DNA of 64,000 nt, taken from contig CAZSTP010000002.1 of assembly GCA_964609325.1 (NCBI GenBank), positions 4,984 through 68,983 of the forward strand, in the 5' to 3' direction. Shown in pieces: positions 1 through 64,000 of the stretch. Made by a program: the position numbers and the translations under genes. The notes beneath the pieces were generated by a model. It did no database searches, was not told where the DNA came from, and was given only the letters and a program-made list of their open reading frames with translations. The stretch is from an uncultured Novosphingobium sp. (GTDB lineage Bacteria; Pseudomonadota; Alphaproteobacteria; Sphingomonadales; Sphingomonadaceae). How positions within the stretch are numbered: position 1 is the stretch's first letter; each line of letters starts with the position of its first letter.

Positions 1-1103
1 AACCCGCCGCTTTCATAGGCGCGCACAAATTCGAGTGCGGTGGCGATCACGATATGCAGCGCGGTGGCTTCAAGCGGTTCGATGAACCCTTGGGATAGTC
101 CTGCGGCGAGGCAATTGCGGCTCCAGCTTTCCTCCACCCGGCCTACCTTCATTTGTAAAAAGCGAGCGGTTTGAGCGCTTTCCGTCATGCCGATGGCTGC
201 GCGCAATTCGGCCTCGGCCTCATCATCGGATAGATAGCTGGATGAATAGACATAGCCATTGCCGACCCGTGTGGTGAGCGGGATGGACCAGCGCCAGCCT
301 GCGCGCATGGCCACGGCATCGGTTTGCGGTTTGAACGGCGCGGCATGGGTCGTGGGCATTACCACCGCGCGATCATTGAGCAGGTTTTCGCTAAAAGATT
401 TGAAGCGCACGCCCAGCTTTTGCTGGATCAAGAGTGCGCGAAAGCCCGAACAATCAACGAAGATATCGCCCGCGATGCGCATGCCATCTTCGCAAAGCAA
501 CGCTGCAATATCGCCATCATCACCGAATTCAACGTCGAGCACTTTTCGCGGCACATGGACAACACCGCGAGCGACGGCCCATTCGCGCAGGAAAACCCCC
601 AACTTGTAGGCATCAAAATGATACCCGTAACTGGGCGCAAAAGGGAAATTGGGGCTTGCTTGAGGTCCTTTTCCGGCATTAGCCAGGCGCGTGGCCAGAA
701 ACCACGGATCAGGATGCGCCGGAACATCAAAGCCGCGCCGCGCCAACATGGCATTCAAGAAAAAGTCCGGTTGGGTGTGCAAGTCTGTCGGACCGGGAAA
801 GGGATGGAAATAGCTTTCAAAGCCCGGTCTGTCGCTCCACCCCGTGAAGCGGATGCCCAGCTTGTATGTGGCATCACACGCGGGCATCCATTCCGCTTCT
901 GCAATGCCGAGATGATCGAACAGCGCCTTTAACTGCGGGGTAGACCCTTCGCCCACCCCGATTATGCCGATTTCTGGGCTTTCGACCACGGTTACGGTGC
1001 CACCACGCGCGGCCCACTCGCGGTGCATCAGGCAGGCCGTAATCCACCCGGCGCTGCCACCGCCAAGAACGACGACGTTTGGCGGGACAGCGCTTTGAAC
1101 CAT
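1..1103 (-). CDS. Flavin-dependent (tryptophan-halogenase-family) halogenase, 3' end runs off the window
   Basis: Not in the ORF track; translated by hand. ATG at 1103 overlaps the GH97 stop (TGATG). Reads MVQSAVPPNVVVLGGGSAGW (GxGxxG), ESPEIGIIGVGEG, ATYKLGIRF (catalytic Lys), GWRWSIP (WxWxIP) and GLSQGFIEPLEAT. Confidence 0.92.
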   Translation of the reverse strand, partial: MVQSAVPPNVVVLGGGSAGWITACLMHREWAARGGTVTVVESPEIGIIGVGEGSTPQLKALFDHLGIAEAEWMPACDATYKLGIRFTGWSDRPGFESYFHPFPGPTDLHTQPDFFLNAMLARRGFDVPAHPDPWFLATRLANAGKGPQASPNFPFAPSYGYHFDAYKLGVFLREWAVARGVVHVPRKVLDVEFGDDGDIAALLCEDGMRIAGDIFVDCSGFRALLIQQKLGVRFKSFSENLLNDRAVVMPTTHAAPFKPQTDAVAMRAGWRWSIPLTTRVGNGYVYSSSYLSDDEAEAELRAAIGMTESAQTARFLQMKVGRVEESWSRNCLAAGLSQGFIEPLEATALHIVIATALEFVRAYESGG

Positions 1104-3154
1104 CAGCGGGCAACCGGTTCCAGAGAGATTGCAAATCCTCCGGCAGTGGCCATCGGCAGGGCCATGGTGTCACCCTTCTTCACGCGCCGTGTTTCATGGA
1201 TGATCCGGTGCTTTGCGTTTTGTGAGCCAAGGCCATTGGCACCTTCCCCATCGCGATAGATGGTGGCCAGATACGTCTTGTTCGCATCCAGAAAATCAAG
1301 CGCGAACGATGGAGTGCGAGGGTTATCATCGGTCACCCCGCCGACAAACCAGCTTTGGGAATTGCGATCCTTGCGCGCAATCACGGCAAATTCGCCCACC
1401 ATACCATCCAGCAGATGGCTTTCGGCCCAATCAGCCGGGACTTTGGCGGTGAAGGCCAGTTCTTTGGGATATTTGGCCAGATTTTCAGGCAGGTCGGCCA
1501 CCATCTGGATCGGGGAGTATACGACCACATAATAAGCCAGTTGCCGCGCCAGCGTTGACATAATCGGCGTACCGTCTTTGCCTTCGAGCGAGAATATGCC
1601 GGGGGTGAAGTCCATCGGCCCGGCGAGCAGGCGGGTAAAGATCAATTCGGGCACATGGTCAGCTGTATTTGTCGGCACGCCCCACGCATCATATTCAACG
1701 CCGCGCGCGGCTTCGCGGGCCACCCAGTTGGGATATGTGCGGCGAAGGCCGGTATCCTTGATCGGCTCGTGCGCGTTCACCGCAATACGGTGCCGCGCGG
1801 CGGTTTTGACCACGTCCAGGTGATGGCGGGACATACGCTGCCCGTCGTGCCATTCCATCACGGTGCCTTTGCCATCAGGGGCAGGCGCTGTGGCGCCGCC
1901 CGCATCAGCGACATACCCCGTTTTCACCAGATTGACGCCAACCTTTTCGTATAGCGCCATCGCATCGTCAAGCTGCGCTTCGTAATTTGCAATGTCACCG
2001 GCAGTTTCGTGATGTCCGATCAGACGCACGCCTTTGGCTTTGCCATATTTCGTGATCGCCGCAATATCGAAGTCCGGGTAGGCCTGGGTAAAGCTGAAGT
2101 TGCGCCCGTTGGCCATCCAATTGCCATCCCAGCCCTTGTTCCAGCCTTCGACCAGAACCCCTGCGAAACCGTGCTTTGCCGCAAAATCGATGTAGCGTTT
2201 GGTGTTCGCCGTATTCGCGCCATGCTTTGGCCCGCTGCCCCAGGTGGTCTTATCAAGGTGCATTTCCCACCACACGCCGATGTATTTCTGAGGCTTGAAC
2301 CAGCTTACATCGCCCAGCACATTAGGTTCATTAAGGTTCAGCGTCAGGTCGTTTTCAAACAGGCCCGCTGGTCCATCGGCAATCAGAATAGTCCGCCACG
2401 GGGTGTTGAAGGCACCAGCGTGTGTGACCTTTGCGCCTTGCGATGATGGGGATAATTCTGAGCGGAAACGCATACCATCCATGCGGCGCAGCCACATGCC
2501 GGCAAAATCCACCAGTGCTGCTTCATGAAAGCTGAGATGGGTGCCATCGCCAAGCTTCATGGTGATCGGCGTATGCGCAACCGATACTGCGTCGATCGGG
2601 GTGCGCACATAGAGGTATTCATAGCGGTTTGAATCGCCTGCCTGAATCCACCACGCTTCACCTTGGGGGGCTTCACCTTGGCGGGCGATGGCAAATTCGG
2701 TCAATTCCTCGGCAATCCGGGCGACTGGCAAAGTCGCCTGCTGCGGAAATTCATAGCGGAATCCGATGCCGCCATCGAACACCCGCACCCGCACGGTGTA
2801 GCGGCGTGGCGCTGGCAGTGATTGCACGAAAGTCACGCTGAGTTCGTTATATCTGTCGCGGATAAACCGGCGTTCGCCCCACGGCTGCTCCCACTGGCTA
2901 TCGTGGCTGGCGCGGGCCTCTGTCTCAACGGCCAAGCCGCGACGCAGCGGTGGCGCATCGGTAAAGTTGAAGCCCAGTTGCGAGCGCGCAAGCAATGGCT
3001 TGCCATCGCGCGCCACGGTGTAAAACGGAACGCCTTCTCCATCCACGTCCAGGCTGACAGCGATCCGCCCGTCAGGCGATAGTACCGGCTCTGCCTGTGC
3101 CAAAGCTGGCAGCAGACATGCCACCAGCGCGATGATGATGTCGCGCAGTTTCAT
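1103..3154 (-). CDS. Glycoside hydrolase family 97 (SusB-like alpha-glucosidase), secreted
   Basis: Signal peptide; GH97-typical segments (WKPQKY-like region FKPQKYIGVWWEMH, GHHET, HEPIKDTG, RLLAGPMDFTPG). Confidence 0.92.
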   Translation of the reverse strand: MKLRDIIIALVACLLPALAQAEPVLSPDGRIAVSLDVDGEGVPFYTVARDGKPLLARSQLGFNFTDAPPLRRGLAVETEARASHDSQWEQPWGERRFIRDRYNELSVTFVQSLPAPRRYTVRVRVFDGGIGFRYEFPQQATLPVARIAEELTEFAIARQGEAPQGEAWWIQAGDSNRYEYLYVRTPIDAVSVAHTPITMKLGDGTHLSFHEAALVDFAGMWLRRMDGMRFRSELSPSSQGAKVTHAGAFNTPWRTILIADGPAGLFENDLTLNLNEPNVLGDVSWFKPQKYIGVWWEMHLDKTTWGSGPKHGANTANTKRYIDFAAKHGFAGVLVEGWNKGWDGNWMANGRNFSFTQAYPDFDIAAITKYGKAKGVRLIGHHETAGDIANYEAQLDDAMALYEKVGVNLVKTGYVADAGGATAPAPDGKGTVMEWHDGQRMSRHHLDVVKTAARHRIAVNAHEPIKDTGLRRTYPNWVAREAARGVEYDAWGVPTNTADHVPELIFTRLLAGPMDFTPGIFSLEGKDGTPIMSTLARQLAYYVVVYSPIQMVADLPENLAKYPKELAFTAKVPADWAESHLLDGMVGEFAVIARKDRNSQSWFVGGVTDDNPRTPSFALDFLDANKTYLATIYRDGEGANGLGSQNAKHRIIHETRRVKKGDTMALPMATAGGFAISLEPVAR

Positions 3155-4773
3155 ACGCTTAACACCACTGCGGCAAATGCCGGAAGGATGTGGGCCTGTC
3201 CTGCGTTAACGCTCATCAAAACATCTCCACTTTGGGCATAGGCAGGCACCGCGACGGGCACTTTGCCAAAGTTGAACAGGCAACGCAGCGTCTCACCGGC
3301 AATTGTGCGCTCGACCAGCAAGAAGTCGGCATCGGCATCGCACTGCGACACAATGCCCACCGCCAGCGCTTTATGGGCTTTGCGCAAGGCGATGCATTGG
3401 CGGGTGAAGGCCAAGAGCGACTGGGGATCAGCTTTCTGCACATCGACAGCATGGGCCAGATTGTCCTGCCCCACCGGCAACCACGGGGCCTCTGATCCAA
3501 ACCCTGCGTCCGGTACACCGGCCACCCATGGCATTGGCGTGCGCGCACCATCGCGCGACAGTGTCAGTGGCCAATTGGCAATGGCTTCAGGGTCCTGCAA
3601 TTGCGCAAAGGGTATATCGACTTGCCCCAGCCCAAGTTCTTCACCCTGATAGATAATTGCATTGCCGCGCAGGCATACAAGCAACAAGGCTTTGAGCCGG
3701 GCAAAGGCATCGCGGTAATCGGGTGATACCCAACGCGAAAGCGCCCGGGGCGCATCATGGTTTTCAAAGGCCCAGCTTGGCCATCCGGTTCCCGGCGTTG
3801 CGGGCCAAGCTGATAACGCTGCCTTGACCAACCCCGGCGTCAATCGGTCGGCATAGAGAAAATCAAAGCCATAGGCCGAATTGAGGTGATTTTCCGCGTG
3901 GGTATAGGCCTTCATTTGCGCATCGGCTTCATCACCGCCCACTTCGGCAACGGTGAAAATGCCGTCGTATTCATCAGTCAGAGCGCGAATGCGTTCAATG
4001 AACTTTTCGATGTCGCGGTGCGACTGGTTGTAGTGCTTCAACTGGAAATCGAACGGACGTGTGCGCGGCTTATCTGTGGCCGGGGCGGGTGGATTATCTC
4101 GCAGTGCCGGATCGTGCATCGCAAAGTTCAGGGCATCGATGCGGAAACCGTCAACCCCCCGTTCCAGCCAGAACCGCGCCACACCCAGCAGCGCTTCCTG
4201 CACTGCCGGATTGTGGCAATTGAGCTGTGGTTGGCTATCAAGGAAGTTGTGCATGTAATATTGTCCGCGCCGGGCATCCCACCGCCAGGCGGGGCCCCCG
4301 AATACGGACTGCCAGTTCGATGGTGGCGACCCGTCGGGCTTGGCATCCGCCCATACATACCAGTCGGCCTTTGCATTCTCTTTCGAAGACCGGCTTTCGA
4401 TGAACCATGCGTGTTGATCAGAGGTGTGGGCGTAGACCTGGTCTATCAGGACGCGCAGGCCCAGATCATGGGCGTGGGCCACCAGCGCGTCGAAGTCTGC
4501 CAGTGTGCCAAAGATCGGATCAACATCGCAATAATCCGACACGTCATAGCCGAAGTCTTTCATCGGCGACGTGAAGAAGGGCGAAATCCAGATGGCATCG
4601 ACGCCAAGCTTTGCGATATGACCCAGCCGCGCGGTAATGCCGGGCAGATCGCCAATGCCATCACCGTTCGCGTCCATAAAACTGCGCGGATAGATTTGAT
4701 AAATTACCGCGCCCTGCCACCAGGGCTGCTGGACAGTAGCGTTCACCGGATCAAGCAGGGTAAGCGTATTCAT
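3151..4773 (-). CDS. GH13 alpha-glucosidase (maltase/oligo-1,6-glucosidase-like)
   Basis: WWQGAVIYQIYPRSF, GVDGFRIDA, AEV and NHD catalytic regions. Start re-picked at ATG 4773, which overlaps the upstream stop (ATGA). Confidence 0.92.
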   Translation of the reverse strand: MNTLTLLDPVNATVQQPWWQGAVIYQIYPRSFMDANGDGIGDLPGITARLGHIAKLGVDAIWISPFFTSPMKDFGYDVSDYCDVDPIFGTLADFDALVAHAHDLGLRVLIDQVYAHTSDQHAWFIESRSSKENAKADWYVWADAKPDGSPPSNWQSVFGGPAWRWDARRGQYYMHNFLDSQPQLNCHNPAVQEALLGVARFWLERGVDGFRIDALNFAMHDPALRDNPPAPATDKPRTRPFDFQLKHYNQSHRDIEKFIERIRALTDEYDGIFTVAEVGGDEADAQMKAYTHAENHLNSAYGFDFLYADRLTPGLVKAALSAWPATPGTGWPSWAFENHDAPRALSRWVSPDYRDAFARLKALLLVCLRGNAIIYQGEELGLGQVDIPFAQLQDPEAIANWPLTLSRDGARTPMPWVAGVPDAGFGSEAPWLPVGQDNLAHAVDVQKADPQSLLAFTRQCIALRKAHKALAVGIVSQCDADADFLLVERTIAGETLRCLFNFGKVPVAVPAYAQSGDVLMSVNAGQAHILPAFAAVVLSV

Positions 4774-6590
4774 CTGCGGAGGCTTTCTATCGCGCGACAC
4801 ACCATCCAGCCAAAGGCAGGCAGCGCAACGCGCACGCTGCCGGGCGCTGTCACCGCAGCAGGACAAGGGCCGGTCAAGGCGTCAAGGTGAGTTGCGGCAG
4901 GGCCGATCGTGCTGTTCACATCAATCGGGTGGCCGGCGGTGTTAAAGGCGATGAAGATTTCTGCGCCGGTAGCAGGATCAAACCGCGAAACCGAAAACAG
5001 CCCCGGTGTTTGCGCATAATCGCGCACAATCTGGGCACCCCCCGACAGTGCAGGCTGGGACCTGCGGATCGCGCTCAGGCTTGCAATAACGCGGAACAGC
5101 GGATGGTTTTCATCGAAATTGCTGCTCGCGGTTGTGGCAGCCGTGCCGATCAAGGCATTGTCATTGTACGATGCAACGCGTGACGGGAACATATCTTCAC
5201 GTGCCGCCTGATCGCCGCCATCGCCGACAAAGCCTTGTTCATCACCGTAATAGATCACCGGCGCGCCGCGCAGCGTCAATAGCATGGCATGGCCAAGCGT
5301 AACCCGGGCCAGCAGTTCATTGCCTGCAATATCGGGGCGGTCTTCCTTCAATAGCGTTGAAAACCGGCCCATATCGTGATTGCCAAGGAATGTGGGCAAC
5401 CGCCGCGCAGCAGCTTCACCACCTTCATACAGGACATCACCGTCAAACATTTCGGCCAGCACCACCGTGCCTTTGCCCTTGCCCAGAACATCGCGCACTG
5501 CCGCCTGAAACGCGAAGTCGAGCACGGCGGGCAAATGGTCGCGCCGAGTATATTGCGCGATGTATCCGCTGTCGGGCGATGTGCGGTATACCTCTCCGAA
5601 CAAGGCAAAATTTGGCAACCCTTGCGCGATGGCGCTCGTTTGGATTGCCGGTATAAATGCCTGCCAGAAACCGGGATCGACATGGCGCGCGGTATCAATG
5701 CGATAGCCGTCGATCTTGGTACGCTCGATCCAGCCCTTGTAGATTTCGATCATCCCGTCGCGCACCTGTGGATGTTCGGTGAACAGATCATCAAGGCCTG
5801 AAAAATCGCCAAAGCGGGAATCTTCACCGGTAAAAGTGGAATCGCCGCGATTGTGATAGAATACCGGATCATTTAGCCACACTGGCACTTTCACTGCGCG
5901 CTCTGCTGGCGGTACGTACGGTGTGTAAGCGTAGGCAGGGTCGGTCAGCTTGGCAAAGTTTGCGGTATTGCTGTCCTGATCGCCTGCAAACCCTTGATTA
6001 ACCGGCGTTCCGGCCAATCCGCCCTTGCGCGAATAGGGATAATCCGCGCGCGAACGATACGCGTATTTTGTCGCCTCACCTTCCTTGTAACGGATCACAT
6101 CGGCGGTGTGATTGGTGATGATGTCGATGTAGACTTTCATCCCGAGGCTGTGCGCCTTGCTCACCAGCGCCTCGAATTCCGCTTCGGTGCCCAGATGGGC
6201 GTCAGGCCGCGTAAAGTCTGTCACCCAATAACCGTGATAGCCTGCGCTTTCCATGCCCGCAGGCCCTTGAACAGCCTTGTTCTGGAAGATGGGCGCAATC
6301 CAAAGCGCAGTAATGCCAAGCTTTTGCAAATAGGGCAGCTGTGCCACCAGACCCTTGAAATCACCGCCGTGAAAGAAGCCCTTGTCGGCCGGATCAAACC
6401 CCGTAACCAGCCGGTCACCCTTCAAATAGCCCTTGTCGTTCTTGCTATCGCCATTCTCGAAACGGTCTGGCAGGACGAAATAGATGACCTCATCGGACAC
6501 ATCGCGCGCGCGGTAATCGGGGACCGATTGCGCATTGGCCACACCTGCACAAAGCAGCGTTGCAAACAGTGTGGTTAACAGGTGTTTCAT
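4770..6590 (-). CDS. Secreted GH13 alpha-amylase/neopullulanase-like enzyme
   Basis: Signal peptide; IYFVLPDRFENGD, GYHGYW, DGYRIDTARH, FGEV, FLGNHDMGRF. Confidence 0.9.
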   Translation of the reverse strand: MKHLLTTLFATLLCAGVANAQSVPDYRARDVSDEVIYFVLPDRFENGDSKNDKGYLKGDRLVTGFDPADKGFFHGGDFKGLVAQLPYLQKLGITALWIAPIFQNKAVQGPAGMESAGYHGYWVTDFTRPDAHLGTEAEFEALVSKAHSLGMKVYIDIITNHTADVIRYKEGEATKYAYRSRADYPYSRKGGLAGTPVNQGFAGDQDSNTANFAKLTDPAYAYTPYVPPAERAVKVPVWLNDPVFYHNRGDSTFTGEDSRFGDFSGLDDLFTEHPQVRDGMIEIYKGWIERTKIDGYRIDTARHVDPGFWQAFIPAIQTSAIAQGLPNFALFGEVYRTSPDSGYIAQYTRRDHLPAVLDFAFQAAVRDVLGKGKGTVVLAEMFDGDVLYEGGEAAARRLPTFLGNHDMGRFSTLLKEDRPDIAGNELLARVTLGHAMLLTLRGAPVIYYGDEQGFVGDGGDQAAREDMFPSRVASYNDNALIGTAATTASSNFDENHPLFRVIASLSAIRRSQPALSGGAQIVRDYAQTPGLFSVSRFDPATGAEIFIAFNTAGHPIDVNSTIGPAATHLDALTGPCPAAVTAPGSVRVALPAFGWMVCRAIESLRR

Positions 6591-8095
6591 GCAGCAACCC
6601 CGCGTACAACTTGATGAAGCACTTCGATGTGGCGCGGCATCAGCCGCACCTCTTCGACCAGTTCGGCCTCGGTCCGGCCCAGAAGATCGCGCAAATCATC
6701 TTCGGACAGAAGATCGGCAATGGGATTATACCCCTCAGCTTCAACGCCTTGGCCTGCCAGAACCTGAAACCAGCCCACTTCGGTGAACAGTTCCTCATGC
6801 TCGCGGTGGATAAAGCCTGTCGCCTGCCACTGCGCCAATTTCCGCTGCAAGGTTTCGGGCAATTCCATGGCGCGCATCGCGTCCCAGAACGGTTCGCCCA
6901 TGCGCTGGTTGGCCCAGTAATGCAGGACGATGAAATCGCGGATTCGGGTCCATTCGAACCGTGCCTGCATGTTGAAATGGTCGATCATTACAGGATTGGA
7001 TTTGCCTGCAGGCAACATCGACAGGAAACGGCTGATCGCGCTCTGCACCAGATGGATGCTAGTTGATTCCAATGGCTCCATGAAGCCTGCGGCCAAGCCG
7101 ATGGCCAAGCAATTGCGGTTCCAATGTTTGCGCCGCATACCTGTGGTGAAGCGCAAGGGACGCGGATCGGCCAGTGGTTGGCCATCGAGATTGGCCAGCA
7201 AGGTCGCCGCCGCCTCATCATCGGAAATCATGGCGCTGGAATAGACATGACCGTTGCCGATGCGGTGTTGCAACGGGATGCGCCATTGCCATCCGCACGT
7301 CCTCGCGGTGGAGCGGGTATAGGGTGTAAAATCACCCCCGCTTGAACAAGGCACTGCTACTGCCCGATCACAGGGCAAGTAGTGCGTCCAGTCGTCAAAT
7401 CCGGTTTCAAGCGCGCTTTCTATCAGAAGCCCGCGAAAGCCGGTGCAATCAATGAAGAAGTCGCCTGCAATCCGTCGCTCACCATCCAGCACGAGAGCGG
7501 CAATATCACCACTTTGGCCATCGCGCTCAACCGTGCGGATCAGGCCTTCAGTCCGTATCACGCCACGCGCCTCGGCAAAGCGGCGCAAGTAAGCGGCATA
7601 ACTCCCTGCATCGAAATGATAGGCATAGGCCATTTCTGGCGATTGCGGCGTGCGACGGCCGCGTTGCATCCGCAGAGTGCGCGCAGCCAGTTCGTTCAAT
7701 GAATAGCGTTGCAGGGGTTTGGCAAAGCCTAGCTGCTTTGCGCGCAACCAGTGGTGCTGGAATGGCAGCAGACCCACCGAACGCCCGATGTTGCCAAAAG
7801 CATGCATGTAGCTTTCGCCTTCACGCTGCCAGCCTGCAAATTCGATGCCCAGTTTGAACGAGCCGTTAGTCTCACGCAGGAACTCGGCCTCATCAAGGCC
7901 CAGCGCAGCGTTGAACAAATGAATTTGCGGGATTGTGGCTTCGCCCACGCCCACCGTGCCGATGTCTTGGCTTTCAACCAGTTCGATCTGCGTTCTCGGA
8001 GGGGCGAAACGCGAAAGAGCTGCAGCGGTCATCCAGCCGGCCGTTCCACCGCCCGCAATGACAAACCGCATGCCGCCATGTTCTTGATTGCCCAC
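6587..8095 (-). CDS. Flavin-dependent (tryptophan-halogenase-family) halogenase
   Basis: GGGTAGW, GVGEAT, SFKLGIEF (catalytic Lys), GWQWRIP, GFMEPLES. Probable GTG start at 8095 behind AGGAG (alternative ATG at 8071). Confidence 0.93.
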   Translation of the reverse strand: MGNQEHGGMRFVIAGGGTAGWMTAAALSRFAPPRTQIELVESQDIGTVGVGEATIPQIHLFNAALGLDEAEFLRETNGSFKLGIEFAGWQREGESYMHAFGNIGRSVGLLPFQHHWLRAKQLGFAKPLQRYSLNELAARTLRMQRGRRTPQSPEMAYAYHFDAGSYAAYLRRFAEARGVIRTEGLIRTVERDGQSGDIAALVLDGERRIAGDFFIDCTGFRGLLIESALETGFDDWTHYLPCDRAVAVPCSSGGDFTPYTRSTARTCGWQWRIPLQHRIGNGHVYSSAMISDDEAAATLLANLDGQPLADPRPLRFTTGMRRKHWNRNCLAIGLAAGFMEPLESTSIHLVQSAISRFLSMLPAGKSNPVMIDHFNMQARFEWTRIRDFIVLHYWANQRMGEPFWDAMRAMELPETLQRKLAQWQATGFIHREHEELFTEVGWFQVLAGQGVEAEGYNPIADLLSEDDLRDLLGRTEAELVEEVRLMPRHIEVLHQVVRGVAA

Positions 8096-8173
8096 AAACC
8101 TCTCCTGCCTGTTTGCGGCATTGTTGCTGTAGCGCCAGTTCTGATCAAGCCGGGATCCAAGCGCCAAACGATG

Positions 8174-8201
8174 CGGCGGACCGGTGGTATCCGGTCCGCC
8201 G
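8174..8201 (-). terminator. Perfect 11-bp stem hairpin after the TonB receptor gene
   Basis: CGGCGGACCGG-tggtat-CCGGTCCGCCG. No clear U-tract on the minus strand, so it may be an mRNA-stabilising or partial-termination hairpin. Confidence 0.55.
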
Positions 8202-8213
8202 TTGCAGTGTTAC

Positions 8214-11015
8214 TTAGAAGCGGTAGGAAACACCCAGCAGGTACGTCCTGCCATACCGTTCATAATCGATCACGTGCGACGTGTCCTGATCGGCATAGTT
8301 GATGAAAGGTTCATCCGTCAGGTTCAGTGCTTGCAGAGTCAGCGACAGTCCGTTCAGGCTGCTACCTTCACCAAAGCGATAGCCGATCTGGGCATCAAAG
8401 ATCGATTCTGCAAAGGTTTGGCGGAAATCGCGACTGGCCGAGATACCGATGAATTCCGCCAGATAGCTTGACCGGTAACGGTGGCTGACACGTGTTTCAA
8501 AGCCCGACTTTTCGAAATACACGGTCGAATTGACGACCCACTTTGACAGACCTGGCACCGTTGCGGTGAAGGTGTTGTTGGTTTGGCGGTCGGTAATCGT
8601 CAATTCACTGCTGGTATAGGAAACGCTGGTCTGGAAACCGAACCCTTCCAGCGCAGGGATGACCGAGCGGAAGGGCAGCGCTAGGCTGGCTTCCACGCCA
8701 TAGATGTGGCCTTCGGCGGTGTTGTCAGGCCCCGAAACAAAGCCGGTGGTGTTGCTGCCCGTTGCAAGGAAAGCTTGCCGCTGCGGTGCGGTAAGGCTTG
8801 GCACAAGATAGGCGAAATCACGAGTTACCGAAGCGTTCGGGTTCACGAAATCGTTGAGCTTCTTGTAGTACGTTGCGAGCGAGAAGTAGCCTTCACCGCC
8901 AAAGTACCATTCATAACTCAGGTCCAGACCATCAGACAGATAAGGACGCAGGCGCGGATTACCGCCACTGCCACTGAAGATAGTGTTGAGCGGAAGCAAC
9001 GGCGAATTCGAGATTGAAGCATTCTGCGAAGCGTTCAACTGATCCATGCGTGGACGTGCCAGCGTGCGAGCAGCGCCAAAGCGCAGCTTCATCTGGTCGT
9101 TCAAGGCGAGGTTCAGGCTGAGGCTTGGCAAGACATTACTGTACTTTTCACCGTCGGTGACAGGTGTCTGCACGCTGCCAACGCCGCCGGGCGAATTGAA
9201 ACCGCGCGAAGACTGGTCGGTAAACACCACCTGCACACCGACATTGCCGGTCAGTTCCATGCCGCCAAGCATGGTTTTGATATCGGCGCGGGTATAGCCG
9301 GTGAAGACCTTTTCATTGACGGTCCAGTCACCCGGAAACGGCAGGCTTGAGCTTTCAACGCCGGTCAGAAGGTACGTGCCGTTGTTCAACAGGACGAACG
9401 GATCATAGGCAACTTGCGGGCCAAGGCCAAGGAATGACAAGGAATTGACCGTGCCCAGCAACGCATCCTGCGGAATTGGCAAGCGCGTGGTGGCGCCCTG
9501 TGCCACGTTGGCCGAGGGGCCCTTGAGGCTCAGGAAGTTTTGCGTGATGTCACGGGTCTTCTTGCGATCCGCATAGGAAGCACCGGCGACAAGCCGGTCA
9601 ATGAAACCGCTTTCGATCTTGCCCACAGCTTCCAGCTTGCCCGACCACAACTCGTCTTTGGTCTTGGTGTCGTTGATAAAGCCGGCTTGAACAATTCCGC
9701 CGCCCCAGCCGCGCGGGTCGGTCAATTGGATCAGGTTGGTATCACCGTAATTGATCCGGTTGGTGAACGTGTAAGGGAAACCGTTGTTGCTGCGCGTTGC
9801 GGTTACGACGTCCGATGGCGCGGTTGCACTGGCGGCATAGCTAAGGCCGGAATAGCTTTCGATCTGCTGCAAGCGGCGATCTGACATCGAATAAGCAACG
9901 TCTGCTGTCAGGATGACATCATCGTTTTCGTATTTGGTGTTCCAGCCTGCCGCAAATGTGGTCGTGTCCTTGCGGTCATAATCATTGCGCACAACCGGTT
10001 GTACGCCGCTGAATGTCACCGAATCCGGGAAGCTTCCGCCGGAATTAGCGGTAATCGTGGTGCCTGCGCCCCAACCGGGATTGAACGGGAATTCGATGCC
10101 GCGCTGCGGCTGCTTTTCCTTGTAATCGGCATAGAATACATCGAGCGAGCTGTTCCATTCGGACGTCGGCTGGAATTCTAGCGTGCCGAATGCGCCGATA
10201 CGATCCAGCAGGACCGACTTTGCGAATGGCTTCATACCGCCAAGCACGGTATACCCTGCATCATTGGGGTAACCCCAGGCGCGGAAACGCTCGACCTGGC
10301 TTGGGCTTGATTGGTACGAAAGACCCAGCGCAAGGCCGATCGTATCGTCGGCAAACTGGTCAACGTACGTGCCGGTGGCACGATAGCCGTAACCACGCAC
10401 GTCCGGGTTGAGCGAGCCTTCCTCGTTGACTTCGGCGCGGGCCGAAAGCGCGATAATGCGCTTCTTCTTCGAAAGCGGGCGGATTGTGCGAAGATCAACC
10501 GTACCTGCAAGACCCTGACCGATCAGGCCTGCGTAGGGTGTTTTGTAGACAACGCCCTGATCGATCAGTTCGGACGGATACTGGTCGTATTCCACCGCGC
10601 GGTTGTCACCCGATGAAACCACTTCGCGGCCGTTGAGCAGCGAGGTGGAATAATCGGGGCCAAGCCCGCGAACCGAAAGACTTTGCGCGCGACCATCGAT
10701 GCGCTGCACCGCAAGGCCGGGCAAGCGGCCCAGCGTTTCGGCAATCGACACATCCGGCAACTTGCCGATGTCTTCAGCAGAAAATGCCTCGGCAATGCCG
10801 ATCTGCTCTTTCTTGAGGTTTACCGCGGTCTGCAGCGCTTGGCGGAAACCCGTGACGATGATGCCCGGCTCGTCAGCAGGGGCCTCGGCCGCTGCTTGAT
10901 CCGATGCTGCTGCGGTTGCGTCCTGCGCATTGGCGGCAGCCGGAAGGCATGTGGCCAAAGCCACGCCCAGCGCAACAAAGCTTATTCCGCCAGAAAAATT
11001 CTTACGATGTGCCAT
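8214..11015 (-). CDS. TonB-dependent receptor, probable maltodextrin importer
   Basis: Signal peptide, TonB-box-like IIVTG, plug region (DIGKLPDVSIAETLGRLPG), C-terminal YRF. Start re-picked at ATG 11015 behind GAGGGG. Substrate inferred from GH13/GH97 neighbours. Confidence 0.9.
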   Translation of the reverse strand: MAHRKNFSGGISFVALGVALATCLPAAANAQDATAAASDQAAAEAPADEPGIIVTGFRQALQTAVNLKKEQIGIAEAFSAEDIGKLPDVSIAETLGRLPGLAVQRIDGRAQSLSVRGLGPDYSTSLLNGREVVSSGDNRAVEYDQYPSELIDQGVVYKTPYAGLIGQGLAGTVDLRTIRPLSKKKRIIALSARAEVNEEGSLNPDVRGYGYRATGTYVDQFADDTIGLALGLSYQSSPSQVERFRAWGYPNDAGYTVLGGMKPFAKSVLLDRIGAFGTLEFQPTSEWNSSLDVFYADYKEKQPQRGIEFPFNPGWGAGTTITANSGGSFPDSVTFSGVQPVVRNDYDRKDTTTFAAGWNTKYENDDVILTADVAYSMSDRRLQQIESYSGLSYAASATAPSDVVTATRSNNGFPYTFTNRINYGDTNLIQLTDPRGWGGGIVQAGFINDTKTKDELWSGKLEAVGKIESGFIDRLVAGASYADRKKTRDITQNFLSLKGPSANVAQGATTRLPIPQDALLGTVNSLSFLGLGPQVAYDPFVLLNNGTYLLTGVESSSLPFPGDWTVNEKVFTGYTRADIKTMLGGMELTGNVGVQVVFTDQSSRGFNSPGGVGSVQTPVTDGEKYSNVLPSLSLNLALNDQMKLRFGAARTLARPRMDQLNASQNASISNSPLLPLNTIFSGSGGNPRLRPYLSDGLDLSYEWYFGGEGYFSLATYYKKLNDFVNPNASVTRDFAYLVPSLTAPQRQAFLATGSNTTGFVSGPDNTAEGHIYGVEASLALPFRSVIPALEGFGFQTSVSYTSSELTITDRQTNNTFTATVPGLSKWVVNSTVYFEKSGFETRVSHRYRSSYLAEFIGISASRDFRQTFAESIFDAQIGYRFGEGSSLNGLSLTLQALNLTDEPFINYADQDTSHVIDYERYGRTYLLGVSYRF

Positions 11016-11152
11016 CGATAAGCCCCTCAAAGCGTCGGAGCCTGCAATGGCCTCCGACTTGTCCAATCCCTGATGGAATGACGTTGGACACGGGGTCCTC
11101 GTCATTCCTTGCGAGGTCTGGATACGCCCTAAACGGGGGGTGCGGGAAGTTG

Positions 11153-11176
11153 GTATACGTATACGCAAACGATTGC
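11153..11176. promoter_or_regulatory. Two abutting LacI-type operator candidates upstream of the TonB receptor
   Basis: Perfect palindrome GTATACGTATAC (11153-11164) directly followed by GCAAACGATTGC (11165-11176). Both have the central CG typical of LacI-family operators. Confidence 0.6.
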
Positions 11177-11239
11177 CGCACACTTTCGAGAAAGTTAGCG
11201 CGTGAGATAAATTATTGAAATAAAGTGATTAAATATGAG

Positions 11240-11932
11240 CTAGGCAAGAAATAAATTGAGCGTCAAGCGACCACTACGGGCGTCGTTATCGGGGACAAAC
11301 CCTTCCGGAATGTCAGCGCAGTGCAGCACATTGCCCCGGTAAATCACCATCCGGTTGAAGCGTCCGGTCACAGTATAAATGCGTTCAAACAGTGCCGAGT
11401 CTCCGCCGATGTAACCCGCGTTTGGCATGCCATGCCGGGCAACGTCTTGTTCAAGGCAAGCCCGGTATTCATCGAAACGCGCTGCATCAACGGTTTCAAA
11501 TCCGGTTGCGCGCTGCCGGTAAAACGCGGTTCCGGTTGCTTCTGCCGAATCCAGATAGAGCAAGGCCGCAAGCCGGAAATCTTCTGTACCATCAAAATGC
11601 GGAAACCGCTGAATCGGTGTCAGATCAGCAGCCTGGGCGGTAAGAAGGCTAAGGAAGCACTCCAAAAACCGTGGTGGGCGCGCAAGGCCAAAAATCTGTT
11701 CCAAAAAGGGCAAAAGTGGCTGCACCAAGGGCATAGCGATATGTTCTGAAACTGCAGCCCGCACCCCCGGATAAAACGGCCCGATCGGACAGTAATCATG
11801 GTGGGCAGCAATCTTCACGACGGTTTGCGGATCAGCCAAAGCCTGGTCGATAAAAACAATTGGCTGCTGCCCTTCACCGAACAACTGGGTGTGGATGCTG
11901 GCATGGGGCGATAAGGAAAGTGGACCGGTCAT
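11240..11932 (-). CDS. DUF6445-like protein with 2OG-Fe(II) oxygenase-type motifs
   Basis: Start re-picked at ATG 11932. Contains YPGVRA, PHFD, H(CAD) and RLTLNLF. Family name from recall, not searched. Confidence 0.65.
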   Translation of the reverse strand: MTGPLSLSPHASIHTQLFGEGQQPIVFIDQALADPQTVVKIAAHHDYCPIGPFYPGVRAAVSEHIAMPLVQPLLPFLEQIFGLARPPRFLECFLSLLTAQAADLTPIQRFPHFDGTEDFRLAALLYLDSAEATGTAFYRQRATGFETVDAARFDEYRACLEQDVARHGMPNAGYIGGDSALFERIYTVTGRFNRMVIYRGNVLHCADIPEGFVPDNDARSGRLTLNLFLA

Positions 11933-11954
11933 CGCCCCATTATATGAACCGCAG

Positions 11955-11966
11955 AGAAGCGATTGC
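11955..11966. promoter_or_regulatory. LacI-type operator candidate between the divergent DUF6445-like and LacI genes
   Basis: AGAAGCGATTGC resembles GCAAACGATTGC at 11165. Confidence 0.35.
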
Positions 11967-12032
11967 GAAGACCTTGCGCATACACTATCCTGCCTAAGGC
12001 ATAAAAATGCGAGCCTTCGTTGGGAGAGAACC

Positions 12033-13061
12033 GTGGGCAGACAGCGTTCACAAAAACCGACGAGCTTTGACATCGCGCATATTGCCGGTGTCTCGCAACC
12101 GACTGTCAGCCGCGCATTGCGGGGTGATCGCGCCATCAGCCAATCGACGCGTGAACGCGTGCAGCGTATCGCCAATGATCTGCATTACACGGTGGATAAG
12201 CACGCATCGGCGTTGCGTTCTCAGCGCTCCAACACGATTGCCCTGTTGTTCTTCGAAGATCCCACACCTGATCAAAGCATGATCAATCCGTTCTTCCTGT
12301 CGATGCTGGGGTCTATCACGCGGGCCTGTGCCAACCGTGGCCTTGATCTGCTGATCTCGTTCCAACGGCTGGAGGATGATTGGCATGTGAATTATCAGGA
12401 CAGCAACAAGGCAGACGGAATTATCCTTCTGGGTTATGGCGATTATACGGTTTACGCGCCGCGCCACGCTCAACTGGTGCAGCAAGGTACGCATTTCGTG
12501 CGCTGGGGATCGGTCAGCGATGATGCCAGCGGCGCCACCATCGGGTCGGACAACGTCGGTGCCGGGCGCATGGCCGGAGCGCACCTGATTGAAAAGGGGC
12601 GAAAACAGATTGCCTTCCTCGGCCATGGCGACGGTCATTATCCCGAATTTGCCGAGCGCTATCTTGGCCTGTGCCAGATCATGCAGGAACATGGCCTTAC
12701 GGTTGATCCAGCATTGCAGCGCGATGCGATCACAACAGAACAGGCAGGCCACGCAGCGATGGTTGACCTGCTGCAAAGCGGCCAGCCAATCGATGCGATT
12801 TTCGCCGCAAGCGACCTTATCGCCGTGGGGGCAATGCGCGCTCTGGCCGAAGCTGGCATCGCCGTGCCGGATGACGTGGCAATCATCGGCTTTGATGATA
12901 TACCCGCTGCGAGCCAATGCTCACCCCCGCTGACCACGATCATGCAGGATTTGTCCGCTGCGGGCGAACGGCTGCTGGAAGCGATGGTTGCCAAGATCGA
13001 AGGTCGGGCCATGCCATCCCCGCTTTTGCCAACCCGCCTGATCGTACGGGCGAGCACCTGA
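12033..13061 (+). CDS. LacI-family transcriptional regulator (maltose-locus repressor)
   Basis: HTH TSFDIAHIAGVSQPTVSRAL, followed by a periplasmic-binding-protein-like domain (GFDD, PPLTT). GTG start at 12033 behind GGGAGAG. Confidence 0.93.
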   Translation: MGRQRSQKPTSFDIAHIAGVSQPTVSRALRGDRAISQSTRERVQRIANDLHYTVDKHASALRSQRSNTIALLFFEDPTPDQSMINPFFLSMLGSITRACANRGLDLLISFQRLEDDWHVNYQDSNKADGIILLGYGDYTVYAPRHAQLVQQGTHFVRWGSVSDDASGATIGSDNVGAGRMAGAHLIEKGRKQIAFLGHGDGHYPEFAERYLGLCQIMQEHGLTVDPALQRDAITTEQAGHAAMVDLLQSGQPIDAIFAASDLIAVGAMRALAEAGIAVPDDVAIIGFDDIPAASQCSPPLTTIMQDLSAAGERLLEAMVAKIEGRAMPSPLLPTRLIVRAST

Positions 13062-13075
13062 CCCGGGCCTGACGC

Positions 13076-13122
13076 AATACAGGCGCGCAGCCTGTATTCC
13101 TATACATCTCGTATTCGTATAC
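13076..13122. promoter_or_regulatory. Hairpin plus operator candidate upstream of the MFS-amylase operon
   Basis: AATACAGGC-N5-GCCTGTATT (13076-13098), then GTATTCGTATAC (13111-13122), which matches the palindrome at 11153 at 11 of 12 positions. Confidence 0.55.
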
Positions 13123-13210
13123 ATGTTGTTCAGCCCCGGCTTTCCTGCCAGCTTTCCCGTCAAGAACAACGGGCCATGCGAACAAGCTGGCGTAGGGAGA
13201 GCAACGCCAG

Positions 13211-14737
13211 ATGGAAAAACCGCGTCAGGGCTTTCTGGGTCTTTGGAACATAAGCTTTGGCTTTTTTGGCATTCAGGTGGGCTTTGCCCTGCAGAATGCC
13301 AACATGAGCCGCGTCTTCCAGACACTTGGCGCCAGCATGGACGATTTGCCGGCACTGTGGATCGCTGCACCTCTTACAGGCCTGATCGTCCAGCCGATTA
13401 TCGGTCACATGTCTGACCGTACATGGACAAGGCTCGGGCGGCGTAGGCCCTATTTCCTGACCGGCGCGGTGCTATCGACCATTGCCCTGTTCACCATGCC
13501 GTTGGCCCCGCAATGGGGCGCGGCACTGTTCCTTGCCGCCGCCATGCTCTGGCTGCTCGATGCTTCGTTGAACATCTCGATGGAGCCGTTCCGCGCGTTT
13601 GTAGGTGATATGCTGCGCGCAGATCAGCATGCTGCCGGATACGCAGTACAAACCGCATTCATTGGCGCCGGTGCTGTCGTCGGTTCGATATTTCCGTGGT
13701 TCCTTGAACATCTTGGCGTGGCAAATGTGGCAGTCTCCGGCAACTTGCCCGAAACCGTGCGCTGGAGCTTCTGGAGCGGCGCCGCAATCTTGCTGATCGC
13801 GGTGTTGTGGACAGTGTTCACCACGCGCGAATTCAGCCCCGCTGAACAGGCCGCCTTTTCCGGTCAGGACGAGGTGCCCGCTGATCTGCCGGTACGCGCC
13901 CTTGCCGCCAAGTCCTATTTCTCCAGCGCAATCTGGGCAGGAGCAGGGATTGCCGTGATCTCCCTTGTGTCGTTGCTTGACCTTGAAAAGGAAGTGTTGC
14001 TGCTCGGCGGATTGCTTGTCGTCTACGGCGCGCTCAGTTCCATCGCCATCACTTTGGCGCGCAAGGGCCGGACCAGCGGGATGCTGGCCAGCATCGTGGG
14101 CGATTTTGCGGGCATGCCCGAGGTGATGAAGCGCTTGGCACTTGTCCAGTTCTTCACATGGTCGGCCATGTTCATCATGTGGATCAACACCACGCCGGTA
14201 GTCACCCAATACGCCTTTGGCAACAGTGATCCGGCCAGTGCCGCCTATAACGAGGGGGCAAGCTGGGTGAATGTGCTGTTCACGGTATACAATGGTGTCG
14301 CCGCGCTGGCTGCGCTGTTCCTGCTCCCTGTGCTGTCGCGCCATTTGGGGCAGATCAAGACCCATGCCGTGTGCCTTCTGGCAGGTGCGGCCGGTTTCCT
14401 CGGCTTCTTTTTGCTGCGCGATCCGCAAGCCCTGCTTCTTTGCGAGGTCGGTATCGGCATTGCTTGGGCGTCAATTCTTGCCATGCCTTACGCTATCCTC
14501 GCTTCAAATCTGCCTCAGGCAAAGCTTGGCATTTACATGGGCCTTTTCAACGTTTTCATCGTGGTGCCGCAACTGCTGGTCGCCACGGTGATGGGCTCCT
14601 TGATGAACGCCTTCTTTCCGGGGGAACCGGTGTGGACAATGCTGTTCGCCGCTGCCGCCTGGATTGTTGCCGCCATTGCGATGCTACGCGTCGCCGCCAC
14701 CGTACCTGCTCATAAAATGGAGATGATCCATGCTTAA
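13211..14737 (+). CDS. MFS maltose/sucrose-type transporter (SLC45/GPH-like)
   Basis: FFGIQVGFALQ, QPIIGHMSDRT, GRRRPY, MEPFRAFVGD, GIYMGLFNVFIVVPQ; many hydrophobic segments. Confidence 0.9.
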   Translation: MEKPRQGFLGLWNISFGFFGIQVGFALQNANMSRVFQTLGASMDDLPALWIAAPLTGLIVQPIIGHMSDRTWTRLGRRRPYFLTGAVLSTIALFTMPLAPQWGAALFLAAAMLWLLDASLNISMEPFRAFVGDMLRADQHAAGYAVQTAFIGAGAVVGSIFPWFLEHLGVANVAVSGNLPETVRWSFWSGAAILLIAVLWTVFTTREFSPAEQAAFSGQDEVPADLPVRALAAKSYFSSAIWAGAGIAVISLVSLLDLEKEVLLLGGLLVVYGALSSIAITLARKGRTSGMLASIVGDFAGMPEVMKRLALVQFFTWSAMFIMWINTTPVVTQYAFGNSDPASAAYNEGASWVNVLFTVYNGVAALAALFLLPVLSRHLGQIKTHAVCLLAGAAGFLGFFLLRDPQALLLCEVGIGIAWASILAMPYAILASNLPQAKLGIYMGLFNVFIVVPQLLVATVMGSLMNAFFPGEPVWTMLFAAAAWIVAAIAMLRVAATVPAHKMEMIHA

Positions 14738-16115
14738 AACACTCGCTTCGGCTCTTGCCCTTGCGCTGGCCGCTACAAACCCCGCAAGCGCTGCGGCCGA
14801 TCCTTGGGCACCCAAGCCTTACGTTGACCTAACTCACCCGTCTTGGACAAGGGATGCGGTACTCTACCAGATCAACACGCGTCATTTCACACCCGAAGGC
14901 ACGTTCCGCGCCGCTGAAGATCACCTGCCACGGCTGAAAAAGCTTGGTGTGGATGTTCTGTGGTTGATGCCGATCCATCCCATCGGCAAGGAAAACCGCA
15001 AGGGCACTCTCGGCTCGCCCTATTCGGTGCAGGACTATTACGCCGTCAATCCGGAATTCGGCACACTGGCCGACCTCAAGCACTTTGTGGATGCGGCCCA
15101 CGCACAGGGTTTCCGCGTCATTCTTGATCTGGTTGCCAATCACACCGCATGGGACAACCAGTTGGCAAAGCAGCATCCCGATTGGTACGAAAAAGATTGG
15201 AAGGGCGATTTCCACCCTACGCCATGGTGGGACTGGTCCGATGTGATCGACCTTGACTGGCACAAGCCCGGTGTGCGTAAGCACGTCGGCGAGGCTATGG
15301 AATACTGGGTCCGCGAAGTGGGCATTGATGGCTACCGGGCCGATGTGGCAGGCTATGTACCTCTGGATTTCTGGGAAACCGAACGCACCCGGCTCGAAGC
15401 CATTCGCCCGGTCTTCATGCTTGCCGAATGGAAATCATCGGAATTGACGCGCCGTGCGTTTGATGCCGTCTATTCGTGGGACTGGCATGTCATGATCAAA
15501 CAAATCGCCAAAGGGCAAGCTGATGCAACGGCGCTATATGGATATTACGCCGAAAACGAGAGCGCCTGGCCAAAAGAGGCAATGCGCCTGACATATATTG
15601 AAAACCACGACAGCAACGCGTGGGAAGGCACCACTGCCGAAAACTTTGGTCCTGCACTGCCAGCCTTTGTGGCGTTGTCCTTCACGGGCGAAGGTTTGTC
15701 GATGATCCACAACGGGCAGGAAGTCTGCAACGAAAAGCGCCTGGCCTTCTTTGAAAAGGATCGCATCGACTGGTCGAAAGGCAATGACTGCGCGATGGGC
15801 AGCCTGCTGCAAAACCTGATTTCGTTCCGCAAAGCAAACCCGGTTCTGGCTAATGGGCAATGGGGCGCGCGCATGGTGAAGGTGGAAAACGACAAGCCGC
15901 AGCAGCTGTTTTCATGGGTGCGGCAGGACGGCAAAAACAAAGTGCTGGGCCTGTTCAACCTTTCGGCAAAACCGGTGACCGCAAAACTGGCCGATGCGCT
16001 GCCTTCGGGCACTTATACCGAATTCGGCAGCGGCAAGGTTGTGATGATCGGCGCGCAGGACACGGTTGAACTTCCAGCATGGGGGTATCGCTTGCTGGCA
16101 AACGGCGGCCGGTAA
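14730..16115 (+). CDS. Secreted GH13 alpha-amylase
   Basis: Signal peptide (ASA-AA); DLVANHT, DGYRADVA, AEW, ENHD. Confidence 0.9.
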   Translation: MLKTLASALALALAATNPASAAADPWAPKPYVDLTHPSWTRDAVLYQINTRHFTPEGTFRAAEDHLPRLKKLGVDVLWLMPIHPIGKENRKGTLGSPYSVQDYYAVNPEFGTLADLKHFVDAAHAQGFRVILDLVANHTAWDNQLAKQHPDWYEKDWKGDFHPTPWWDWSDVIDLDWHKPGVRKHVGEAMEYWVREVGIDGYRADVAGYVPLDFWETERTRLEAIRPVFMLAEWKSSELTRRAFDAVYSWDWHVMIKQIAKGQADATALYGYYAENESAWPKEAMRLTYIENHDSNAWEGTTAENFGPALPAFVALSFTGEGLSMIHNGQEVCNEKRLAFFEKDRIDWSKGNDCAMGSLLQNLISFRKANPVLANGQWGARMVKVENDKPQQLFSWVRQDGKNKVLGLFNLSAKPVTAKLADALPSGTYTEFGSGKVVMIGAQDTVELPAWGYRLLANGGR

Positions 16116-16139
16116 ACCGATACGGGGGGATGATTTGAC

Positions 16140-17471
16140 ATGACCGGAAAAGGCGGGAGCTGGGCGCTGATTGCGGCCTTGGCAGGGTTCCTCTTTGGTT
16201 TTGATACGGCCGTAATATCGGGCGCAGAGCAGGCCGTGCAAAAGGTCTGGTCAATGTCCGATGCGTTGCACGGGCTGGCCATATCTTCGGCACTATGGGG
16301 GACAGTTGCCGGGGCTTTATTGGGGGGCTGGCCATCGGACCGTTGGGGCCGCAGGCCGACGTTGATTGCGATCGGCGTGTTCTATGCCATTTCCGCCATT
16401 GGCTCGGCCCTGGCATGGGGGCCTGCGTCCTTCATCGTGTTTCGCGTCCTGGGCGGTGTTGCCATTGGCGTAAGCTCAGTCACCGCACCTGCTTATATTG
16501 CCGAAATCGCGCCGCGCGAACAACGCGGTCGCCTTGTGGCGTTGTTCCAGACGATGATCGTCTTTGGCATCCTGATTGCTTTCCTAAGCAATTATCTGCT
16601 CGGCGGGCTTGGCGAAGATGGCTGGCGGTGGATGCTCGGCGTGGTCGCAGCTCCGTCGCTTGCATATCTTGTCGCAACCTTCAAAATTCCGGAAAGCCCC
16701 CGCTGGCTCTATGTCCATATGGGCCGCGAGGCAGAGGCCCGCGCAATTCTAGCGCAGATCAATCCGGCAACAGTGGACGAGACGTTGGCCGCCATCGCCA
16801 AAGAAGCCGCAGCAGACGCACAAACAATATCATGGGGCAGATTCTTTTCGGGTGAATTCCGCCGCCCCATCACGCTGGCTTTCCTCATCGCGTTTTTCAA
16901 CCAGCTCTCAGGCATCAACGCGATCATCTATTATGCCCCGCGCATCTTTGAACTGACCGGCGCCGGCGCGTCTACCGCGTTGCTGGCGACTGTCGGGATC
17001 GGGCTGGTCAACATGGTCTTCACGCTCGCCGGCCTTGCCCTGATTGATCGCGCAGGCCGCAAATTCCTGATGTATGTCGGCAGCATCGGTTACATCGTGT
17101 CACTGGGCATGACCGCATGGGGCTTTGCCAGCGGGCAATTCGCGCTTGTCCTGCCTTTCATCTTCGCCTTCATCGCCGCACACGCCATTGGCCAGGGCGC
17201 GGTAATCTGGGTCTATATCAGCGAGATTTTCCCGAGTGCAGCCCGTGCCAAAGGCCAATCGCTCGGAGCCGGAACCCATTGGGTCTGCGCTGCTGCACTT
17301 ACCCAAGTGATGCCGGTCATCCTCTCTAATACGCCTCCCGCCGCAATCTTCACCGTATTTGCCCTGATCATGGTGCTGCAGCTCATCTGGGTCCGCATCG
17401 CGATGGTTGAGACAAGCGGGCGCAGCCTTGAAAATGTCGCCTCGGAGCTTTCGGGATTACCTATTGGATGA
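16140..17471 (+). CDS. Sugar porter family MFS transporter (glucose-type)
   Basis: GFLFGFDTAVISGA, DRWGRR, PESPRWL, QLSGINAIIYY, WVYISEIFP. Confidence 0.92.
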   Translation: MTGKGGSWALIAALAGFLFGFDTAVISGAEQAVQKVWSMSDALHGLAISSALWGTVAGALLGGWPSDRWGRRPTLIAIGVFYAISAIGSALAWGPASFIVFRVLGGVAIGVSSVTAPAYIAEIAPREQRGRLVALFQTMIVFGILIAFLSNYLLGGLGEDGWRWMLGVVAAPSLAYLVATFKIPESPRWLYVHMGREAEARAILAQINPATVDETLAAIAKEAAADAQTISWGRFFSGEFRRPITLAFLIAFFNQLSGINAIIYYAPRIFELTGAGASTALLATVGIGLVNMVFTLAGLALIDRAGRKFLMYVGSIGYIVSLGMTAWGFASGQFALVLPFIFAFIAAHAIGQGAVIWVYISEIFPSAARAKGQSLGAGTHWVCAAALTQVMPVILSNTPPAAIFTVFALIMVLQLIWVRIAMVETSGRSLENVASELSGLPIG

Positions 17472-17676
17472 TTCACATGCGAGATGGTTTGTGCCTGCCA
17501 CAGATGACTGGTTTCAGCGCACCCGGTCGTTCATGGTATTAGTGACGAACGGCGGCTAAGTCCCAGACCTTGTCAATCCTAGTCCGTACTGTTGCTTTGA
17601 TGATACTTCGGTTTTCGACAGGTCCATTTCATCTGCACAACAACCGACTAAAAGGGTGAAAACTGAGCACGGAAAG

Positions 17677-18288
17677 CTAGACCTTGCGAAAGACGACCGA
17701 CATGTTGTTTGCGGGCATGTCGACGCACTCCTTTATTTTAAGCCCGAACTGCAAGCCGCAGGCGATTACCGCATCCAGCTCACGTACGCCCCATGAAGTA
17801 TCCCGATTGCGCAAATCGCGGTCAAAGGCCTCATTGCTCGGTTCGAGTGGCCGGTCGGGGCGGCGAAACGGACCGTAGAGGTATAGTGGGCCGCCATCAG
17901 GCAAGATGCGCATCGCTCCACGCATCAGCCCGACCGTCGCTTCCCAAGGGCTTATGTGGATCATGTTTATGCAAATGATCGCCGCGGCCTGATCGACTGG
18001 CCAAGCCGAAAGTGCTGCATCGAGTTCGAGTGGTGCACTGACGTTTGCCAGTCGCTCGGCCTCAGCCCATGCGTTTATCGACTGGCGCGCCGCCAGCGAC
18101 GCATCTGAGGGTTGCCATTCCAAATTTGGCAAGTGCCGAGCGAAGTAGACGATGTGTTCTCCTGTTCCACTTGCTACTTCCAACACCCGGCCTGACGCAG
18201 GCAGAGCGTCGCGCAGCACTTCGATAACTGCTTCACGGTTGCGGAAAGTGGCTGGCGCCGAGCGGCGCAAATCGTCAGGATCGTCCAT
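17677..18288 (-). CDS. DUF938-like SAM-dependent methyltransferase
   Basis: APATFRNREAV, VLEVASGTGEH, INMIHISPW, LYGPF, MPANN. Start re-picked at ATG 18288. Confidence 0.8.
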   Translation of the reverse strand: MDDPDDLRRSAPATFRNREAVIEVLRDALPASGRVLEVASGTGEHIVYFARHLPNLEWQPSDASLAARQSINAWAEAERLANVSAPLELDAALSAWPVDQAAAIICINMIHISPWEATVGLMRGAMRILPDGGPLYLYGPFRRPDRPLEPSNEAFDRDLRNRDTSWGVRELDAVIACGLQFGLKIKECVDMPANNMSVVFRKV

Positions 18289-18593
18289 ATGGTCTAGCAA
18301 GCAGACATCGAACTGCTTTCGATAGAAGGGTCTTGCCGATAAGCTGCGAAAGGGTGCCCCTGCGTTTCCAATGCCTCTTGACCATGCCGAGCTGCTTCAG
18401 TTGCGAAAGGGAAACTCATGGGCAATCGTCGGCCGTCGCCCGATTGCTGCGTCGTCCAGAGCCTATGCCACCCTCCACTGATCGAAATACTTTGGAGAAG
18501 TAGCATTTTTTATCGCATTTGCCAATGAGTGAGGTGGTTTCCGCCCAAAGCGCGACGGTGTCGGGGGCGCTTCGCTTGCTGGCTCCGCCTACA

Positions 18594-18719
18594 TCTGACC
18601 CCTCTGCCCCCTCTGCCCCCTCTGCCCCCTCTACCCAAATAATAAAGAAAAAGTAATTCAGATAACGCTGACTACTCTTTATTGGGTAAGGGGGTCAGAG
18701 GGGTCAGAGGGGTCAGAGG
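18594..18719. repeat. Inverted 9-bp iteron arrays flanking an AT-rich core (putative replication origin)
   Basis: Left array: TCTGACCCC, TCTGCCCCC x3, TCTACCC (18594-18636). AT-rich spacer. Right array: GGGGTCAGA x3 (18691-18717). Lies immediately downstream of the primase-helicase stop at 18724. Confidence 0.8.
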
Positions 18720-18723
18720 CTGG

Positions 18724-21090
18724 TCACCCACCCTCCTCCGTCGCCGCCGCACTGGGCGAAGTCTCGAACAGCGCAGCCTCTTTTCCGGCGACGTCCACGC
18801 GGGCGATTTCTGCGCGCAAAGCTGTGATGTCGGCGTCCTTCCAAGCGGCACTATTTCGCACAGCATATGCGGTGACCTTCTGCCGGAACCCACTTGGCGT
18901 AGGCGTTTTGAAAGTCCGAAGCTGGACCAGACCGGCGCGTTGCAGCGCATAACGTTTGGCAGAACCGCGAGGCCGCTCCTCACCCATGGCCGTGTCGATC
19001 TCTTCGGACGTGATAACATCCACCGGCCAGTGCGCGGCAATATCGAATGCCACCTGTTCGCTGTCCGAACGAACCCGCGCCAAAAGGTTTGTCTTCGCCG
19101 CAGTCATGGGCGCCCTCATCCCGGGCTTGAACGACGAGATGTCCCGCTGCCGGAGGAACTCGGCCACAGATGCAATGAACACCGGATCGTCGCGCAGGCG
19201 ATAAAGGTCCCAGTAGTAGGCATCCGGCCTCGGATCGTCGTCGCACCGCACGACAACGAAGCGCCTGTCGGCATCTTCCAACGGGATAGCCGCCTCGCTG
19301 TTGGAAAAAATCAGCCAGCGGCACGCGTTCCACTCCACGTGTTGGCGTCCGTACTTCGGGTTGATCGTCCGGGTCTCTTCGGTAACGAGCTGCTTAAGGT
19401 CCTGCTGCATCTGATACTTGCGACTGCCATCGCCCTCGTCGATCTCGTCCACCACCGCGAGCAACTTTCCCGCCAGTACGCCATTGTAGCCGTCACGCAG
19501 CGTCCGGCCCAATGGAAACGACAGCGCCGCGTAGCCAACGAAGATGCGTCCGAGAATAGACGAGATGAGATTACGCCCCATGCCGGTTCGCGGCGCAATG
19601 TGGAGGAAGGCGATAGACGGCAGTTCGCCCGGCTTCTGCACCGCATGGGCGACCCAGTCCAAGAACAATGCTGTCTCAGCACCAAACAGCCACTCCACAT
19701 GGTCGATGAACGGCTGCGCCCAACGGTCCCAGTCGGCTGGTGGCGTGGTGGCGCGCAGCCCCCGCCACGTGTTCAGCGCGTTCCTGCCGTCGGGTGCTGA
19801 GGTTACGACCCCTGCACCCGCCCGAAAGGTTTGCGTAGCGACCGTGCGCCTTGTCGGGTTAGCCAACCATGCCTCGGCAAGCTTCTTGCGGATCGTACGT
19901 TTACCGCCGCCGCGAACCGACACTTCGGCCACGAACATGGAGGCGGCGGTGCTGACCTTGAAGTCGGCCTGCGACAGCACGTGACCCGGCCTTGTGGTGT
20001 CGGCGACCTGCGAGCCATCTTCGATCAGAACGCAGTCGCGCAGCATGGCGTCCAGCGACCAGATTTTTGTCTTGTCAGTTGGCCCCTCGGCGACGGCCAG
20101 ATCACGCTCGCGCTCCCGTTCATGCTTGCGGGCATGCATGGCAACTTCATCATCGCTCAGCGCCCGCTCAATCGCTCGACGGGCTGCGCGCTCCGGATCG
20201 GCTTCGTCCAGACAATGCGCGCTGATGCCGTTGACGCCGTTCAACAATACGCCCGCCACCTGCTGCTGCGTCAAACCTTCACGAAGGGCCTCGCAAGCGA
20301 AATGGAACACATCCTTGCTGCGATCCATCCCGTCGGGCTCCTCGATGATGCGCCGCAAGTAGCTTTCCTCCGGCAGGCCAATGTCGTCGGCTGTTAGCAA
20401 CTGTACGTCGCCCAACGCGACACTGGCACGCGCTACTTGTGCCTTCTCAGCGGGCGGCGGGAAGGCCACCTGCAACTGCGACACGTCGCTGACTGTGCCG
20501 TCGTCGGGTACATAGATGCATGACAACTTAGCTTTTCGCCCAATGCTGCGCTTGCGCTCGTCCGGCCAGTTGATAGTGCCCGGTACGCGAAGCAGGCGCG
20601 ACGCGTCGTGTGTGCCCGTGTCGCCGCCCAGAGCCTTGATGAGGCCACGGTTGATCGCCTCGACCTCGTCGACGCTGACGCCCTTCGTGAGCCGCCAGAG
20701 GCCTTGCCAGCCGTTTCCAGACCAATTGATGGTGCTAGGACCCGCCGCCTCCAACCGGCTATACGCGGCCTCGCCGTCTTCCGTTGTGAATGCCGCGCAC
20801 CCCTTGGGGGGATCGATGTCGACGTGGGCGAAACGGACGCCGATGACGTCTGCCTTGGTCGGTTTCGCGTTCACGCCGTCGCACACGCGATTGACTGTGT
20901 AGTAGACGTTGAAGCCTTCAGCGTTCTTTTCCGAAGCCCATACAACTGCAGCGTTGACGTCTGTGCCGAAGTCTTTGCCCTCGGGGGGGCGCTGCTTCTT
21001 TGGATCGATGACTGTCAGGTGGATCTGCTCCGCTATCGTTTTTTCGAAGAACTCACGGACATCGTCTGATTTCTGCTCGGGGGCGCTCAT
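18724..21090 (-). CDS. Primase-helicase: N-terminal RepB-like (AEP) primase, C-terminal DUF5906/NrS-1-type helicase
   Basis: Primase motifs VYYTVN, HVDID, SGNGWQGLW, DASRLLRVPGT, DRS. Helicase motifs GMGRN (atypical Walker A), VVDEI (Walker B), INPKY, IFSN. Confidence 0.82.
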   Translation of the reverse strand: MSAPEQKSDDVREFFEKTIAEQIHLTVIDPKKQRPPEGKDFGTDVNAAVVWASEKNAEGFNVYYTVNRVCDGVNAKPTKADVIGVRFAHVDIDPPKGCAAFTTEDGEAAYSRLEAAGPSTINWSGNGWQGLWRLTKGVSVDEVEAINRGLIKALGGDTGTHDASRLLRVPGTINWPDERKRSIGRKAKLSCIYVPDDGTVSDVSQLQVAFPPPAEKAQVARASVALGDVQLLTADDIGLPEESYLRRIIEEPDGMDRSKDVFHFACEALREGLTQQQVAGVLLNGVNGISAHCLDEADPERAARRAIERALSDDEVAMHARKHERERERDLAVAEGPTDKTKIWSLDAMLRDCVLIEDGSQVADTTRPGHVLSQADFKVSTAASMFVAEVSVRGGGKRTIRKKLAEAWLANPTRRTVATQTFRAGAGVVTSAPDGRNALNTWRGLRATTPPADWDRWAQPFIDHVEWLFGAETALFLDWVAHAVQKPGELPSIAFLHIAPRTGMGRNLISSILGRIFVGYAALSFPLGRTLRDGYNGVLAGKLLAVVDEIDEGDGSRKYQMQQDLKQLVTEETRTINPKYGRQHVEWNACRWLIFSNSEAAIPLEDADRRFVVVRCDDDPRPDAYYWDLYRLRDDPVFIASVAEFLRQRDISSFKPGMRAPMTAAKTNLLARVRSDSEQVAFDIAAHWPVDVITSEEIDTAMGEERPRGSAKRYALQRAGLVQLRTFKTPTPSGFRQKVTAYAVRNSAAWKDADITALRAEIARVDVAGKEAALFETSPSAAATEEGG

Positions 21091-21341
21091 GACGCACCTA
21101 CTGCGCGCAAGCCGCCCAATTGCATGGCCTTCCGAAGATACGGCGCTGACGCCTCCGCTAACTCATGCGACAAGTCCTCAATTTCCGCCCACGGGGGAAG
21201 CGTGGGATACCAACGATAGCCCACAGTATGGTGGCCGTCGTTTTCGCGAACCAAGATCTCAACAGCGTACTTGGGCGTAATACGAGCGCGGCCTCGCATG
21301 ACGGCACGGTGGTGCTCATCGTTGATATAGGCTATATGCAT
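21087..21341 (-). CDS. Small hypothetical protein of the mobile element
   Basis: ATG 21341 behind GGAG; its stop overlaps the primase start (ATGA). Confidence 0.55.
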   Translation of the reverse strand: MHIAYINDEHHRAVMRGRARITPKYAVEILVRENDGHHTVGYRWYPTLPPWAEIEDLSHELAEASAPYLRKAMQLGGLRAVGAS

Positions 21342-21352
21342 GTCAGGTCTCC

Positions 21353-21395
21353 AAGGGGCGGTGTCGGTTGGGCCTGCACCGCCCCTTTTCATTTT
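21353..21395 (+). terminator. Hairpin with a T-tract on the strand antisense to the element genes
   Basis: AAGGGGCGGTG-N13-CACCGCCCCTT followed by TTCATTTT on the plus strand. Confidence 0.5.
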
Positions 21396-21410
21396 GGATT
21401 GTGCGGCTGG

Positions 21411-21626
21411 TCAGGCTACGCTTTGCGCTGCGCTAACGGCGCTGGTTGACGACACGAGGCGGCTTTCCAGCCAGCTGTCGAGATCGTTGCGGCGGTAGCG
21501 CACAGCTCCGCCAAGTTTCGCGAAGAACGGGCCTTCACCCGTCAACCTAAACCGCTCCAAAGTGGGCTTTCCGAGACGCACATACTGCGCCGCCTCGGTC
21601 GTCGTCATGATATCGGTGGTCATCAT
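21411..21626 (-). CDS. AlpA/excisionase-like helix-turn-helix protein
   Basis: 71 aa; MTTTEAAQYVRLGKPTLERFR...GP.F.KLGGAVRYRRNDLDSWL. Confidence 0.88.
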   Translation of the reverse strand: MMTTDIMTTTEAAQYVRLGKPTLERFRLTGEGPFFAKLGGAVRYRRNDLDSWLESRLVSSTSAVSAAQSVA

Positions 21627-21722
21627 CGGTTGCCTCCTATCTGTTTGGCAACCACTTCTCTTAATCAGGCTTTTTCGGAAATATACGCGAGTTATTTGCG
21701 CAAAAAATTCGCGTTGCCTGTA

Positions 21723-22283
21723 TCACTTCCCTCGACGCGTACCCGGGTCGCGCCGGGGCACCCTATCGAGGTGTTCCTTTAGTGCGTTTAGTTGCTCAGG
21801 GTTGGCCTGTGCCCATGCTGCCCCCATTTCAGTCAATACATGAGCCTCGGGGCCCTCCTTCACGTACTTTGCCCGCCCTTTCGAGACCGTCGAAGCCTTG
21901 CCAGCGTACCCTGCCTCGGCACCGACGGCGTTGGCGGTGATATTGTAGGCTTCCTCGGAGCCTATACCCAACGCACCTTGAAGAAACGCCGCATTTGGAT
22001 GAGCAACGCGTTCGGTGAATTTCGTCATGACCTTTGTCGGAAGCGCACCCGGCCCGTCAAGCCGACGCAACGCAACCCGTGCCGCGAGAACCTGTATCGT
22101 TGTCGGCAACGGCACGCCCTCACTGGTCAGCCTCCAGACCATAAGGTCCACCCAGTTGTCATCTTCGTCTTTGACGAATTCGTCTATATGCTCGAGCATC
22201 TCAAGGCCAAGCGCTGTACCTGCAAAAACTCCCAGCTCGCGCTCCAACTGCTCGACCAATGTTTCTCCTTGCCTTTCAGTCAT
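21723..22283 (-). CDS. Hypothetical protein, translationally coupled to the integrase
   Basis: ATG 22283 overlaps the integrase stop (ATGA); 186 aa with no motif I recognise. Confidence 0.6.
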   Translation of the reverse strand: MTERQGETLVEQLERELGVFAGTALGLEMLEHIDEFVKDEDDNWVDLMVWRLTSEGVPLPTTIQVLAARVALRRLDGPGALPTKVMTKFTERVAHPNAAFLQGALGIGSEEAYNITANAVGAEAGYAGKASTVSKGRAKYVKEGPEAHVLTEMGAAWAQANPEQLNALKEHLDRVPRRDPGTRRGK

Positions 22284-23587
22284 GCCCGTACCTCCAGCCG
22301 CACGATATTCGTCCGGTTTATAACGGCCTTCAGCCCCTCGACATGGGCAGACCATGCCTCCAATGCGCTGCGTTTCTCGGCAGCCCAGTCGTGGCGCTGG
22401 TAGACACCGGCCACGCCGCCCTTTGCACCGCTCACGTGGTTTAACACTGCCTCCGTTACTTCGAACCGAACGCCCAGCCTTTGTAGGCCTGTAGCCACCG
22501 TGCGCCGCAGGTCGTGTACTCGCCAATCTGGTAGCGTGCCTCCATCGTGCGCAGCAGCGATTGTATCGTCCAACGCCCGCTTCGCCTTGCTGAAGCCAGA
22601 AATAGAGTTCCTGCCCGTGGTAGTAAGGACATAGCCATTCTGCGGCCACTCACGGCCACCAGCCAAGCCATCCAGTTCCGCAATAGCAGCCTTCGATAGC
22701 GGTACAATGTGAGCGCTCCCGTTTTTTGCCCGATGGGCTGGGATGGTCCATACGCCAGCGCCACGGTCAAGTTCTGCCCAACAGGCACCCGCAACTTCCG
22801 ATTTGCGCTGCCCGGTTAGGATTAGCAGCCGATATAATGGCCCCCACGGCGCGGACAGGCTTTCGGAGGCAGTCCAGACAGACAGCAATTCTGCGTCCTC
22901 CAGCACTCTGTCCCGCGCGGCTGGCGCCTCAGGCTTGTCCATGGACAACAAAGGGTTTGCCGAGACGTACCGGCGCTTCATCGCCCAATTAAATAAGACA
23001 GAGGCATACGCAAACACGTTGCGGCGCATGGCGCGTTGCTGAACCGGGATTGCGTCAATAACAGCTTGAAGATCCGCATACTCGATGTGCGGCATGGGTT
23101 TGGTGCCCAACGCAGGCTTCAGGTGCCGCCTCACGACCATCTCTGCCATGTTCACGCTTGACGGCCTTCGGCCCTTCTCTAGCTCGTAGTGCTGCAGCCA
23201 AAGATCGGCCAACCGAGTGAACGCAAGATCAGCCTCGACGCGCTCCCGCTCTTGACGCTTGCGCACAGCCTCGTCCTTCGCTGCCAGTAACTCTGCTTCC
23301 TGCTCGCGCGGATCTGTGCCTGCCGCGACCATAGCGGCCAACTCCTGAGCCCGCTTGCGCGCTTGATCAGGCGTTAGTTCGCCGTGCCTACCGATAGTGT
23401 ACTTCTTGGGAGCCGTCTGAGATGCCTGCCCTCGCCGGGCTATGCGGTATCGATATAGATATACCTTGCCGCCCGCTGGAGTGACTTTCAAGCCGAAGCC
23501 CGGCAAACGATCATCCCAATAGGTCTCGTCACGATCGCTCGGCTGGACGCCATCGACAGAAACCTTGCTGATCTTGATCTTCGCCAT
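22280..23587 (-). CDS. Tyrosine recombinase/integrase with N-terminal arm-DNA-binding domain (P4-like)
   Basis: N-terminal YWDDRLPGFGLKV; catalytic residues appear intact: TGQR, HDLRRT, LNH, GVY. Confidence 0.95.
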   Translation of the reverse strand: MAKIKISKVSVDGVQPSDRDETYWDDRLPGFGLKVTPAGGKVYLYRYRIARRGQASQTAPKKYTIGRHGELTPDQARKRAQELAAMVAAGTDPREQEAELLAAKDEAVRKRQERERVEADLAFTRLADLWLQHYELEKGRRPSSVNMAEMVVRRHLKPALGTKPMPHIEYADLQAVIDAIPVQQRAMRRNVFAYASVLFNWAMKRRYVSANPLLSMDKPEAPAARDRVLEDAELLSVWTASESLSAPWGPLYRLLILTGQRKSEVAGACWAELDRGAGVWTIPAHRAKNGSAHIVPLSKAAIAELDGLAGGREWPQNGYVLTTTGRNSISGFSKAKRALDDTIAAAHDGGTLPDWRVHDLRRTVATGLQRLGVRFEVTEAVLNHVSGAKGGVAGVYQRHDWAAEKRSALEAWSAHVEGLKAVINRTNIVRLEVRA

Positions 23588-23618
23588 AGCAACCTTCGCT
23601 CTTACGCCTGCACACCTC

Positions 23619-23640
23619 AGGCATCAGATAGGCATCAGAT
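23619..23640. repeat. Tandem 11-bp direct repeat, probable integrase arm-type sites
   Basis: AGGCATCAGAT twice, exact, between the integrase start and the att core. Confidence 0.6.
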
Positions 23641-23741
23641 CAGATCATAGCAACGACAATTTCCGATACTCTGGGATAACAAGATCGTAGGTATTTAGGC
23701 AATTTCCTAAAAATGATGCTAGCTACACACAGTTATGCCAG

Positions 23742-23789
23742 TGATTTGTAATCAGGGGGCCAGGGGTTCGAATCCTCTAGCCGGCACCA
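23742..23789 (+). pseudogene. 3' fragment of tRNA-Thr(TGT), probable att site
   Basis: TGA-TTTGTAA-TCAGG, T-arm AGGGG-TTCGAAT-CCTCT, acceptor 3' strand AGCCGGC-A-CCA. No 5' acceptor strand or D-arm upstream, and the anticodon stem pairs over only 3 bp. Confidence 0.85.
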
Positions 23790-23811
23790 TCGCCTCGATT
23801 GCTTGACTTCG

Positions 23812-24951
23812 CTATTTCCAGATCGCGCGGGGCATGCGGAAAGGCAGCATTCCCTGCACAATGGTTGAACGGAACCGGTTGAGCGACAGGCTTTCATGCA
23901 CCGCTTCGACATTCTCGCCAAACAGCCGCGTCGAAAGCTTTGATCGCGCATAGAACGGGGCATCGACCCAGGTTTTGGCGACACGCGGCACATATCCCCG
24001 GTCAGCCCGGGTAAGGCGTTCGATCAGCCACGCGCTGCGGGGCAGACGTGCCGGGGCGGGCTGTTCGATATCGTGCCAGTTGCCCATCCGATCCAAACGC
24101 AGCGCCAGATCGAAAGGCGTGCCATCGCGCCGCTTGCCTTCGTAAAGCACCGCCACATCATTGCGCAGATGCGCACGCGACCAGTGCCAGTCGTTGAAAC
24201 CGTCTTCCAGCGCCTCATCGCCAAAATTGGAATCGAAATAGCCTGCGCCCGACCAGCGTAGGCCCGGGTCTGTCATCGAGACCTCGACATGGGCGCGCGG
24301 TGCCACGGGATGCCAGCGATGACGCCCTTCGGGATCAAGCGCAAAGGCCGTGTCGCCGATCATTTCGGGGCGCACCCGGATCGTGCCGCGCACTTTGTAG
24401 GGCAGCGGGGAGGAAACCTCGGCAATGTCGATCACCAGTGTTTCACCGTCCCAACGCATGGCGCTGGGGCCGACCGAGAAATGGTGCTTGGCACGATCAA
24501 CATCGCGCGCGGTACGCTCTGTCATCGCCCAAGCCGATCCGCGCGGACCATTGAGTGATATGTTGATGGCGCAATGGTTGTCGGGGCTGTGTCGCCCGCT
24601 AAGCTTGTAATACGGCGAAAAAACGCTGCCGACAAAGGCGATCACCGTCAGGCCATAAGCACCATCTGCACTGGTCGCATCAATATACCACCAGGCGTAG
24701 CCCCCCGGCGCAACCGCGCAATCAAAGCGTGGCCCTTGAGCCACCATACGGCGGCTGGTCGGACAGCGGACATAGGGCTCCTCACTTTGACGCAGCAGCA
24801 TCCAGGGATCCGTCGCCCGTTGGGGCGCGGGTTCGAGCACGCCGCCAACACGGGCAAGGCCGGTCCACAACGGGCTCCACCCTTCCAGAGAAACAGGCTC
24901 GCGTCGGACCGTCCGTGCAGCGAAATCGTGTTGAGCATAGTGCGCTTCCAT
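23812..24951 (-). CDS. crtC: Carotenoid 1,2-hydratase (hydroxyneurosporene synthase)
   Basis: GGYAWWYIDA, IAFVGSVFSPYY, HRWHP, GYFDSNFG, WHWSR, APFYARS, HESLSL.RF. Start uncertain (24951 or 24747). Confidence 0.85.
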   Translation of the reverse strand: MEAHYAQHDFAARTVRREPVSLEGWSPLWTGLARVGGVLEPAPQRATDPWMLLRQSEEPYVRCPTSRRMVAQGPRFDCAVAPGGYAWWYIDATSADGAYGLTVIAFVGSVFSPYYKLSGRHSPDNHCAINISLNGPRGSAWAMTERTARDVDRAKHHFSVGPSAMRWDGETLVIDIAEVSSPLPYKVRGTIRVRPEMIGDTAFALDPEGRHRWHPVAPRAHVEVSMTDPGLRWSGAGYFDSNFGDEALEDGFNDWHWSRAHLRNDVAVLYEGKRRDGTPFDLALRLDRMGNWHDIEQPAPARLPRSAWLIERLTRADRGYVPRVAKTWVDAPFYARSKLSTRLFGENVEAVHESLSLNRFRSTIVQGMLPFRMPRAIWK

Positions 24952-25057
24952 GTCCCGTTCCCCGCTCCAGCCATTCCATTGGCAACGCCTGACGACGGAC
25001 GATAGCCCGCACAGCAATGGCACCTTGCTCAAACGCCCGTTGACGCCATGCCGACTA

Positions 25058-25101
25058 TGTCCATTTTATTGGACATATACAACTGTCTAAATTTTTGGAT
25101 T
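25058..25101. promoter_or_regulatory. Paired PpsR/CrtJ-type boxes upstream of crtC
   Basis: TGTCCATTTTATTGGACA (25058-25075, TGT-N12-ACA), an 8-bp spacer, then degenerate TGTCTAAATTTTTGGATT (25084-25101). Confidence 0.75.
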
Positions 25102-25169
25102 ATGAGTCCGGTTATCATTGCGCAATTCTCATCGCTTGCCGCTGATGATGCGCCCGTTGCGCAGGGTTC

Positions 25170-26309
25170 CTATGGAGCCCCGTCCTCGTACCAACCCACA
25201 TCACGCGTGGCGACTTCCCCAAATGGCACCCGCTCGGCCATGGCCATGCGCAGGATCGGCCATGAGGTGAACATCATGCTAAGGAACGGCCAGGGATCGG
25301 ATGAATCCCAACTCACATCGCGCGTGGTGAACAATCGGGCAAGTTGGTCTTTGAAACCCTTGCGACGGAACATGGCCAATTGGGCTTCGGTCAAGCAGGC
25401 GTAGAATTGTTGCAAGTGCCGTTGGGGACGGACGCGTACCATCGCTTTGCCCAAGGGATCAAGCACGGCGCGGGCGATATCCTCGGCTTCCCAGAAGTGC
25501 AGGCCGCTGGTGGCGCGGGGGTTGCATTCGATGCCCCACACTGTGCCCGTGGCATCGACGATGAAATCGAAGGCGATGAAACCGCTCCACCCCGATGCGG
25601 TCACAAATGCCTCGATCCACGCGCTGATTGCGGGGCTCTCGACGCGCTCGAAACTGATGGCGACCGAACCTGCCATCACCCTGCCCCGATACACCATCGT
25701 GGCCACCGCGCGGCCATCGCGCGCGATGGTGCAACTGCTGAATTCGTGCCCCGCGATAAAGCGTTGTGCGACAGCCGGGGCGGCAGGATCGGCCTCGGGC
25801 AGAGCCACGCCTTTCACCAAGATGCGCACTCCGCGTCCCGAACAGGAAAACACTGGTTTGACCACCACATCGCTGCCTTGAGCCAATGCGGAAGCCTCCG
25901 GTGTACCCAGAGCGTACGTTTCGGGCACCGTAAGCCCTATCGCCCGCGCGGCCTCGATAAACCCGGCCTTGTCATGCAGCGCGACCACCTGCTCGGGCGG
26001 CATCGTGAACACGCGGACGCCGGGACCGAAAAGTTCACGTGCATGGGCCACGTGCATGGTCTCTTCGGAAACCGGCACGACCAGCTCGACGCATTCATCC
26101 GCTACGATCTTTGCGATGGCAGCATGATAGGCTGCCTTGCCCGCGCTGGGCGGCGGCACTGCGAATTCGCGCGCGACATGGCGCGATGCTCCCGTCAGTG
26201 TCCGGCCAAACGGATCAGCCACCAGTACCCGGCATCCGGCGCGGCTGAAGCCCCTTGCCAGATCAAGCGCCTTGGGCAAGCGTCCCAGCGTCAGCAAAAC
26301 AGTAGTCAT
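25170..26309 (-). CDS. ATP-grasp fold enzyme
   Basis: Start ATG 26309 overlaps the P450 stop (ATGA). LVVPVSEE, HDK..F, VVKPVFSCSGRGV, QRFIAG.E, FDFI, IECNPRATSG. Confidence 0.85.
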   Translation of the reverse strand: MTTVLLTLGRLPKALDLARGFSRAGCRVLVADPFGRTLTGASRHVAREFAVPPPSAGKAAYHAAIAKIVADECVELVVPVSEETMHVAHARELFGPGVRVFTMPPEQVVALHDKAGFIEAARAIGLTVPETYALGTPEASALAQGSDVVVKPVFSCSGRGVRILVKGVALPEADPAAPAVAQRFIAGHEFSSCTIARDGRAVATMVYRGRVMAGSVAISFERVESPAISAWIEAFVTASGWSGFIAFDFIVDATGTVWGIECNPRATSGLHFWEAEDIARAVLDPLGKAMVRVRPQRHLQQFYACLTEAQLAMFRRKGFKDQLARLFTTRDVSWDSSDPWPFLSMMFTSWPILRMAMAERVPFGEVATRDVGWYEDGAP

Positions 26310-27754
26310 GGTGCCACGCGGCTGACCCGCACCATGATCTGCTGCGCCGGGCGCGTGGTAAGCCGGGCTGCGGGACGTACGGCTTGGGGTTTGATGATCT
26401 CGAAATCGAAGCGTCGGAACAGCCGCGCGATCAGCAATACAGCTTCGGCCTGCGCAAAGGCTGCGCCCGCACATACTCTCGGGCCAAGGCCGAAGGGTAT
26501 GTAGGCGCCCGGGGTGAGTTCAGCTTCGCGTTCGGGCAGGAAGCGGTCTGGATCAAAGCGGTGCGGATCGCGCCAATAGCGCGCGTGGCGGTGCAGCACC
26601 CACGGCGCGACCATGACCAAAGCGCCGCGCCGCACTTTGCGTTCGCCAATCGTGGTTGCTTCGGTGGCAACGCGCGGCAGAAAGGTGATCGGCGGGTAGA
26701 GCCGCAAGGTTTCGCGAAAGACGTTGCGGATCGTCGGCAACTGCTTGGTCATCTCGAACGTTATCGGCTGCGAACTGCCCGCCAAAGCATGGATTTCGGC
26801 GCGGGCACGCGCAACCAGCGCGGGTTGCATGGCCATCAGATAAAAGGCCCATGTCAGCGCACTGGCGCTGGTTTCATGGCCGGCCAAAAACAACACGCCA
26901 AGCTGGTCGATCAGCTCTTCGCGGGTGAAGGCGGTTTGCGTGAAGTCATCGCGCGCGGCGACAACGGCTGCGGCGATATCATCAAACCGTTCGCCGTCGG
27001 GGCCAAGATGGGTGTCGAGCAAATCCCCCAGATGGCGGCGGATCGTGTTGCAGGCAGCCAATACGCTCTCGCTTTGCGGAACCTTGGTCCATGCCGGGTC
27101 CATGATCAGGCGACGGATTTCCACTTGCGCCACGCTGTGCTCGAAGATCGTGAACGCATCGAACACATCATGCGCGGCCTGCGTTTCAAGGCCGGTGCTG
27201 AACACGGTGCGGCAGATGATGTCCGCCGTCAGATGGCTCATCGCCAGATCGAGCGACAGGGCGGTTTGTCCGCTTGCATGCCGATCCAGCATATCCTCGC
27301 AGGCCTGCGCCCCTTCCTCCATCGCCGGAAAGGCGCGGTTGACCCGCATCATGGTGAAGGCCGGATCGATCATCCGGCGCTGGCGACGCCAGGTATCGCC
27401 CGACGACACGAAGATCGAATCCCCGATGAGAGGCGCCAAAGCATCCACCATCAAATCGCTCTTGGGAAAGATGCCTTCAGGATCGGACAGCACGCGGCGC
27501 ACCTGATCGGGCCGGTTAACGATCAGAATCTGGCGGCGCGAATAGCCCAGCGGGCCAACCTCGTTGCGATAGGCATTCGCGGGCAAGAGGCTGAGCAAAT
27601 CGCCATCACCGCGCAGTGCCACACGCAGCAGCGCCAGCACCGCAGCGCTGGCCTTTGGCCGTGGCGGCACAAAGGCGCGCTGCGACGTTCCGGATGGCTC
27701 GCGGCGGTTTGCCGGAAGGGGTGCGTTTCGGGTCAAAAGATCATCCATGAGCAT
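26306..27754 (-). CDS. Cytochrome P450
   Basis: I-helix AGHETS, ETLRLYPP (ExxR), FDPDRF, heme motif PFGLGPRVCAG. ATG 27754 behind GAAGGG. Confidence 0.95.
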   Translation of the reverse strand: MLMDDLLTRNAPLPANRREPSGTSQRAFVPPRPKASAAVLALLRVALRGDGDLLSLLPANAYRNEVGPLGYSRRQILIVNRPDQVRRVLSDPEGIFPKSDLMVDALAPLIGDSIFVSSGDTWRRQRRMIDPAFTMMRVNRAFPAMEEGAQACEDMLDRHASGQTALSLDLAMSHLTADIICRTVFSTGLETQAAHDVFDAFTIFEHSVAQVEIRRLIMDPAWTKVPQSESVLAACNTIRRHLGDLLDTHLGPDGERFDDIAAAVVAARDDFTQTAFTREELIDQLGVLFLAGHETSASALTWAFYLMAMQPALVARARAEIHALAGSSQPITFEMTKQLPTIRNVFRETLRLYPPITFLPRVATEATTIGERKVRRGALVMVAPWVLHRHARYWRDPHRFDPDRFLPEREAELTPGAYIPFGLGPRVCAGAAFAQAEAVLLIARLFRRFDFEIIKPQAVRPAARLTTRPAQQIMVRVSRVAP

Positions 27755-27760
27755 CCCTTC

Positions 27761-27803
27761 AATCAACTAAACTTTACACCGTAATTGTCCAGTGCAATAG
27801 ACA
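27761..27803. promoter_or_regulatory. Paired PpsR/CrtJ-type boxes in the divergent P450 / DUF2306-crtD promoter region
   Basis: Degenerate AATCAACTAAACTTTACA (27761-27778), a 7-bp spacer, then TGTCCAGTGCAATAGACA (27786-27803, TGT-N12-ACA). Confidence 0.75.
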
Positions 27804-27824
27804 CTCGGGAAAGAAGGGGACGCC

Positions 27825-28586
27825 ATGGATCTGTTCTTGTTCCAATGCCTGATTGCCGCACACATCGTGGCCGGAGCGACAGGCGCGGTGGCGTTCTGGA
27901 TCCCGGTGATCGGCCGCAAGGGTAGCGTCAATCATCGCAAATGGGGCCGAGTGTTTACCCGCACGATCCTGTTCACCGGATGCCTTGCCGTGCTGATGAG
28001 CCTGTTTACGCTGGCCAATCCGATGGGCGTCCACCCTCACCTCGTCGGCCGCTTCGATTCCGGATTTGTGCGCGGCATCTTCGGCTGGATGATGCTGCAC
28101 AACGCGATCCTGACGATCAATCTGGCGTGGTACGGCTGGTTGTGCGTGATCAACCGCCGCAATGTTGCTGCCAACCGCACATGGCTCAATATCGGCCTGC
28201 AGTATGCGGTGATGATCGCAGCGGTGGTCTGTGCATGGGAAGGCGCGCAAATCAACCAGCCGCTGATGATGGCGATTGCCGCGGTCGGGATGGCCACCGG
28301 CATTACCAATCTGGTGTTCCTTTATGCGCGCAATCCCTCGCCGGTCGATTGGCTGAAAGAACATGTCAAGGCGTTGGTAGGGGCCGGTATCTCGGTTTAC
28401 ACTGCGTTTCTGGCCTTTGGCGCTGTGCGGCTGGCACCCTCGCTGGCGCTGCAACCGGCGATGTGGGCTGTGCCGCTCAGCGTGGGTCTGGCCATCCTGA
28501 TCTTCCATCGCATGCGCATCGATAAAGAGGCAGGACTGGGCCTGTTCCGGCTGCTGCGCCAACGGCAGACCGTCGATGCAGACTGA
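27825..28586 (+). CDS. Polytopic membrane protein, DUF2306-like
   Basis: RBS AAGGGG; about 6-7 hydrophobic segments; HIVAG...H.KWGRVF pattern. Family name from recall. Confidence 0.7.
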   Translation: MDLFLFQCLIAAHIVAGATGAVAFWIPVIGRKGSVNHRKWGRVFTRTILFTGCLAVLMSLFTLANPMGVHPHLVGRFDSGFVRGIFGWMMLHNAILTINLAWYGWLCVINRRNVAANRTWLNIGLQYAVMIAAVVCAWEGAQINQPLMMAIAAVGMATGITNLVFLYARNPSPVDWLKEHVKALVGAGISVYTAFLAFGAVRLAPSLALQPAMWAVPLSVGLAILIFHRMRIDKEAGLGLFRLLRQRQTVDAD

Positions 28587-28592
28587 CCTGCA

Positions 28593-30110
28593 ATGACACG
28601 CACGACACGCCGCGTTGTCGTGGTCGGGGCCGGTATGGGCGGGCTTGCGGCTGCGGCTGATCTGGCACGCAGCGGCGCCGCGGTCACCGTGATCGAGCGG
28701 GCGCAAACTTGCGGTGGCAAGATGCGCCAGATCATGGCGGGCGGCAGGCCGGTGGATGCCGGACCCACCGTATTCACCATGCGCTGGATATTCGAGGGCC
28801 TGTTTGCCGATGCGGGCGAAAGGCTGGACGACCATCTGGAACTGATCGCGGCGACAACTTTGGCGCGGCATGCTTGGCGCAGCGGCGGTACGCTGGATCT
28901 TTTTGCCGACATTGCGCAATCCGCCGATGCCATCGGCACCTTTGCCGGGGCAGACGAAGCGCGCGGCTATTTGGCCTTTTGCGCGCGCGGCAAAGATATC
29001 TACGCCACGCTGGCCAGGGACTTCATCGCCTCAGAGCGTCCGTCCGTGCCCGGTCTGGTGGCCCGGCTTGGCCTTGCCCGCCTGCCCGATTTGTGGCGAA
29101 CGATGCCGATGCGCACTTTGTGGGGCGCGCTCGGCGATCATTTCAAGGACCCGCGCCTGCGCCAATTGTTTGGCCGATATGCCACTTATGTGGGCGCATC
29201 GCCGTGGTCAGCTCCCGCCACCCTGATGCTGATCGCGCACGTTGAACAGAACGGCGTCTGGCTGGTCAAGGGCGGCACCCATCGTGTGGCACAGGCAATC
29301 CAGAGCCTTGCACAGCGCCAGGGCGCGCAGTTCCGTTTTGGCGTACAGATGGACCGGATCGTGATCGAGAATGGCCGCGTTGCCGGTGTTATGCTAGACA
29401 CGGGCGAGCGGCTGGATGCAGATGCCGTGGTCTATAACGGAGACATCTCCGCCCTGACCGCAGAGGAACGCCCGGTCCCGGCCACATCGCCCGCCGCACG
29501 GTCGCTCTCGGCTGTAACGTGGTGCCTTTCGGCGCGGACGACCGGGTTTGATCTGGCGCATCACAATGTGTTCTTCGCCGAAGACTATGCCGACGAATTC
29601 ACATCCATCTTTCGCCATCGCCGGATAACTTCCGCACCCACTGTCTATCTGTGCGCACAAGACAGGGGCGAAGGCAGTGCCCATCCGGAAGGTACGCCCG
29701 AACGCATGCTGGCGCTGATTAATGCCCCCGCCGACGGCGACCGGGCACCGCTTGATCAAGCTGCGATTGCCAATCTTGGCGCACGGGCCTTTGGCTTGAT
29801 GGAATCGTGCGGGTTGCAAATCGAGCCGGGCGATGATCCGACCGTGACAACGCCAACCGGGTTCGAGGCCCTGTTCCCGGCAAGCGGCGGCGCGCTCTAT
29901 GGCCGTGCCAACCATGGCATGATGGGGAGTTTTGCGCGGGCAGGAGCATCGGGCAAAGTGCCGGGGCTCTATCTGGCAGGCGGAAGCGTCCATCCCGGCC
30001 CCGGCATCCCGATGGCCACAATGTCCGGGCGCATCGCGGCCGCGCGTATGTTGGCGGATTGGGCAGGCAACCGCAGGACTGTCAGCATTCCTGTCGGTGA
30101 AGGCTTCTAA
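28593..30110 (+). CDS. crtD: 1-hydroxycarotenoid 3,4-desaturase (CrtI/CrtD family)
   Basis: VVGAGMGGL, GGKMR, DAGPTVFTM, FGRYATYVG, HHNVFF, GGSVHPGPGIPMATMSG (CrtD-like rather than CrtI-like); crtC is nearby. Confidence 0.82.
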   Translation: MTRTTRRVVVVGAGMGGLAAAADLARSGAAVTVIERAQTCGGKMRQIMAGGRPVDAGPTVFTMRWIFEGLFADAGERLDDHLELIAATTLARHAWRSGGTLDLFADIAQSADAIGTFAGADEARGYLAFCARGKDIYATLARDFIASERPSVPGLVARLGLARLPDLWRTMPMRTLWGALGDHFKDPRLRQLFGRYATYVGASPWSAPATLMLIAHVEQNGVWLVKGGTHRVAQAIQSLAQRQGAQFRFGVQMDRIVIENGRVAGVMLDTGERLDADAVVYNGDISALTAEERPVPATSPAARSLSAVTWCLSARTTGFDLAHHNVFFAEDYADEFTSIFRHRRITSAPTVYLCAQDRGEGSAHPEGTPERMLALINAPADGDRAPLDQAAIANLGARAFGLMESCGLQIEPGDDPTVTTPTGFEALFPASGGALYGRANHGMMGSFARAGASGKVPGLYLAGGSVHPGPGIPMATMSGRIAAARMLADWAGNRRTVSIPVGEGF

Positions 30111-30117
30111 CCCGCGA

Positions 30118-31332
30118 TCAGCGTGGCGCACCGGTTTGCGGCGGACGTTCGGGCAAGGTCAGCGGATTGAGCGCAGGCTCTCCCAATACCGTGGCGATGG
30201 CTTTGAAAAACGGCACGGGGGGTTTGCCGGTCAGCACCCGCAGGCGATCGGCCAAAGTTGATTTTCCGGCATAGAAGCGTTCGATCAGCGCGGCGTTCAG
30301 ACGGTAAAACCGTTGCAGCACGACATAGCGCAAATGGGGTGCAGCCGTTGCGAACAGCATCTTGGTCAACATGCGGTAGAATCCGCCTGCGCGCCAATGC
30401 TGCCCTGCCCAGCCCCGGCTCCACACTGCCAAAGCCCTGCCCGAAACATCCTTCTGCCGCGCCAGATCGAGCGCAAAGGCCAGTGCCAGCGGGAAGGAAT
30501 AGCCGGTCAACGGGTGCAGCAGACCGGCGCGAACGCCTGCCAGTGCAACGTCGGGCCTTTCATGCACTGCACGAAACGCCTCCCAGTCACCACTGCCCAC
30601 CACCGGCAGGCAACCGCTTTCCTCGCCCAGAATCTCGGCCACTTGCCATCCCGCATCGGCACAATAGGCGGCGATCCGTTCGCGCAGCAGTGGCGCGTCT
30701 ACTTCTGGCCCATCGGCATAGTAAGTGTCTTCGACGAAGACTTCGTTGGCAGAAAACGGCAAGCAATAGACAAAGCGATAGCCATCGTGCTGCGCCACCG
30801 TACCATCCATGACGATCGGGCGTTCCAGCCCATGCGGTTCGGCAGTGCGGACCAATTGGCCAAGGAATTTCTGCCATCCGCCCGCCATATGCGGCAAACC
30901 CGCCGAACCACGCGCATCAATCACCGCGCCAGCTTCAATCATGCGCCCATCGCCAAGCGTGATCCGGTTCGCGGTGACATCGGCAATCTCGCAGCCACAC
31001 AAGACCGCGTCTGCCGGCAGGGCACTGCGTACGGCGGCATCGAGCCGCGCGCTCGTGATGCTGTGATAAGGCGTGCGCAATTGACGGCGACCGCGCGGGA
31101 AGCGCACTTCGTAGTCATCCCACCGCGCCGCGATCAGCGGTTCAACCAGCGCGGTCCCGCCTTCGGGCAAATCTGTCGCAAAAAATGACCAGACATGATT
31201 GCCACCAAGCCGATCGTCGCGCTCTAGAACAAGCACGCGCAGTTCAGGCCGCAACCTGGCCAGCGCCAGTGCGATCAATCCTCCGGCGAGCCCCCCGCCG
31301 AGCACTGCAATGTCTGTGCCACGGTCATTCAT
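30118..31332 (-). CDS. crtY: Lycopene beta-cyclase
   Basis: GGGLAGGLIA, GGNHVWSF, QKFLG, RFVY.LP, EDTYY, HPLTGYS, RFYRL, RFYAG. Confidence 0.92.
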   Translation of the reverse strand: MNDRGTDIAVLGGGLAGGLIALALARLRPELRVLVLERDDRLGGNHVWSFFATDLPEGGTALVEPLIAARWDDYEVRFPRGRRQLRTPYHSITSARLDAAVRSALPADAVLCGCEIADVTANRITLGDGRMIEAGAVIDARGSAGLPHMAGGWQKFLGQLVRTAEPHGLERPIVMDGTVAQHDGYRFVYCLPFSANEVFVEDTYYADGPEVDAPLLRERIAAYCADAGWQVAEILGEESGCLPVVGSGDWEAFRAVHERPDVALAGVRAGLLHPLTGYSFPLALAFALDLARQKDVSGRALAVWSRGWAGQHWRAGGFYRMLTKMLFATAAPHLRYVVLQRFYRLNAALIERFYAGKSTLADRLRVLTGKPPVPFFKAIATVLGEPALNPLTLPERPPQTGAPR

Positions 31333-31569
31333 TCGATGTGAGCCTTAACATGGCCTCCGGTTAATGCAACTGCGCCCCATTACTGCGCCTGCTTCGGGGA
31401 TACCGGACAAGAAGAAGCATGATTGGCCTGCATGTGCGGGGTACAGCTTATGGCGTGTCTGTATAACAAGCCCCACCGCCCCAGGTTATCAACTCCACTT
31501 TTCGGTCGCTGGCCAGAGCTGCAGATTGACTCTATGGCACGTAAAACGCCAACATACCCGGATGCTTTC

Positions 31570-32754
31570 ATGACCAATGATCCAGCCACACTCAACCAGC
31601 AAGGCATGTTGGCATTGCGTCAAGGAGACGCAGCAGGAGCGATCAAGGCCTTTGCTGCGGCGGTTGCGGCAGATCCTGCCGAGGCTATTTTGCACTACAA
31701 TCTTGCCAACGCGTACGCCTTGGCCGGTAACGCGGCGGAGCAGCTGGAGGCGCTAAACGCCGCCCTGGATTGCGATCCCTACATGCCGCACGCACTGCTT
31801 TCGCGCGGCAAGTTGGCCGAGGCTCAGGGCTTTGCAACTGCAGCACTCTCAGATTTCAAGCGCCTGCTGGCCGCCGTGCCCGAAGGCGATACCACTGGCG
31901 GCCCCGGTTTTCAGGCAGGTCTGGTTCATGCGCGGGCAGCAGTAGCGCGCGATACGGCCAATCTGGCGAAACGGCTGGATGCGGTGCAGGCAGAAGCAGA
32001 CGCAGCTGCCACACCAGCCGACGCCGAACGTTTTCGCCATGCGGTTGATCTGCAATTGGGCCGTCGTCGTGCCTATGTTCACCAACCCTTGGTTCTCAAC
32101 TATCCTTATCTGCCTGCGATCCAGTTCTTTGATCGCGGTCTATTCCCTTGGCTGTCGCAACTGGAATCAGCCACCCCGATCATCCGCGAAGAGTTGAAGG
32201 CGCTGCTGAGCAAAGGCGGTGGCGGTTTCGCACCCTATGTCCGCTATCCGCGCGGCGCGCCGGTAAACCAGTGGAGCGAGCTCAATCACAGCAATGCCTG
32301 GGCCGCGACCTTCTTCATCGAGCATGGCGTGCCCAACCCTGCTATGCGCGAACATTGTCCGCAGACGGCGGCGCTGCTTGAAACGCTACCGCTGTTCAAT
32401 CTTCCGGGACGCGGACCGGTCGCCTTCTTCTCCCTGCTAAAGCCCGGCACTGTCATTCCACCACACACCGGTGCAACCAACATCCGTTCGATTGTTCACC
32501 TGCCGCTTATCGTGCCGCAGGGCTGCACCTTCCGCGTTGGCAACGAAACGCGGCCATGGATCGAGGGCGAGGCGTTCGTGTTTGATGATACGATCGATCA
32601 TGAGGCGAAAAATCCCACGACCGAACTGCGCGCCCTGCTGATTATTGATACATGGAATCCGTTCATCAGTGAAGCGGAGCGCCAGCTAATTGGCAACTGG
32701 ATGCGCGAACTTGACGCGCATGGACAAGGTCCGGGAAATTTTTCAGCAGCCTGA
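31570..32754 (+). CDS. TPR-fused aspartyl/asparaginyl beta-hydroxylase family protein
   Basis: N-terminal TPR-like helices; FSLLKPG..IPPHTG.TN, HLPLIVP, FDDTIDHEA. Start uncertain (31570 or 31534). Confidence 0.88.
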   Translation: MTNDPATLNQQGMLALRQGDAAGAIKAFAAAVAADPAEAILHYNLANAYALAGNAAEQLEALNAALDCDPYMPHALLSRGKLAEAQGFATAALSDFKRLLAAVPEGDTTGGPGFQAGLVHARAAVARDTANLAKRLDAVQAEADAAATPADAERFRHAVDLQLGRRRAYVHQPLVLNYPYLPAIQFFDRGLFPWLSQLESATPIIREELKALLSKGGGGFAPYVRYPRGAPVNQWSELNHSNAWAATFFIEHGVPNPAMREHCPQTAALLETLPLFNLPGRGPVAFFSLLKPGTVIPPHTGATNIRSIVHLPLIVPQGCTFRVGNETRPWIEGEAFVFDDTIDHEAKNPTTELRALLIIDTWNPFISEAERQLIGNWMRELDAHGQGPGNFSAA

Positions 32755-33055
32755 GGATCAAATCGCGTCGCGAGGACAAACCCAGCGAAGACCACTATTT
32801 TGATCACTGGTGGCAAACTGGTTACAAGTTTGTTGCAACATTGCCACACCTTTACGAGGATGTATGCGAGTGCCCTTAAGCACGTTTGACTTGGCGCGAT
32901 AGTTACAACAGTAACAGCACCAGCTTTAACCGAAAGCTTAACTTGCGCTGTACAGCCTCGGCTGAACCGGCGGCAACGAGGGAACAATGGATAGCGATGT
33001 TGCACCGCCACCGGTCATCGTCGCACATCTATTTTTTAAAAAGAAGGATAAACAC

Positions 33056-36007
33056 GTGAGGACTAACACTCTGAAGCGGCGGGCGCTTTTTGGCAGCTCC
33101 GCCCTCGTCTCCATCGCGCTTCTGGCCAGCCAGCCAGCCTTCGCGCAGCAGGCCTCAGCAACTGAAGAAGCTGCTGACGATGCCGCTGGCGAGCCACAAA
33201 CCATCGTCGTCACGGGCAGCTTGCTCAAGAACCCGAATCTTGTGCTTTCCAGCCCTGTGAACGTGGTCGGTGAAAAAGAAATCGCCACCCGCCAGATCAA
33301 CAACGCAGAACAGCTCATTCGCGATCTGCCAGGCGTAGTCCCCGGCATCGGTTCGGCTGTTAACAACGGCAACGGCGGTTCAGCCACCGTCAACCTCCGT
33401 GGTCTCGGCAGCCAGCGCAATCTGGCCCTGATCGACGGCGACCGTATCGTACCATCAGGTTCGGGCGGCACCTTCGACCTTAACAACGTGCCGCTGGCCC
33501 TCGTCAGCCGCGTTGACATCCTCACCGGCGGTGCTTCGACCACTTATGGTGCTGACGCTGTTTCGGGCGTCGTGAACTTTGTCACAAAGTCCAACTTCAG
33601 CGGCCTTGATGCGCGCGTGTCGTATGGTCTGACCGAGCGTGGCGACGGCAACGCTTTGCGTGCCGACGTAACCTTGGGCGGTGATTTCGCCGAAGGCCGT
33701 GGTAACGCTGTGATCAGCATGGGCTACCAGAAGACCGACCCTGTCTATCAGGGTGATCGCGACTTCTCGCTGTTCCAGATCAACTCGTTCAACGGCCGCG
33801 CTGCCGGTGGTTCGCCAACCGGCACGCCAACCTCGTTCTGCCTTGATGACATCTGCGATGCCAACTATGTACAGAACAACGCCAATGGCACCGGTTTTGT
33901 TACTCCGGATCCAGACGGCTTCAACTTTGCACCGTTCAATATCTTCCAGACCCCGTATGAACGCTACAACCTCCTCGGCCAGGCAAAGTACGAGATTACC
34001 GACAACATCGAAGCCTATGGCCGTGGCATGTTCTCGAAGAACACCGTCAGCACGATCGTTGCGCCGTCGGGTATCTTCGGTGAAACCCTGACCACCAACA
34101 TCAACAACCCGTTCATCTCGGCTGGCCAACGCGCCGCAATTTGCGCCGCAAACCCTGCGATTGACTGCACTCCCGGTTCGACCGCAACGTTCGACCTTCC
34201 GGCTGTCTATCGCCGTACGGTTGAAGTTGGTCCTCGCATAAGCGACTACGTAACGACTATGTTCGACGTAAAGTTCGGTGTGCGTGGCAAGATCACAGAC
34301 ACGATCAACTTTGACGTGAACGCTGCACGCGGTGAATCGAACCAGACCCAGACGCTGAGCGGCTACACGCTGAAATCGCGCGTTAACCAAGCTCTGCTGG
34401 CTGATAACGCGACGACCTGCCGTACCACTTCCGGTGGCTGCGTTCCGCTGAACCTGTTTGGCGGCGAAGGCTCGATCACGCCTGCGATGGTCAGCTTCAT
34501 CCAAGGCGTTTCGACTGTTGCGGTTGATACCGGACTCACCCAGGTGCGCGGCGTCGTCAACGGCGACCTCGGCTTCACTTCGCCGGGCGCTGCGACACCG
34601 ATCAACTTCGCTGCTGGTGCGGAATATCGCAACTACACCTTCCGCCGCACTCCTGACAACCTGAGCCAGGTTCCGGGTGAACTCGGCGGCGGCGGCGGCG
34701 CGGTGCTGCCCTTCACGGGTGGTTACAACGTAACTGAAGGCTTTGCCGAAGTTAACGTACCACTGGTCGAAGACAAGCCGTTCTTCAACAACCTGTCGCT
34801 CGAAGCCGGTATCCGTCAATCGAAGTACAAGGTTGATGCTGCAGGCGATCCGTCGTTCAACACCACCACCTGGAAGGTTGGCGCGAACTGGGAACCAACC
34901 GCCGGTCTGAAACTGCGCGGCGGTTATCAGCGTGCAGTTCGTGCACCGAACATCGGCGAACTGTTCGCTCCATCGGTTACGAGCCTCACCAACCTCGCGG
35001 TTGACCCATGCTCGGGCACGAAGGCACAAGGTAATGCAAACCTCACCGCGGTCTGCATCGCACAGGGTGCAACTGCAGCCCAGATCGCTGCAGGTTCGAT
35101 CCAGGATCCGGCAGCAGGCCAAGCCAACGCCACCGGCGGCGGCAACCCGCTCCTGAACCCGGAAGTGGCAGACACCTTCACCATCGGTACGGTCTTTGCT
35201 CCTACGTTCCTGCCGGGCTTCAGCATGACCGTTGACTACTTCAACGTGAAGGTTAACGCTGCCGTATCGCAGCCGACCCCATCGGACGTAATGAATCCGT
35301 GCTTCCAGAACTTGTCAGCTACTTCGGCTGCAAGCACTGCCTGCACCAGCATTCGTCGTAACCCGGTGAACGGTCGCCTGTCCGGCCCGACCGGCACCAC
35401 CTTCGGTCTGCCTACCCCGCTGTCAAACCTTGGCCGTATCGATACCAGCGGTATCGATCTCACCGCCGCTTATGCGACAGATGTGGGCTTTGCGCGGTTG
35501 TTGTTGAACCTCAATGGTACGTACACCATCGACAACTACTTCCAGGCAACGCCGACCTCGATCAACCGCGAATGCGTTGGCCAGTACTCGGTTAACTGCG
35601 GCGCGATCCAGCCGAAGTGGGCACATAACCTGCGCACCACGCTGGACTTCGATGGCGACATCAACGTTTCGTTGCTGTGGCGCTACATGAGCGGTGTTGA
35701 ATACGAACGCCGCTTGTTCGAAACACGCAAGGCGTTCAATGGTGCCATCGTTGGTAGCGGTGTGCTTGTTGGCCAACAGCGTGATTTCAACCAGATCAGC
35801 GCTTTCAGCTACTTTGATCTGTCGGCTGGCTTCAAGATCATGGAGACTTTCACACTGGATCTCCTCGTCGCCAACCTGTTTGACCGCAAGCCACCAATCG
35901 TCGGCTCGACTCTGGGCACCACCGCCCAGAACAGCGGCAACACCTATCCGTCAACTTATGACGCACTGGGTCGCCGCTTCACCGTCACCGTCGGCATGCG
36001 CTTCTGA
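33056..36007 (+). CDS. TonB-dependent receptor
   Basis: GTG start behind AAGGA; signal peptide, IVVTGS, VNLRGLG..R.L.LIDG plug, C-terminal MRF. Confidence 0.93.
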   Translation: MRTNTLKRRALFGSSALVSIALLASQPAFAQQASATEEAADDAAGEPQTIVVTGSLLKNPNLVLSSPVNVVGEKEIATRQINNAEQLIRDLPGVVPGIGSAVNNGNGGSATVNLRGLGSQRNLALIDGDRIVPSGSGGTFDLNNVPLALVSRVDILTGGASTTYGADAVSGVVNFVTKSNFSGLDARVSYGLTERGDGNALRADVTLGGDFAEGRGNAVISMGYQKTDPVYQGDRDFSLFQINSFNGRAAGGSPTGTPTSFCLDDICDANYVQNNANGTGFVTPDPDGFNFAPFNIFQTPYERYNLLGQAKYEITDNIEAYGRGMFSKNTVSTIVAPSGIFGETLTTNINNPFISAGQRAAICAANPAIDCTPGSTATFDLPAVYRRTVEVGPRISDYVTTMFDVKFGVRGKITDTINFDVNAARGESNQTQTLSGYTLKSRVNQALLADNATTCRTTSGGCVPLNLFGGEGSITPAMVSFIQGVSTVAVDTGLTQVRGVVNGDLGFTSPGAATPINFAAGAEYRNYTFRRTPDNLSQVPGELGGGGGAVLPFTGGYNVTEGFAEVNVPLVEDKPFFNNLSLEAGIRQSKYKVDAAGDPSFNTTTWKVGANWEPTAGLKLRGGYQRAVRAPNIGELFAPSVTSLTNLAVDPCSGTKAQGNANLTAVCIAQGATAAQIAAGSIQDPAAGQANATGGGNPLLNPEVADTFTIGTVFAPTFLPGFSMTVDYFNVKVNAAVSQPTPSDVMNPCFQNLSATSAASTACTSIRRNPVNGRLSGPTGTTFGLPTPLSNLGRIDTSGIDLTAAYATDVGFARLLLNLNGTYTIDNYFQATPTSINRECVGQYSVNCGAIQPKWAHNLRTTLDFDGDINVSLLWRYMSGVEYERRLFETRKAFNGAIVGSGVLVGQQRDFNQISAFSYFDLSAGFKIMETFTLDLLVANLFDRKPPIVGSTLGTTAQNSGNTYPSTYDALGRRFTVTVGMRF

Positions 36008-36026
36008 TCCTTTCGGAAGAGCAGAC

Positions 36027-36066
36027 AAAAAAAGGGGGTGGGCGCGAGTCCGCCCCCTTTTCTTTT
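36027..36066 (+). terminator. Rho-independent terminator, likely bidirectional
   Basis: A-run, GGGGGTGGGC-GCGA-GTCCGCCCCC, then TTTTCTTTT. Confidence 0.8.
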
Positions 36067-36093
36067 GCGCCAAGCCATGAAAGAGCCTTTGCC

Positions 36094-37530
36094 ATGACTG
36101 ACCCCGCACTTTCCCCCGAGATGATTGGCCAGGCCCTTGCCGAGCGTCGGTTTTCCGATGCCACCCTTTTGCTTCAGGCGTGGGTGGACAAGCACCCCGA
36201 TGATGCCGATGCATGGTTCAATCTGGGCTATTGCCTGCGCCAGATGTTACAGCCTGAAGCAGCGCTAGACGCCTATCAGCACGCAATCGACGCGGGGATT
36301 ACCGGACCCGAACAGGTGCATCTGAACATGGCAGCTGTGAAGACCGAAGTACTGCTTGATGTCTCTGGTGCCCGCGCAAGCCTGAACGCCGCGCTTGCCC
36401 TTCAGCCCGCATTCGTGCTGGCCTGGCAAAACCTGGGCCAGTTGGAAGAGGATGTGGGCAACGCCGCTGCTGCGCGCGCTGCTTATGAAGCGGCACTCCG
36501 CCACGCCCCAGGTATTGGTCGTGCCCACGCCCGCATCGCCGGTATGGAAGTATTTTCAGGACACGCCGCCGAAGGATTGGCGCGCGTGGAGCAGGCTGCG
36601 GCGCTGGCCAGCACGCATGATGACCTGGTCGAATTGTCCTTTGCTGCTGCCAACGCCCTCGATGCTCTAGGCCGCTATGATGAGGCCTATACCCACGCAT
36701 TGGACGCAAACCAGTTGCAGAAGCAGTCAACCCGGCTGGTACATCGCCAGTCCGATGTGACCGCGCAGATCAATGCGATGATCGCGCTGTTTCCGGAAGA
36801 GCAGCTGCCCGCCGCCGAAGTCGCGGTATCGCCGATCTTCATTTGCGGCCTGTTCCGGTCGGGCTCTACCCTGCTGGAAACCCTCCTCAATCGCCACGCC
36901 GGTGTCACCATGGGGGGCGAGCTTGCCTATACATCATGGTTCATGACGCAATATGGCGGCGATATCCAACCTGCGACGGTCGCCGATGCAGCCGCTCGCT
37001 TCCGCACGGAATACGCCAACTTTGCGCAAGGGGTACTGGGCGGTGCCAGCGCCTTTACCGACAAGCGGATGGATAACTTCCTCTATCTCGGGCTGATAAA
37101 GCGCGCGTTCCCGGCAGCGAAGATCGTGCACATGATGCGCGATCCGATCGACAATTTCCTGTCGATGTACTTCCTGCCCTTTGCCGATAACCTCACCTAC
37201 GCCAACGATTTCGATGACATGCTGCACTATTACCGGCAATATCGCCGTCTGATGGCGCACTGGCAGGTTTGCTTCGGCGAAGACATCATTCCTGTGCGCT
37301 ATGAAGCACTGGTAGAGCAACCCGAGGCCGTGCTTGCCGATCTCGCGCAGGGCCTCGGCCTTTCAGGCAAAGCTGAACCAGGCGACGAACAGATCATCCG
37401 CACGGCGAGCGTCTGGCAAGTGCGCCAGCCCGTCCACGCCCGGTCGCGCGGGCGCTGGCGCAATTACGAAACCCATGTGGGCGAGTTGGCCGACTTGTTG
37501 CGCGCTGAATATCCTGAATTCAGCGAATAA
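36094..37530 (+). CDS. TPR-containing sulfotransferase
   Basis: N-terminal TPRs; PAPS-binding-type PIFICGLFRSGSTLLE, TDK, RDPIDN.LS, RYE.LV, RTAS..QVRQP. Confidence 0.9.
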   Translation: MTDPALSPEMIGQALAERRFSDATLLLQAWVDKHPDDADAWFNLGYCLRQMLQPEAALDAYQHAIDAGITGPEQVHLNMAAVKTEVLLDVSGARASLNAALALQPAFVLAWQNLGQLEEDVGNAAAARAAYEAALRHAPGIGRAHARIAGMEVFSGHAAEGLARVEQAAALASTHDDLVELSFAAANALDALGRYDEAYTHALDANQLQKQSTRLVHRQSDVTAQINAMIALFPEEQLPAAEVAVSPIFICGLFRSGSTLLETLLNRHAGVTMGGELAYTSWFMTQYGGDIQPATVADAAARFRTEYANFAQGVLGGASAFTDKRMDNFLYLGLIKRAFPAAKIVHMMRDPIDNFLSMYFLPFADNLTYANDFDDMLHYYRQYRRLMAHWQVCFGEDIIPVRYEALVEQPEAVLADLAQGLGLSGKAEPGDEQIIRTASVWQVRQPVHARSRGRWRNYETHVGELADLLRAEYPEFSE

Positions 37531-38518
37531 GAGGATTGGGTAGGTCAAGCGGAATTCCCTGAGACTCCGCGACCTTCTCCGTCCAGATTGCGACTTTGCC
37601 AATCTCGTCGGCATGGACATCCTCGGTCGCGCGTTCGCGTTCGCGGGCTTCGGCGTCGAAGGCACCGCCGTGCTTGCTGTGTCGGGTAAAGGCCGGACCT
37701 GCCACCACGGCTTGCGCATCAAGGCCAACGCCGAACAGGCTGCCGAGCGCCGCCATTACATCAGCAGGCCGCGCGGTTACCAGATCGCTGTTCAATGTCC
37801 GCACCCGGTCACCAAGCCGCACCGCCAGTCGTCCAAACAACTGCTGTTGCACCAACCAGCCCATGGCCGCCACTTGCAGATCGGATTGCGCCAGATAGTC
37901 CTGCGTGTCGAAACCGAGGTCATGCAACCCCTGCCCCAGTTGCTTGACGAGAAGATCACGTACCCACAACCGGCCTTCCAACCCTTTGCGTGCAATCGAG
38001 CCGAGATAGACGCGCAACGGCGCATGCAATAGCAGGGCACGGGATTGCGGACTCAGTTGGAGCATCCCGGCGATCAAGGCGTTGGCAATGTTGCTGGGCT
38101 TGACCACAATGCTCTCGCCCGGGCCAAACGGCCGGGCAAGCAGCTTCAGGCTGGCGTCCATCGCTTGGGCCAATTGGGGGCCACTGGCACCGCGCATCTG
38201 CCAGCCCGCCAAGTCGTTCAGCACCATCGGCTCCTTCAATCCCATCGCAAGGCCGGGCAGATCAAAGGCGCGGGCGAGCACCGACGATAGACAGAAGGCA
38301 GAATGAAAGATGAAGTGGAGCGGGGCACGCGGCACGTTTGACAAAGCATTGCGCGAAACGAATGTTTCCGCTGCGCTGCCCAACTGCTCTTCTGTCAGGA
38401 AGGTGGCACGAGCGTGATCTGCACGGCTGACGTGGCGAAAGCGGAAACCATCGGCGGCTTCGTCAAATCGCCACGGAAACCAGAGCGGATCAGCGGCCAA
38501 GTGTGCGGCGGTCGTCAT
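37520..38518 (-). CDS. Hypothetical protein with a sulfotransferase-like fold
   Basis: FIFHSAFCLSSVLARA at the position of a 5'-PSB-like loop, plus LKEP and VVKPSN. Fold assignment is inferred. Confidence 0.6.
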   Translation of the reverse strand: MTTAAHLAADPLWFPWRFDEAADGFRFRHVSRADHARATFLTEEQLGSAAETFVSRNALSNVPRAPLHFIFHSAFCLSSVLARAFDLPGLAMGLKEPMVLNDLAGWQMRGASGPQLAQAMDASLKLLARPFGPGESIVVKPSNIANALIAGMLQLSPQSRALLLHAPLRVYLGSIARKGLEGRLWVRDLLVKQLGQGLHDLGFDTQDYLAQSDLQVAAMGWLVQQQLFGRLAVRLGDRVRTLNSDLVTARPADVMAALGSLFGVGLDAQAVVAGPAFTRHSKHGGAFDAEARERERATEDVHADEIGKVAIWTEKVAESQGIPLDLPNPLIR

Positions 38519-38638
38519 GCTTTCTTGTGGCTGGTCAGCCTTTGGTTGTCCAGCAGTAGAAGGTGGTAACGAGCTTTCAGGAGCACGTCTGCTTTGCCTC
38601 TTGCAACGGGATGCGAGTGTGGCAAGGCTACAGCTTCA

Positions 38639-40432
38639 ATGATGAACGCTACCGACATGAGCCTGTGCCAACAGGCACTCTCCTTCCTGAAGGCCGGCCA
38701 GCATGCACAGGCAGGCGCTTCGCTGGCGCGGCTCTCGCCAGCGGCCCAGCAGCATCCCGATGCGTTCTATCTGGCAGCGCTGGCATGCGAGGGGCTAGGC
38801 CGCACAACAGATGTCGAGCCTTTGTTTCTGGCTGCTATCGAACGTGCACCGCGCAATCCTGTATACAAGAACAGTTACGCTCTTTTCCTGTCACGGCAGG
38901 GTCTCGGTGCTGAAGCCATTGCCGCACTGGAGAGCGCCGTTGAAACGGCCCCGGATCATGGCGAAGCTTGGCTCAATCTTGCCTTGTTAAGGCAGGAACG
39001 CGGTGACCTGTCCGGAGCGGCCAAGGCGTTGGCCAAAGCAGAGACCCTCGCACCTGACACACCACGCGTGCTTGCCGCTACCGGTGCCTTGGCCCAAGCG
39101 CAGGGCGACGGCCCAAGGGCACGGAAGGCCCTGACCAAGGCGGTGCAACAGGTGCCCGGCGATCTGGCCGCTGTATTGCGACTGGCCAAGGCGCTCGGAC
39201 AGCAAGGCGATTTCACCGCAGCTTTGGCGACGCTCGGATCTGCCGAAGATCCCCAACTTGCCACGACACGTGCCGATCTATTGGCCGATGCCGGACGCAT
39301 GGAAGAGGCGGAGGCCGCCTATCGCGCTGTTGCTGTGCGCTGGCCACACCATACCGAGGCACTCACCTCACTCGCGTTCCTGCTGCCGCAACTAGGCCGG
39401 CGATCTGTTGCGCTTGATGAGTTCCGGTCCGTCTTGGCCGAAGATGCTCCGGCACATGTATGGCGCGCCGCATTGGCGGCGGCACGCGGTGTCAATGACG
39501 GAGCAACGCTGTTGGCTTGGGCAACCGAGGCGGAACAGAAATTCGGACTGGCTGCAGAATGGCGACTGGCGCGGCTGACGGCGCTACGGCTACAGGAACG
39601 CTATGGCGAAGCCTTGGCCGAGGCTCGGACCGAGCAAGGACGGTTCCCTGGTGAAACGGCGCTGGCCAATCACAGGGCGTGGCTTGCTTTGCGGCAAGGA
39701 GAACTGGACGAGGCTGAGACTTCGGCACTCGCTGTCAGTCGCGCTATCCCGCTGGACCAGACCGCATGGAGCCTGTTGAGCATTATCTGGAGGCTCAAGA
39801 ACGATATACGCGAAGAATGGCTGATCGATTACAGCAACTTGGTAATAACCAGTGATCTTGTGGTTCCGGCTGGCTGGAACAGCCTCACCACATTTCTGAG
39901 CGACCTCAAGTCCGTACTGGAACAGCGCCACAAGACATTGAAGGCGCCCCCGGAACAAACATTGCGAGGCGGCACCCAGACTCGCGGCGAACTGTTTGCT
40001 ACAACCGATCCGGTCCTGCTGGCCCTGCGCGATTCACTAGGTGTGACGGTCGAGAAATGCTTAACCGGCCTGTCGCATCAGGCCGAACACCCGTTTCTGG
40101 GCCGCCTTACCGGCAAAGCGCGACTAAGAGGCAGCTGGTCGGTGCGGCTTCAGGGATCGGGTCACCACGTCAACCATATCCATCCGCAAGGCTGGCTCAG
40201 CTCGGCCTTTTACGTCGCGCTACCGCCCGAAATGAACGCCGATAGCGATGACGGTTCGCTAACCTTCGGCTCACCCGATATGGCGCTGGGGCTGACTTTG
40301 GAGCCGCGCCGCGTGGTGAAGCCTTCGGCCGGTAAGCTGACAATCTTCCCGAGCTATGTCTGGCATGGCACGGTGCCGTTTCAAAGCGCATCGTCAAGGC
40401 TTACGGCGGCGTTTGATGCCCTGCCGGTCTAG
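38639..40432 (+). CDS. TPR-fused putative 2OG-Fe(II) oxygenase
   Basis: Multiple TPRs; QTLRGGTQT, HVNHIHPQGWLSSAFYV, FPSYVWHGT, RLTAAFD. Start uncertain. Confidence 0.85.
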   Translation: MMNATDMSLCQQALSFLKAGQHAQAGASLARLSPAAQQHPDAFYLAALACEGLGRTTDVEPLFLAAIERAPRNPVYKNSYALFLSRQGLGAEAIAALESAVETAPDHGEAWLNLALLRQERGDLSGAAKALAKAETLAPDTPRVLAATGALAQAQGDGPRARKALTKAVQQVPGDLAAVLRLAKALGQQGDFTAALATLGSAEDPQLATTRADLLADAGRMEEAEAAYRAVAVRWPHHTEALTSLAFLLPQLGRRSVALDEFRSVLAEDAPAHVWRAALAAARGVNDGATLLAWATEAEQKFGLAAEWRLARLTALRLQERYGEALAEARTEQGRFPGETALANHRAWLALRQGELDEAETSALAVSRAIPLDQTAWSLLSIIWRLKNDIREEWLIDYSNLVITSDLVVPAGWNSLTTFLSDLKSVLEQRHKTLKAPPEQTLRGGTQTRGELFATTDPVLLALRDSLGVTVEKCLTGLSHQAEHPFLGRLTGKARLRGSWSVRLQGSGHHVNHIHPQGWLSSAFYVALPPEMNADSDDGSLTFGSPDMALGLTLEPRRVVKPSAGKLTIFPSYVWHGTVPFQSASSRLTAAFDALPV

Positions 40433-41049
40433 CGGTGGCTACAGCCATAGGCTAAAAGGATTGGCTTAACCCAGTCGGACATAACTACTGTCCGTGCCGA
40501 TAGATGGCTCGGAAATAGACCTAACTGGTCACCAGAAATACACGAGCGCAGCATCGGCCACCCGTAAAACCGGGCACAGCTCCAAACCTTAACCGGCCTA
40601 CACTCATCCAATTCATCTCGGCCCGGTTCGGCTTCTGATCCGATGCCAAGTCTGTGGTCAGAGGGCAACACTCTCCACACGGCAAGTTTGCACTCGCTGA
40701 CATCCCGAACGGCAAGTTTTAACAATTTTTTTCGCTTCGGGCCGGTTCGTACAAATTATTTGCGGAAAAATTTATGCCCTCCCGCAAACGCCACCTCCCC
40801 ACGAGACGCAATTTACATAGGTTTGACAATGCGCACTTTGGATCATTGTAATGCACTGATATCATTAACCAAAATCTGAAGGGTTTTAACCAGATCAGTG
40901 CATGCGCAAACTGCGCCGAGTCCGCAGAATTGCGCAAAATCTCCCTACAAACGCAATCACACCCCCTTTGTTCCCGCCGCTGATACATTTTGGATTTGTT
41001 AACCAATTTATGTGAGCTATTACGGCATTCTACTAAGGGCAGATACTCG

Positions 41050-41394
41050 ATGCGCGCTGATGTAAAGACTCTCTTCGACCGTCTTGGCAAAACCGATTTC
41101 CAGTATCACGATTTTGGCGATCGTTTCACCGAGGTTGAAACGTGGCCCGTGTTCGAGGCTATTCTGCGTGATCCACGCGTACAGCAAACCGTCGTCGGCA
41201 ATGTTGTGATTACGGCGCGCGAACCGGAACCCGAACCGCGCGCACCTCAACCCCTGCCACTGGGCGCCGCGCTTTCACGCAAGTACGGCAACCAGCCCCA
41301 ATCAGCCAAGGCACGCCCGGCACCAGAAGAAGCGCAAGACGTGCGCAGCCTGCTTGCGCGGATATCGACTGCCGTCAGCAAGGGAACGATCTGA
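41050..41394 (+). CDS. Cellulose biosynthesis BcsP/BcsR-like protein
   Basis: MRADVKTLFDRLG...YHDF N-terminus and Pro-rich C-terminus; lies directly before bcsQ. Confidence 0.6.
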   Translation: MRADVKTLFDRLGKTDFQYHDFGDRFTEVETWPVFEAILRDPRVQQTVVGNVVITAREPEPEPRAPQPLPLGAALSRKYGNQPQSAKARPAPEEAQDVRSLLARISTAVSKGTI

Positions 41395-42128
41395 TGCCAT
41401 TGATGCTTGTTCAAGGCCTGCGGGGTGGCGTTGGAACAACAAGCCTCGTTGCCAATCTTGCCATCGGCCTTGCCCAGTCCGGTGTACCTGTGACTGTCCT
41501 TGATATGGCAGCGCGCAGCACCATGGCTTTGCACTTCGGCCTTGAGCCCACAGATCGCCTGCCACCACTCGATGAAGCGCAGCCAAACGACGCGGTTGTG
41601 CACGGGGTTACTCTGCGCGATGCCTATACCATCGCAGACCGGGGCGATCTCGCTTATGGTCTGGCATCGGGCGAAATCAGCTTCGCAGATAATATGCTGT
41701 TCATTGCCGACGTCGGCTCGTCGGATATGACCCTGTTCGAGCAGCTCCGTCCATACGCTGCGCTCGATTTGTTGGTGCTTGCCCCATCCGGCGAATGTCT
41801 GGTCAGCCTGCCCGAGGCGCTCGACGCTGCCGGGCCAAACACCCGTTTCGTGCTGAACAAGGCCGATGATACGCGCAAACTGGCGCGGCACGCCGCAGTG
41901 TTTGTGCGCGAACTGCTTGGCGACAAGTTGCTCGCAACCATTCGCAGTGACGAAGCGGTTGTGGAATCCGCCGCCATGATCCATCCGCTCGTCCGCCATG
42001 CCCCGGTCAGTGCCGCGTTGCACGATATCAGCGCACTGGGCGTTCTGGTCTCCGGATTGGCACCGGTTGAGCGTGGCGAAACTGCCGTCACCCACGAAGC
42101 ACCGCACAAGGCTAGCCACGCCGCATGA
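41394..42128 (+). CDS. bcsQ: Cellulose synthase operon ParA/MinD-like protein
   Basis: QGLRGGVGTTSLVANLA; overlaps the bcsA start (ATGA). Confidence 0.88.
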   Translation: MPLMLVQGLRGGVGTTSLVANLAIGLAQSGVPVTVLDMAARSTMALHFGLEPTDRLPPLDEAQPNDAVVHGVTLRDAYTIADRGDLAYGLASGEISFADNMLFIADVGSSDMTLFEQLRPYAALDLLVLAPSGECLVSLPEALDAAGPNTRFVLNKADDTRKLARHAAVFVRELLGDKLLATIRSDEAVVESAAMIHPLVRHAPVSAALHDISALGVLVSGLAPVERGETAVTHEAPHKASHAA

Positions 42129-45100
42129 ATGGCCTGATGAAACGCGCACAGACCGTGCTCTCGCTGGCCGCTCTGGCTTTTGCCGCAGTGGTGGTGATTG
42201 GCGTTCCGCTCGACCTTACCCAGCAGTGGCTGATGGCCGGCGGCACGATCCTTGGCACAATTCTGCTGAGTCGGACCAAGTCACGCAAGATGATCCTGAC
42301 GCTCGGGATTTTGGCTATCCTGACGTCGACGCGCTATATGTTCTGGCGCACCACGCAAACGCTCTCATTCAATACGCTGCCCGAATTCGTGTTCGGCACA
42401 GGCCTCTATCTGGCCGAGCTTTACGCATGGGTGCTCTTGCTGCTCGGCTTCTTGCAAACGAGCTGGCCGCTGGAGCGACCGGTCGTTGAAATCGAAGGCG
42501 AACCGGACACCTGGCCAACCGTCGATGTCTATGTCCCGACTTACAATGAAAGCCTGGAGATCGTCCGGAACACGGTCTACGCAGCGATGGATATGGATTA
42601 CCCGGCCGACAGGTTCCGGGTGTTTATCCTTGATGACGGTCGGCGCGCGGATTTCCGCGCTTTTGCGCGTGAAGCGGGCTGCGGTTACATCACGCGTGAT
42701 AACAATCTGCACGCCAAGGCTGGCAATCTGAACGCCGCAATGAAGCAGACAGATGGCGAATTGATCGCCATCTTCGATTGCGATCACGTTCCGGTGCGGT
42801 CATTCCTGCAACTTAGTGTTGGCTGGTTCCAGAAGGACCCGGCCCTCGCCTTGATGCAGACGCCGCACTTTTTCTATTCCCCCGATCCGGTTCAGCGCAA
42901 CATTGCCTCGGCCCGTCACATGCCGGGCGAAGGCGATCTGTTCTACAATCCGGTTCAGGATGGCAACGATCTGTGGAATGCCACGTTCTTCTGCGGCAGT
43001 TGCGCCGTCATTCGCGCCGAGGCTCTGGCGCAGACCAACGGCTTTGCCGGTGAAACTGTAACCGAAGACGCCCACACCGCGTTGAAGCTTCAACGCATGG
43101 GTTGGAACACCGCCTATATCTCCACCCGCCTTTCGGCAGGCCTTGCTACGGAACGCCTTGTTGTCCACATCGGCCAGCGCATCCGCTGGGCGCGCGGCAT
43201 GACGCAGATCATGCGGATTGATAACCCGCTGCTTGGCAAAGGCCTCAAATGGCAACAGCGCCTTTGCTATCTGAACGCGATGCTGCACTTCCAGTTCCCG
43301 CTACCGCGCATCGTGTTTTTGACCAGCCCCTTGGCATACCTCATCTTCGGCCAGAACATCATCCAGGCGTCAGCTACGCTGATTTTTGCTTATGCCATGC
43401 CGCATCTGTTCTGCTCGCAAGTGGCCGCAGAGCGCCAGCAATCGGGATGGCGGCGGCCCTATTGGGGCGAAATCTACGAGACAATCCTTGCCTTCCATCT
43501 GGTCGCACCCACGGTCAAAACCTGGTTCCAGCCGCGCAAGGGCAAGTTCAACGTAACCGATAAGGGCGAACTGCTCGACAAGACATTTTTTGACTGGGCG
43601 ATCGTCAAACCGCACCTGATCACGATCGGCCTGATCGTGGGCGGCATCTTGCTGGCAGTGTCCAAGTATCTGTTCTTCCAGAGCTACTTCAACGTGCAAC
43701 TCGATACGCTCGCGTTGAACCTGGCTTGGGCGACCTTCAGCCTGATCCTGCTGATCACGGCAGTATCCGTTGCGCGTGAATCACGCCAGGCACGCAAGGA
43801 AATCCGCGTGGATGCTGCGCTGCCTGTCACTGTCCACTTTGCCTCGGGTCATGTCGCCTATGGCGTAACCACCAATATTTCGATGGGCGGGGCCGCGATC
43901 CGCATCCCGGCCGGTGCTGCTTCTGCTGACACGATTGCCCGCCATATCGTGCTGTCTACAGGAACCGAAAGCCTCGCGATTCCGGTCGACCAGATCCGGC
44001 GGCAGGGCGATATGGTTGCAGTGCAGTTCCACAAGCTTGAACATATCGCCGCACGCCAGATCGTGCGTGTCATCATGGGCCGGGCAGACGCGTGGCAGCG
44101 CAGTTATGCGCCCGAACGCGTCTCGGGCCTGCGTTCGTTCTGGGACATAATCTTGATCGATATCTTGACGTTAAAGCGCGCGCTTGGCCTGAATTTTGCC
44201 GAACGCCAAATCGAAAAAGCCGCACTGGTCCAACAAAGCGCCCAACCGGCAAAGCCGATGGCACCTGCTGCGCCTGCAGCTTCCAAACTGCTCAAGGCGG
44301 CGGGTCTGGCTTTCGGGTTGCTGGCATTGGGTTATGCTCTGGCCCCGCAGTTCGCGCTTGCCGCCCCAGTGGCAGCGCCCGTAGCAACAGCACCCGAACT
44401 GGCTGCCGCGACAGCTTCGGATCAACGCTCAGAACGGCTCACTTTCAAAGACTTGCGCATCCGCAACGCCATCCGGTTGCAAGGTACGCGTGGCGAAATC
44501 AGCATACCGTTTGGCATCCGTCAGGATCAGGTTGTCAGTGCCGCATCGATCACGTTGCAAACGGCATGGTCACCAGCCTTGCTGGGTGACCGCAGCCAAT
44601 TGGTGATCATTGTCAACGGCGAAGTCGTACAAGTCGTCCAGCTTCTCCCGCAAAACTCGGGCGGCCAGCGTATCACCGTACCGGTCAATCCTGCGTTGTT
44701 TCTGCCCGGAGACAACCAGCTCAATTTGCGCTTGATCGGGCACTATGCACGCGATTGCGAGGATCCGTTCCACAGCCTGCTCTGGGCCAATATCAGCAAC
44801 ACGCGGTCGTGGCTTGACCTGACCCTGCAACCACTGCCGAACACCCCCGATCTTGCCCGCCTCCCCGCGCCGTTCTTTGAAAAGGGCATCAATACGGCGC
44901 TGAAAGTGCCGTTCGTATTCCCCGGCCAGCCCCATCATGGCGAACTCGAAGCTGCAGCATCGATCGCTTCGTGGCTTGGCAGCCTTGCCAGCTATCGCGG
45001 TTATGCATTCAAGCCTTCGTTTGGCGCTGTACCCACCGGCAACGCGGTGGTCTTTCTCAATCGCGGCGATGCCATGCCCGAGCTTGGCCTTGCCGTAACC

Positions 45101-46552
45101 GGACCTTCGGCTGCCATCATCGTCAACCCGACCGACCGTTTTGGCAAACTGCTCGTTATCATGGGCCGTGACGATACGGAATTGCGGCTTGCCGCTGCTG
45201 CTATTGCCACCGGAAAGGGCGTGTTCGGCGGCCCCCGCATGAGCTTTGAGGGTGCGCGCATTCCCACCTGGCCGCGCTATGGTGCACCGCGCTGGCTTTC
45301 AACAGATCGCGCCATGAAAGTCGGCGAACTGGTTGAGCCTTATGCATTGCAAGGCATGGGTCTGCCTCCCGGCCCGCTCACCGTGCGCTTCCGCGTCGCA
45401 CCGGACCTGTTCTTCTGGCCGCGTCAAGGCGGCGAAGTCGATTTGCAGTATCGCTATCCCGTGGCCAGTTGGCTTGATCGCGATGCCTCACGGCTCGATG
45501 TGTCGATGAACGGACAATATCTGAAGTCGTTGCCCGTCACGGGTAGCTGGTGGAGCGGGATTTTCGGCAAGAGCGGCGTAAACAGCTCGGACAACACGGC
45601 AAGTGTGGTTATGCCGCGCTATAGCCTGTTCGGGCAGAACGAACTGGTGTTCGATTACAACCTGATTGTTGCGGACAAGCAGAAATGCACCGGCATGTTG
45701 CCTGATAATGTCCGTGTTGCAATTTTGCCTGATTCGAAGATTGATCTGACAGCAGCCTATCATGGCATCGAAATGCCTGATCTGGCTCCTTTTGCCAGTG
45801 CCGGATATCCGTTCACAATCCGGCCTGATCTGGCCGAGACGACGGTAATCATGGCCAGTGACCCGACGCCGGCTGCGATTGAAGCGTTCCTGACGCTGAT
45901 GGGCAGGTTTGGCGATTCCACCGGCGTTGCCACAACCGGCATTACCGTTACCGACCGTGCAGAACCTTCGCGCCTTGAAGATCAGGACATCCTCGTTATC
46001 GGCAGCACCAACCTTGCCGGGTCGGAAGAATTGTTTGCGAATGCGCCGCTCCGCTACGAAGGCGATGCTCTGCAAGTGGCGCAAAAAAGCCCGATGCAAT
46101 ATGTCGGCGCGCTGCTCAGCAACCGTCCACAGGTCGATAAGTCAGACATTGAAAGCGTGGTCCGAAGCGCCCGTGGCTTTAGCGGCTTTGTCAGCTTCCG
46201 TTCTCCGTATGGGAAGGAGCGCACGGTTGTAGCGCTTCTGGCCGAAGACACAGTCGAATTGCCCAAGCTCGTAGATGGCATGGCCGACGCCAAGATCAAC
46301 GCGCAGATTCAGGGCGATCTCGCAGTCGTATCCGGCGAAGGTATGGTCAGCTTTGCGATCGGGCCAACCTATTGGGTAGGATCGCTGCCCGTCTGGATGA
46401 AGGTTGCGTACTGGTTCAGCCAGCGCCCCTTCCTGATGGCTTTGTCCACGCTGATCCTTGCTTTGGGACTGACAGGGCCTGCTTTCCTTTTCTTCCGCCG
46501 TCAGGCTCGTGCCCGATTGGCTGCCATTGGCGATAAAGGTGAACCTAAATGA
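42125..46552 (+). CDS. bcsA: Fused cellulose synthase BcsA-BcsB
   Basis: GT2 motifs DDG, HAKAGN, FDCD, QTPH, TED, QRIRW. PilZ motifs RKEIR and NISMGG. BcsB periplasmic region and C-terminal TM follow in the same frame. Confidence 0.95.
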   Translation: MNGLMKRAQTVLSLAALAFAAVVVIGVPLDLTQQWLMAGGTILGTILLSRTKSRKMILTLGILAILTSTRYMFWRTTQTLSFNTLPEFVFGTGLYLAELYAWVLLLLGFLQTSWPLERPVVEIEGEPDTWPTVDVYVPTYNESLEIVRNTVYAAMDMDYPADRFRVFILDDGRRADFRAFAREAGCGYITRDNNLHAKAGNLNAAMKQTDGELIAIFDCDHVPVRSFLQLSVGWFQKDPALALMQTPHFFYSPDPVQRNIASARHMPGEGDLFYNPVQDGNDLWNATFFCGSCAVIRAEALAQTNGFAGETVTEDAHTALKLQRMGWNTAYISTRLSAGLATERLVVHIGQRIRWARGMTQIMRIDNPLLGKGLKWQQRLCYLNAMLHFQFPLPRIVFLTSPLAYLIFGQNIIQASATLIFAYAMPHLFCSQVAAERQQSGWRRPYWGEIYETILAFHLVAPTVKTWFQPRKGKFNVTDKGELLDKTFFDWAIVKPHLITIGLIVGGILLAVSKYLFFQSYFNVQLDTLALNLAWATFSLILLITAVSVARESRQARKEIRVDAALPVTVHFASGHVAYGVTTNISMGGAAIRIPAGAASADTIARHIVLSTGTESLAIPVDQIRRQGDMVAVQFHKLEHIAARQIVRVIMGRADAWQRSYAPERVSGLRSFWDIILIDILTLKRALGLNFAERQIEKAALVQQSAQPAKPMAPAAPAASKLLKAAGLAFGLLALGYALAPQFALAAPVAAPVATAPELAAATASDQRSERLTFKDLRIRNAIRLQGTRGEISIPFGIRQDQVVSAASITLQTAWSPALLGDRSQLVIIVNGEVVQVVQLLPQNSGGQRITVPVNPALFLPGDNQLNLRLIGHYARDCEDPFHSLLWANISNTRSWLDLTLQPLPNTPDLARLPAPFFEKGINTALKVPFVFPGQPHHGELEAAASIASWLGSLASYRGYAFKPSFGAVPTGNAVVFLNRGDAMPELGLAVTGPSAAIIVNPTDRFGKLLVIMGRDDTELRLAAAAIATGKGVFGGPRMSFEGARIPTWPRYGAPRWLSTDRAMKVGELVEPYALQGMGLPPGPLTVRFRVAPDLFFWPRQGGEVDLQYRYPVASWLDRDASRLDVSMNGQYLKSLPVTGSWWSGIFGKSGVNSSDNTASVVMPRYSLFGQNELVFDYNLIVADKQKCTGMLPDNVRVAILPDSKIDLTAAYHGIEMPDLAPFASAGYPFTIRPDLAETTVIMASDPTPAAIEAFLTLMGRFGDSTGVATTGITVTDRAEPSRLEDQDILVIGSTNLAGSEELFANAPLRYEGDALQVAQKSPMQYVGALLSNRPQVDKSDIESVVRSARGFSGFVSFRSPYGKERTVVALLAEDTVELPKLVDGMADAKINAQIQGDLAVVSGEGMVSFAIGPTYWVGSLPVWMKVAYWFSQRPFLMALSTLILALGLTGPAFLFFRRQARARLAAIGDKGEPK

Positions 46553-49500
46553 CGCGCAAATCAGACCTTTTGCAGCGCAGCCTCGTCGTATGCCTGCTGG
46601 GCAGTGTGGCCCTACCCAGCCCGGCAACGGCTGAAGTTCCCGGTGTCAAAGCTCTGTTAGAGCAGGCCAAGTATTGGCGATCCAAGGGGCGCAATGATTT
46701 GGCCGATCAGGCGCTGCGCCGCGCGCGTGCGCTTGATCCGCAAAGTGCAGAAGTGAAACAGGCAGCGGCCAAGCCTGCGGCAAAACCTGCACCAAAGCCC
46801 TTGCCCAAGCCCGCTTTCGGACAGCAGGTCGCGCCCGTGGCCAAAGCACCCGTTGCGCGTGCACCAACCCCTGCGCCAAAACGTCAGGCCGAAGTGCGTC
46901 GGGTGAAGCCAACGCCTGCATCGACCGCCGGAACAATCCGCGTCGCGGGCTTTTCCGCGCTGGACGCAGGCGACATCGATACAGCGGCAAACCGCTTTGA
47001 ACGCGCGCTTTCGACCAACCGCAACGATGGCGATGCGCTGGGTGGCTTGGGTATTGTGCGCTTGCGCCAAAGCCGCTTTTCCGAAGCGCGCGATTTGCTG
47101 GAACGCGCATCGCGTCAGCCCGGTGCAGCGCGTTGGGCCGAGGCGCTTACCACTTCGCGCTTTTTTGCCGGTGTTGAAGACGCCCGGCGCGCGCTCAACA
47201 GTGGTTTGATCGATAAAGCGCAAGCCATTGCCGAAGACGTCGTGCGGATGAATTACGAGGAGCCGCAACCAGCACTGGAAGCCCTGGCTGAAATCTACGA
47301 AAAGCAAGGCAGGTTTGCCGATGCCGCCGACCTTTACAGCCAGGCAGGGGACGGTGGAGCAGACAATGAATCGCGTTTGCGCAGCCGTGCTGCCCGTGGC
47401 CGCGCGCTTGCCGCCGCGGCGCAAGGCGATGATTTCATGGCCGAGCAGGAATTCCACAACGGCCTGATGATCGACAGCAACGATCCATGGATCCGCTACG
47501 AATTTGCGCGCTTCATGATCCGCAAAGGGCGGCGTGTCGAAGCAGAATCGCTTATCGCTTCGCTGTCGCAGGCAACCTCTACCGATGCGATCTACGCCGC
47601 GGCGCTGGTCCATCAAGACCTTGGCAATGCGCTTGCCGCCTCGGCCCTGATTGACCGGATCCCTGAAGGCCAGCGCACTCCGGCGATGCAAACTTTTGCG
47701 ATCAGCATCAAGACCGAGAGCGCGATCCAGCGGGCAAAAGCCATGGCTGAAGTTGGCCAGAAGGCCGGTGCGATCTCTGCCCTGCGCCAGATCGGCGCAA
47801 TGTCTGCCCTGCCTGCTGCCCGCCGGGCACAAGTGGCAGACGCGCTGTTTGATCTGAACGATACGGCCGCTGCATCCAGCATGGCCGCCAACGCCTTGAA
47901 CGGCGAGATTACCGATCTGGCGGGATATGACGCGGTCGTGCGCGTCCTGGCCAAGACCGGACGCGAGGATCTGGCCCGTAAAGCATTGCAAAAGGCATCT
48001 GCGCTGGGCAACAGTTCACCCGAAGGTCAACGTACTTTGGCCAGAATGTCTGCCGGACTTTCGGTTTCCCAGGCGGAACGCCTGCGCCTTGCCGGGCAAT
48101 TCGCACCGGCATTTGATCTGCTGCAAACGGCTTGGGCCTCTATGCCGGATGATGTGGAAGTCCTTTCGGCGATTGCACGGTTGTACCAAAGCGGCAGGAT
48201 GCCGGCCCGCGCCGCGCAAGCTTTCCAGCTTGTTCTGGCACAAGAGCCACGCAACCGGGGTGCGTTGATCGGACTTGCCGAAACCGCCCAAGCGGCGGGC
48301 GACCGCGCTTTGTCGGCCCGCGCCAGCGACAAGGCAATCGAGGCTTGGCCCGATGACTACCAAGTGCGCCTGACCTTGGCGCGCGTTGCCGAACAGCGCG
48401 GGGATAAAAGCGGTTCGGTGCGCCTGTTGAAGCAAGCACGGACGCTTTACGCCCAACAGAACACTGGTGCGCCAACCCTGCAACAGGGCGGCAATCCGTT
48501 CGCGGCCAGCAATGTACCCAACGATGGCAATCCATTTCGCACCCAAGCCATGCCTGCGCCCGCGCCTGCACGGATCAATCCGTTCGCATTGGGCAATGGC
48601 ACGCAGCTTCCGTCGGTCGGCATGGCAAATTTTGATCAGCCCGCCAGAGCGAGGCTTCAACCGATGTCCGCAAACGGATGGGACAATCCGGTTGCCTCCC
48701 AAGCCCGTTCACAAGGCAATTGGGACAGCCCTGCGCCTATGCTGACTCAAAGCGGTTGGGATGATCCGGCACCGGCCCGTTCATCCAATGGTTGGGATAA
48801 TCCGGTGCCCGCACGGGCACAAAATGGTTGGGACAACCCCGCACCCGCACGGGCGCAAAATGGTTGGGACAATCCTGTTCCCGCCCAGAACCGGTCACAG
48901 AACGAATTTGCGGCGGCGCCCTATCAGCCTGTGCCCTCACCCTTCCCCAGCAGCACAAGCCGTGGTTATGGTTCAATGCCGATGGGCGGATCAGCCGACC
49001 CTGTCATGGCCGGTATCGAAGCCGATATCCGCGCGCTCACCAAAAGCTCGGGTCCAAGGGTCGATTTGCAAACGTCCTATCGCCAGCGCAAGGGCGAGAC
49101 GGGGCTTAGCCAATTCAGCGAAATCAAAGGAACGGCAGAGCTTTCAACCGGCCTCTTGGGCGGTCGCGCAAAAGTTCGCGCCGAGGCGGTGATGATTGAT
49201 GCCGGGCGACCCACGGGATCGGGCCTTGCCCGGTTTGGCCGCAACGCAACGATCGAAGCACAATCGATCGTCAACCGGGTGCCATCGCCGCTGGTGCAGG
49301 CCGTAACCCAACAAGCATCGGGCGTTGCACTGTCAGCAGGTTATGAAAATGATCTGGTGCAGGCAGAAGTCGGCACAACGCCCATCAACATGGGGCGCAC
49401 CAAGCTTGCCTTCCGCGCTGCGCTGACGCCCCGCATCACGCCCAATCTGACGGCAAAGGTGTGGGTCGAGAAAAAGCCGGTCACCGATTCCATCATTTCC

Positions 49501-50160
49501 TACGCAGGCACGCGTGATCCTGTAACGGGTGAGCGTTGGGGCGGGGTCATGCGCACCGGTGGTGGTGTGGCAGGTTCCTATGACCGCGAAGGCAACGGCG
49601 TTTACGGCGAACTGGTCTACAGCCGCTACCGTGGCCGCATCGTGCCGAACAACTCGTCGTTTGAAGCAAACTTCGGCGGCTATCTGCGCTTGATCAAGGG
49701 CGAGCATTCGCAATTGACCGGCGGCATCAACGCCAATTACCAGACGTATGACAACAACCAGAACCACTTCACTTATGGTCACGGCGGTTACTTCAGCCCG
49801 CAGAACTTTGTCAGCATCGGCTTCCCGATCAATTATACGCTGGAAACCGACAAGTTGGACGTAAAGGCCAACATCACGCCCGGTTTCCAAAGCTTCAAGC
49901 AGGAAGAAACGGCGCTCTATCCCTCGGAGCCCGGCTTGCAAGCGCAGCTTGACGCACTCAAGCGGCTGAACACCGATGTGCGGGCCCGCTATGACAGCCT
50001 CAGCCGCACCGGCTTTGCCATTACCGCTGGCGGTTCGGCCTACTACCGGATTTCGCCGACCACCGAGATTGGCGGAAATACCTCGTTCAACACGTTCGGA
50101 AACTTTGACGAATTCCGTTCAACCATCGGGATTCGCCAATCCATTGGAGGAACGAATTAA
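46549..50160 (+). CDS. bcsC: Cellulose export outer-membrane protein (TPRs plus beta-barrel)
   Basis: Signal peptide, LLEQAKYW, TPR array, R.GETGLSQ, GGYFSPQ; follows bcsAB. Confidence 0.9.
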   Translation: MTRKSDLLQRSLVVCLLGSVALPSPATAEVPGVKALLEQAKYWRSKGRNDLADQALRRARALDPQSAEVKQAAAKPAAKPAPKPLPKPAFGQQVAPVAKAPVARAPTPAPKRQAEVRRVKPTPASTAGTIRVAGFSALDAGDIDTAANRFERALSTNRNDGDALGGLGIVRLRQSRFSEARDLLERASRQPGAARWAEALTTSRFFAGVEDARRALNSGLIDKAQAIAEDVVRMNYEEPQPALEALAEIYEKQGRFADAADLYSQAGDGGADNESRLRSRAARGRALAAAAQGDDFMAEQEFHNGLMIDSNDPWIRYEFARFMIRKGRRVEAESLIASLSQATSTDAIYAAALVHQDLGNALAASALIDRIPEGQRTPAMQTFAISIKTESAIQRAKAMAEVGQKAGAISALRQIGAMSALPAARRAQVADALFDLNDTAAASSMAANALNGEITDLAGYDAVVRVLAKTGREDLARKALQKASALGNSSPEGQRTLARMSAGLSVSQAERLRLAGQFAPAFDLLQTAWASMPDDVEVLSAIARLYQSGRMPARAAQAFQLVLAQEPRNRGALIGLAETAQAAGDRALSARASDKAIEAWPDDYQVRLTLARVAEQRGDKSGSVRLLKQARTLYAQQNTGAPTLQQGGNPFAASNVPNDGNPFRTQAMPAPAPARINPFALGNGTQLPSVGMANFDQPARARLQPMSANGWDNPVASQARSQGNWDSPAPMLTQSGWDDPAPARSSNGWDNPVPARAQNGWDNPAPARAQNGWDNPVPAQNRSQNEFAAAPYQPVPSPFPSSTSRGYGSMPMGGSADPVMAGIEADIRALTKSSGPRVDLQTSYRQRKGETGLSQFSEIKGTAELSTGLLGGRAKVRAEAVMIDAGRPTGSGLARFGRNATIEAQSIVNRVPSPLVQAVTQQASGVALSAGYENDLVQAEVGTTPINMGRTKLAFRAALTPRITPNLTAKVWVEKKPVTDSIISYAGTRDPVTGERWGGVMRTGGGVAGSYDREGNGVYGELVYSRYRGRIVPNNSSFEANFGGYLRLIKGEHSQLTGGINANYQTYDNNQNHFTYGHGGYFSPQNFVSIGFPINYTLETDKLDVKANITPGFQSFKQEETALYPSEPGLQAQLDALKRLNTDVRARYDSLSRTGFAITAGGSAYYRISPTTEIGGNTSFNTFGNFDEFRSTIGIRQSIGGTN
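48673..48900 (+). repeat. Six imperfect ~12-aa tandem repeats (NGWDNPxPARxQ) inside bcsC
   Basis: NGWDNPVASQARSQ, GNWDSPAPMLTQ, SGWDDPAPARSS, NGWDNPVPARAQ, NGWDNPAPARAQ, NGWDNPVPAQNRSQ. Confidence 0.9.
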
Positions 50161-50165
50161 GTCCG

Positions 50166-50606
50166 ATGCCGCTTACCGCAACGTCACCTTCCCTTAGCGT
50201 ACACGGCGTTCCGATTCTTCTGGCCCAAGTGGTGGCAGAGCTTTCCGATGTGGCCCCTGTTCCACAGATCGAAAGCTTCGTTTTTGCACTCGGTCAGAGG
50301 CTGGCGACGCGCGTGTACCTGAACGACGCCGCCAGCCTGACGGAACTCGAAGACCAGGTGAACCTGCTGTGGCGTGAAATCGGCATCGGGCGATCGCGCA
50401 TGGCCGCAGATGCCACTGCTATCGTGGTGCACCATGATCCCGGCCATCTGCCCGACGATGTTATTGAAGCCGAGGCACTGCCCTATCTTGCAGAACTGGT
50501 ACGCGGGACATTCGATGCCTGTTTCCGGCGGCTCGGCAGCAGCGAAAAAACCAAAACGACCGCGAAATGGGTCAAGCACATGATTGAAATACGCCATGGC
50601 AGTTAA
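50166..50606 (+). CDS. bcsD: Cellulose synthase subunit D-like protein
   Basis: 146 aa between bcsC and bcsZ; pattern LGQRLA...LTELEDQVN.LW..IG.G...IVVHH resembles BcsD. Confidence 0.7.
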   Translation: MPLTATSPSLSVHGVPILLAQVVAELSDVAPVPQIESFVFALGQRLATRVYLNDAASLTELEDQVNLLWREIGIGRSRMAADATAIVVHHDPGHLPDDVIEAEALPYLAELVRGTFDACFRRLGSSEKTKTTAKWVKHMIEIRHGS

Positions 50607-51603
50607 TCGCCGCAACTTCAGCCTCGGCCTCGCCTCCATTCTGACTGTCGCCTGCGCAAAAGTACCCGAAAGCAAAGCAAAAACCGGCGACGGCTTTTGG
50701 GCGCAATTCCGCGAACGCTTTATCCTGCCCTCGGGCCGCGTGATCGATAATGGCAATGGCAATATCAGCCACAGCGAAGGCCAAGGCTATGGCCTGTTGC
50801 TGGCCGCCATCAACAGCGATGAAGCCACATTCGATGCGCTGGCAGAATGGACGCAGGACACTTTGGGCCGCGATGACATGGCGCTGCATGCGTGGCGCTA
50901 TGATTCGCGCGAATTCAATCCGATACCGGACCGGAACAACGCCACCGATGGCGATATGCTGATCGCGTGGGCTCTTTCGCTTGGCGCGAAGAAATGGCGC
51001 AACAGCAGCTATGCCGCGCGCTCAAAAGCGATCCGCCAGGCGATCCGCTCCCGCCTGATCGTTCAGCGCAATGGCGAACAAATGCTCCTTCCCGGCCTCG
51101 TCGGCTTTGTCGAAGCCGAGCGCGTGGTGATCAATCCCTCCTATTACATCTGGCCTGCGCTGGATCACTTCCGCGCGGTTGATGGCGCGGCGGCATGGTC
51201 AGCGGTGATCAATGACGGCATGCGGATCATGTCCCGCGCACGCTTCGGTCCATACGGCCTTCCTGCCGACTGGCTGCAGGTTGATCCGACCGGCACGTGG
51301 ATGCCCGCAATCGACAAACCGCCCCGCTTCGGCTTCGATGCCATCCGCATCCCGCTCTATGCAGAGGCCGGACGCCGCAAAACCTTGTCCGAACCGATCA
51401 TCGCATGGTGGCAATCGCTTGCCGCATCAGGCCAGCAAATCCCGGCATGGATCGATCTGCAATCGGGCCAAGTCGCGCCTTACGGCTTGTCTGTCGGTGG
51501 TGAGGCGATCAAGGCGCTCGCGCTAGGCCAGCCCCAACCGGAAGTTCTGGCAGGGGATTACTACGCCGCCGTGCTGCAACTGTTCGCCCGCTACGTAAAA
51601 TAA
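50596..51603 (+). CDS. bcsZ: GH8 endo-1,4-beta-glucanase
   Basis: SHSEGQGYG, NATDGD, NPSYY, FGFDAIRIPLY; N-terminal RRNF. Confidence 0.92.
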   Translation: MAVNRRNFSLGLASILTVACAKVPESKAKTGDGFWAQFRERFILPSGRVIDNGNGNISHSEGQGYGLLLAAINSDEATFDALAEWTQDTLGRDDMALHAWRYDSREFNPIPDRNNATDGDMLIAWALSLGAKKWRNSSYAARSKAIRQAIRSRLIVQRNGEQMLLPGLVGFVEAERVVINPSYYIWPALDHFRAVDGAAAWSAVINDGMRIMSRARFGPYGLPADWLQVDPTGTWMPAIDKPPRFGFDAIRIPLYAEAGRRKTLSEPIIAWWQSLAASGQQIPAWIDLQSGQVAPYGLSVGGEAIKALALGQPQPEVLAGDYYAAVLQLFARYVK

Positions 51604-51613
51604 CCGCCAAGGT

Positions 51614-51778
51614 TTACCTGGCGGGTCCGGCCTTCTTCGCCTTGTGCTCGGCCAGCAGCGTATCAAGCTCTTCGATGCGCAGGCGTTCCGGCGTGCCCTT
51701 GGGCAGGCCTTTCAGGCGGCAGGCGGCCCAAAGGCTTTTGCGCTCGGCTTCCAGCGCTTTAAGATAAAGGTCGGCCAT
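51614..51778 (-). CDS. Small (54 aa) hypothetical protein downstream of rsgA
   Basis: Below the ORF-track length cutoff; translated by hand: MADLYLKALEAERKSLWAACRLKGLPKGTPERLRIEELDTLLAEHKAKKAGPAR. Starts 2 bp after the rsgA stop. Confidence 0.65.
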   Translation of the reverse strand: MADLYLKALEAERKSLWAACRLKGLPKGTPERLRIEELDTLLAEHKAKKAGPAR

Positions 51779-51780
51779 CG

Positions 51781-52803
51781 TTACTTCCTTTTGCCGGATT
51801 TGGCCGGGCGGGTCCGCCGCTCGGCCATCGAGCCGGTATTGTCCTGATCTTCACTGGAAAGCTTGCGCCAGCGGCCCAATCGCGCGGTATCGAGCGATCC
51901 ATCGTTTATCGCCGCCCGCACCGCGCAGCCGGGTTCGGCCTCATGCGTGCAATTGCTAAAGCGGCATTCGAGCGTCAGCGCGACGATATCATCGAACACT
52001 TCGGCAAGGCCGGTTGCGGCATCCGAAAGCTGGAATTCGCGCATTCCGGGCGTGTCCATCAACCAGCCACCCTGCTCCAACCGGTGCATCTGGCGCACGG
52101 TAGTGGTGTGGCGGCCCTTGCCGTCCTGCTCGCGCACGGCTTGCGTCAAAATGCTGTCCGACCCGCGCATGGTGTTGACCAGAGTCGATTTGCCAACACC
52201 GGACGAGCCCAGCAACGCAACCGTCTGCCCCCTGCCGCAACGCCCGATCAAATGGGCAACGCTTGCCGGATCACGCGCATTCACCGCCTCGACCGCAAGG
52301 CCCGGTTGCAGGCGCTGCGCGCGCTCGATGTAGTTCTGGAGATCGTCGGTCAGATCGATCTTGGTGAGCACCAGCACCGGTGTCACATCCACTTCGCGGC
52401 ACAGCACCAGATAGCGCTCAAGCCGGGCGATGCTGAAATCCTGATTGCACGATGCCACGATAAACAGCGTATCCACATTGGCAGCGATCAATTGCAGCCG
52501 CCGGTCATCGCCGGGCGCGGGGCGCTTGAACAAGTTGATGCGCGCCAGCACCCGCTGCGGCTCAAAGCTTTCGCGATCTATCAGCAGCCAATCGCCCACC
52601 GTCGGCCGGTCTTCCTCGCCATGCGAGACCGGCAAGCGCGAGGAAATCTGCGCTTCGATCCCCTCACCCGCCACGGCAATCTCGCCGCGATGAACCGCCA
52701 TCACGCGGACGGGCTGGCACGTCTCGCTCTCCTGTGGCGTCACTTGCGCGCTGAAAAACGGTGTCCAGCCAAGATCTGCAAGAAGGGTGTCAGACTCAAT
52801 CAT
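51781..52803 (-). CDS. rsgA: Ribosome small subunit-dependent GTPase A
   Basis: Circularly permuted GTPase: TKID, GSSGVGKSTL, GRHTT, DTPG; Zn site CRFSNCTHEAEPGC. Confidence 0.93.
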   Translation of the reverse strand: MIESDTLLADLGWTPFFSAQVTPQESETCQPVRVMAVHRGEIAVAGEGIEAQISSRLPVSHGEEDRPTVGDWLLIDRESFEPQRVLARINLFKRPAPGDDRRLQLIAANVDTLFIVASCNQDFSIARLERYLVLCREVDVTPVLVLTKIDLTDDLQNYIERAQRLQPGLAVEAVNARDPASVAHLIGRCGRGQTVALLGSSGVGKSTLVNTMRGSDSILTQAVREQDGKGRHTTTVRQMHRLEQGGWLMDTPGMREFQLSDAATGLAEVFDDIVALTLECRFSNCTHEAEPGCAVRAAINDGSLDTARLGRWRKLSSEDQDNTGSMAERRTRPAKSGKRK

Positions 52804-53000
52804 AATCGGGTTGCAGGGGCTTTCTTTGGCAGAAGATCACGCGATAGCATCGCTCTTCAGATGGTCCAGACCACAAGCACGCGACGCGCACAATGGCAAT
52901 GGCCGATGGTGGCTGTGATAAACACTGCCCCCGCAACAACCTGCTTGCATCCCGCGCCCGGTCAGTTGATCTGGCTGGCCGTGAAATGGAGTTTCAACCA

Positions 53001-53468
53001 ATGAGTGTCGCGTTTCGCCGTGAGGGCGATGACGAGCATATGGAGCCTAAGTTCGAGTTGCCCATCCCGCCGGGACCCAATCTCGTCACGGCGCGCGGGC
53101 TGGCCCTGATCCGTGCCAAGCTGGCAGAACTCGAAGCGCAATTGCCCGCCATTGCCGATGAAGAGGCGATCAAAAAGGCGCGGCGCGAATTGCGCTATTG
53201 GGGCACGCGGCAATCGACCGCACAACTGGTGGACCGCCCCGATGGCAGCGTGGTCGCGTTCGGAACAACAGTCTCCATCCGGCTGGGTGGCAAGTTGCGC
53301 GAAGTCACCATCGTCGGCGATGACGAAGCTGATCCCGCCAATGGCCTGATCTCGTTCTCCGCACCGCTAAGCCGCGCGGTGCTTGATGCCGAAGCGGGCG
53401 AACGGGTTGATTTTGCGGGCCGGGAAGAAGCGATAGAGATCATCGCCATTACGGTGCGGGACGAATAG
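53001..53468 (+). CDS. GreA/GreB-family protein, short coiled-coil variant
   Basis: MSVAFRRE, NLVT.RG, VAFGTTV, IVGDDEADPANGLISFSAPLSRAVL. Confidence 0.8.
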   Translation: MSVAFRREGDDEHMEPKFELPIPPGPNLVTARGLALIRAKLAELEAQLPAIADEEAIKKARRELRYWGTRQSTAQLVDRPDGSVVAFGTTVSIRLGGKLREVTIVGDDEADPANGLISFSAPLSRAVLDAEAGERVDFAGREEAIEIIAITVRDE

Positions 53469-53549
53469 CCTGCCGCCGGACCAGACCGTCAATTACGACC
53501 GCACCTACCGCATAGGCGGGCAGCCATGTTTGGTACTTTGAGCGCTTTT

Positions 53550-53578
53550 CGACCAATCTGGCCAACCGTGATTGGTCG
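53550..53578. terminator. Inverted repeat between convergent greA-like and trmL genes
   Basis: CGACCAATC-N11-GATTGGTCG. Confidence 0.45.
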
Positions 53579-53639
53579 CAAAGCGGTCGAAGTCGGCTTA
53601 TCGGTGCGCCACAGTAGCATCGCTCCGGCCTTGCCACGC

Positions 53640-54092
53640 CTACTCCGGCAAGCTTGCAGTTTGTCGCAAAGCCTCACCCAGCGCGAGAGCGGTTGTAGTC
53701 GCAAGGTTCAAAGACCGGACCTGTGGCCGCATCGGCATACGTACCCGGGCATCGCACGCTTCGGCAACCGATCCCGGAACGCCAGCGCTTTCCTTGCCGA
53801 ACAGCAGCACATCGTCAGGCCGGTATTGAAACGCATAGGCTGAATGCGTGCTTTTCGTAGTGAACAGCACAAGCCTGCTCGATCCGAGCGACGCCCGGAA
53901 CGCCGCAAAATCGGCATGGCGGGTAAAGTTTACATGATCGATGTAATCCATCGCCGCCCTGCGAACCCGGCGGTCATCCCATGCGAACCCCAGCGGCTCG
54001 ATCAGATCGACATCTGCCCCAAGACAAGCCGCAAGGCGCAAAACAGCACCAACATTTCCGGGGATTTCCGGTTCAAACAGAGCAATACGCAT
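53640..54092 (-). CDS. trmL: tRNA (cytidine/uridine-34-2'-O)-methyltransferase, SpoU family
   Basis: LFEPEIPGNVG, LIEPLGF, LLFGKESAG, PM...RSLNL. Confidence 0.9.
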   Translation of the reverse strand: MRIALFEPEIPGNVGAVLRLAACLGADVDLIEPLGFAWDDRRVRRAAMDYIDHVNFTRHADFAAFRASLGSSRLVLFTTKSTHSAYAFQYRPDDVLLFGKESAGVPGSVAEACDARVRMPMRPQVRSLNLATTTALALGEALRQTASLPE

Positions 54093-54237
54093 CGGCGCTG
54101 ATTGGCGCGGACGGGCGGTTCTGGCAAGCCCCAGCCCCGGCTATGCACCAATCCGGGTGAAACACAGGTTCCCATTCTGCACCCGTCCACTACGATAGAG
54201 CGCCAATTCGGCCCCCGGGAAACAGCACGAAGCAACC

Positions 54238-55467
54238 ATGCAGCCTATCACCATCCTTTTTGTGCACCAGAACATGCCCGGCCAATTCCGGCATCTGGCA
54301 GCGGAACTGGCAAAGAACCCGGCCTACCGCGTGGTCTTCCTGACGCGGCGCGAAGGCGTGACAATGCCCGGCATCATCACCGCGCGCTACCCGTTGAAAG
54401 ACGCGCCTCCGCCGCCCGCCGAGCCATTGGTCCGGTCCATCGCGCAATCGGTGCATTTCGGAACGGCTGTGGCCAAGGCCGCTGTCGACATGACGGCCAA
54501 GAACATCGTCCCCGATCTTATCATCGCCCATCCCGGCTGGGGCGAGGCGCTGTTCCTGCGCGATGCGTGGCCCGGTGCCAAAATCGTGACATATGCCGAA
54601 TACTACTACCGGCCCTACGATGGCGATATCGGGTTTGACCCGCTGTTTCCGCGCACCTTGCAGGGGGTTTCCAACGCCCGGATCATGAACGCCAACCTGC
54701 TGCTCAGCCATGAAGCGGCTGACGCGATGATCAGCCCTACCCAATGGCAAAAGAGCCGCCATCCGCAGTTCCTGCAAGACAAGACGACCGTCATCTTTGA
54801 CGGGATCGATACCGAGCGCGCCGCCCCCCGTGCCGATGCCAGCTTCGCCCTCGCCAATGGCCGGGTGCTCACCGCCAAGGATGAGGTCATCACTTATGTG
54901 GCCCGCAATCTTGAACCGCATCGCGGCTTCCACGTCTTCGTCGAAGCCCTGCCCAAACTGCTCGCCGCGCGGCCCGATGCACAGATCGTCGTCGTTGGCG
55001 GGGATGAGCGCAGCTACAGCCCGCCTCCTCGTGGCGGACACCCAAGCTGGCGCAGCGCGCTGATGGGCGGCCTTGATCTGGGCCAGGATGCCGCACGCGT
55101 GCACTTTGTCGGCAAGCTGGCCTATGCCGATTATCTATCGCTGCTCCAGATATCCGGCGCGCATTTGTATCTGACCTACCCCTTCGTGCTGTCATGGAGC
55201 TGCCTCGAAGCCATGTCCGCAGGCTGTGCCATCATCGCGTCCGATACAGCACCGGTCGCCGAAGTGATTACCCATGAACACAACGGTCTGCTGTTCCCGT
55301 TTTTCGATAGTGCAGCACTGGTGGCCAACGTATCGCGTATTCTTGACGATCCGGCCCTCAGCCGGAAGCTGAGGACCGCAGCACGGCAAACAGCCGTCAC
55401 GCGCTATAACCTTGCCGATTGCCTGAAGCAACAATTGGCATTTGTTCACAAAGTCTTGGGAAGCTGA
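54238..55467 (+). CDS. GT4 glycosyltransferase (ExpC/WgcA-like N-terminal domain)
   Basis: LFVHQNMPGQF.HLA, AHPGWGE, EYYY, ARNLEPHRGF, YLTYPFVLSWSCLEAMS. Confidence 0.88.
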   Translation: MQPITILFVHQNMPGQFRHLAAELAKNPAYRVVFLTRREGVTMPGIITARYPLKDAPPPPAEPLVRSIAQSVHFGTAVAKAAVDMTAKNIVPDLIIAHPGWGEALFLRDAWPGAKIVTYAEYYYRPYDGDIGFDPLFPRTLQGVSNARIMNANLLLSHEAADAMISPTQWQKSRHPQFLQDKTTVIFDGIDTERAAPRADASFALANGRVLTAKDEVITYVARNLEPHRGFHVFVEALPKLLAARPDAQIVVVGGDERSYSPPPRGGHPSWRSALMGGLDLGQDAARVHFVGKLAYADYLSLLQISGAHLYLTYPFVLSWSCLEAMSAGCAIIASDTAPVAEVITHEHNGLLFPFFDSAALVANVSRILDDPALSRKLRTAARQTAVTRYNLADCLKQQLAFVHKVLGS

Positions 55468-55492
55468 ATTCACACAGAATCCAGCTTCACCA

Positions 55493-58400
55493 TCAGATCA
55501 CCGTCAAGCGGGCAACCTCGTTTCTGCCGTCGTAATAGACGTAATGGCCAAGGCTCTCCTCCACACCACTGCCAAATGACAGGCTCTCGTTTCCATCCTG
55601 ATAGACCGTCAGATGCGATGCGTTGCCCTGTCCCACCAGCGTCTGGATGAAGCTTGCGTCAAAGGCGATTGTTGCCGCCGTTCCGGTCGAGGTGAAATCA
55701 AGCGCATCGACGTTTTGCAAGATACCGCCCAACAGATCACTGTTCCCAATAGACCCGCTGTTTTCCGCCAGAGCGACCGTGTCTGTGCCAGCCCCACCAT
55801 CGATAGACCAGCCGAGCCCGAGCGCCAGCGTGAAGGTGTCATTTCCGGCCGAACCGATCACCTGTTCGATACCGTTCAGCGTATCGCCCGCCGCATCGCC
55901 CGCCGTGCCGCTGCCTGTTGCCGCAAGGTTCAACGAAACCGCACCGGCTGATGCCGAATAGTCCGCCGTATCAGTGCCATTGCCACCATTCAGCATGTCT
56001 GCGCCCAGCCCGCCGATCAGCGTATCATTGCCATCACCGCCGCTCAACTCGTTGGCATTGTCATTGCCATAGAGCAGGTCTGCCTGCGAAGAGCCGATCA
56101 GGTTTTCGATGCTGACGAGCGTATCACCAGCAGCATCGCCTCCGGTGTTCGCCGACCCGTTAAGGTAGGCGTTCACCGCGCTGCTCGATGCAGAATAGTC
56201 CGCCGTATCGATGCCCGCTCCACCCGTCAGCGTATCGGCCCCTGCCCCGCCAAACAGCGTGTCATTCCCGTCACCACCGTTCAGCGCATTGGCTCCGCCA
56301 TCGCCATAAAGCGCATCGGCAAAGGCCGAACCGATCAGGCTCTCGATGCCCGAAAGCGTATCGCCTGCCGCATCGCCGCCGGTGCCCGCCGTGCCATTGA
56401 GGTAAGCCGTCACTGCACTGCCCGATGCTGAATAATCGGCCAAATCAAAGCCATTGCCGCCAACAAGCGTATCTGCGCCAAGCCCGCCAACCAGCGTATC
56501 GTTGCCATCGCCACCGTCGATCACGTTCGCATTGCCATCACCGTAAAGCGTGTCAGCATGTGCAGAACCGGTCAGATTCTCGATCGCGGAATAAACATCA
56601 CCCAATGCATCACCAGTGTTCAGCGCGGTGTTGGCAAGGCTGGCCGTCAAGCCACTTGTGGCGTTGGCATAACTTGCCGTGTCCGTATTGGCACCGCCCG
56701 TCAGCGTGTCAGCCCCTGCCCCGCCAATCAGCGTATCATTGCCTGATCCACCATCGAGCGTATTGTCAGTGGCATTGCCAACCAGCGTGTCGTTATTGTT
56801 GGAACCGATCAGGGTTTCCACACCAGACAGAACATCGCCCGCAGCATCGCCGCCGGTGCCTGCCGTGCCATCGAGATAGGCCGTGACGGCAGCCAACGAC
56901 GCTGCATAAGTCACCGTATCGACGCCATTGCCGCCGGTAAGCGTATCGCTGCCATCCCCGCCGATCAGGGTATCATTGCCCTCACCGCCCACCAGCAAGT
57001 CGGCACCTGCGCCACCTGTCAGCAAGTCATTGCCCGCGCCGCCATCCAGCGTGTTGGCATTGCCGTCGCCAAACAGCGTATCGGACTGGGCAGAACCGAT
57101 CAGGTTTTCGATCCCCGAAAGCACGTCACCCGCAGCATCGCCGCCCGTGCCCGCCGTGCCGGTGAGGTACGCGGTTACCGCGCTACTTGAAGCTGAATAG
57201 TCTGCCGTATCAGAACCGACACCACCCGTCAGCGTATCGGCACCTGCGCCGCCCACCAGCGTATCATTTCCATCACCGCCATCAATCGCGTTGGCATTGC
57301 CATCGCCATGCAGCGTGTCCGCAAGGGCCGAACCCGTCAGGTTCTCAACGGTGGCGTAAACGTCGCCCAGCGCATCGCCGGTGTTCAGCGCGGTGTTGGC
57401 AAGGCTTGCGGTCAGGCCGGCAGCAGCGTTGCTGTAAGACACCGTTTCAGTGCCCACGCCACCTGTCAGCGAATCGGCACCGGCGCCGCCAATCAGCGTA
57501 TCGTTGCCATCGCCGCCAACCAGCGTGTTGGCGCTGCCGTTGCCGAACAGGGCATCGTTGTTGTTCGAACCGATCAGCGTTTCTACGCCCGATATCACAT
57601 CGCCCGCAGCGTCGCCGCCAGTGCCCGCCGTACCATCAAGATATGCCGTCACCGCCAGAGCAGACGCGGCATAAGTCACCGTATCGGTGCCATTACCACC
57701 CGTCAGCGTATCAGCACCAAGGCCGCCGATCAGCGTATCGTCACCATCACCGCCGCTCAGCGCGTTGGCGTTGCCATCGCCCACCAGTGTATCGCTGCCA
57801 GCCGAACCCATCAGGTTTTCAACGCCTGAAAGCACATCACCCGCCGCATCGCCGCCGGTGCCCGCCGTGCCGGTAAGGTATGCTGTTACCGCGCTGGCCG
57901 AAGCCGAATAGTCTACCGTATCAGTGCCCGAACCGCCCGTCAGCGTATCGGCTCCGGCACCGCCCACCAGCGTATCATTGCCATCGCCACCGCTAATCGC
58001 ATTGGCATTGCCATCGCCGTAAAGCGTATCAGCCAGCGCCGACCCCGTCAGGTTCTCGATACCCGAAAGCACGTCGCCCGCTGCATCGCCGCCGCTACCA
58101 GCCGTTCCGTTCAAATAGGCTGTTACTGCACTGCCCGAGGCTGAATAATCAGCCAGATCCGTCCCGTTACCACCGATCAGCGTATCAGCGCCCAGACCGC
58201 CCACCAGCGTGTCGTTGCCATCACCGCCGCTAATCACGTTGGCACTGCCATCGCCCACCAGCGTGTCGTTGCCAGCCGAACCGATCAGGTTCTCGATGCC
58301 CGAAAGCGTATCGCCCGCCGCGTCGCCGCCAACCCCGGCTGTTCCGTTAAGGTACGCCGTGATCGCATTGCCGGATGCGGAATAATCCGCCGTATCGGTG

Positions 58401-61400
58401 CCATTGCCACCCGTCAGCGTATCTGCCCCCGCGCCACCGATCAGCGTGTCGTTGCCATCACCCCCGTCAATCGCATTGGCAGTAGCATCACCGTAAAGCG
58501 TATCGGCATGGGCAGAGCCGGTCAGGTTTTCAATCGCAGAGTATACATCGCCGGCCGCATCACCGGTGTTCAGGCCCGCATTGGCAAGGCTTGCAATCAC
58601 CCCCGCCGCCGCATTGGCATAGCTGGCCGTATCGCTGCCGGTGCCACCTGTCAGCGTGTCCGCTCCTGCACCACCGATCAGCGTATCATTTCCGGCGCTT
58701 CCGTCGATAGCGTTCGCGCCGCCATCGCCGATCAGCGTATCGTTGTTGTTCGAACCTGCCAGATTTTCGATGCTGTTATAGACATCGCCCAGCGCATCAC
58801 CGGTATTTGCTCCGGCATTGGCAAGGTTTGCCGTCACGCCGACCAGCGCAGTGCTATAGCTCGCCGTATCGCTACCATTGCCGCCCGTCAGCGTATCGGC
58901 ACCAGCGCCGCCGTTCAGCGTGTCGTTGCCATCGCCACCGGTCAGGGTGTTGGCATTGCCATCGCCCACCAGCGTATCGTTGCCAGCCGAACCGATCAGG
59001 TTCTCGATGCCTGAAAGCACATCGCCTGCCGCGTCACCGCCCGTGCCCGCCGTACCGGTAAGATACGCCGTTACCGCACTACCCGAAGCCGAATAGTCAG
59101 CCGTATCTGTGCCATTGCCGCCCGTCAGCGTATCGGCCCCGGCCGCGCCAACCAGCGTATCATTGCCGTCCCCGCCATCGATCGCGTTGGCACTGCCATC
59201 GCCGAAAAGCGTGTCGGCAAAGGCAGAGCCGGTCAGGTTCTCGACCGTGGCATAAACATCGCCCACAGCATCGCCTGTGTTTAGTGCGGTATTGGCAAGG
59301 CTCACCGTCAAGCCGCTGGCCGCATTGCTGTAAGACACCGTGTCCGCACCCACGCCGCCCGTCAGCGTATCGGCTCCCGCTCCGCCGATCAGCATATCAT
59401 TGCCGCTGCCACCATCAATCGCGTTGGCATCGCCATCGCCATAAAGCGTGTCAGCCTGCGCCGAACCCGTCAGGTTCTCGATCCCGCTATACACATCGCC
59501 AGCTGCATCGCCGGTGTTCAGTCCGGCATTCGCCAAGCTTGCGACAAGACCGCTGGCGGCATTGCTATAGCTCACCGTATCGCTGCCATTACCACCCGTC
59601 AGCGTATCAGCGCCTGCGCCGCCCACCAGCGTATCGTTACCATCGCCACCGATGATCACGTTGGCATTGCCATCACCCACCAGCATGTCGTTGCCAGCCG
59701 AACCGATCAGGTTCTCGATGCCTGAAAGCACATCGCCTGCCGCGTCACCGCCCGTGCCCGCCGTACCGGTAAGATACGCCGTTACCGCACTACCCGAAGC
59801 CGAATAGTCAGCCGTATCTGTGCCATTGCCGCCCGTCAGCGTATCGGCCCCGGCCGCGCCAACCAGCGTATCATTGCCGTCCCCGCCATCGATCGCGTTG
59901 GCACTGCCATCGCCGAAAAGCGTGTCGGCAAAGGCAGAGCCGGTCAGGTTCTCGACCGTGGCATAAACATCGCCCACAGCATCGCCTGTGTTTAGTGCGG
60001 TATTGGCAAGGCTCACCGTCAAGCCGCTGGCCGCATTGCTGTAAGACACCGTGTCCGCACCCACGCCGCCCGTCAGCGTATCGGCTCCCGCTCCGCCGAT
60101 CAGCGTATCGTTGCCATCGCCACCGGCAATCGCGTTCGCGGTGCCATCGCCGAGCAGCGTATCGTTGTTCGCCGAACCCAGCAGGTTCTCGATGCTGGAA
60201 TAAACATCGCCACCGGCATCACCGGTGTTCGCCCCGGCATTGGCAAGGCTCGCGGTAACCCCGGCCAGAGCCGTGGCATAGCTTGCCGTATCAATGCCAT
60301 TGCCGCCGGTCAGTGTATCCGCGCCAGCCCCGCCCAGCAGCGTATCATCACCGTCGCCACCGGTCAGCGCGTTGGCATTGCCATCGCCCACCAGGGTATC
60401 GGCCTGCGCCGTGCCGATCAGGTTCTCGATGCCCGAAAGCACATCGCCTGCCGCATCGCCGCCCGTGCCCGCCGTACCGGTAAGGTACGCCGTCACCGCG
60501 CTACCCGAAGCCGAATAGTCCGCCGTATCGGTGCCTGCGCCACCCGTCAGCGTATCAGCTCCCAGCCCGCCGACCAGCGTATCATTGCCGCCGCCGCCAT
60601 CAATCGCATTGGCACTGCCATCGCCATAAAGCAGATCGTTCAGGCCCGAACCCGTCAGGTTCTCAACCGAGGCATAGACATCGCCCGATGCATCGCCGGT
60701 GTTCAGTGCTGTATTGGCAAAGCTGACGGTCAAACCGCTGGCCGCGTTGCTATAGGACACCGTATCACTGCCCGCGCCGCCCGTCAGCGTATCGGCTCCC
60801 GCCCCGCCCACCAGCGTATCGTTGCCCGAACCGCCATCGATCACATTGGCACCGCCATCGCCGAACAGCGCATCGTTGTTGTTCGAACCGATCAGCGTTT
60901 CAACGCCCGATATCACATCGCCCGCAGCATCTCCGCCGGTGCCTGCCGTACCGTCGAGGTATGCAGTCACCGCCAAAGTGGAGGCGGCATAAGTCACCGT
61001 ATCCGTGCCAGCACCACCCGCAAGCGTATCAGCGCCAAGGCCGCCAACCAGCGTATCATTGCCATCGCCGCCGGTCAGCGCATTGGCATTGCCATCACCA
61101 ACCAGCGTATCGCTGCCAGCCGAGCCGATCAGGTTCTCGATGCCGAACAGCGTATCGCCCGCAGCATCGCCGCCCGTACCCGCCGCGCCGGTAAGGTACG
61201 CCGTGACCGCGCTGGCCGAGGCCGAATAATCCGCCGTATCGGTGCCCGAACCGCCCGTCAGCGTATCGGCACCAGCCCCGCCCACCAGCGTATCGTTGCC
61301 CACACCGCCATCAATCGCATTGCCATTGCCATCGCCATAAAGCGTGTCGTTAAACCCGGAACCCGTCAGGTTCTCGATGGCGGTATAGACATCATCCTGC

Positions 61401-64000
61401 GCGTCGCCGGTATTCAAGGCAGTATTGGCCAGGCTGGCCACCAGCCCTGCGCCTGCCGATGCATAAGACACCGTATCGCTGCCCGCGCCGCCAATCAGCG
61501 TATCTGCGCCAGCGCCGCCCAGCAGCGTATCGTTGCCCGAACCGCCATCCAGCACGTTCGCATTGCCATCACCGGATAGCGTATCGTTGAACGCCGAACC
61601 GGTGATGTTCTCGATGCCGCTATAAGTATCGCCGGTCGCATCTCCGCTGTTGGAGGCGGTATTGGCAAGGTTCGCCGCCATACCACCGGTGGCGCTGGCA
61701 TAGCTTGCCGTATCGATACCCGCCCCGCCAACCAGCGCATCCGCACCCGATCCGCCATCCAGTGTATCATCACCGCTGCCACCATCGAGCGTATCGATGC
61801 CCACACCGCCGCTCAAGAAGTCGTTACCGTCATTGCCGGTCAATTGTGCCGCGCTGCCCGTAAGATCATAAATCGCATCGTCAAAGTTCGAACCGATCAC
61901 GGTTTCAAACCCGACAACGGTATCGCTGCCCGCATCACCGCCACTGCTGGCAAGCGCACCGGTCAACGCCAGATTGTTCTGCACAGTCACACCGCTGGCA
62001 GACGCCAGATATGTCAGCGTATCGGTGCCCGCGCCGCCGATCAGCGTATCAGCACCCTGGCTGCCCGCAACCGTATCGTTGCCTGCACCGCCATCAAAGA
62101 ACTCGGCGCTTGCGCCGCCGGTCAGCACATCGTTGAAATCGGTGCCGATAACGCCCTCGATCGATGCAAACGCATCGCCATTGGCATCGCTGCCCGTGAT
62201 CACCAGAGCGCCGCTGGCGAAGCTCGCGTCAATCGCCCCGCCCGCTGTGCTGTAGGAAGCGATGTCGGTGCCCGCCCCGCCTTCCAGCGAATCTGCCCCG
62301 GCCCCGCCCAGCAGCGTGTCATTGCCATTGCCGCCCGACAGCGTTTCGTTTGCCCCAGCGCCGGTCAGCACGTCATCAAAACCGGACCCGATCACAACTT
62401 CGATCCCGGTCAGCACATCGCCCTGCGCTTCACTGCCGACACCCGTTCTCCCGTCAAGATAGACGGTTACCGCAGCCGTAGCGGTCGAATACGTCGCGGT
62501 ATCGGTGCCCGCGCCGCCATCAAGTGAATCCGCCCCGCCCCGCCCGCGCAAGATATCATTGCCCACCCCGCCCAGCAGCGTGTCGTTGTTACCTGTGCCG
62601 GTCAGGCTGTCGTCAAAGTTTGAACCGATCAGGCCTTCGATGCCGTTAAGCACATCGCCTTCAGCCGTGCCCCCGGATCCGCCTCCATTCAGCGTAACGT
62701 TGACGCCCACAGCCGAATCCGAATAATCAGCATAATCAACGCCACTACCACCGGTCAGGAAGTCGTTACCCAAACCGCCTTGCAGCGTATCGTTGCCATT
62801 GCCGCCATTCAGCGAGTTACCGTTGGCATCGCCAATCAGGGTATCTGCCGCCGTTGAACCGGTCACGTTCTGGATATTGGCGTAAACATCGCCCTGTGCC
62901 AGTCCGCCGATGCCGGTTCCCAGCGCAAGGTTGACGGTCACCGCAAGGCCCGATGTGCCAAACGACAGGTGGTTCAGGCCGATCCCGCCATCGATCGTAT
63001 CGGATCCCGCATCGCCAAAGAACAGATCGTTACCGGCATCGCCAAAGATGTAGTCGTTGCCCAGCCCGCCCCACAGCGTATCGTCAAAGTTTGATCCGTA
63101 AAGCTGCTCGATATTGAACAACCGGTCGCCGGTTGCATTGCCCGCCGTTCCGGCAACCCCGTCAAGACCGATGGTTACCCCGGTGGTCCCGGTATAAAGG
63201 TAGCGCACAGCATCAATGCCCGCACCGCCGTCAATCGTATCTGCCCCGACGCTGCCCCAGAAGGTTTCATTCGCGCCAATGCCGGTCACACTATCGGCAA
63301 AACCGGTCATCCAGATTTCGGTGAAGTTGGCGAAAGTATCGCCTTGCGCATCTCCTCCAACGCCGTTCGTTACACCGTCCAGCACGATGGTAACACCAGC
63401 GGTTGAAGTGCTGTTCCAAGGATTGACCGGATCGGTACCAAACATCAATGAATTGGTGCCAGCGCCACCATCCAGCACATCCGCACCGGCACCACCGCTG
63501 ACAATATCATTGCCATCGCCGCCCAGCAGAGTGTCATTTCCGGCATTCCCGATCAGGATGTCGTCACCGGTGCCGCCCGTCAGGTTGTTGGCATTGTCAT
63601 CCCCTGTCAGGGTATCGTTTGTGGACGTGCCGATAATGCCTTCAATGTTGATATAGGTATCGCCCTGCGCGTCTGATCCAACGCCTGTCGACGTCGCCAG
63701 ATTTACCTGAACACCGCCCGCGCTGGCCGAATAATCAACATAGTCAAACCCGGCACCGCCATCCATCGCGTCAGACCCGGCACCACCAAGGATCGTATCG
63801 TTGCCGTTGCCGCCACTGATGCCGTCATTGCCTGCACCGCCATCGATCACATCGTTGCCGTCAAGGCCGCTCAGGCTGTTCTGCCCGACACCGCCGGTCA
63901 GCGTATCGTTGAAGTTCGAACCGACCAGATTGCCGATGCTCACGAATACGTCACCGGCCGCCTCGCCTGCGGTGCCCGTGTTGGTCGTAAGGCTTGCCGC
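55493..64000 (-). CDS. Giant RTX (Ca2+-binding GGxGxD) repeat protein, 5' end beyond the window
   Basis: Reading frame is open to position 64000. Roughly 30 or more 79-aa units, each with GGxGNDTL nonapeptides; non-repetitive C-terminus consistent with a type I secretion signal. Confidence 0.95.
58977..60104. repeat. Exact ~417-bp internal duplication in the RTX gene
   Basis: 58977-59393 is identical by eye to 59688-60104; the offset of 711 bp equals three 79-aa units. Confidence 0.85.

What the first reader, a model, noticed from the sequence alone, without database searches (positions are those of the whole stretch)
23812..31332. Candidate new carotenoid-tailoring module: crtC, crtD and crtY interleaved with a P450, an ATP-grasp enzyme and a DUF2306-like membrane protein under shared PpsR-type boxes
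Seen: three non-canonical genes sit between crtC and crtD. P450 and ATP-grasp are translationally coupled (ATGA), DUF2306-like and crtD are 6 bp apart, and both internal promoter regions carry near-identical operator pairs. Known: CrtC plus CrtD convert an acyclic psi end to a 1-hydroxy-3,4-didehydro end and CrtY makes a beta ring; together this is the skeleton of monocyclic pigments such as bacteriorubixanthin(al) of aerobic phototrophic Erythrobacter. I know of no standard bacterial crt pathway that includes an ATP-grasp enzyme or this membrane protein. Inference: the six genes form one light/oxygen-regulated unit making a monocyclic carotenoid with an extra oxidation and possibly a ligated amine or amino acid.
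Basis: partly seen in the sequence, partly recalled or inferred. Interest (0 to 1): 0.85.

Follow-up and report, generated by a model that had tools for sequence, protein, structure and literature searches.

The report
Phototroph-linked carotenoid module: P450, ATP-grasp, membrane protein
Three uncharacterised genes (a cytochrome P450, an ATP-grasp ligase and a histidine-rich membrane protein) sit with a special copy of the carotenoid desaturase gene crtD in this and about 200 other bacteriochlorophyll-containing species, so they very probably make a modified photosynthetic carotenoid that has not yet been assigned to any genes.

Summary
All six genes are intact at the stated coordinates. The ATGA overlap, the 6-bp gap and the two operator pairs are real.

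The host is a bacteriochlorophyll phototroph closest to Novosphingobium sp. AAP83. It has pufLM, ppsR and a crtF in the photosynthesis gene cluster.

The conserved core is not six genes. It is three: membrane protein, P450 and ATP-grasp. Usually a distinct, module-specific clade of CrtD comes with them. This unit recurs in at least four gene orders, in Sphingomonadales, Acetobacterales, a Hyphomicrobium MAG and Woeseiaceae-type Gammaproteobacteria, often next to the puf operon.

48 of 50 carrier genomes have pufLM. Only 1 of 63 pufLM-positive Sphingomonadaceae in an even sample carries it. It is therefore an accessory, horizontally moving, phototrophy-linked module.

crtC is a frequent neighbour. 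crtY is a lineage-specific neighbour without operator boxes.

The P450's nearest solved relatives are the plant carotenoid hydroxylases CYP97A3 and CYP97C1. The ATP-grasp fold is that of carboxylate-amine ligases. The membrane protein has no solved relative.

No paper in the searchable library describes the module. The chemistry (methyl oxidation followed by ATP-dependent ligation) is inferred, not shown.

The parts
23812..24951 (-). crtC, carotenoid 1,2-hydratase. The gene call is 379 aa; the ORF is open up to the TTG at 25032.
   Evidence: NF045922 scores 308.7 bits over residues 130-403. PF27123 CrtC is on record for the identical 379-aa product in metagenome contigs. It is the only crtC in the genome.
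25058..25101 (-). Operator pair and promoter of crtC: perfect palindrome TGTCCATTTTATTGGACA, then 8 bp, then a degenerate box (TGTCTAAATTTTTGGATT).
   Evidence: The only sigma-70-like site in 23600-31500 (TTTAGA-17-TAAAAT, minus strand, 25091-25063) lies inside the pair. A near-identical design stands upstream of crtF on PGC contig C134.
25170..26309 (-). ATP-grasp enzyme of the PRK06849-like subfamily, 379 aa.
   Evidence: PF02655 hit. NF005315 scores 253 bits, below the 406-bit cut-off. The AF2 model has pLDDT 80. Foldseek gives probability 1.0 to PylC, RizA, BL00235, YwfE, PurK and biotin carboxylase. K151 and E261-x-N263-P-R265 are invariant.
26306..27748 (-). Cytochrome P450, 480 aa. Its stop overlaps the ATP-grasp start (ATGA).
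   Evidence: PF00067 scores 245 bits. The best PDB sequence hits are CYP97A3/LUT5 at 2e-47 and CYP97C1 at 1.6e-33. The overlap was read.
27761..27803 (+). Operator pair in the 76-bp divergent promoter between the P450 and the membrane protein: AATCAACTAAACTTTACA, then 7 bp, then TGTCCAGTGCAATAGACA.
   Evidence: This is the most conserved part of the intergenic region in 9 aligned Sphingomonadales loci. A TGT-N12-ACA box is present in 25 of 25 Sphingomonadales loci.
27825..28586 (+). 253-aa protein with seven predicted transmembrane helices and invariant H13, H70, H180 and H228. It is a distant DUF2306 relative.
   Evidence: Alignment A2. The AF2 model has pLDDT 79 and seven long helices. No PDB fold match: best E = 0.13, TM < 0.35. 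DUF2306 is the top weak hit in 13 of 15 homologues.
28593..30110 (+). crtD, 1-hydroxycarotenoid 3,4-desaturase, of the module-specific clade.
   Evidence: NF045637 scores 648.8 bits against a cut-off of 580. The tree puts it in a clade supported at 99/96 with all module-adjacent CrtDs, apart from PGC-type CrtDs, including the one from the same genus. It is the only crtD in the genome.
30118..31332 (-). crtY, lycopene beta-cyclase. It is a neighbour, not part of the conserved module.
   Evidence: TIGR01789 scores 455.6 bits. It is adjacent to the module only in Sphingomonadales loci. There is no TGT-N12-ACA box in 31333-31422. A second crtY lies with crtI and crtB on contig C213.

Best explanation
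This is an accessory, horizontally mobile carotenoid-tailoring module of bacteriochlorophyll phototrophs. It is expressed from PpsR-type repressible promoters together with crtC.

Shown by comparative genomics: the membrane protein, the P450 and the ATP-grasp enzyme form a unit. A dedicated CrtD clade usually joins it, and the unit is found almost only in genomes with reaction-centre genes.

Inferred mechanism:
1. CrtC and the module's CrtD build a 1-hydroxy-3,4-didehydro psi end. The PGC-encoded CrtF can methylate it.
2. The CYP97-like P450 oxidises the carotenoid. This is most likely a methyl or allylic carbon, taken to an alcohol and possibly on to an aldehyde or acid.
3. The ATP-grasp enzyme activates a carboxylate as an acyl phosphate and joins it to an amine or hydroxyl.
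4. The histidine-rich seven-helix membrane protein is co-translated with CrtD. It works in the membrane as a redox or haem/metal partner, or as a further carotenoid-modifying enzyme.

The product would be the carotenoid of the RC-LH1 complex or a photoprotective one.

The confidence given (0.75) is for 'carotenoid-tailoring module tied to phototrophy'. For the specific sequence 'oxidation to an acid, then ligation' I give about 0.25.
For: Synteny:
- All 80 genome loci keep membrane protein, P450 and ATP-grasp wherever the flank allows. A CrtD of 61-96% identity is adjacent in most.
- The unit survives at ATP-grasp 40%, P450 59%, membrane protein 44-47% and CrtD 50% identity. It appears in at least four gene orders, including one co-directional overlapping operon P450-ATPgrasp-Memb-CrtD.
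- The association ends at about 280 bits (L098).

Link to phototrophy:
- The module is next to bchZ-pufBALMC in Falsiroseomonas, Woeseiaceae and others.
- 48 of 50 carrier genomes have pufLM, against 63 of 301 in an even Sphingomonadaceae sample.

The module-type CrtD is a separate clade, supported at 99/96. It replaces the PGC crtDC in this lineage.

The P450's nearest solved relatives are carotenoid hydroxylases. The ATP-grasp fold and catalytic motifs are intact.

Regulation: the operator pairs are conserved and match the crtF operator on the PGC contig, and ppsR is present.

Literature: the genes for cross-conjugated aldehyde or carboxyl carotenoids of phototrophs are still unassigned (PMC10604819, PMC8342508, PMC12817894). 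No paper combines these gene types.
Against: The P450 is only about 30% identical to CYP97A3, and the margin over non-carotenoid P450s is modest: 2e-47 against 5e-40 for CYP46A1.

The ATP-grasp has no sequence-level relative of known function, so its substrate is unknown.

No natural carotenoid amide, or ATP-grasp step in a carotenoid pathway, is known to me.

Gene clustering in a PGC could also reflect a role in membrane, bacteriochlorophyll or quinone biology.

Species in the tallies are related to each other, so the counts overstate independence.
Confidence: 0.75

Rival explanations
1. Only the P450 acts on carotenoids, as a simple hydroxylase or ketolase (for example at C-2 of the psi end, in place of CrtA, or at C-3 of a beta ring as CYP97A3 does). 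The ATP-grasp enzyme and the membrane protein serve another task of the photosynthetic membrane, such as lipid, peptide or cofactor modification, and are merely co-regulated.
For: The P450 is the best conserved member: 59% identity where the ATP-grasp has fallen to 40%. Earlier notes of this scan report related P450s among crt genes without an ATP-grasp (untested here). The gammaproteobacterial versions add a GNAT-like gene after the ATP-grasp. That pairing is typical of amino-acid or peptide chemistry.
Against: P450 and ATP-grasp overlap by ATGA here. They stay adjacent in every arrangement seen, including a single four-gene operon far from other PGC genes. The membrane-protein gene is 6 bp from crtD here and overlaps it in that operon.
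Confidence: 0.15
2. One reading: six genes, including crtY, make a monocyclic bacteriorubixanthin(al)-type pigment, with the P450 forming the aldehyde and an amine then being ligated.
For: crtC, crtD and crtY are adjacent here and in the closest relatives. Sphingomonad phototrophs are known to use bacteriorubixanthinal (PMC12654162). The aldehyde-forming enzyme is unknown (PMC8342508).
Against: crtY is absent from the module's neighbourhood outside Sphingomonadales and has no operator box. 62 of 62 other pufLM-positive Sphingomonadaceae, from 32 genera, lack the ATP-grasp and any P450 orthologue; the best match is 38% identical. An aldehyde gives an ATP-grasp enzyme nothing to activate.
Confidence: 0.07
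3. The trio has nothing to do with carotenoids. It could be a P450/ATP-grasp peptide (RiPP) or small-molecule pathway that rides in the photosynthesis gene cluster.
For: The P450 also matches a RiPP P450 model (NF050147, 157 bits), and ATP-grasp enzymes are common in RiPP pathways.
Against: Both model scores are far below their cut-offs. The graspetide model hit is E = 8e-4 over 40 residues. No precursor ORF is evident in the short intergenic regions. The unit keeps a dedicated CrtD clade and is restricted to phototrophs.
Confidence: 0.03

Closest known systems
CYP97A3 (LUT5) and CYP97C1 (LUT1), plant plastid carotene ring hydroxylases
   Same: They are the best solved sequence relatives of the P450 (2e-47 and 1.6e-33, aligned over about 400 residues). 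They share the AGHETS I-helix, ExxR and FGxGxRxCxG motifs. Like them, this P450 has a carotenoid context.
   Different: Identity is only roughly 30% (by eye), below the 40% rule for a CYP family. This enzyme is bacterial, has no ring-specific context in most carriers, and is paired with an ATP-grasp enzyme.
Bacterial carotenoid P450s: Thermus CYP175A1 (beta-carotene hydroxylase) and Deinococcus CYP287A1 (C-2 hydroxylase of the deinoxanthin pathway, which also uses a 1,2-hydratase, a 3,4-desaturase and a cyclase). From my own knowledge; reviewed in PMC11306087.
   Same: A P450 tailoring step is added to a hydratase, desaturase and cyclase set.
   Different: Those pathways have no ATP-grasp or DUF2306-like partner and are not linked to photosynthesis genes. 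Sequence relationship was not tested here.
Spirilloxanthin-pathway crtC-crtD-crtF unit of photosynthesis gene clusters under PpsR/CrtJ control
   Same: CrtC, CrtD and PGC CrtF are all present. Paired TGT-N12-ACA boxes about 8 bp apart overlap the -35 and -10 hexamers, as at the PGC crtF promoter of the same genome.
   Different: crtC and crtD have left the PGC here. The CrtD belongs to a separate clade, and three extra genes are inserted.
Carboxylate-amine ATP-grasp ligases: PylC, and the L-amino-acid ligases RizA, BL00235 and YwfE/BacD
   Same: They are the top Foldseek matches (E about 1e-13, probability 1.0). The ATP-binding Lys and the E-x-N Mg site are conserved.
   Different: TM scores are only 0.47-0.59 and identity 12-19%. 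A PDB sequence search with a profile finds nothing. A roughly 80-residue helical C-terminal extension is present. The substrate is unknown.
Oxidised-methyl carotenoids of phototrophs whose genes are unknown: rhodopinal, bacteriorubixanthinal and gemmatoxanthin (19'-al, 16-oic acid, 1'-methoxy)
   Same: These are light-harvesting carotenoids of bacteriochlorophyll phototrophs. They need O2-dependent methyl oxidation on a CrtC/CrtD/CrtF-type backbone, and no enzyme is assigned to that step (PMC8342508, PMC10604819).
   Different: No producer of these pigments could be shown to carry the module. Gemmatimonas could not be searched, and other phototrophic Sphingomonadaceae lack it.

Membership tests
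CrtD, 1-hydroxycarotenoid 3,4-desaturase (NCBIfam NF045637) | Score above the curated equivalog cut-off, with an N-terminal FAD-binding GxGxxG | tested here: met
   648.8 bits against a cut-off of 580, covering the full length 8-489. VVVVGAGMGG is at residues 8-17.
CrtD | Orthology with the PGC-borne crtD of relatives | tested here: not met
   It is 48% identical to the PGC CrtD of a same-genus genome. It falls in a separate, module-specific clade supported at 99/96.
CrtC, carotenoid 1,2-hydratase (NF045922 / PF27123) | Score above the curated cut-off | tested here: inconclusive
   NF045922 scores 308.7 bits, below the 400-bit cut-off, although 274 of 278 profile positions align. PF27123 CrtC is precomputed for the identical product.
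CrtY, lycopene beta-cyclase (TIGR01789) | Score above the cut-off | tested here: met
   455.6 bits against 215.2.
Cytochrome P450 (PF00067) | Pfam score, Cys-ligand loop FxxGxRxCxG and ExxR | tested here: met
   245.5 bits. FGLGPRVCAG and ETLR are present.
CYP97 family | At least 40% identity to a member (P450 nomenclature rule, from my own knowledge) | tested here: not met
   The alignment to CYP97A3 shows roughly 30% identical positions. This was not counted exactly.
ATP-grasp superfamily (PF02655) | Pfam score, fold, ATP-binding Lys and E-x-N Mg site | tested here: met
   32.2 bits against 23.2. Foldseek gives probability 1.0 to many ATP-grasp enzymes. K151, D248, E261 and N263 are invariant.
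PRK06849 (NF005315) equivalog | Score above the cut-off | tested here: not met
   252.9 bits against 406.
DUF2306 (PF10067) | Score above the gathering cut-off of 31.6 bits | tested here: not met
   The window protein scores 10.4 bits, E = 0.72. It is the top weak hit in 13 of 15 homologues, best 6.5e-5. UniRef labels several homologues as DUF2306.
PpsR/CrtJ regulon | Paired TGT-N12-ACA palindromes overlapping the promoter, and a ppsR gene in the genome | tested here: met
   Boxes. ppsR (TIGR02040) scores 365 bits against 275 on contig C369.
PpsR/CrtJ regulon | PpsR binding and light- or oxygen-dependent repression | not testable with these tools

The most novel reading that the evidence does not exclude
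The ATP-grasp enzyme performs the first known ATP-dependent ligation in carotenoid biosynthesis. It would convert a P450-made carotenoic acid into an amide or ester conjugate. The histidine-rich membrane protein would be a new membrane redox or haem partner of the P450 or CrtD. The product would be a new class of light-harvesting or photoprotective carotenoid in freshwater aerobic phototrophs.
Probability: 0.25. Interest if true: 0.85.

Novelty: new variant of a known kind. Interest (0 to 1): 0.72.

Why it matters
Aerobic anoxygenic phototrophs are abundant in lakes. Which carotenoid sits in their light-harvesting complexes sets both their light capture and their protection against singlet oxygen.

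Recent reviews state that the enzymes which oxidise carotenoid methyl groups in phototrophs are unknown. The pigments concerned are rhodopinal, bacteriorubixanthinal and gemmatoxanthin.

This module offers concrete candidate genes, present in several cultured strains in which knock-outs and HPLC-MS are routine. It may add two enzyme types, an ATP-grasp ligase and a DUF2306-like membrane protein, that have never been linked to carotenoid chemistry.

It is also a clear case of a small pigment-tailoring unit moving between orders and displacing the resident crtDC genes of the photosynthesis gene cluster.

Tried and rejected
- PDB sequence search with the ATP-grasp profile: no hit at E <= 0.01.
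- Foldseek of the membrane-protein model: only chance-level matches to GPCRs and designed helical proteins.
- Literature searches: combinations of carotenoid, ATP-grasp, P450, crtD, PGC and bacteriorubixanthinal gave no paper on these genes.
A search seeded with a distant ATP-grasp named Woeseiaceae, Hyphomicrobium and Rhizobiaceae MAGs but no Gemmatimonas.
- Naming distant ATP-grasp clusters: almost all are unnamed metagenome proteins.
- P450 paralogues of 34-38% identity in four module-free phototrophic Sphingomonadaceae: their surroundings hold no relatives of the membrane protein, ATP-grasp or CrtD. I did not follow them further.
- RiPP reading: rejected for lack of a precursor ORF and because of the dedicated CrtD clade.
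- crtY as part of the module: rejected on synteny and the absence of boxes.

Full report
**What is in the window**

ORF listing and profile searches give the following genes.

| Gene | Coordinates | Evidence |
|---|---|---|
| crtC | 23812-24951 (-) | ORF open to 25032 |
| ATP-grasp | 25170-26309 (-) | PF02655; PRK06849-like, 253 bits, below cut-off |
| P450 | 26306-27748 (-) | PF00067, 245 bits |
| Membrane protein, 253 aa | 27825-28586 (+) | no Pfam hit at E <= 0.01 |
| crtD | 28593-30110 (+) | NF045637, 649 bits vs cut-off 580 |
| crtY | 30118-31332 (-) | TIGR01789, 456 bits |

- The same gene calls (379, 379, 480, 253, 505 and 404 aa) appear on identical metagenome contigs.
- The ATGA stop/start overlap of P450 and ATP-grasp was read directly, as was the 6-bp gap between the membrane-protein gene and crtD.
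- The layout is three or four transcription units on two strands: crtC alone; P450 then ATP-grasp; membrane protein then crtD, divergent from the P450; and crtY, convergent on crtD.

**The host is a bacteriochlorophyll phototroph**

- The genome is 3.86 Mb in 657 contigs and 91% complete.
- It has pufL and pufM and ppsR above the curated cut-off.
- A CrtF-type methyltransferase lies on a contig (C134) that is collinear with the PGC of Novosphingobium sp. AAP83.
- AAP83 is the nearest named relative. Its ATP-grasp is 90% identical, and its P450 and CrtD are 96% identical.
- The window holds the only crtC and the only crtD of the genome. A second crtY sits with crtI and crtB on contig C213.

**Operators**

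- Perfect TGT-N12-ACA palindromes lie at 25058-25075 and 27786-27803.
- Each has a second, half-degenerate box 8 or 7 bp away.
- In both cases the order, reading towards the downstream gene (crtC, or membrane protein-crtD), is: degenerate box, spacer, perfect box, then about 20 bp, then the start codon.
- The motif class is not enriched in the window as a whole: 11 found against 9.4 expected.

Four things make these two pairs meaningful.
- The only sigma-70-like site in 23600-31500 lies inside the crtC pair. Its -35 is in the degenerate box and its -10 is in the palindrome. The other pair has TTTACA in the matching place.
- A TGT-N12-ACA box is present in the membrane-protein/P450 spacer of all 25 Sphingomonadales loci. 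In an alignment of nine of them, TTTACA-N7-GTCCARTGSRATAG is the invariant core, while the flanks are free to vary.
- The PGC contig C134 carries the same half-sites. Upstream of crtF it has nearly the same pair design: TGTCAAAAAGATTGGACA, a 7-bp spacer (TATAAAA), then TGTAAAGG....
- ppsR is present.

PpsR binding itself is inferred. Most Acetobacterales loci lack an exact box. crtY has none.

- A scan of one genome per species found 207 relatives of the ATP-grasp. The best 80 loci were fetched.
- tblastn with the window's proteins shows membrane protein, P450 and ATP-grasp together in every locus with enough flank.
  - A CrtD of 61-96% identity lies next to the membrane-protein gene in most.
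  - A CrtI is usually beside that.
  - CrtC is often just after the ATP-grasp.
- Carriers include:
  - Novosphingobium: AAP83, fuchskuhlense, sediminis, NDB2Meth1, PASSN1.
  - Sphingomonas sp. 37zxx.
  - Falsiroseomonas, Roseomonas, Roseicella, Paracraurococcus ruber, Plastoroseomonas and Dankookia.
- In Falsiroseomonas HC035 the order is bchZ-pufBALMC-DedA-crtI-<crtD-<memb-P450>-ATPgrasp>.
- In Novosphingobium PASSN1 the module abuts crtY-crtI-crtB.

More distant ATP-grasp representatives came from a full-library profile search.
- Their identities to the window's proteins are about 40% for the ATP-grasp, 59% for the P450, 44-47% for the membrane protein and 50% for CrtD.
- They still keep all four genes next to the puf operon. 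This holds in Woeseiaceae-type and other Pseudomonadota MAGs. There, crtI lies between the membrane-protein gene and crtD, and a GNAT-like gene follows the ATP-grasp.
- One lineage has a single overlapping operon, P450-ATPgrasp-Memb-CrtD, with no other pigment genes within 8 kb.
- A Hyphomicrobium MAG has ATP-grasp, P450 and CrtD at a contig end.
- At about 280 bits the association stops.

**Distribution**

- 48 of 50 carrier genomes have pufL and pufM. The two without are MAGs.
- In an even sample of 301 Sphingomonadaceae from 112 genera, 63 have pufLM, but only the window's own genome has the ATP-grasp.
- None of the other 62 has an orthologue of the P450; the best match is 38% identical.
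- Carriage therefore predicts phototrophy. 20 of 22 sphingomonad carriers are phototrophs, against a 21% base rate. My binomial estimate is about 4e-12, ignoring relatedness.
- Most phototrophs nevertheless lack the module.

**A dedicated CrtD, and horizontal transfer**

- A same-genus phototroph without the module has the classical crtF<>crtD-crtC in its PGC. Its CrtD is 48% and its CrtC 53% identical to the window's.
- The PGC of AAP83 has no crtC or crtD near crtF.
- An ML tree of 65 CrtD sequences, rooted with CrtI, puts all module-adjacent CrtDs in one clade, including the distant gammaproteobacterial type (99/96 support).
- Three sets fall outside that clade: the same-genus PGC CrtD; the second CrtDs of two Acetobacterales genomes that carry both types; and the crtC-linked CrtDs of Paracraurococcus, Roseicella and Dankookia.
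- Inside the clade, the Sphingomonadales sequences nest among Acetobacterales and Rhodospirillales sequences.
- The cluster's G+C (0.615-0.632) is a little above that of its flanks.
- This fits acquisition of the unit by transfer and loss of the resident PGC crtDC in this lineage.

**What the three proteins look like**

- P450.
  - The best solved relatives are Arabidopsis CYP97A3/LUT5 (2e-47) and CYP97C1 (1.6e-33). CYP46A1, CYP3A4 and CYP102 lie somewhat behind.
  - Identity is around 30%, so it is not a CYP97 member.
  - NCBIfam's nearest models are terpene-oxidising P450s (albaflavenone monooxygenase, pentalenene oxygenase), far below cut-off.
  - No redox partner is encoded nearby.
- ATP-grasp.
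  - A profile search of the PDB finds no sequence relative.
  - The AF2 model (pLDDT 80) matches PylC, the L-amino-acid ligases, PurK, PurT, PurD and biotin carboxylase at TM 0.47-0.59.
  - The ATP-binding Lys and the IECNPR Mg site are invariant.
  - About 784 clusters at 50% identity match the profile at E <= 1e-30, so it is one branch of a large family with no known function.
- Membrane protein.
  - It has seven long helices (pLDDT 79) and no solved fold relative.
  - H13, H70, H180, H228, K178 and E179 are invariant.
  - It has a weak but consistent likeness to DUF2306 (UniRef labels).

**Mechanism**

Shown: the gene unit, its link to crtD and crtC, its link to photosynthesis genes, and its promoter architecture.

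Inferred:
- CrtC, CrtD and PGC CrtF make the spirilloxanthin-type end group.
- The P450 adds oxygen, and the ATP-grasp activates a carboxylate for ligation.
- The membrane protein is a redox or haem partner, or a further modifying enzyme.

I hold the general statement (carotenoid tailoring tied to phototrophy) at about 0.75. I hold the specific 'acid then ligation' chemistry at about 0.25.

crtY is not part of the conserved unit.

**Comparison with what is known**

- Reviews state that the genes for rhodopinal are unknown (PMC10604819).
- No enzyme is known for the C-19 or C-20 aldehyde or for the carboxyl group of gemmatoxanthin (PMC8342508). A 2025 paper on Gemmatimonas photosystems assigns none (PMC12817894).
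- Searches for papers combining these gene types found nothing.
- Carotenoid P450s exist (CYP97, CYP175A1, CYP287A1). I know of no ATP-grasp enzyme or DUF2306-like protein in any carotenoid pathway. That last point rests on my own knowledge.
- Earlier notes of this scan on other genomes describe the same module and reach a like reading. They are not independent evidence, but I reproduced their synteny claim here.

**Verdict**

The finding is real and well supported as a gene module. It is new as a variant of carotenoid tailoring clusters. Its product and chemistry are unknown. It can be tested directly in several cultured strains.

Noticed in passing
window 23763-23790: A tRNA 3'-end fragment (GGGGTTCGAATCCTCTAGCCGGCACCA) lies between the integrase gene (22280-23587, minus strand) and the crtC stop. 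It looks like an att remnant of the small integrative element at about 18.6-23.8 kb. ARAGORN finds no whole tRNA in 16000-25000.
   Followed up: partly
own genome contig C213 (outside the window): A second crtY (50% identical to the window's) lies with crtI and crtB, so the genome has two lycopene cyclase genes.
   Followed up: partly
L096 9180-10199, L097 9110-10129, L099 9136-10197, L101 9095-10147: In the gammaproteobacterial-type versions of the module, a 339-353-aa protein follows the ATP-grasp gene; those of L096, L097 and L099 give weak GNAT (Acetyltransf_1) matches, that of L101 none on record. A conserved 94-aa ORF without a Pfam match lies beside the membrane-protein gene in L096, L097 and L099. 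In L099 a putidaredoxin-reductase-like gene precedes that ORF.
   Followed up: partly
metagenome contig of P0126 (no DNA held): P450, ATP-grasp, membrane protein and CrtD form one co-directional operon with overlapping ends, away from any other pigment gene.
   Followed up: no
window 31423-40432: A TPR-fused Asp/Asn beta-hydroxylase, a TonB-dependent receptor and a TPR-sulfotransferase follow crtY. The first two are conserved in the same place in AAP83 (L009). No link to the carotenoid genes was seen, although sulfated carotenoids are known from related phototrophs.
   Followed up: no
L103/L106 (G149:C35) and L102/L107 (G162:C3): Full-length paralogues of the P450 (36-38% identity) occur in module-free phototrophic Sphingomonadaceae, with no membrane-protein, ATP-grasp or CrtD relatives nearby. 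Their role is unknown.
   Followed up: partly
L092 11174-12762; L100 7203-7748: A cytochrome b (Ni_hydr_CYTB) gene lies next to the ATP-grasp gene in Novosphingobium PASSN1, paired with a molybdopterin oxidoreductase in MsrPQ fashion, and in a Hyphomicrobium MAG. This may be chance, or a hint at a membrane redox partner.
   Followed up: no

Follow-up and report, generated by a model that had tools for sequence, protein, structure and literature searches.

The window, by which we mean the whole 64,000-nucleotide stretch that was analysed, contains crtC and crtD on either side of a two-gene operon encoding an ATP-grasp enzyme and a cytochrome P450, with a lycopene beta-cyclase gene convergent with crtD (Table 1). 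Two double boxes of the PpsR type were found at the positions and with the sequences given in a preliminary description of this DNA. Read towards crtC, the pair at 25058-25101 is AATCCAAAAATTTAGACA-8 bp-TGTCCAATAAAATGGACA, and the pair on the crtD side, at 27761-27803, is AATCAACTAAACTTTACA-7 bp-TGTCCAGTGCAATAGACA, its weak box lying 6 nt from the start of the P450 gene. No box was found upstream of crtY.

Table 1. Coordinates of genes and promoter elements in the crtC-crtD region of the window
Feature	Position	Strand	Remarks
crtC, carotenoid 1,2-hydratase	23812..24951	-	NF045922, E=3e-92
Strong PpsR-type box, crtC promoter	25058..25075		TGTCCATTTTATTGGACA, perfect 6-6-6 palindrome; holds -10-like TAAAAT
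Sigma-70-like crtC promoter	25063..25091	-	-35 TTTAGA (25091-25086), 17-nt spacer, -10 TAAAAT (25068-25063); consensus scan
Weak partner box, crtC promoter	25084..25101		TGTCTAAATTTTTGGATT on the plus strand, AATCCAAAAATTTAGACA towards crtC; holds -35-like hexamer
ATP-grasp enzyme	25170..26309	-	PF02655, PRK06849-like; start overlaps P450 stop (ATGA)
Cytochrome P450	26306..27754	-	PF00067, E=1e-72; leads the operon that runs divergently from the membrane-protein/crtD genes
Weak partner box, crtD side	27761..27778		AATCAACTAAACTTTACA; holds -35-like TTTACA (27773-27778)
Strong PpsR-type box, crtD side	27786..27803		TGTCCAGTGCAATAGACA; overlaps -10-like AATAGA (27796-27801)
253-aa membrane protein	27825..28586	+	Precedes crtD in the same transcript; called DUF2306-like only in UniRef
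crtD, 1-hydroxycarotenoid 3,4-desaturase	28593..30110	+	NF045637, 648.8 bits, cut-off 580; 7 nt 3' of the membrane-protein gene
crtY, lycopene beta-cyclase	30118..31332	-	TIGR01789, E=1e-136; convergent with crtD

The crtC reading frame is open to TTG 25032. ATG 24951, which is conserved in relatives and has a GGAG-like site, is favored instead; it is most likely the true start, and would leave a 5' untranslated region of about 100 nt. The sigma-70-like crtC promoter, a pattern match with 9 of 12 consensus positions, was the sole such site in 24900-27900. At both promoters -35-like and -10-like hexamers, likewise pattern matches, fall within the boxes, with the -35-like hexamer inside the weak partner as previously described; the transcription starts are predicted. 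Metatranscriptome contigs span 24700-24998, indicating that the crtC 5' region is transcribed, and a further RNA contig spans 28343-28539 in the membrane-protein gene; these few contigs come from one freshwater-sediment metatranscriptome and give no start sites. The DUF2306 label previously attached to the membrane protein is in use for its relatives in UniRef, in which all 1887 homologues are either unnamed or called DUF2306, but was not borne out by profile searches, which returned no significant Pfam or NCBIfam match (DUF2306, E=0.72).

The host is known solely from a genome assembled out of freshwater or runoff metagenomes. Judged by CrtD, the named organism nearest to it is the cultured Novosphingobium sp. 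AAP83 (96%). The assembly is a draft, 91% complete and in 657 contigs, and carries ppsR, ppaA, pufBALMC (including pufL and pufM), puhABCE, bchCXYZ, bchFNBHLM, bchIDO, bchGP and acsF. The single ppsR copy (C369:986-2272; TIGR02040, 365 bits against a cut-off of 275) adjoins ppaA, and the C-terminal helix-turn-helix of its product is intact, conserved and contains a Cys. No match to the RuBisCO large subunit (PF00016) or the anaerobic cyclase bchE (TIGR02026) was detected in this 91%-complete assembly. Given a type-2 reaction centre, an oxygen-dependent cyclase and the lack of RuBisCO and bchE matches, the host appears to be a Novosphingobium-like aerobic anoxygenic phototroph. The preliminary description had proposed this lifestyle from the boxes, and the ppsR, pufLM and bch genes to be expected of it, with a complete bch/puh/acsF set, are all present.

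The photosynthesis cluster sits on contigs other than the one that holds crtC and crtD. Neither gene has a second copy in the assembly, and both are on a 71-kb contig devoid of photosynthesis-cluster genes, bearing out both the earlier proposal that they stand outside the cluster and the earlier remark that the window lacks bch and puf genes. Because the assembly is a fragmented draft, "only copy" and "outside the cluster" are statements about contig content. Between crtF and bchO, the place that both genes occupy in N. capsulatum, the host cluster has neither. The distance from ppsR to the crtD module is 0.76-0.80 Mb in two complete chromosomes of Novosphingobium. A search for a tRNA near crtC as an integration site found none.

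Lone TGT-N12-ACA motifs occurred at chance density, as had been estimated, with 11 in the window versus 9.4 expected and 396 in the genome, one per 9.7 kb. The evidence therefore rests on the extended motif and its placement. The extended form GTCMA-N6-TKGAC has 13 occurrences in the 3.86-Mb genome, 6 of them at photosynthesis-cluster or crt promoters. A matrix was built from six boxes that lie elsewhere than in the window (from bchC, crtF, bchI, bchF and bchG of the host). With it, the crtC strong box scored 23.3 bits and ranked third among 3.84 million positions, making it the best genome match outside the training set. The crtD-side strong box scored 13.2 bits, a score reached at 33 genome positions. 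The weak boxes scored 10.1 bits (crtC, about one per 21 kb) and 10.7 bits (crtD side), scores that recur about once per 21-29 kb. A strong box paired with a weaker one at 7-9 bp was found at five loci in the genome versus 0.44 expected: bchC, ppsR-bchG, the crtC promoter, the crtD-side promoter and one chance match in AT-rich coding DNA. High-scoring matrix hits outside the cluster were rejected as PpsR targets, C524:733 being inside an AT-rich coding region, C40:18305 beside an integrase gene and C151:1812 a palindrome that precedes an ORF for a Phd/YefM-like antitoxin.

A scan upstream of the photosynthesis genes, as the preliminary description had advised, detected the same type of box at bchC, where two boxes stand 8 bp apart, and at crtF, bchI, bchF/ppaA and bchG of the host, and it recurs at orthologous places in the N. 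capsulatum cluster. In the host the start codons of crtF and bchI follow their boxes by 1-2 nt, which predicts leaderless transcripts for these two genes. Several functional-looking boxes start with CGT instead of TGT, among them those at bchC, bchF and bchG. Collectively, these sites suggest a lineage operator consensus of (T/C)GTC(C/A)A-N6-T(G/T/A)GACA. In the window both strong boxes fit TGT-N12-ACA exactly and agree with each other at 14 of 18 positions on recount, rather than the 13 first reported, and the weak partners read AAT-N12-ACA.

Conservation in orthologous promoters was seen for both operators, across 11 promoters on the crtD side and 12 crtC/crtF promoters. The crtC strong box is kept in all 12. 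On the crtD side (alignment A1, 11 promoters), GTCCA.TG..ATAG.C of the strong box is invariant, as are TTTACA and the TC at positions 3-4 of the weak box; the flanks have diverged and the boxes have not. In AAP83 the crtC operator reads TGTCCAATAAATTGGACA and that on the crtD side TGTCCAGTGCAATAGACA. In more distant Novosphingobium the crtD-side weak box is a perfect TGTCATCTTATGTTTACA, and one of the two crtD-side boxes is perfect in every aligned Novosphingobium sequence. The strong box ends in GTC(G/A), not ACA, in most other Novosphingobium and in Acetobacteraceae, so part of its conservation may be owed to a -10 element (AATAGT) and not to contacts with PpsR. The conserved crtD-side element has 18-bp box geometry, like that of PpsR. 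On inspection, a CarH/LitR-type operator (11-bp direct repeats with ACA), an IHF site (WATCAANNNNTTR), a CRP/FNR-type site and an ECF-sigma promoter were each rejected for this element on spacing or sequence.

The weak box at crtC is probably a relic of the first crtF codons: it lines up with them (ATG-GAT-ATG-TCC-AAT...) in versions that lie in the cluster, and in AAP83 with a relic ORF. The earlier emphasis on a shared AAT-for-TGT deviation is thus only partly meaningful: AAT is present in both partners, but at crtC it would come from the 5' coding end of crtF, and on the crtD side distant Novosphingobium have a perfect TGT. The direct homologue of the crtC operator is the crtF<>crtD(crtC) operator in the clusters of N. 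capsulatum and other Novosphingobium, which consists of a strong box, an 8-bp spacer and a weak box overlapping the first crtF codons. In the window, by contrast, the operator and crtC lie beside the ATP-grasp gene on another contig, with only a relic of crtF. We infer that crtF<>crtC, together with the bidirectional operator between them, was copied beside the ATP-grasp gene, an arrangement still present in one related genome, and that the crtF copy later disappeared except for about 27 nt, which make up the weak box. The crtC operator appears to have travelled with its gene and to retain a remnant of the 5' end of crtF.

A single strong palindrome over the -10 element might suffice for repression, with the crtC weak box a decaying remnant of crtF coding sequence and the crtD-side one a -35 TTTACA with an AT-rich flank. 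Such a model fits the alignment of the crtC weak box with crtF codons 1-9, the ATG and one half-site base having been lost in the host; its identity to AAP83 of 13/18 (hand count), below the 83% of the surrounding block; and the host bchI and crtF promoters, which have a single good box each, with partners placed differently or absent. Against it, both weak boxes exceed 10 bits with a matrix that never saw them, and the 7-8-bp spacing resembles that of bchC. In addition, the homology to AAP83 stops exactly at 25101, the outer edge of the crtC weak box, and the perfect crtD-side partners of distant Novosphingobium, with one perfect box in each aligned Novosphingobium sequence, are difficult to reconcile with a dispensable partner. 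PpsR binding to paired sites is also cooperative in the species studied (PMC4452267). We therefore regard action through the strong boxes only as rather unlikely, and as a refinement of the paired-operator reading rather than an exclusive alternative to it; the weak boxes are presumed to function.

Taken together, these data make it likely, with good confidence, that both double boxes serve as operators for PpsR (CrtJ), a repressor whose gene belongs to the photosynthesis cluster, with binding predicted from the sequence. In Rhodobacter capsulatus, two TGT-N12-ACA-type CrtJ/PpsR palindromes lie a few base pairs apart over the -35 and -10 elements of bchC, and occlusion results in repression. 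The host bchC promoter has this same layout with an 8-bp spacer; unlike the R. capsulatus sites, the window pairs have one degenerate partner (AAT for TGT) and would serve genes outside the cluster of a presumably obligately aerobic sphingomonad. At the crtI promoter of Rubrivivax gelatinosus, PpsR footprints (TGa-N12-ACA)-N8-(cGT-N12-ACA) (PMC4452267), which likewise combines a carotenoid promoter, an 8-bp spacer and degenerate arms, and shares cGT with host bchC, bchF and bchG. However, Rubrivivax is a betaproteobacterium, the gene is crtI rather than crtC or crtD, and binding was demonstrated there but is predicted in the host. In the aerobic phototroph Dinoroseobacter shibae, PpsR boxes over the -10 and -35 elements mediate repression (PMC10890935). 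As in the host, the D. shibae bchF/ppaA boxes overlap -10/-35 in an aerobic anoxygenic phototroph with a PpaA antirepressor gene beside ppsR; they differ in lying inside the cluster. D. shibae uses an additional LOV antirepressor (LdaP), and its repression follows light.

Weak points of the PpsR reading are the crtD-side strong box, which ranks only 33rd, the weak boxes, which are without a TGT arm, and the crtC weak box, which could be explained as a decaying crtF relic. That some other regulator reads these boxes and controls the sphingomonad photosynthesis cluster is very improbable. It could draw on the greater specificity of GTCMA-N6-TKGAC compared with TGT-N12-ACA and on the functional-looking boxes that start with CGT, and a literature search found no PpsR binding experiment in a sphingomonad; but the geometry is exactly TGT-N12-ACA, PpsR footprints cGT variants in Rubrivivax (PMC4452267), ppsR is the sole annotated DNA-binding regulator gene in the reference cluster used for mapping and was found as a single copy in the host, and the boxes occur at classical PpsR targets, including the neighbourhood of ppsR itself. 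Chance matches of a loose palindrome in AT-rich intergenic DNA would account for the density of bare TGT-N12-ACA and for the unrelated palindrome upstream of the antitoxin-like ORF, but are hardly credible in the face of how the boxes rank under the matrix, how seldom the paired layout occurs, the conservation in 11-12 orthologous promoters and the retention of boxes while flanks diverged.

If the host behaves like Rhodobacter, Rubrivivax and Dinoroseobacter, an oligomer of PpsR would bind each strong 18-bp palindrome and its degenerate partner 7-8 bp away cooperatively and, since the pair covers the -35-like and -10-like hexamers, exclude RNA polymerase when light or oxygen makes pigment synthesis dangerous. 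The B12-binding antirepressor PpaA/AerR, encoded beside ppsR, would lift repression, and crtC and the membrane-protein/crtD operon would then be expressed together with the bch and puf genes. The P450/ATP-grasp operon is probably co-controlled through the shared 74-bp intergenic region. Light rather than oxygen would be expected as the main signal in an obligately aerobic sphingomonad. Repression is the direction we infer; PpsR homologues activate at some promoters in other species.

The crtD-side operator belongs to a wider module, consisting of the P450 gene and its translationally coupled ATP-grasp gene, divergent from the DUF2306-like membrane-protein gene and a distinct CrtD paralogue. 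This module is syntenic in more than 70 loci of Novosphingobium, Acetobacteraceae, Hyphomonadaceae-labelled metagenome-assembled genomes, Hyphomicrobium/Anderseniella and Methyloversatilis. A ppsR match was present in all 38 module-bearing genomes tested, above the cut-off in 37. In Acetobacteraceae the module lies inside the photosynthesis cluster beside ppsR, alongside a second, classical crtD; it was not seen in the Sediminicoccus KRV36 cluster in those parts of the published transcriptome supplements that were covered. Literature searches combining DUF2306 with carotenoid, or photosynthesis gene cluster with P450, ATP-grasp and crtD, returned nothing relevant. It is plausible, if somewhat short of probable, that the operator at 27761-27803 controls an uncharacterised, phototrophy-linked pigment-tailoring module, which would produce or modify a carotenoid associated with the photosystem, or another pigment, by undescribed chemistry. 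If so, the module would be more than a set of relocated spirilloxanthin genes.

These findings do not overturn the understanding of PpsR; they present a tidy but expected case, in which the module is the more novel lead. The motif flags the P450/ATP-grasp/membrane-protein/CrtD module as co-regulated with the photosynthesis genes, and offers a handle for finding its product. As a search tool, the lineage consensus (T/C)GTC(C/A)A-N6-T(G/T)GACA finds regulon members far better than TGT-N12-ACA, and site turnover within an operator pair is illustrated as well. The regulon appears to survive when genes move: in this Novosphingobium lineage crtC and crtD, which belong to the spirilloxanthin branch, left the cluster and kept, or carried with them, PpsR-type operators. 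Since these are the same paired boxes as at the bacteriochlorophyll genes, the relocated crtC and crtD very probably remain under PpsR control, and the photosystem carotenoid can thus still be made in step with bacteriochlorophyll.

A search of the host genome (GCA_964609325.1; 3.86 Mb, 657 contigs, 91% complete) found one ppsR copy above the curated cut-off, with ppaA upstream of it. The encoded PpsR retained its C-terminal helix-turn-helix, including a Cys that we take to be the redox-sensitive Cys of CrtJ/PpsR. The genome also carried pufL, pufM and a full bch, puh and acsF set on contigs C30, C369, C77 and C134, whose ends join up into one photosynthesis gene cluster; RuBisCO and bchE were not found in this 91% complete assembly. 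As the preliminary description had proposed, crtC and crtD lie outside the cluster: the assembly has a single copy of each, both in the window, and the 71-kb contig that bears them has no other photosynthesis-cluster gene. N. capsulatum has crtD and crtC in the crtF-bchO interval, which is empty in the host (about 270 bp). In other Novosphingobium, crtC is still within the cluster, divergent from crtF, and crtD accompanies the P450, ATP-grasp and membrane-protein genes; in two complete chromosomes this group is 0.76-0.80 Mb away from ppsR. Judged by CrtD, the best named relative was Novosphingobium sp. AAP83 (96%), and host DNA occurred in runoff, river and lake metagenomes. A second crtY (50% identity to the window crtY) adjoined a crtI-like desaturase gene at C213:1100-3642; no intergenic TGT-N12-ACA box was found on this contig. 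Genes for general carotenoid synthesis seem not to be part of the PpsR regulon.

Genes and PpsR-type boxes in the window, and boxes at host cluster promoters
Feature	Position	Strand	Sequence or family match	Matrix score and frequency
crtC	23812-24951/25032	-	NF045922, E=3e-92	
crtC strong box	25058-25075		TGTCCATTTTATTGGACA	23.3 bits; reached by 3 of 3.84 million positions; best non-training match
crtC weak box	25084-25101		TGTCTAAATTTTTGGATT; 8-bp spacer from strong box	10.1 bits; about one per 21 kb
ATP-grasp gene	25170-26309	-		
Cytochrome P450 gene	26306-27754	-		
crtD-side weak box	27761-27778		AATCAACTAAACTTTACA	10.7 bits; about one per 29 kb
crtD-side strong box	27786-27803		TGTCCAGTGCAATAGACA; 7-bp spacer from weak box	13.2 bits; reached by 33 positions
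Membrane protein, 253 aa	27825-28586	+		
crtD	28593-30110	+	NF045637, 648.8 bits, above cut-off	
crtY	30118-31332	-		
bchC promoter			TGTAAGCTCAACTTGACA, 8 bp, CGTCCAAACTGTTTGACA	
crtF promoter			TGTCCAATCTTTTTGACA; CTTTACA precedes at 7 bp	
bchI promoter			TGTCCAGAGTATTGGACA	
bchF/ppaA promoter			CGTCAAGATAGATTGACA	
bchG promoter			CGTCAAATTAATTTGACA	

The sequences and positions of both double boxes were exactly as first described, and the two strong boxes share 14 of 18 positions rather than the 13 counted earlier. A consensus scan of 24900-27900 returned a sole sigma-70-like promoter, on the crtC strand; the -35 of this promoter (TTTAGA) falls inside the weak box, and the -10 (TAAAAT) falls at the strong-box centre. 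On the crtD side, the pair takes up the larger part of the 74 bp separating the divergent P450 and membrane-protein genes, with the invariant TTTACA of the weak box 17 nt from AATAGA in the strong box. The crtC start is most likely the ATG at 24951, since this codon and a GGAG-like ribosome site are kept in relatives. The P450 stop and ATP-grasp start share an ATGA overlap. The DUF2306 label given earlier to the membrane protein was not sustained by Pfam (not significant, E=0.72), and UniRef applies the name to relatives. Metatranscriptome contigs from one freshwater-sediment sample span 24700-24998, including the predicted crtC 5' UTR, and cover 28343-28539, lending weak support to expression of the crtC 5' region and membrane-protein gene. 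An integrase-bearing element (18594-23789) lies by the crtC 3' end and is missing there in AAP83 (compared with locus L086), whose homology on this side ends at 23742, 70 bp beyond the crtC stop; a tRNA search found no tRNA gene nearby.

The bare TGT-N12-ACA pattern occurred at chance density, as had been cautioned (396 in the genome, one per 9.7 kb), and its count in the window (11 versus 9.4 expected) was uninformative. A perfect palindrome at C151:1812-1829 (TGTACCAAAATTGGTACA), 23 bp upstream of a Phd/YefM-like antitoxin ORF and probably that system's own operator, also fits the pattern, which is therefore unspecific. The annotated N. capsulatum plasmid NZ_CP140001.1 supplied the proteins used to map the host cluster, and the promoters of the host cluster were then read. 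Matching boxes, expected upstream of bch genes, were found at bchC, bchI, bchF/ppaA and bchG, and also at crtF; thus, the lineage box is (T/C)GTC(C/A)A-N6-T(G/T)GACA. Matches to the strict core GTCMA-N6-TKGAC number 13 in 3.86 Mb, of which six are at these cluster promoters and crtC. The weight matrix used for scoring was built from six cluster boxes and zero window boxes. Pairs, defined as a strong box of at least 12 bits and a partner of at least 2 bits 7-9 bp apart, occurred at five loci genome-wide (0.44 expected): bchC, ppsR-bchG and the two promoters of the window, plus a match within AT-rich coding DNA that was taken as a chance occurrence.

Within the cluster, PpsR-type boxes stop 2 nt short of the crtF start codon and 1 nt short of the bchI start codon (C134:1110-1131 and C134:5017-5036), and bchI in N. 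capsulatum shows the same arrangement, which suggests leaderless transcripts or an operator covering the translation start. A tandem repeat of a 15-bp unit (CCAAATCAATCGGGC) in the bchF-ppaA intergenic region, found at the end of C30 (about 20990-21035) and at C369:1-55, seems to be what split the assembly between these contigs.

Conservation in orthologous promoters was evident on both sides. The crtC motif (TGTC.A....A.TGGACA with a GGACA-type partner arm at 8 bp) was kept at 12 loci, both cluster-located and relocated. Where crtC is still in the cluster, the weak box coincides with the crtF start on the opposite strand (ATG GAT ATG TCC AAT ...). At locus L087 of the related genome G003, a crtF<>crtC pair is inserted beside the ATP-grasp gene; AAP83 retains a short relic ORF (MQLSNYSDF), the crtF ATG is lost from the host weak box, and AAP83 homology stops exactly at 25101, the weak-box outer edge. 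The crtF-start weak box, the L087 pair, the AAP83 relic and this homology end argue that crtC moved with the whole bidirectional operator. G003 has two crtC copies (L106 and L087), one in the cluster without crtF and the other in the crtF<>crtC pair, and resembles a halfway stage of the window-type relocation.

In an alignment of 11 crtD-side regions, the TC of box positions 3-4, TTTACA and GTCCA.TG..ATAG.C stayed invariant amid diverged flanks. More distant Novosphingobium have a perfect upstream box (TGTCATCTTATGTTTACA) and a downstream box ending TAGTCG; the host clade has an upstream box degraded to AAT/ATT and a downstream box that is now a perfect TGT-N12-ACA. Every Novosphingobium sequence aligned had one perfect and one imperfect box, a switch that we read as probable site turnover within a cooperative pair. 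Because the conserved ATAGT of the relatives resembles a -10 element, this footprint may be partly promoter rather than operator. The reading of the boxes as predicted PpsR operators is supported by the matrix, pairing, conservation and presence of ppsR.

The P450/ATP-grasp<>membrane-protein/CrtD module (25170-30110; loci L004-L083) showed synteny at over 70 loci spread across several orders, including Novosphingobium, Roseomonas/Falsiroseomonas, Hyphomonadaceae-labelled MAGs, Hyphomicrobium/Anderseniella and Methyloversatilis. Every one of the 38 module-bearing genomes tested had a ppsR match, which in 37 exceeded the curated cut-off. The Acetobacteraceae module lies inside the cluster, abutting ppsR, beside a second, classical crtD-crtC pair. 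This coexistence of classical and module-type CrtD places the window CrtD in a distinct paralogue group, which is the sole CrtD in the host Novosphingobium lineage. At L101, L104 and L105 (Roseomonas/Falsiroseomonas), which have both paralogues, the classical CrtD gene is directly upstream of crtC and its product is 42-46% identical to the window CrtD. No description of the module was found in the literature searched, and the window operator currently gives the strongest indication that the module is part of the photosynthesis regulon.

For both promoters, we infer that PpsR binds, in which direction it regulates and where transcription begins. By analogy, PpsR on the paired boxes over -35/-10 would exclude RNA polymerase, as at Rhodobacter bchC and Rubrivivax pucB (PMC4452267) and D. 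shibae bchF (PMC10890935), where the -35/-10 placement within paired boxes is the same. Rubrivivax PpsR also footprints a degenerate (TGa-N12-ACA)-N8-(cGT-N12-ACA) pair at a carotenoid promoter (PMC4452267); thus, degenerate arms, including cGT, have precedent. Collectively, it is very likely that predicted PpsR operators hold crtC and the membrane-protein/crtD operon within the photosynthesis regulon, probably together with the divergent operon of P450 and ATP-grasp genes. Literature on sphingomonad carotenoids counts crtC, crtD and crtF as cluster genes and places other crt genes outside (PMC5989583), whereas in this host crtC and crtD are also outside, with cluster-type operators retained. 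This kind of operator is already known and would not surprise a specialist; the gain lies in a useful consensus specific to this lineage and in a clear history of the relocation.

Follow-up and report, generated by a model that had tools for sequence, protein, structure and literature searches.

Carotenoid-acting cytochrome P450s are known from bacteria and plants. CYP175A1 of Thermus and CYP287A1 of Deinococcus are bacterial carotenoid hydroxylases, described as acting on the β-ring and as having neither a link to photosynthesis genes nor a ligase partner, while the plant plastid enzymes CYP97A3 (LUT5) and CYP97C1 (LUT1) are soluble or peripheral, ferredoxin-dependent proteins that hydroxylate β- and ε-rings. 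To our knowledge, purple bacteria and aerobic phototrophs have no assigned carotenoid P450, and we know of none that works with an ATP-grasp ligase. As for mechanism, the conversion of an isoprenoid methyl to a carboxylate and onward to a conjugate has precedents in three-step methyl-to-carboxyl P450s such as CYP701 (ent-kaurene oxidase) and CYP71AV1 (amorphadiene oxidase), and in the C30 carotenoic-acid route, in which CrtP/CrtNb acts together with an aldehyde dehydrogenase. These systems are compared with the present locus on mechanism; the C30 route employs oxidases of the CrtI family along with glycosyl or acyl transferases, and neither a P450 nor an ATP-grasp ligase. The role that we propose for the present P450, O2-dependent late oxygenation of photosynthetic carotenoids, is also that of CrtA (spheroidene monooxygenase, NF045923), a His-ligated heme protein unrelated to P450 (PMC13488962). 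According to reviews up to 2025, several oxygenated photosynthetic carotenoids, including carotenals and carotenoic acids, are without assigned enzymes.

Here we describe a P450 gene in a 64,000-nt stretch of Novosphingobium DNA (the window), where it lies with two partner genes between crtC and crtD in the order crtC - ATP-grasp - P450 <> membrane protein - crtD (Table 1). The P450, the ATP-grasp ligase and a His-rich membrane protein form a conserved, uncharacterised three-gene set among the carotenoid (crt) genes of some aerobic phototrophs.

Table 1 Features of the locus, in window coordinates.
Feature	Position	Strand	Remarks
crtC (carotenoid 1,2-hydratase)	23812..25032	-	NF045922 E 3e-92, 309 bits, below cut-off 400
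Second operator pair (putative)	25058..25101		Upstream of crtC: TGTCCATTTTATTGGACA, 8-nt spacer, TGTCTAAATTTTTGGATT
ATP-grasp ligase, 379 aa	25170..26309	-	ATG overlaps P450 stop (ATGA at 26306-26309)
Cytochrome P450 CDS	26306..27754	-	PF00067, conserved motifs, PDB relatives, orthologues
PpsR/CrtJ-type operator pair (putative)	27761..27803		Between P450 and membrane-protein gene
Membrane protein, 253 aa, about 7 helices, conserved His	27825..28586	+	Divergent from P450
crtD (1-hydroxycarotenoid 3,4-desaturase)	28593..30110	+	NF045637 649 bits, above cut-off 580
Second lycopene β-cyclase (crtY paralogue)	30118..31332	-	TIGR01789 456 bits; adjoins crtD

The P450 and its closest relatives

An earlier note on this DNA had reported an intact P450, and the gene is indeed real and complete, with every P450 motif in place. 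It is covered by a minus-strand open frame at 26306-27766, and its product is a full-length match to PF00067 (E 1.3e-72, residues 76-468, 245 bits against a Pfam cut-off of 22.8). The heme loop FGLGPRVCAG at residues 421-430 contains the Cys-ligand pattern FxxGxRxCxG, and its F, G, G, P, C and G are unchanged across 16 orthologues, which also conserve the I-helix AGHETS (residue 291), the K-helix ETLR (ExxR, residue 348) and the PERF-type motif PHRFDPDRF (residue 397). Orthologues share 52-96% identity; a plasmid collection contained none, its best match being 38.8% identical. Translation could begin at ATG 27754, giving 482 aa, or at ATG 27748, giving 480 aa. The latter is probably the real start, though ATG 27754 is possible, because a Shine-Dalgarno-like GAAGGG lies 6 nt ahead of ATG 27748 (it touches ATG 27754) and because an identical database protein (P0001) has 480 aa.

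Among solved structures, the best relatives are CYP97A3 (E 2e-47) and CYP97C1 (E 2e-33), with which the P450 has the full-length fold and motifs in common. Identity to CYP97A3 amounts to 124 of 390 positions (32%), under the >40% amino-acid identity that defines membership of a CYP family, so that the window P450 represents a separate family and not CYP97. It further differs from the plant CYP97s in being bacterial and in being partnered by an ATP-grasp ligase and a membrane protein. Neither CYP175A1 nor Thermus is named in the label of any of the best 60 PDB matches listed, and the highest score to a named NCBIfam P450 equivalog (albaflavenone monooxygenase, ApyO, pentalenene oxygenase and others) was 168 bits, where the cut-off is 700. 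In agreement with the earlier note, profile searches found no ferredoxin or reductase domain in any gene between 22280 and 32754.

A conserved module among crt genes

The ATP-grasp protein matches PF02655 (E 1e-7) and NF005315 (253 bits, under its cut-off), and K152 and E262-x-N264, which correspond to Mg/ATP residues, are invariant. Its AF2 model (pLDDT 89.5) has as top Foldseek matches 2pn1, PylC, PurD, PurK and L-amino-acid ligases (E 5e-17 to 1e-14), and the modelled fold is thus nearest to carboxylate-amine ligases such as PylC, PurD and the L-amino-acid ligases. The membrane protein has invariant residues H13, H37, H70, E179, H180 and H228 and no Pfam or NCBIfam hit, DUF2306 being faint and under its cut-off (E 0.72-0.004); its AF2 model (pLDDT 84.8) had no fold match in the PDB (best E 0.17, TM 0.30). 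A PDB sequence search with either partner returned no match.

We compared 46 related loci from Sphingomonadales, Acetobacteraceae, Roseibium, Anderseniella and Rhabdaerophilum. In all 46, the same membrane protein of about 250 aa adjoins the P450 and is divergently transcribed, and the same ATP-grasp ligase adjoins it wherever the contig extends far enough. crtD or crtI lies beside the membrane-protein gene and crtC often beside the ligase gene, and these crt neighbours are constant across four or more orders despite otherwise differing flanks. The module directly follows bchYZ-pufBALMC in Roseococcus and on a 5.6-Mb JGI contig, and in Roseibium it is situated between crtIB and bchO-bchD-bchI, in a slot that in Rhodobacter is occupied by crtA. 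Cultivable carriers include Novosphingobium sp. AAP83, N. fuchskuhlense, Dankookia rubra, Paracraurococcus ruber and Roseibium, which makes the gene family a concrete and easily tested candidate set. Our literature search found no paper on the P450 or ATP-grasp gene in these crt clusters and no pigment chemistry for any carrier organism.

In the window genome, crtC, which is downstream of the ATP-grasp gene and has its own operator pair, and crtD, which begins 6 nt past the membrane-protein gene, are both single-copy. Both determine the form of the acyclic end in photosynthetic carotenoids. The photosynthesis cluster of this genome (bchI-bchD-bchO-crtF / bchCXYZ-pufBALMC, with pufL and pufM on another contig of the same assembly) contains neither of them. 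The crtY paralogue, 2.4 kb from the P450, shares 50% identity with another crtY, which adjoins crtI on a further contig, and among carrier genomes two crtY copies are confined to the AAP83-like clade.

Distribution in phototrophs

Occurrence of the module is tied to phototrophy, pufLM being present in 29 of the 30 other carrier genomes compared with 63 of 301 in a Sphingomonadaceae sample. The reverse does not hold: 62 of these 63 pufLM-positive genomes have no P450 orthologue, among them Erythrobacter sp. SDW2, E. insulae, Citromicrobium bathyomarinum and Blastomonas / S. ursincola, and the best P450 matches in such non-carriers are 26-38% identical and located away from crt genes. Nor does any of 121 genomes from the genus of E. 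insulae carry an orthologue. A CrtY-type cyclase is missing from 14 of the 30 carrier genomes, which nevertheless retain the P450 at 60-74% identity together with the same partner genes. Loss of crtF was considered as a hallmark of carriers and rejected, since a PF00891 gene is found by the photosynthesis cluster in carriers and non-carriers alike.

CrtA, which takes the same photosynthesis-cluster slot as the module, is mutually exclusive with it, crtA being absent from all 31 module genomes. This absence may partly be a lineage effect, as published photosynthesis gene clusters of Sphingomonadales are without crtA (PMC3176799) and none is listed in published Acetobacteraceae crt gene sets (PMC10715153). 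A sister P450 clade (52-53% identical) is overlapped by, and translationally coupled to, crtA, so that here CrtA accompanies a P450 instead of being replaced by it. The sister clade is without ligase and membrane protein, which implies that the P450 reaction needs neither intrinsically and that a single hydroxylation or a ketolation is equally compatible. At one sister-clade locus, a GMC oxidoreductase and a Zn-ADH stand beside the crtA-P450 pair.

Predicted function

Based on the constant crt context, the homology to CYP97 and the pufLM-bound occurrence, a carotenoid substrate, as supposed in the earlier note, is well supported, and we consider it very likely that the P450 is the carotenoid oxygenase of the three-gene module. 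The substrate shared by all carriers would be acyclic, given that almost half of them are without CrtY. We give an even chance to the fuller proposal that the enzyme is a soluble, CYP97-like oxygenase of a carotenoid-tailoring module made up of P450, ATP-grasp ligase and His-rich membrane protein. With O2, and with an unlinked ferredoxin system as electron source, the P450 would oxidise the acyclic part of a carotenoid of the CrtC/CrtD type. In the reaction that we prefer, it would convert a methyl group stepwise to a carboxyl group, from which the translationally coupled ATP-grasp enzyme would form an acyl phosphate and then a conjugate with an amine or alcohol, with the membrane protein serving as a metal-dependent partner enzyme or electron donor. 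Methyl oxidation is favoured on account of the ligase coupled to the P450, an enzyme type that works on carboxylates; alternatively, the ATP-grasp enzyme could esterify a new hydroxyl group, as VanA forms esters. This scheme of oxidation and ligation, in which regiochemistry and the number of steps are conjectural, is put forward tentatively and falls somewhat short of an even chance.

Four other explanations were weighed. CrtA could be replaced under oxic conditions by the P450, acting by itself or together with the membrane protein; C-2 or C-4 of a 1-hydroxy- or 1-methoxy-3,4-didehydro acyclic end would then receive a keto or hydroxy group. P450s can form ketones via two hydroxylations, the carriers are aerobic phototrophs, of which keto-carotenoids are typical, and both the Roseibium slot between bchIDO and crtIB and the uniform absence of crtA are in keeping with such a replacement. 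However, the coupling of the sister-clade P450 to crtA makes it improbable that both enzymes perform the same reaction, and the ATP-grasp ligase would be left without a role; overall, we regard replacement of CrtA as unlikely.

The earlier note had offered oxidation of a side methyl to an aldehyde or acid, or hydroxylation of a ring or end group, as candidate reactions. Under the aldehyde explanation the P450 would oxidise an in-chain methyl (C-19 or C-20) to yield the aldehyde of bacteriorubixanthinal, rhodopinal or gemmatoxanthin-type pigments, in carriers that are aerobic phototrophs and next to crtC and crtD, the builders of the methoxylated or hydroxylated acyclic end. Rhodopinal producers are anaerobes, unable to use an O2-dependent P450, and with an aldehyde as end product the coupled ligase would lack a substrate. 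The premise of the note is borne out, in that reviews agree that the enzymes for these aldehydes are unassigned (PMC8342508, PMC10604819, PMC12696874). The expected correlation with carotenal producers in Sphingomonadales breaks down, however, as Erythrobacter and Porphyrobacter are the reported bacteriorubixanthinal producers (PMC3176799; bioRxiv 10.1101/2023.09.27.559767) and the pufLM-positive Sphingomonadaceae and the E. insulae genus, Erythrobacter included, show the near-complete absence of orthologues given above. The P450 was therefore rejected as the bacteriorubixanthinal enzyme on phyletic grounds, aldehyde formation as a whole appears quite improbable, and the Erythrobacter enzyme is to be sought elsewhere.

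It is very unlikely that the module acts on another membrane lipid or cofactor (quinone, bacteriochlorophyll tail, hopanoid or fatty acid) and is placed among crt genes through photosystem co-regulation only. The P450 does resemble CYP46, CYP3, CYP4 and CYP102-type lipid oxidases (E 1e-40 to 1e-25, PDB), and the carotenoid assignment draws on sequence and context, not biochemistry; against this, crtD, crtI or crtC is an immediate neighbour in every locus, and the sister P450 clade is overlapped by crtA. Finally, ring hydroxylation as by CYP97A3, CYP175A1 or CYP287A1, here on a β-ring made by the adjacent second CrtY, has in its favour the nature of the best solved homologues and the nearby crtY paralogue, but was rejected as the conserved role, the ring not being a conserved substrate when 14 of the 30 carriers are CrtY-less and the extra crtY is restricted to one clade, and is the least probable explanation of all.

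Returning to methyl oxidation followed by ligation, it would mean that a subset of aerobic phototrophs from several alphaproteobacterial orders makes an undescribed carotenoid in which an acyclic methyl has been oxidised to a carboxyl group by the P450 and joined by the ligase to an amino compound or alcohol, which we view as possible but doubtful. Such a conjugated carotenoic acid would be a new reaction type for carotenoid biochemistry, comprising the first carotenoid conjugate made by an ATP-grasp enzyme and the first bacterial carotenoid methyl oxidase, and the His-rich seven-helix membrane protein, as metal enzyme or electron donor, would represent a novel type of partner. Such a product might also account for how oxic light-harvesting complexes are spectrally tuned or protected from light.

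Putative regulation

The operator pair that the earlier note had placed just before the P450 start was recovered, its edge being separated from ATG 27754 by 6 nt and from ATG 27748 by 12 nt. The pattern characteristic of the PpsR/CrtJ regulon is two TGT-N12-ACA palindromes set across the promoter. Read on the P450 strand, it consists of a perfect TGT-N12-ACA box (27786-27803), a 7-nt spacer and a half-degenerate TGT-N12-ATT box (27761-27778). The pair upstream of crtC has the same architecture, a perfect box plus a half-degenerate one, with 7-8 nt between the boxes in the two pairs. Numbers of such boxes are not remarkable, with 11 single boxes in the window against 9.4 expected, and 10 relaxed pairs genome-wide against 5-13 in shuffled sequences, which is chance level; the case for these putative boxes as functional sites comes from position and conservation only. 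The perfect box is kept in the same intergenic region of roughly 25 Sphingomonadales-type loci and of one further locus (L006), and is absent from that region in the Roseibium and Anderseniella loci and in three others (L003-L005). The P450, ligase and membrane-protein module is, along with crtC and crtD, a probable target of repression by PpsR. A sigma-70-like promoter on the minus strand (25091-25063) overlaps the crtC operator pair.

Locus structure and host

Based on sequence comparison and gene distribution, we propose that the P450 is very probably the carotenoid oxygenase of a module that also comprises an ATP-grasp ligase and a histidine-rich membrane protein. Its minus-strand frame encodes a complete cytochrome P450 (PF00067 in Pfam, 245 bits, E 1.3e-72) with all diagnostic motifs, namely the I-helix AGHETS, the K-helix ETLR, PHRFDPDRF and the Cys-ligand loop FGLGPRVCAG, each conserved across 16 orthologues (52-88% identity). 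The gene is thus intact, as the earlier note had it, and the cluster indeed lacks a redox partner, since no ferredoxin or reductase domain occurs among the genes at 22280-32754. A GAAGGG ribosome-binding-like element abuts ATG 27754, a possible start, and lies 6 nt ahead of ATG 27748, which is preferred because of this spacing and because the identical database protein has 480 aa. The operator pair reported at the P450 start is seen as two putative boxes in the intergenic region that separates the P450 from the membrane-protein gene, the perfect one recurring at this place in Sphingomonadales-type relatives; box counts were not above chance.

Features of the P450 locus and the surrounding window
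Feature	Position	Strand	Remark
Tyrosine integrase (Arm DNA-binding domain) and 788-aa DUF5906 primase/helicase-like protein	18724-23587	-	Immediately left of crtC; apparently a small integrated element at the edge of the carotenoid locus
crtC	23812-25032	-	First gene in locus order
Twin operator-like arrangement	25058-25101		Ahead of crtC
ATP-grasp ligase	25170-26309	-	Between crtC and P450
ATGA overlap	26306-26309		P450 stop with ATG of ATP-grasp gene
P450 frame	26306-27766	-	
Imperfect inverted repeat	27743-27760 / 27813-27830		Two divergent translation-initiation regions (GAAGGG...ATG per strand)
Operator-like box TGT-N12-ATT	27761-27778		7 nt from perfect box
Perfect box TGT-N12-ACA	27786-27803		Putative operator
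Membrane protein, 253 aa	27825-28586	+	Divergent from P450
crtD	28593-30110	+	After membrane-protein gene
Second crtY	30118-31332	-	Beside crtD
TPR-fused aspartyl/asparaginyl beta-hydroxylase-family gene	31423-32754	+	Adjoins crtY; same neighbour, 89% identical, in Novosphingobium sp. AAP83 (locus L007)
tRNA-Ile, anticodon AAT	60204-60275	-	ARAGORN; anticodon unusual for bacteria

The host is an aerobic anoxygenic phototroph, since its assembly also holds pufL and pufM; among named organisms it is closest to Novosphingobium sp. AAP83 (P450 96% identical). Neither crtC nor crtD occurs in its photosynthesis cluster (bchI-bchD-bchO-crtF on contig C134, bchCXYZ-pufBALMC on contig C77), including the stretch between bchO and crtF. 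The pair flanking the P450 module is the genome's sole crtC and crtD, and both genes have moved there. The second crtY, only 50% identical to the crtY adjoining crtI on contig C213, may be a cyclase reserved for making monocyclic photosynthetic carotenoids; only the AAP83-like clade (genomes G000 and G304-G306) has two copies.

Substrate and proposed mechanism

The best solved relatives of the P450 are Arabidopsis CYP97A3 (E 2e-47) and CYP97C1 (E 2e-33), yet identity to the former is 32% (124/390), below the 40% rule for CYP families, so that the protein represents a separate bacterial CYP family near CYP97. No NCBIfam equivalog came near its cut-off. A CrtY-type cyclase is missing from 14 of 30 genomes carrying the module, among them all those outside the Sphingomonadales-type group bar one Roseibium genome with a marginal match (E 1e-11). 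On this gene content, whatever reaction the family members share presumably has to fall on an acyclic end or the polyene chain, and the ring hydroxylation suggested earlier does not hold as a family-wide role. Whether or not a genome carries the module, a gene for a crtF-like O-methyltransferase (PF00891) is found a few kb from pufLM.

The ATP-grasp ligase yields a confident predicted model (pLDDT 89.5) whose best structural matches are 2pn1, PylC, PurD, PurK and L-amino-acid ligases (E 5e-17 to 1e-14), and with its ATP/Mg residues K152 and E262-x-N264 invariant the enzyme looks active. The membrane protein is modelled with about seven helices (pLDDT 84.8), without a PDB fold match and with only a faint DUF2306 signal; its six invariant polar residues (H13, H37, H70, E179, H180 and H228) suggest a metal or heme site.

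ATP-grasp enzymes require a carboxylate. This requirement and the translational coupling to the P450 make methyl-to-carboxyl oxidation followed by ligation the most economical scheme, which we advance tentatively. The O2-dependent oxygenase, probably co-expressed with both crtC and crtD through PpsR-type control, would act on the acyclic portion of a photosynthetic carotenoid tailored by CrtC/CrtD, converting a methyl via alcohol and aldehyde to an acid, from which the ligase would form an acyl-phosphate before ligation. Alternatively, the P450 would hydroxylate and the ligase esterify the product.

Module conservation and a crtA-coupled sister clade

Window proteins were mapped onto 46 loci fetched via the P450. 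Wherever the position is covered, the membrane-protein gene and the P450 are transcribed divergently and the ATP-grasp gene adjoins the P450. In Sphingomonadales, Acetobacteraceae and Rhabdaerophilum this ligase gene runs in the same direction as the P450 and usually overlaps it; in Roseibium and Anderseniella the two converge. The membrane-protein gene is followed by crtD or crtI, the ligase gene often by crtC. A Roseococcus MAG and a 5.6-Mb JGI contig have the module immediately after bchYZ-pufBALMC. The Roseibium order is bchX-bchC-crtF-crtE-crtD-crtC-crtB-crtI-membrane <> P450-ligase-bchO-bchD-bchI, so that the module occupies the place taken by crtA in Rhodobacter. All four Acetobacteraceae/Rhabdaerophilum loci (L003-L006, about 5600-7600) carry a gene for a 145-aa VTT/DedA-domain membrane protein ahead of crtI, immediately behind pufC in those loci that include it.

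Two class-level matches (52-53% identity) lack ligase and membrane protein; these P450s are overlapped by, and translationally coupled to, an upstream crtA (NF045923, 308 and 295 bits; L094 8497-15379, L093 8483-10710). One of these loci, from marine Rhodospirillaceae / Hwanghaeella-like bacteria, lies between bchIDO and crtIB; there the P450 is followed by genes for an ACT-domain protein, a GMC oxidoreductase and a Zn-dependent alcohol dehydrogenase, then crtI-crtB. crtA was found in 0/31 genomes with the ligase-type module. The P450 family thus has as its partner either CrtA or the membrane protein plus ligase, which argues that its reaction differs from CrtA's and that its own chemistry is not strictly ligase-dependent; a CrtA-like ketolation by the P450 is unlikely.

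Distribution and the suggested bacteriorubixanthinal link

Formation of an in-chain aldehyde by the P450 is a doubtful alternative. Bacteriorubixanthinal is the carotenoid that Erythrobacter and Porphyrobacter are reported to use for light harvesting (PMC3176799; bioRxiv 10.1101/2023.09.27.559767), and its aldehyde-forming enzyme is still without assignment, as the earlier note stated (PMC8342508, PMC10604819, PMC12696874). Genomes with pufLM and without the P450, named by look-up of their PufM proteins, include Blastomonas / Sphingomonas ursincola, Erythrobacter sp. SDW2, Citromicrobium bathyomarinum, Erythrobacter insulae (PufM clustering with Porphyrobacter MAGs), Qipengyuania, Allopontixanthobacter, Polymorphobacter, Sandaracinobacteroides, Thermaurantiacus, Glacieibacterium and Novosphingobium pokkalii; their best P450 matches are 26-38% identical and away from crt genes. 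Across 121 genomes from the genus of E. insulae there was no match at E <= 1e-60, whereas the same query recovers the host and others, so the search works. With the orthologue absent from the sampled genomes of Erythrobacter-type phototrophs, where the pigment is reported, the P450 cannot be its general aldehyde-forming enzyme, and the link drawn earlier is not supported. The literature searched yielded no pigment data for carrier organisms.

pufLM was present in 29 of 30 carrier genomes, and a non-carotenoid substrate for the P450 is very unlikely. Of 301 evenly sampled genomes from the host family, 63 had pufLM and the host alone an orthologue (E <= 1e-100); four of 401 genomes of the class had one. 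The module is therefore an accessory that few phototrophs have and does not belong to the standard photosynthesis cluster, and P450 identities of 70-82% between different orders suggest lateral spread.
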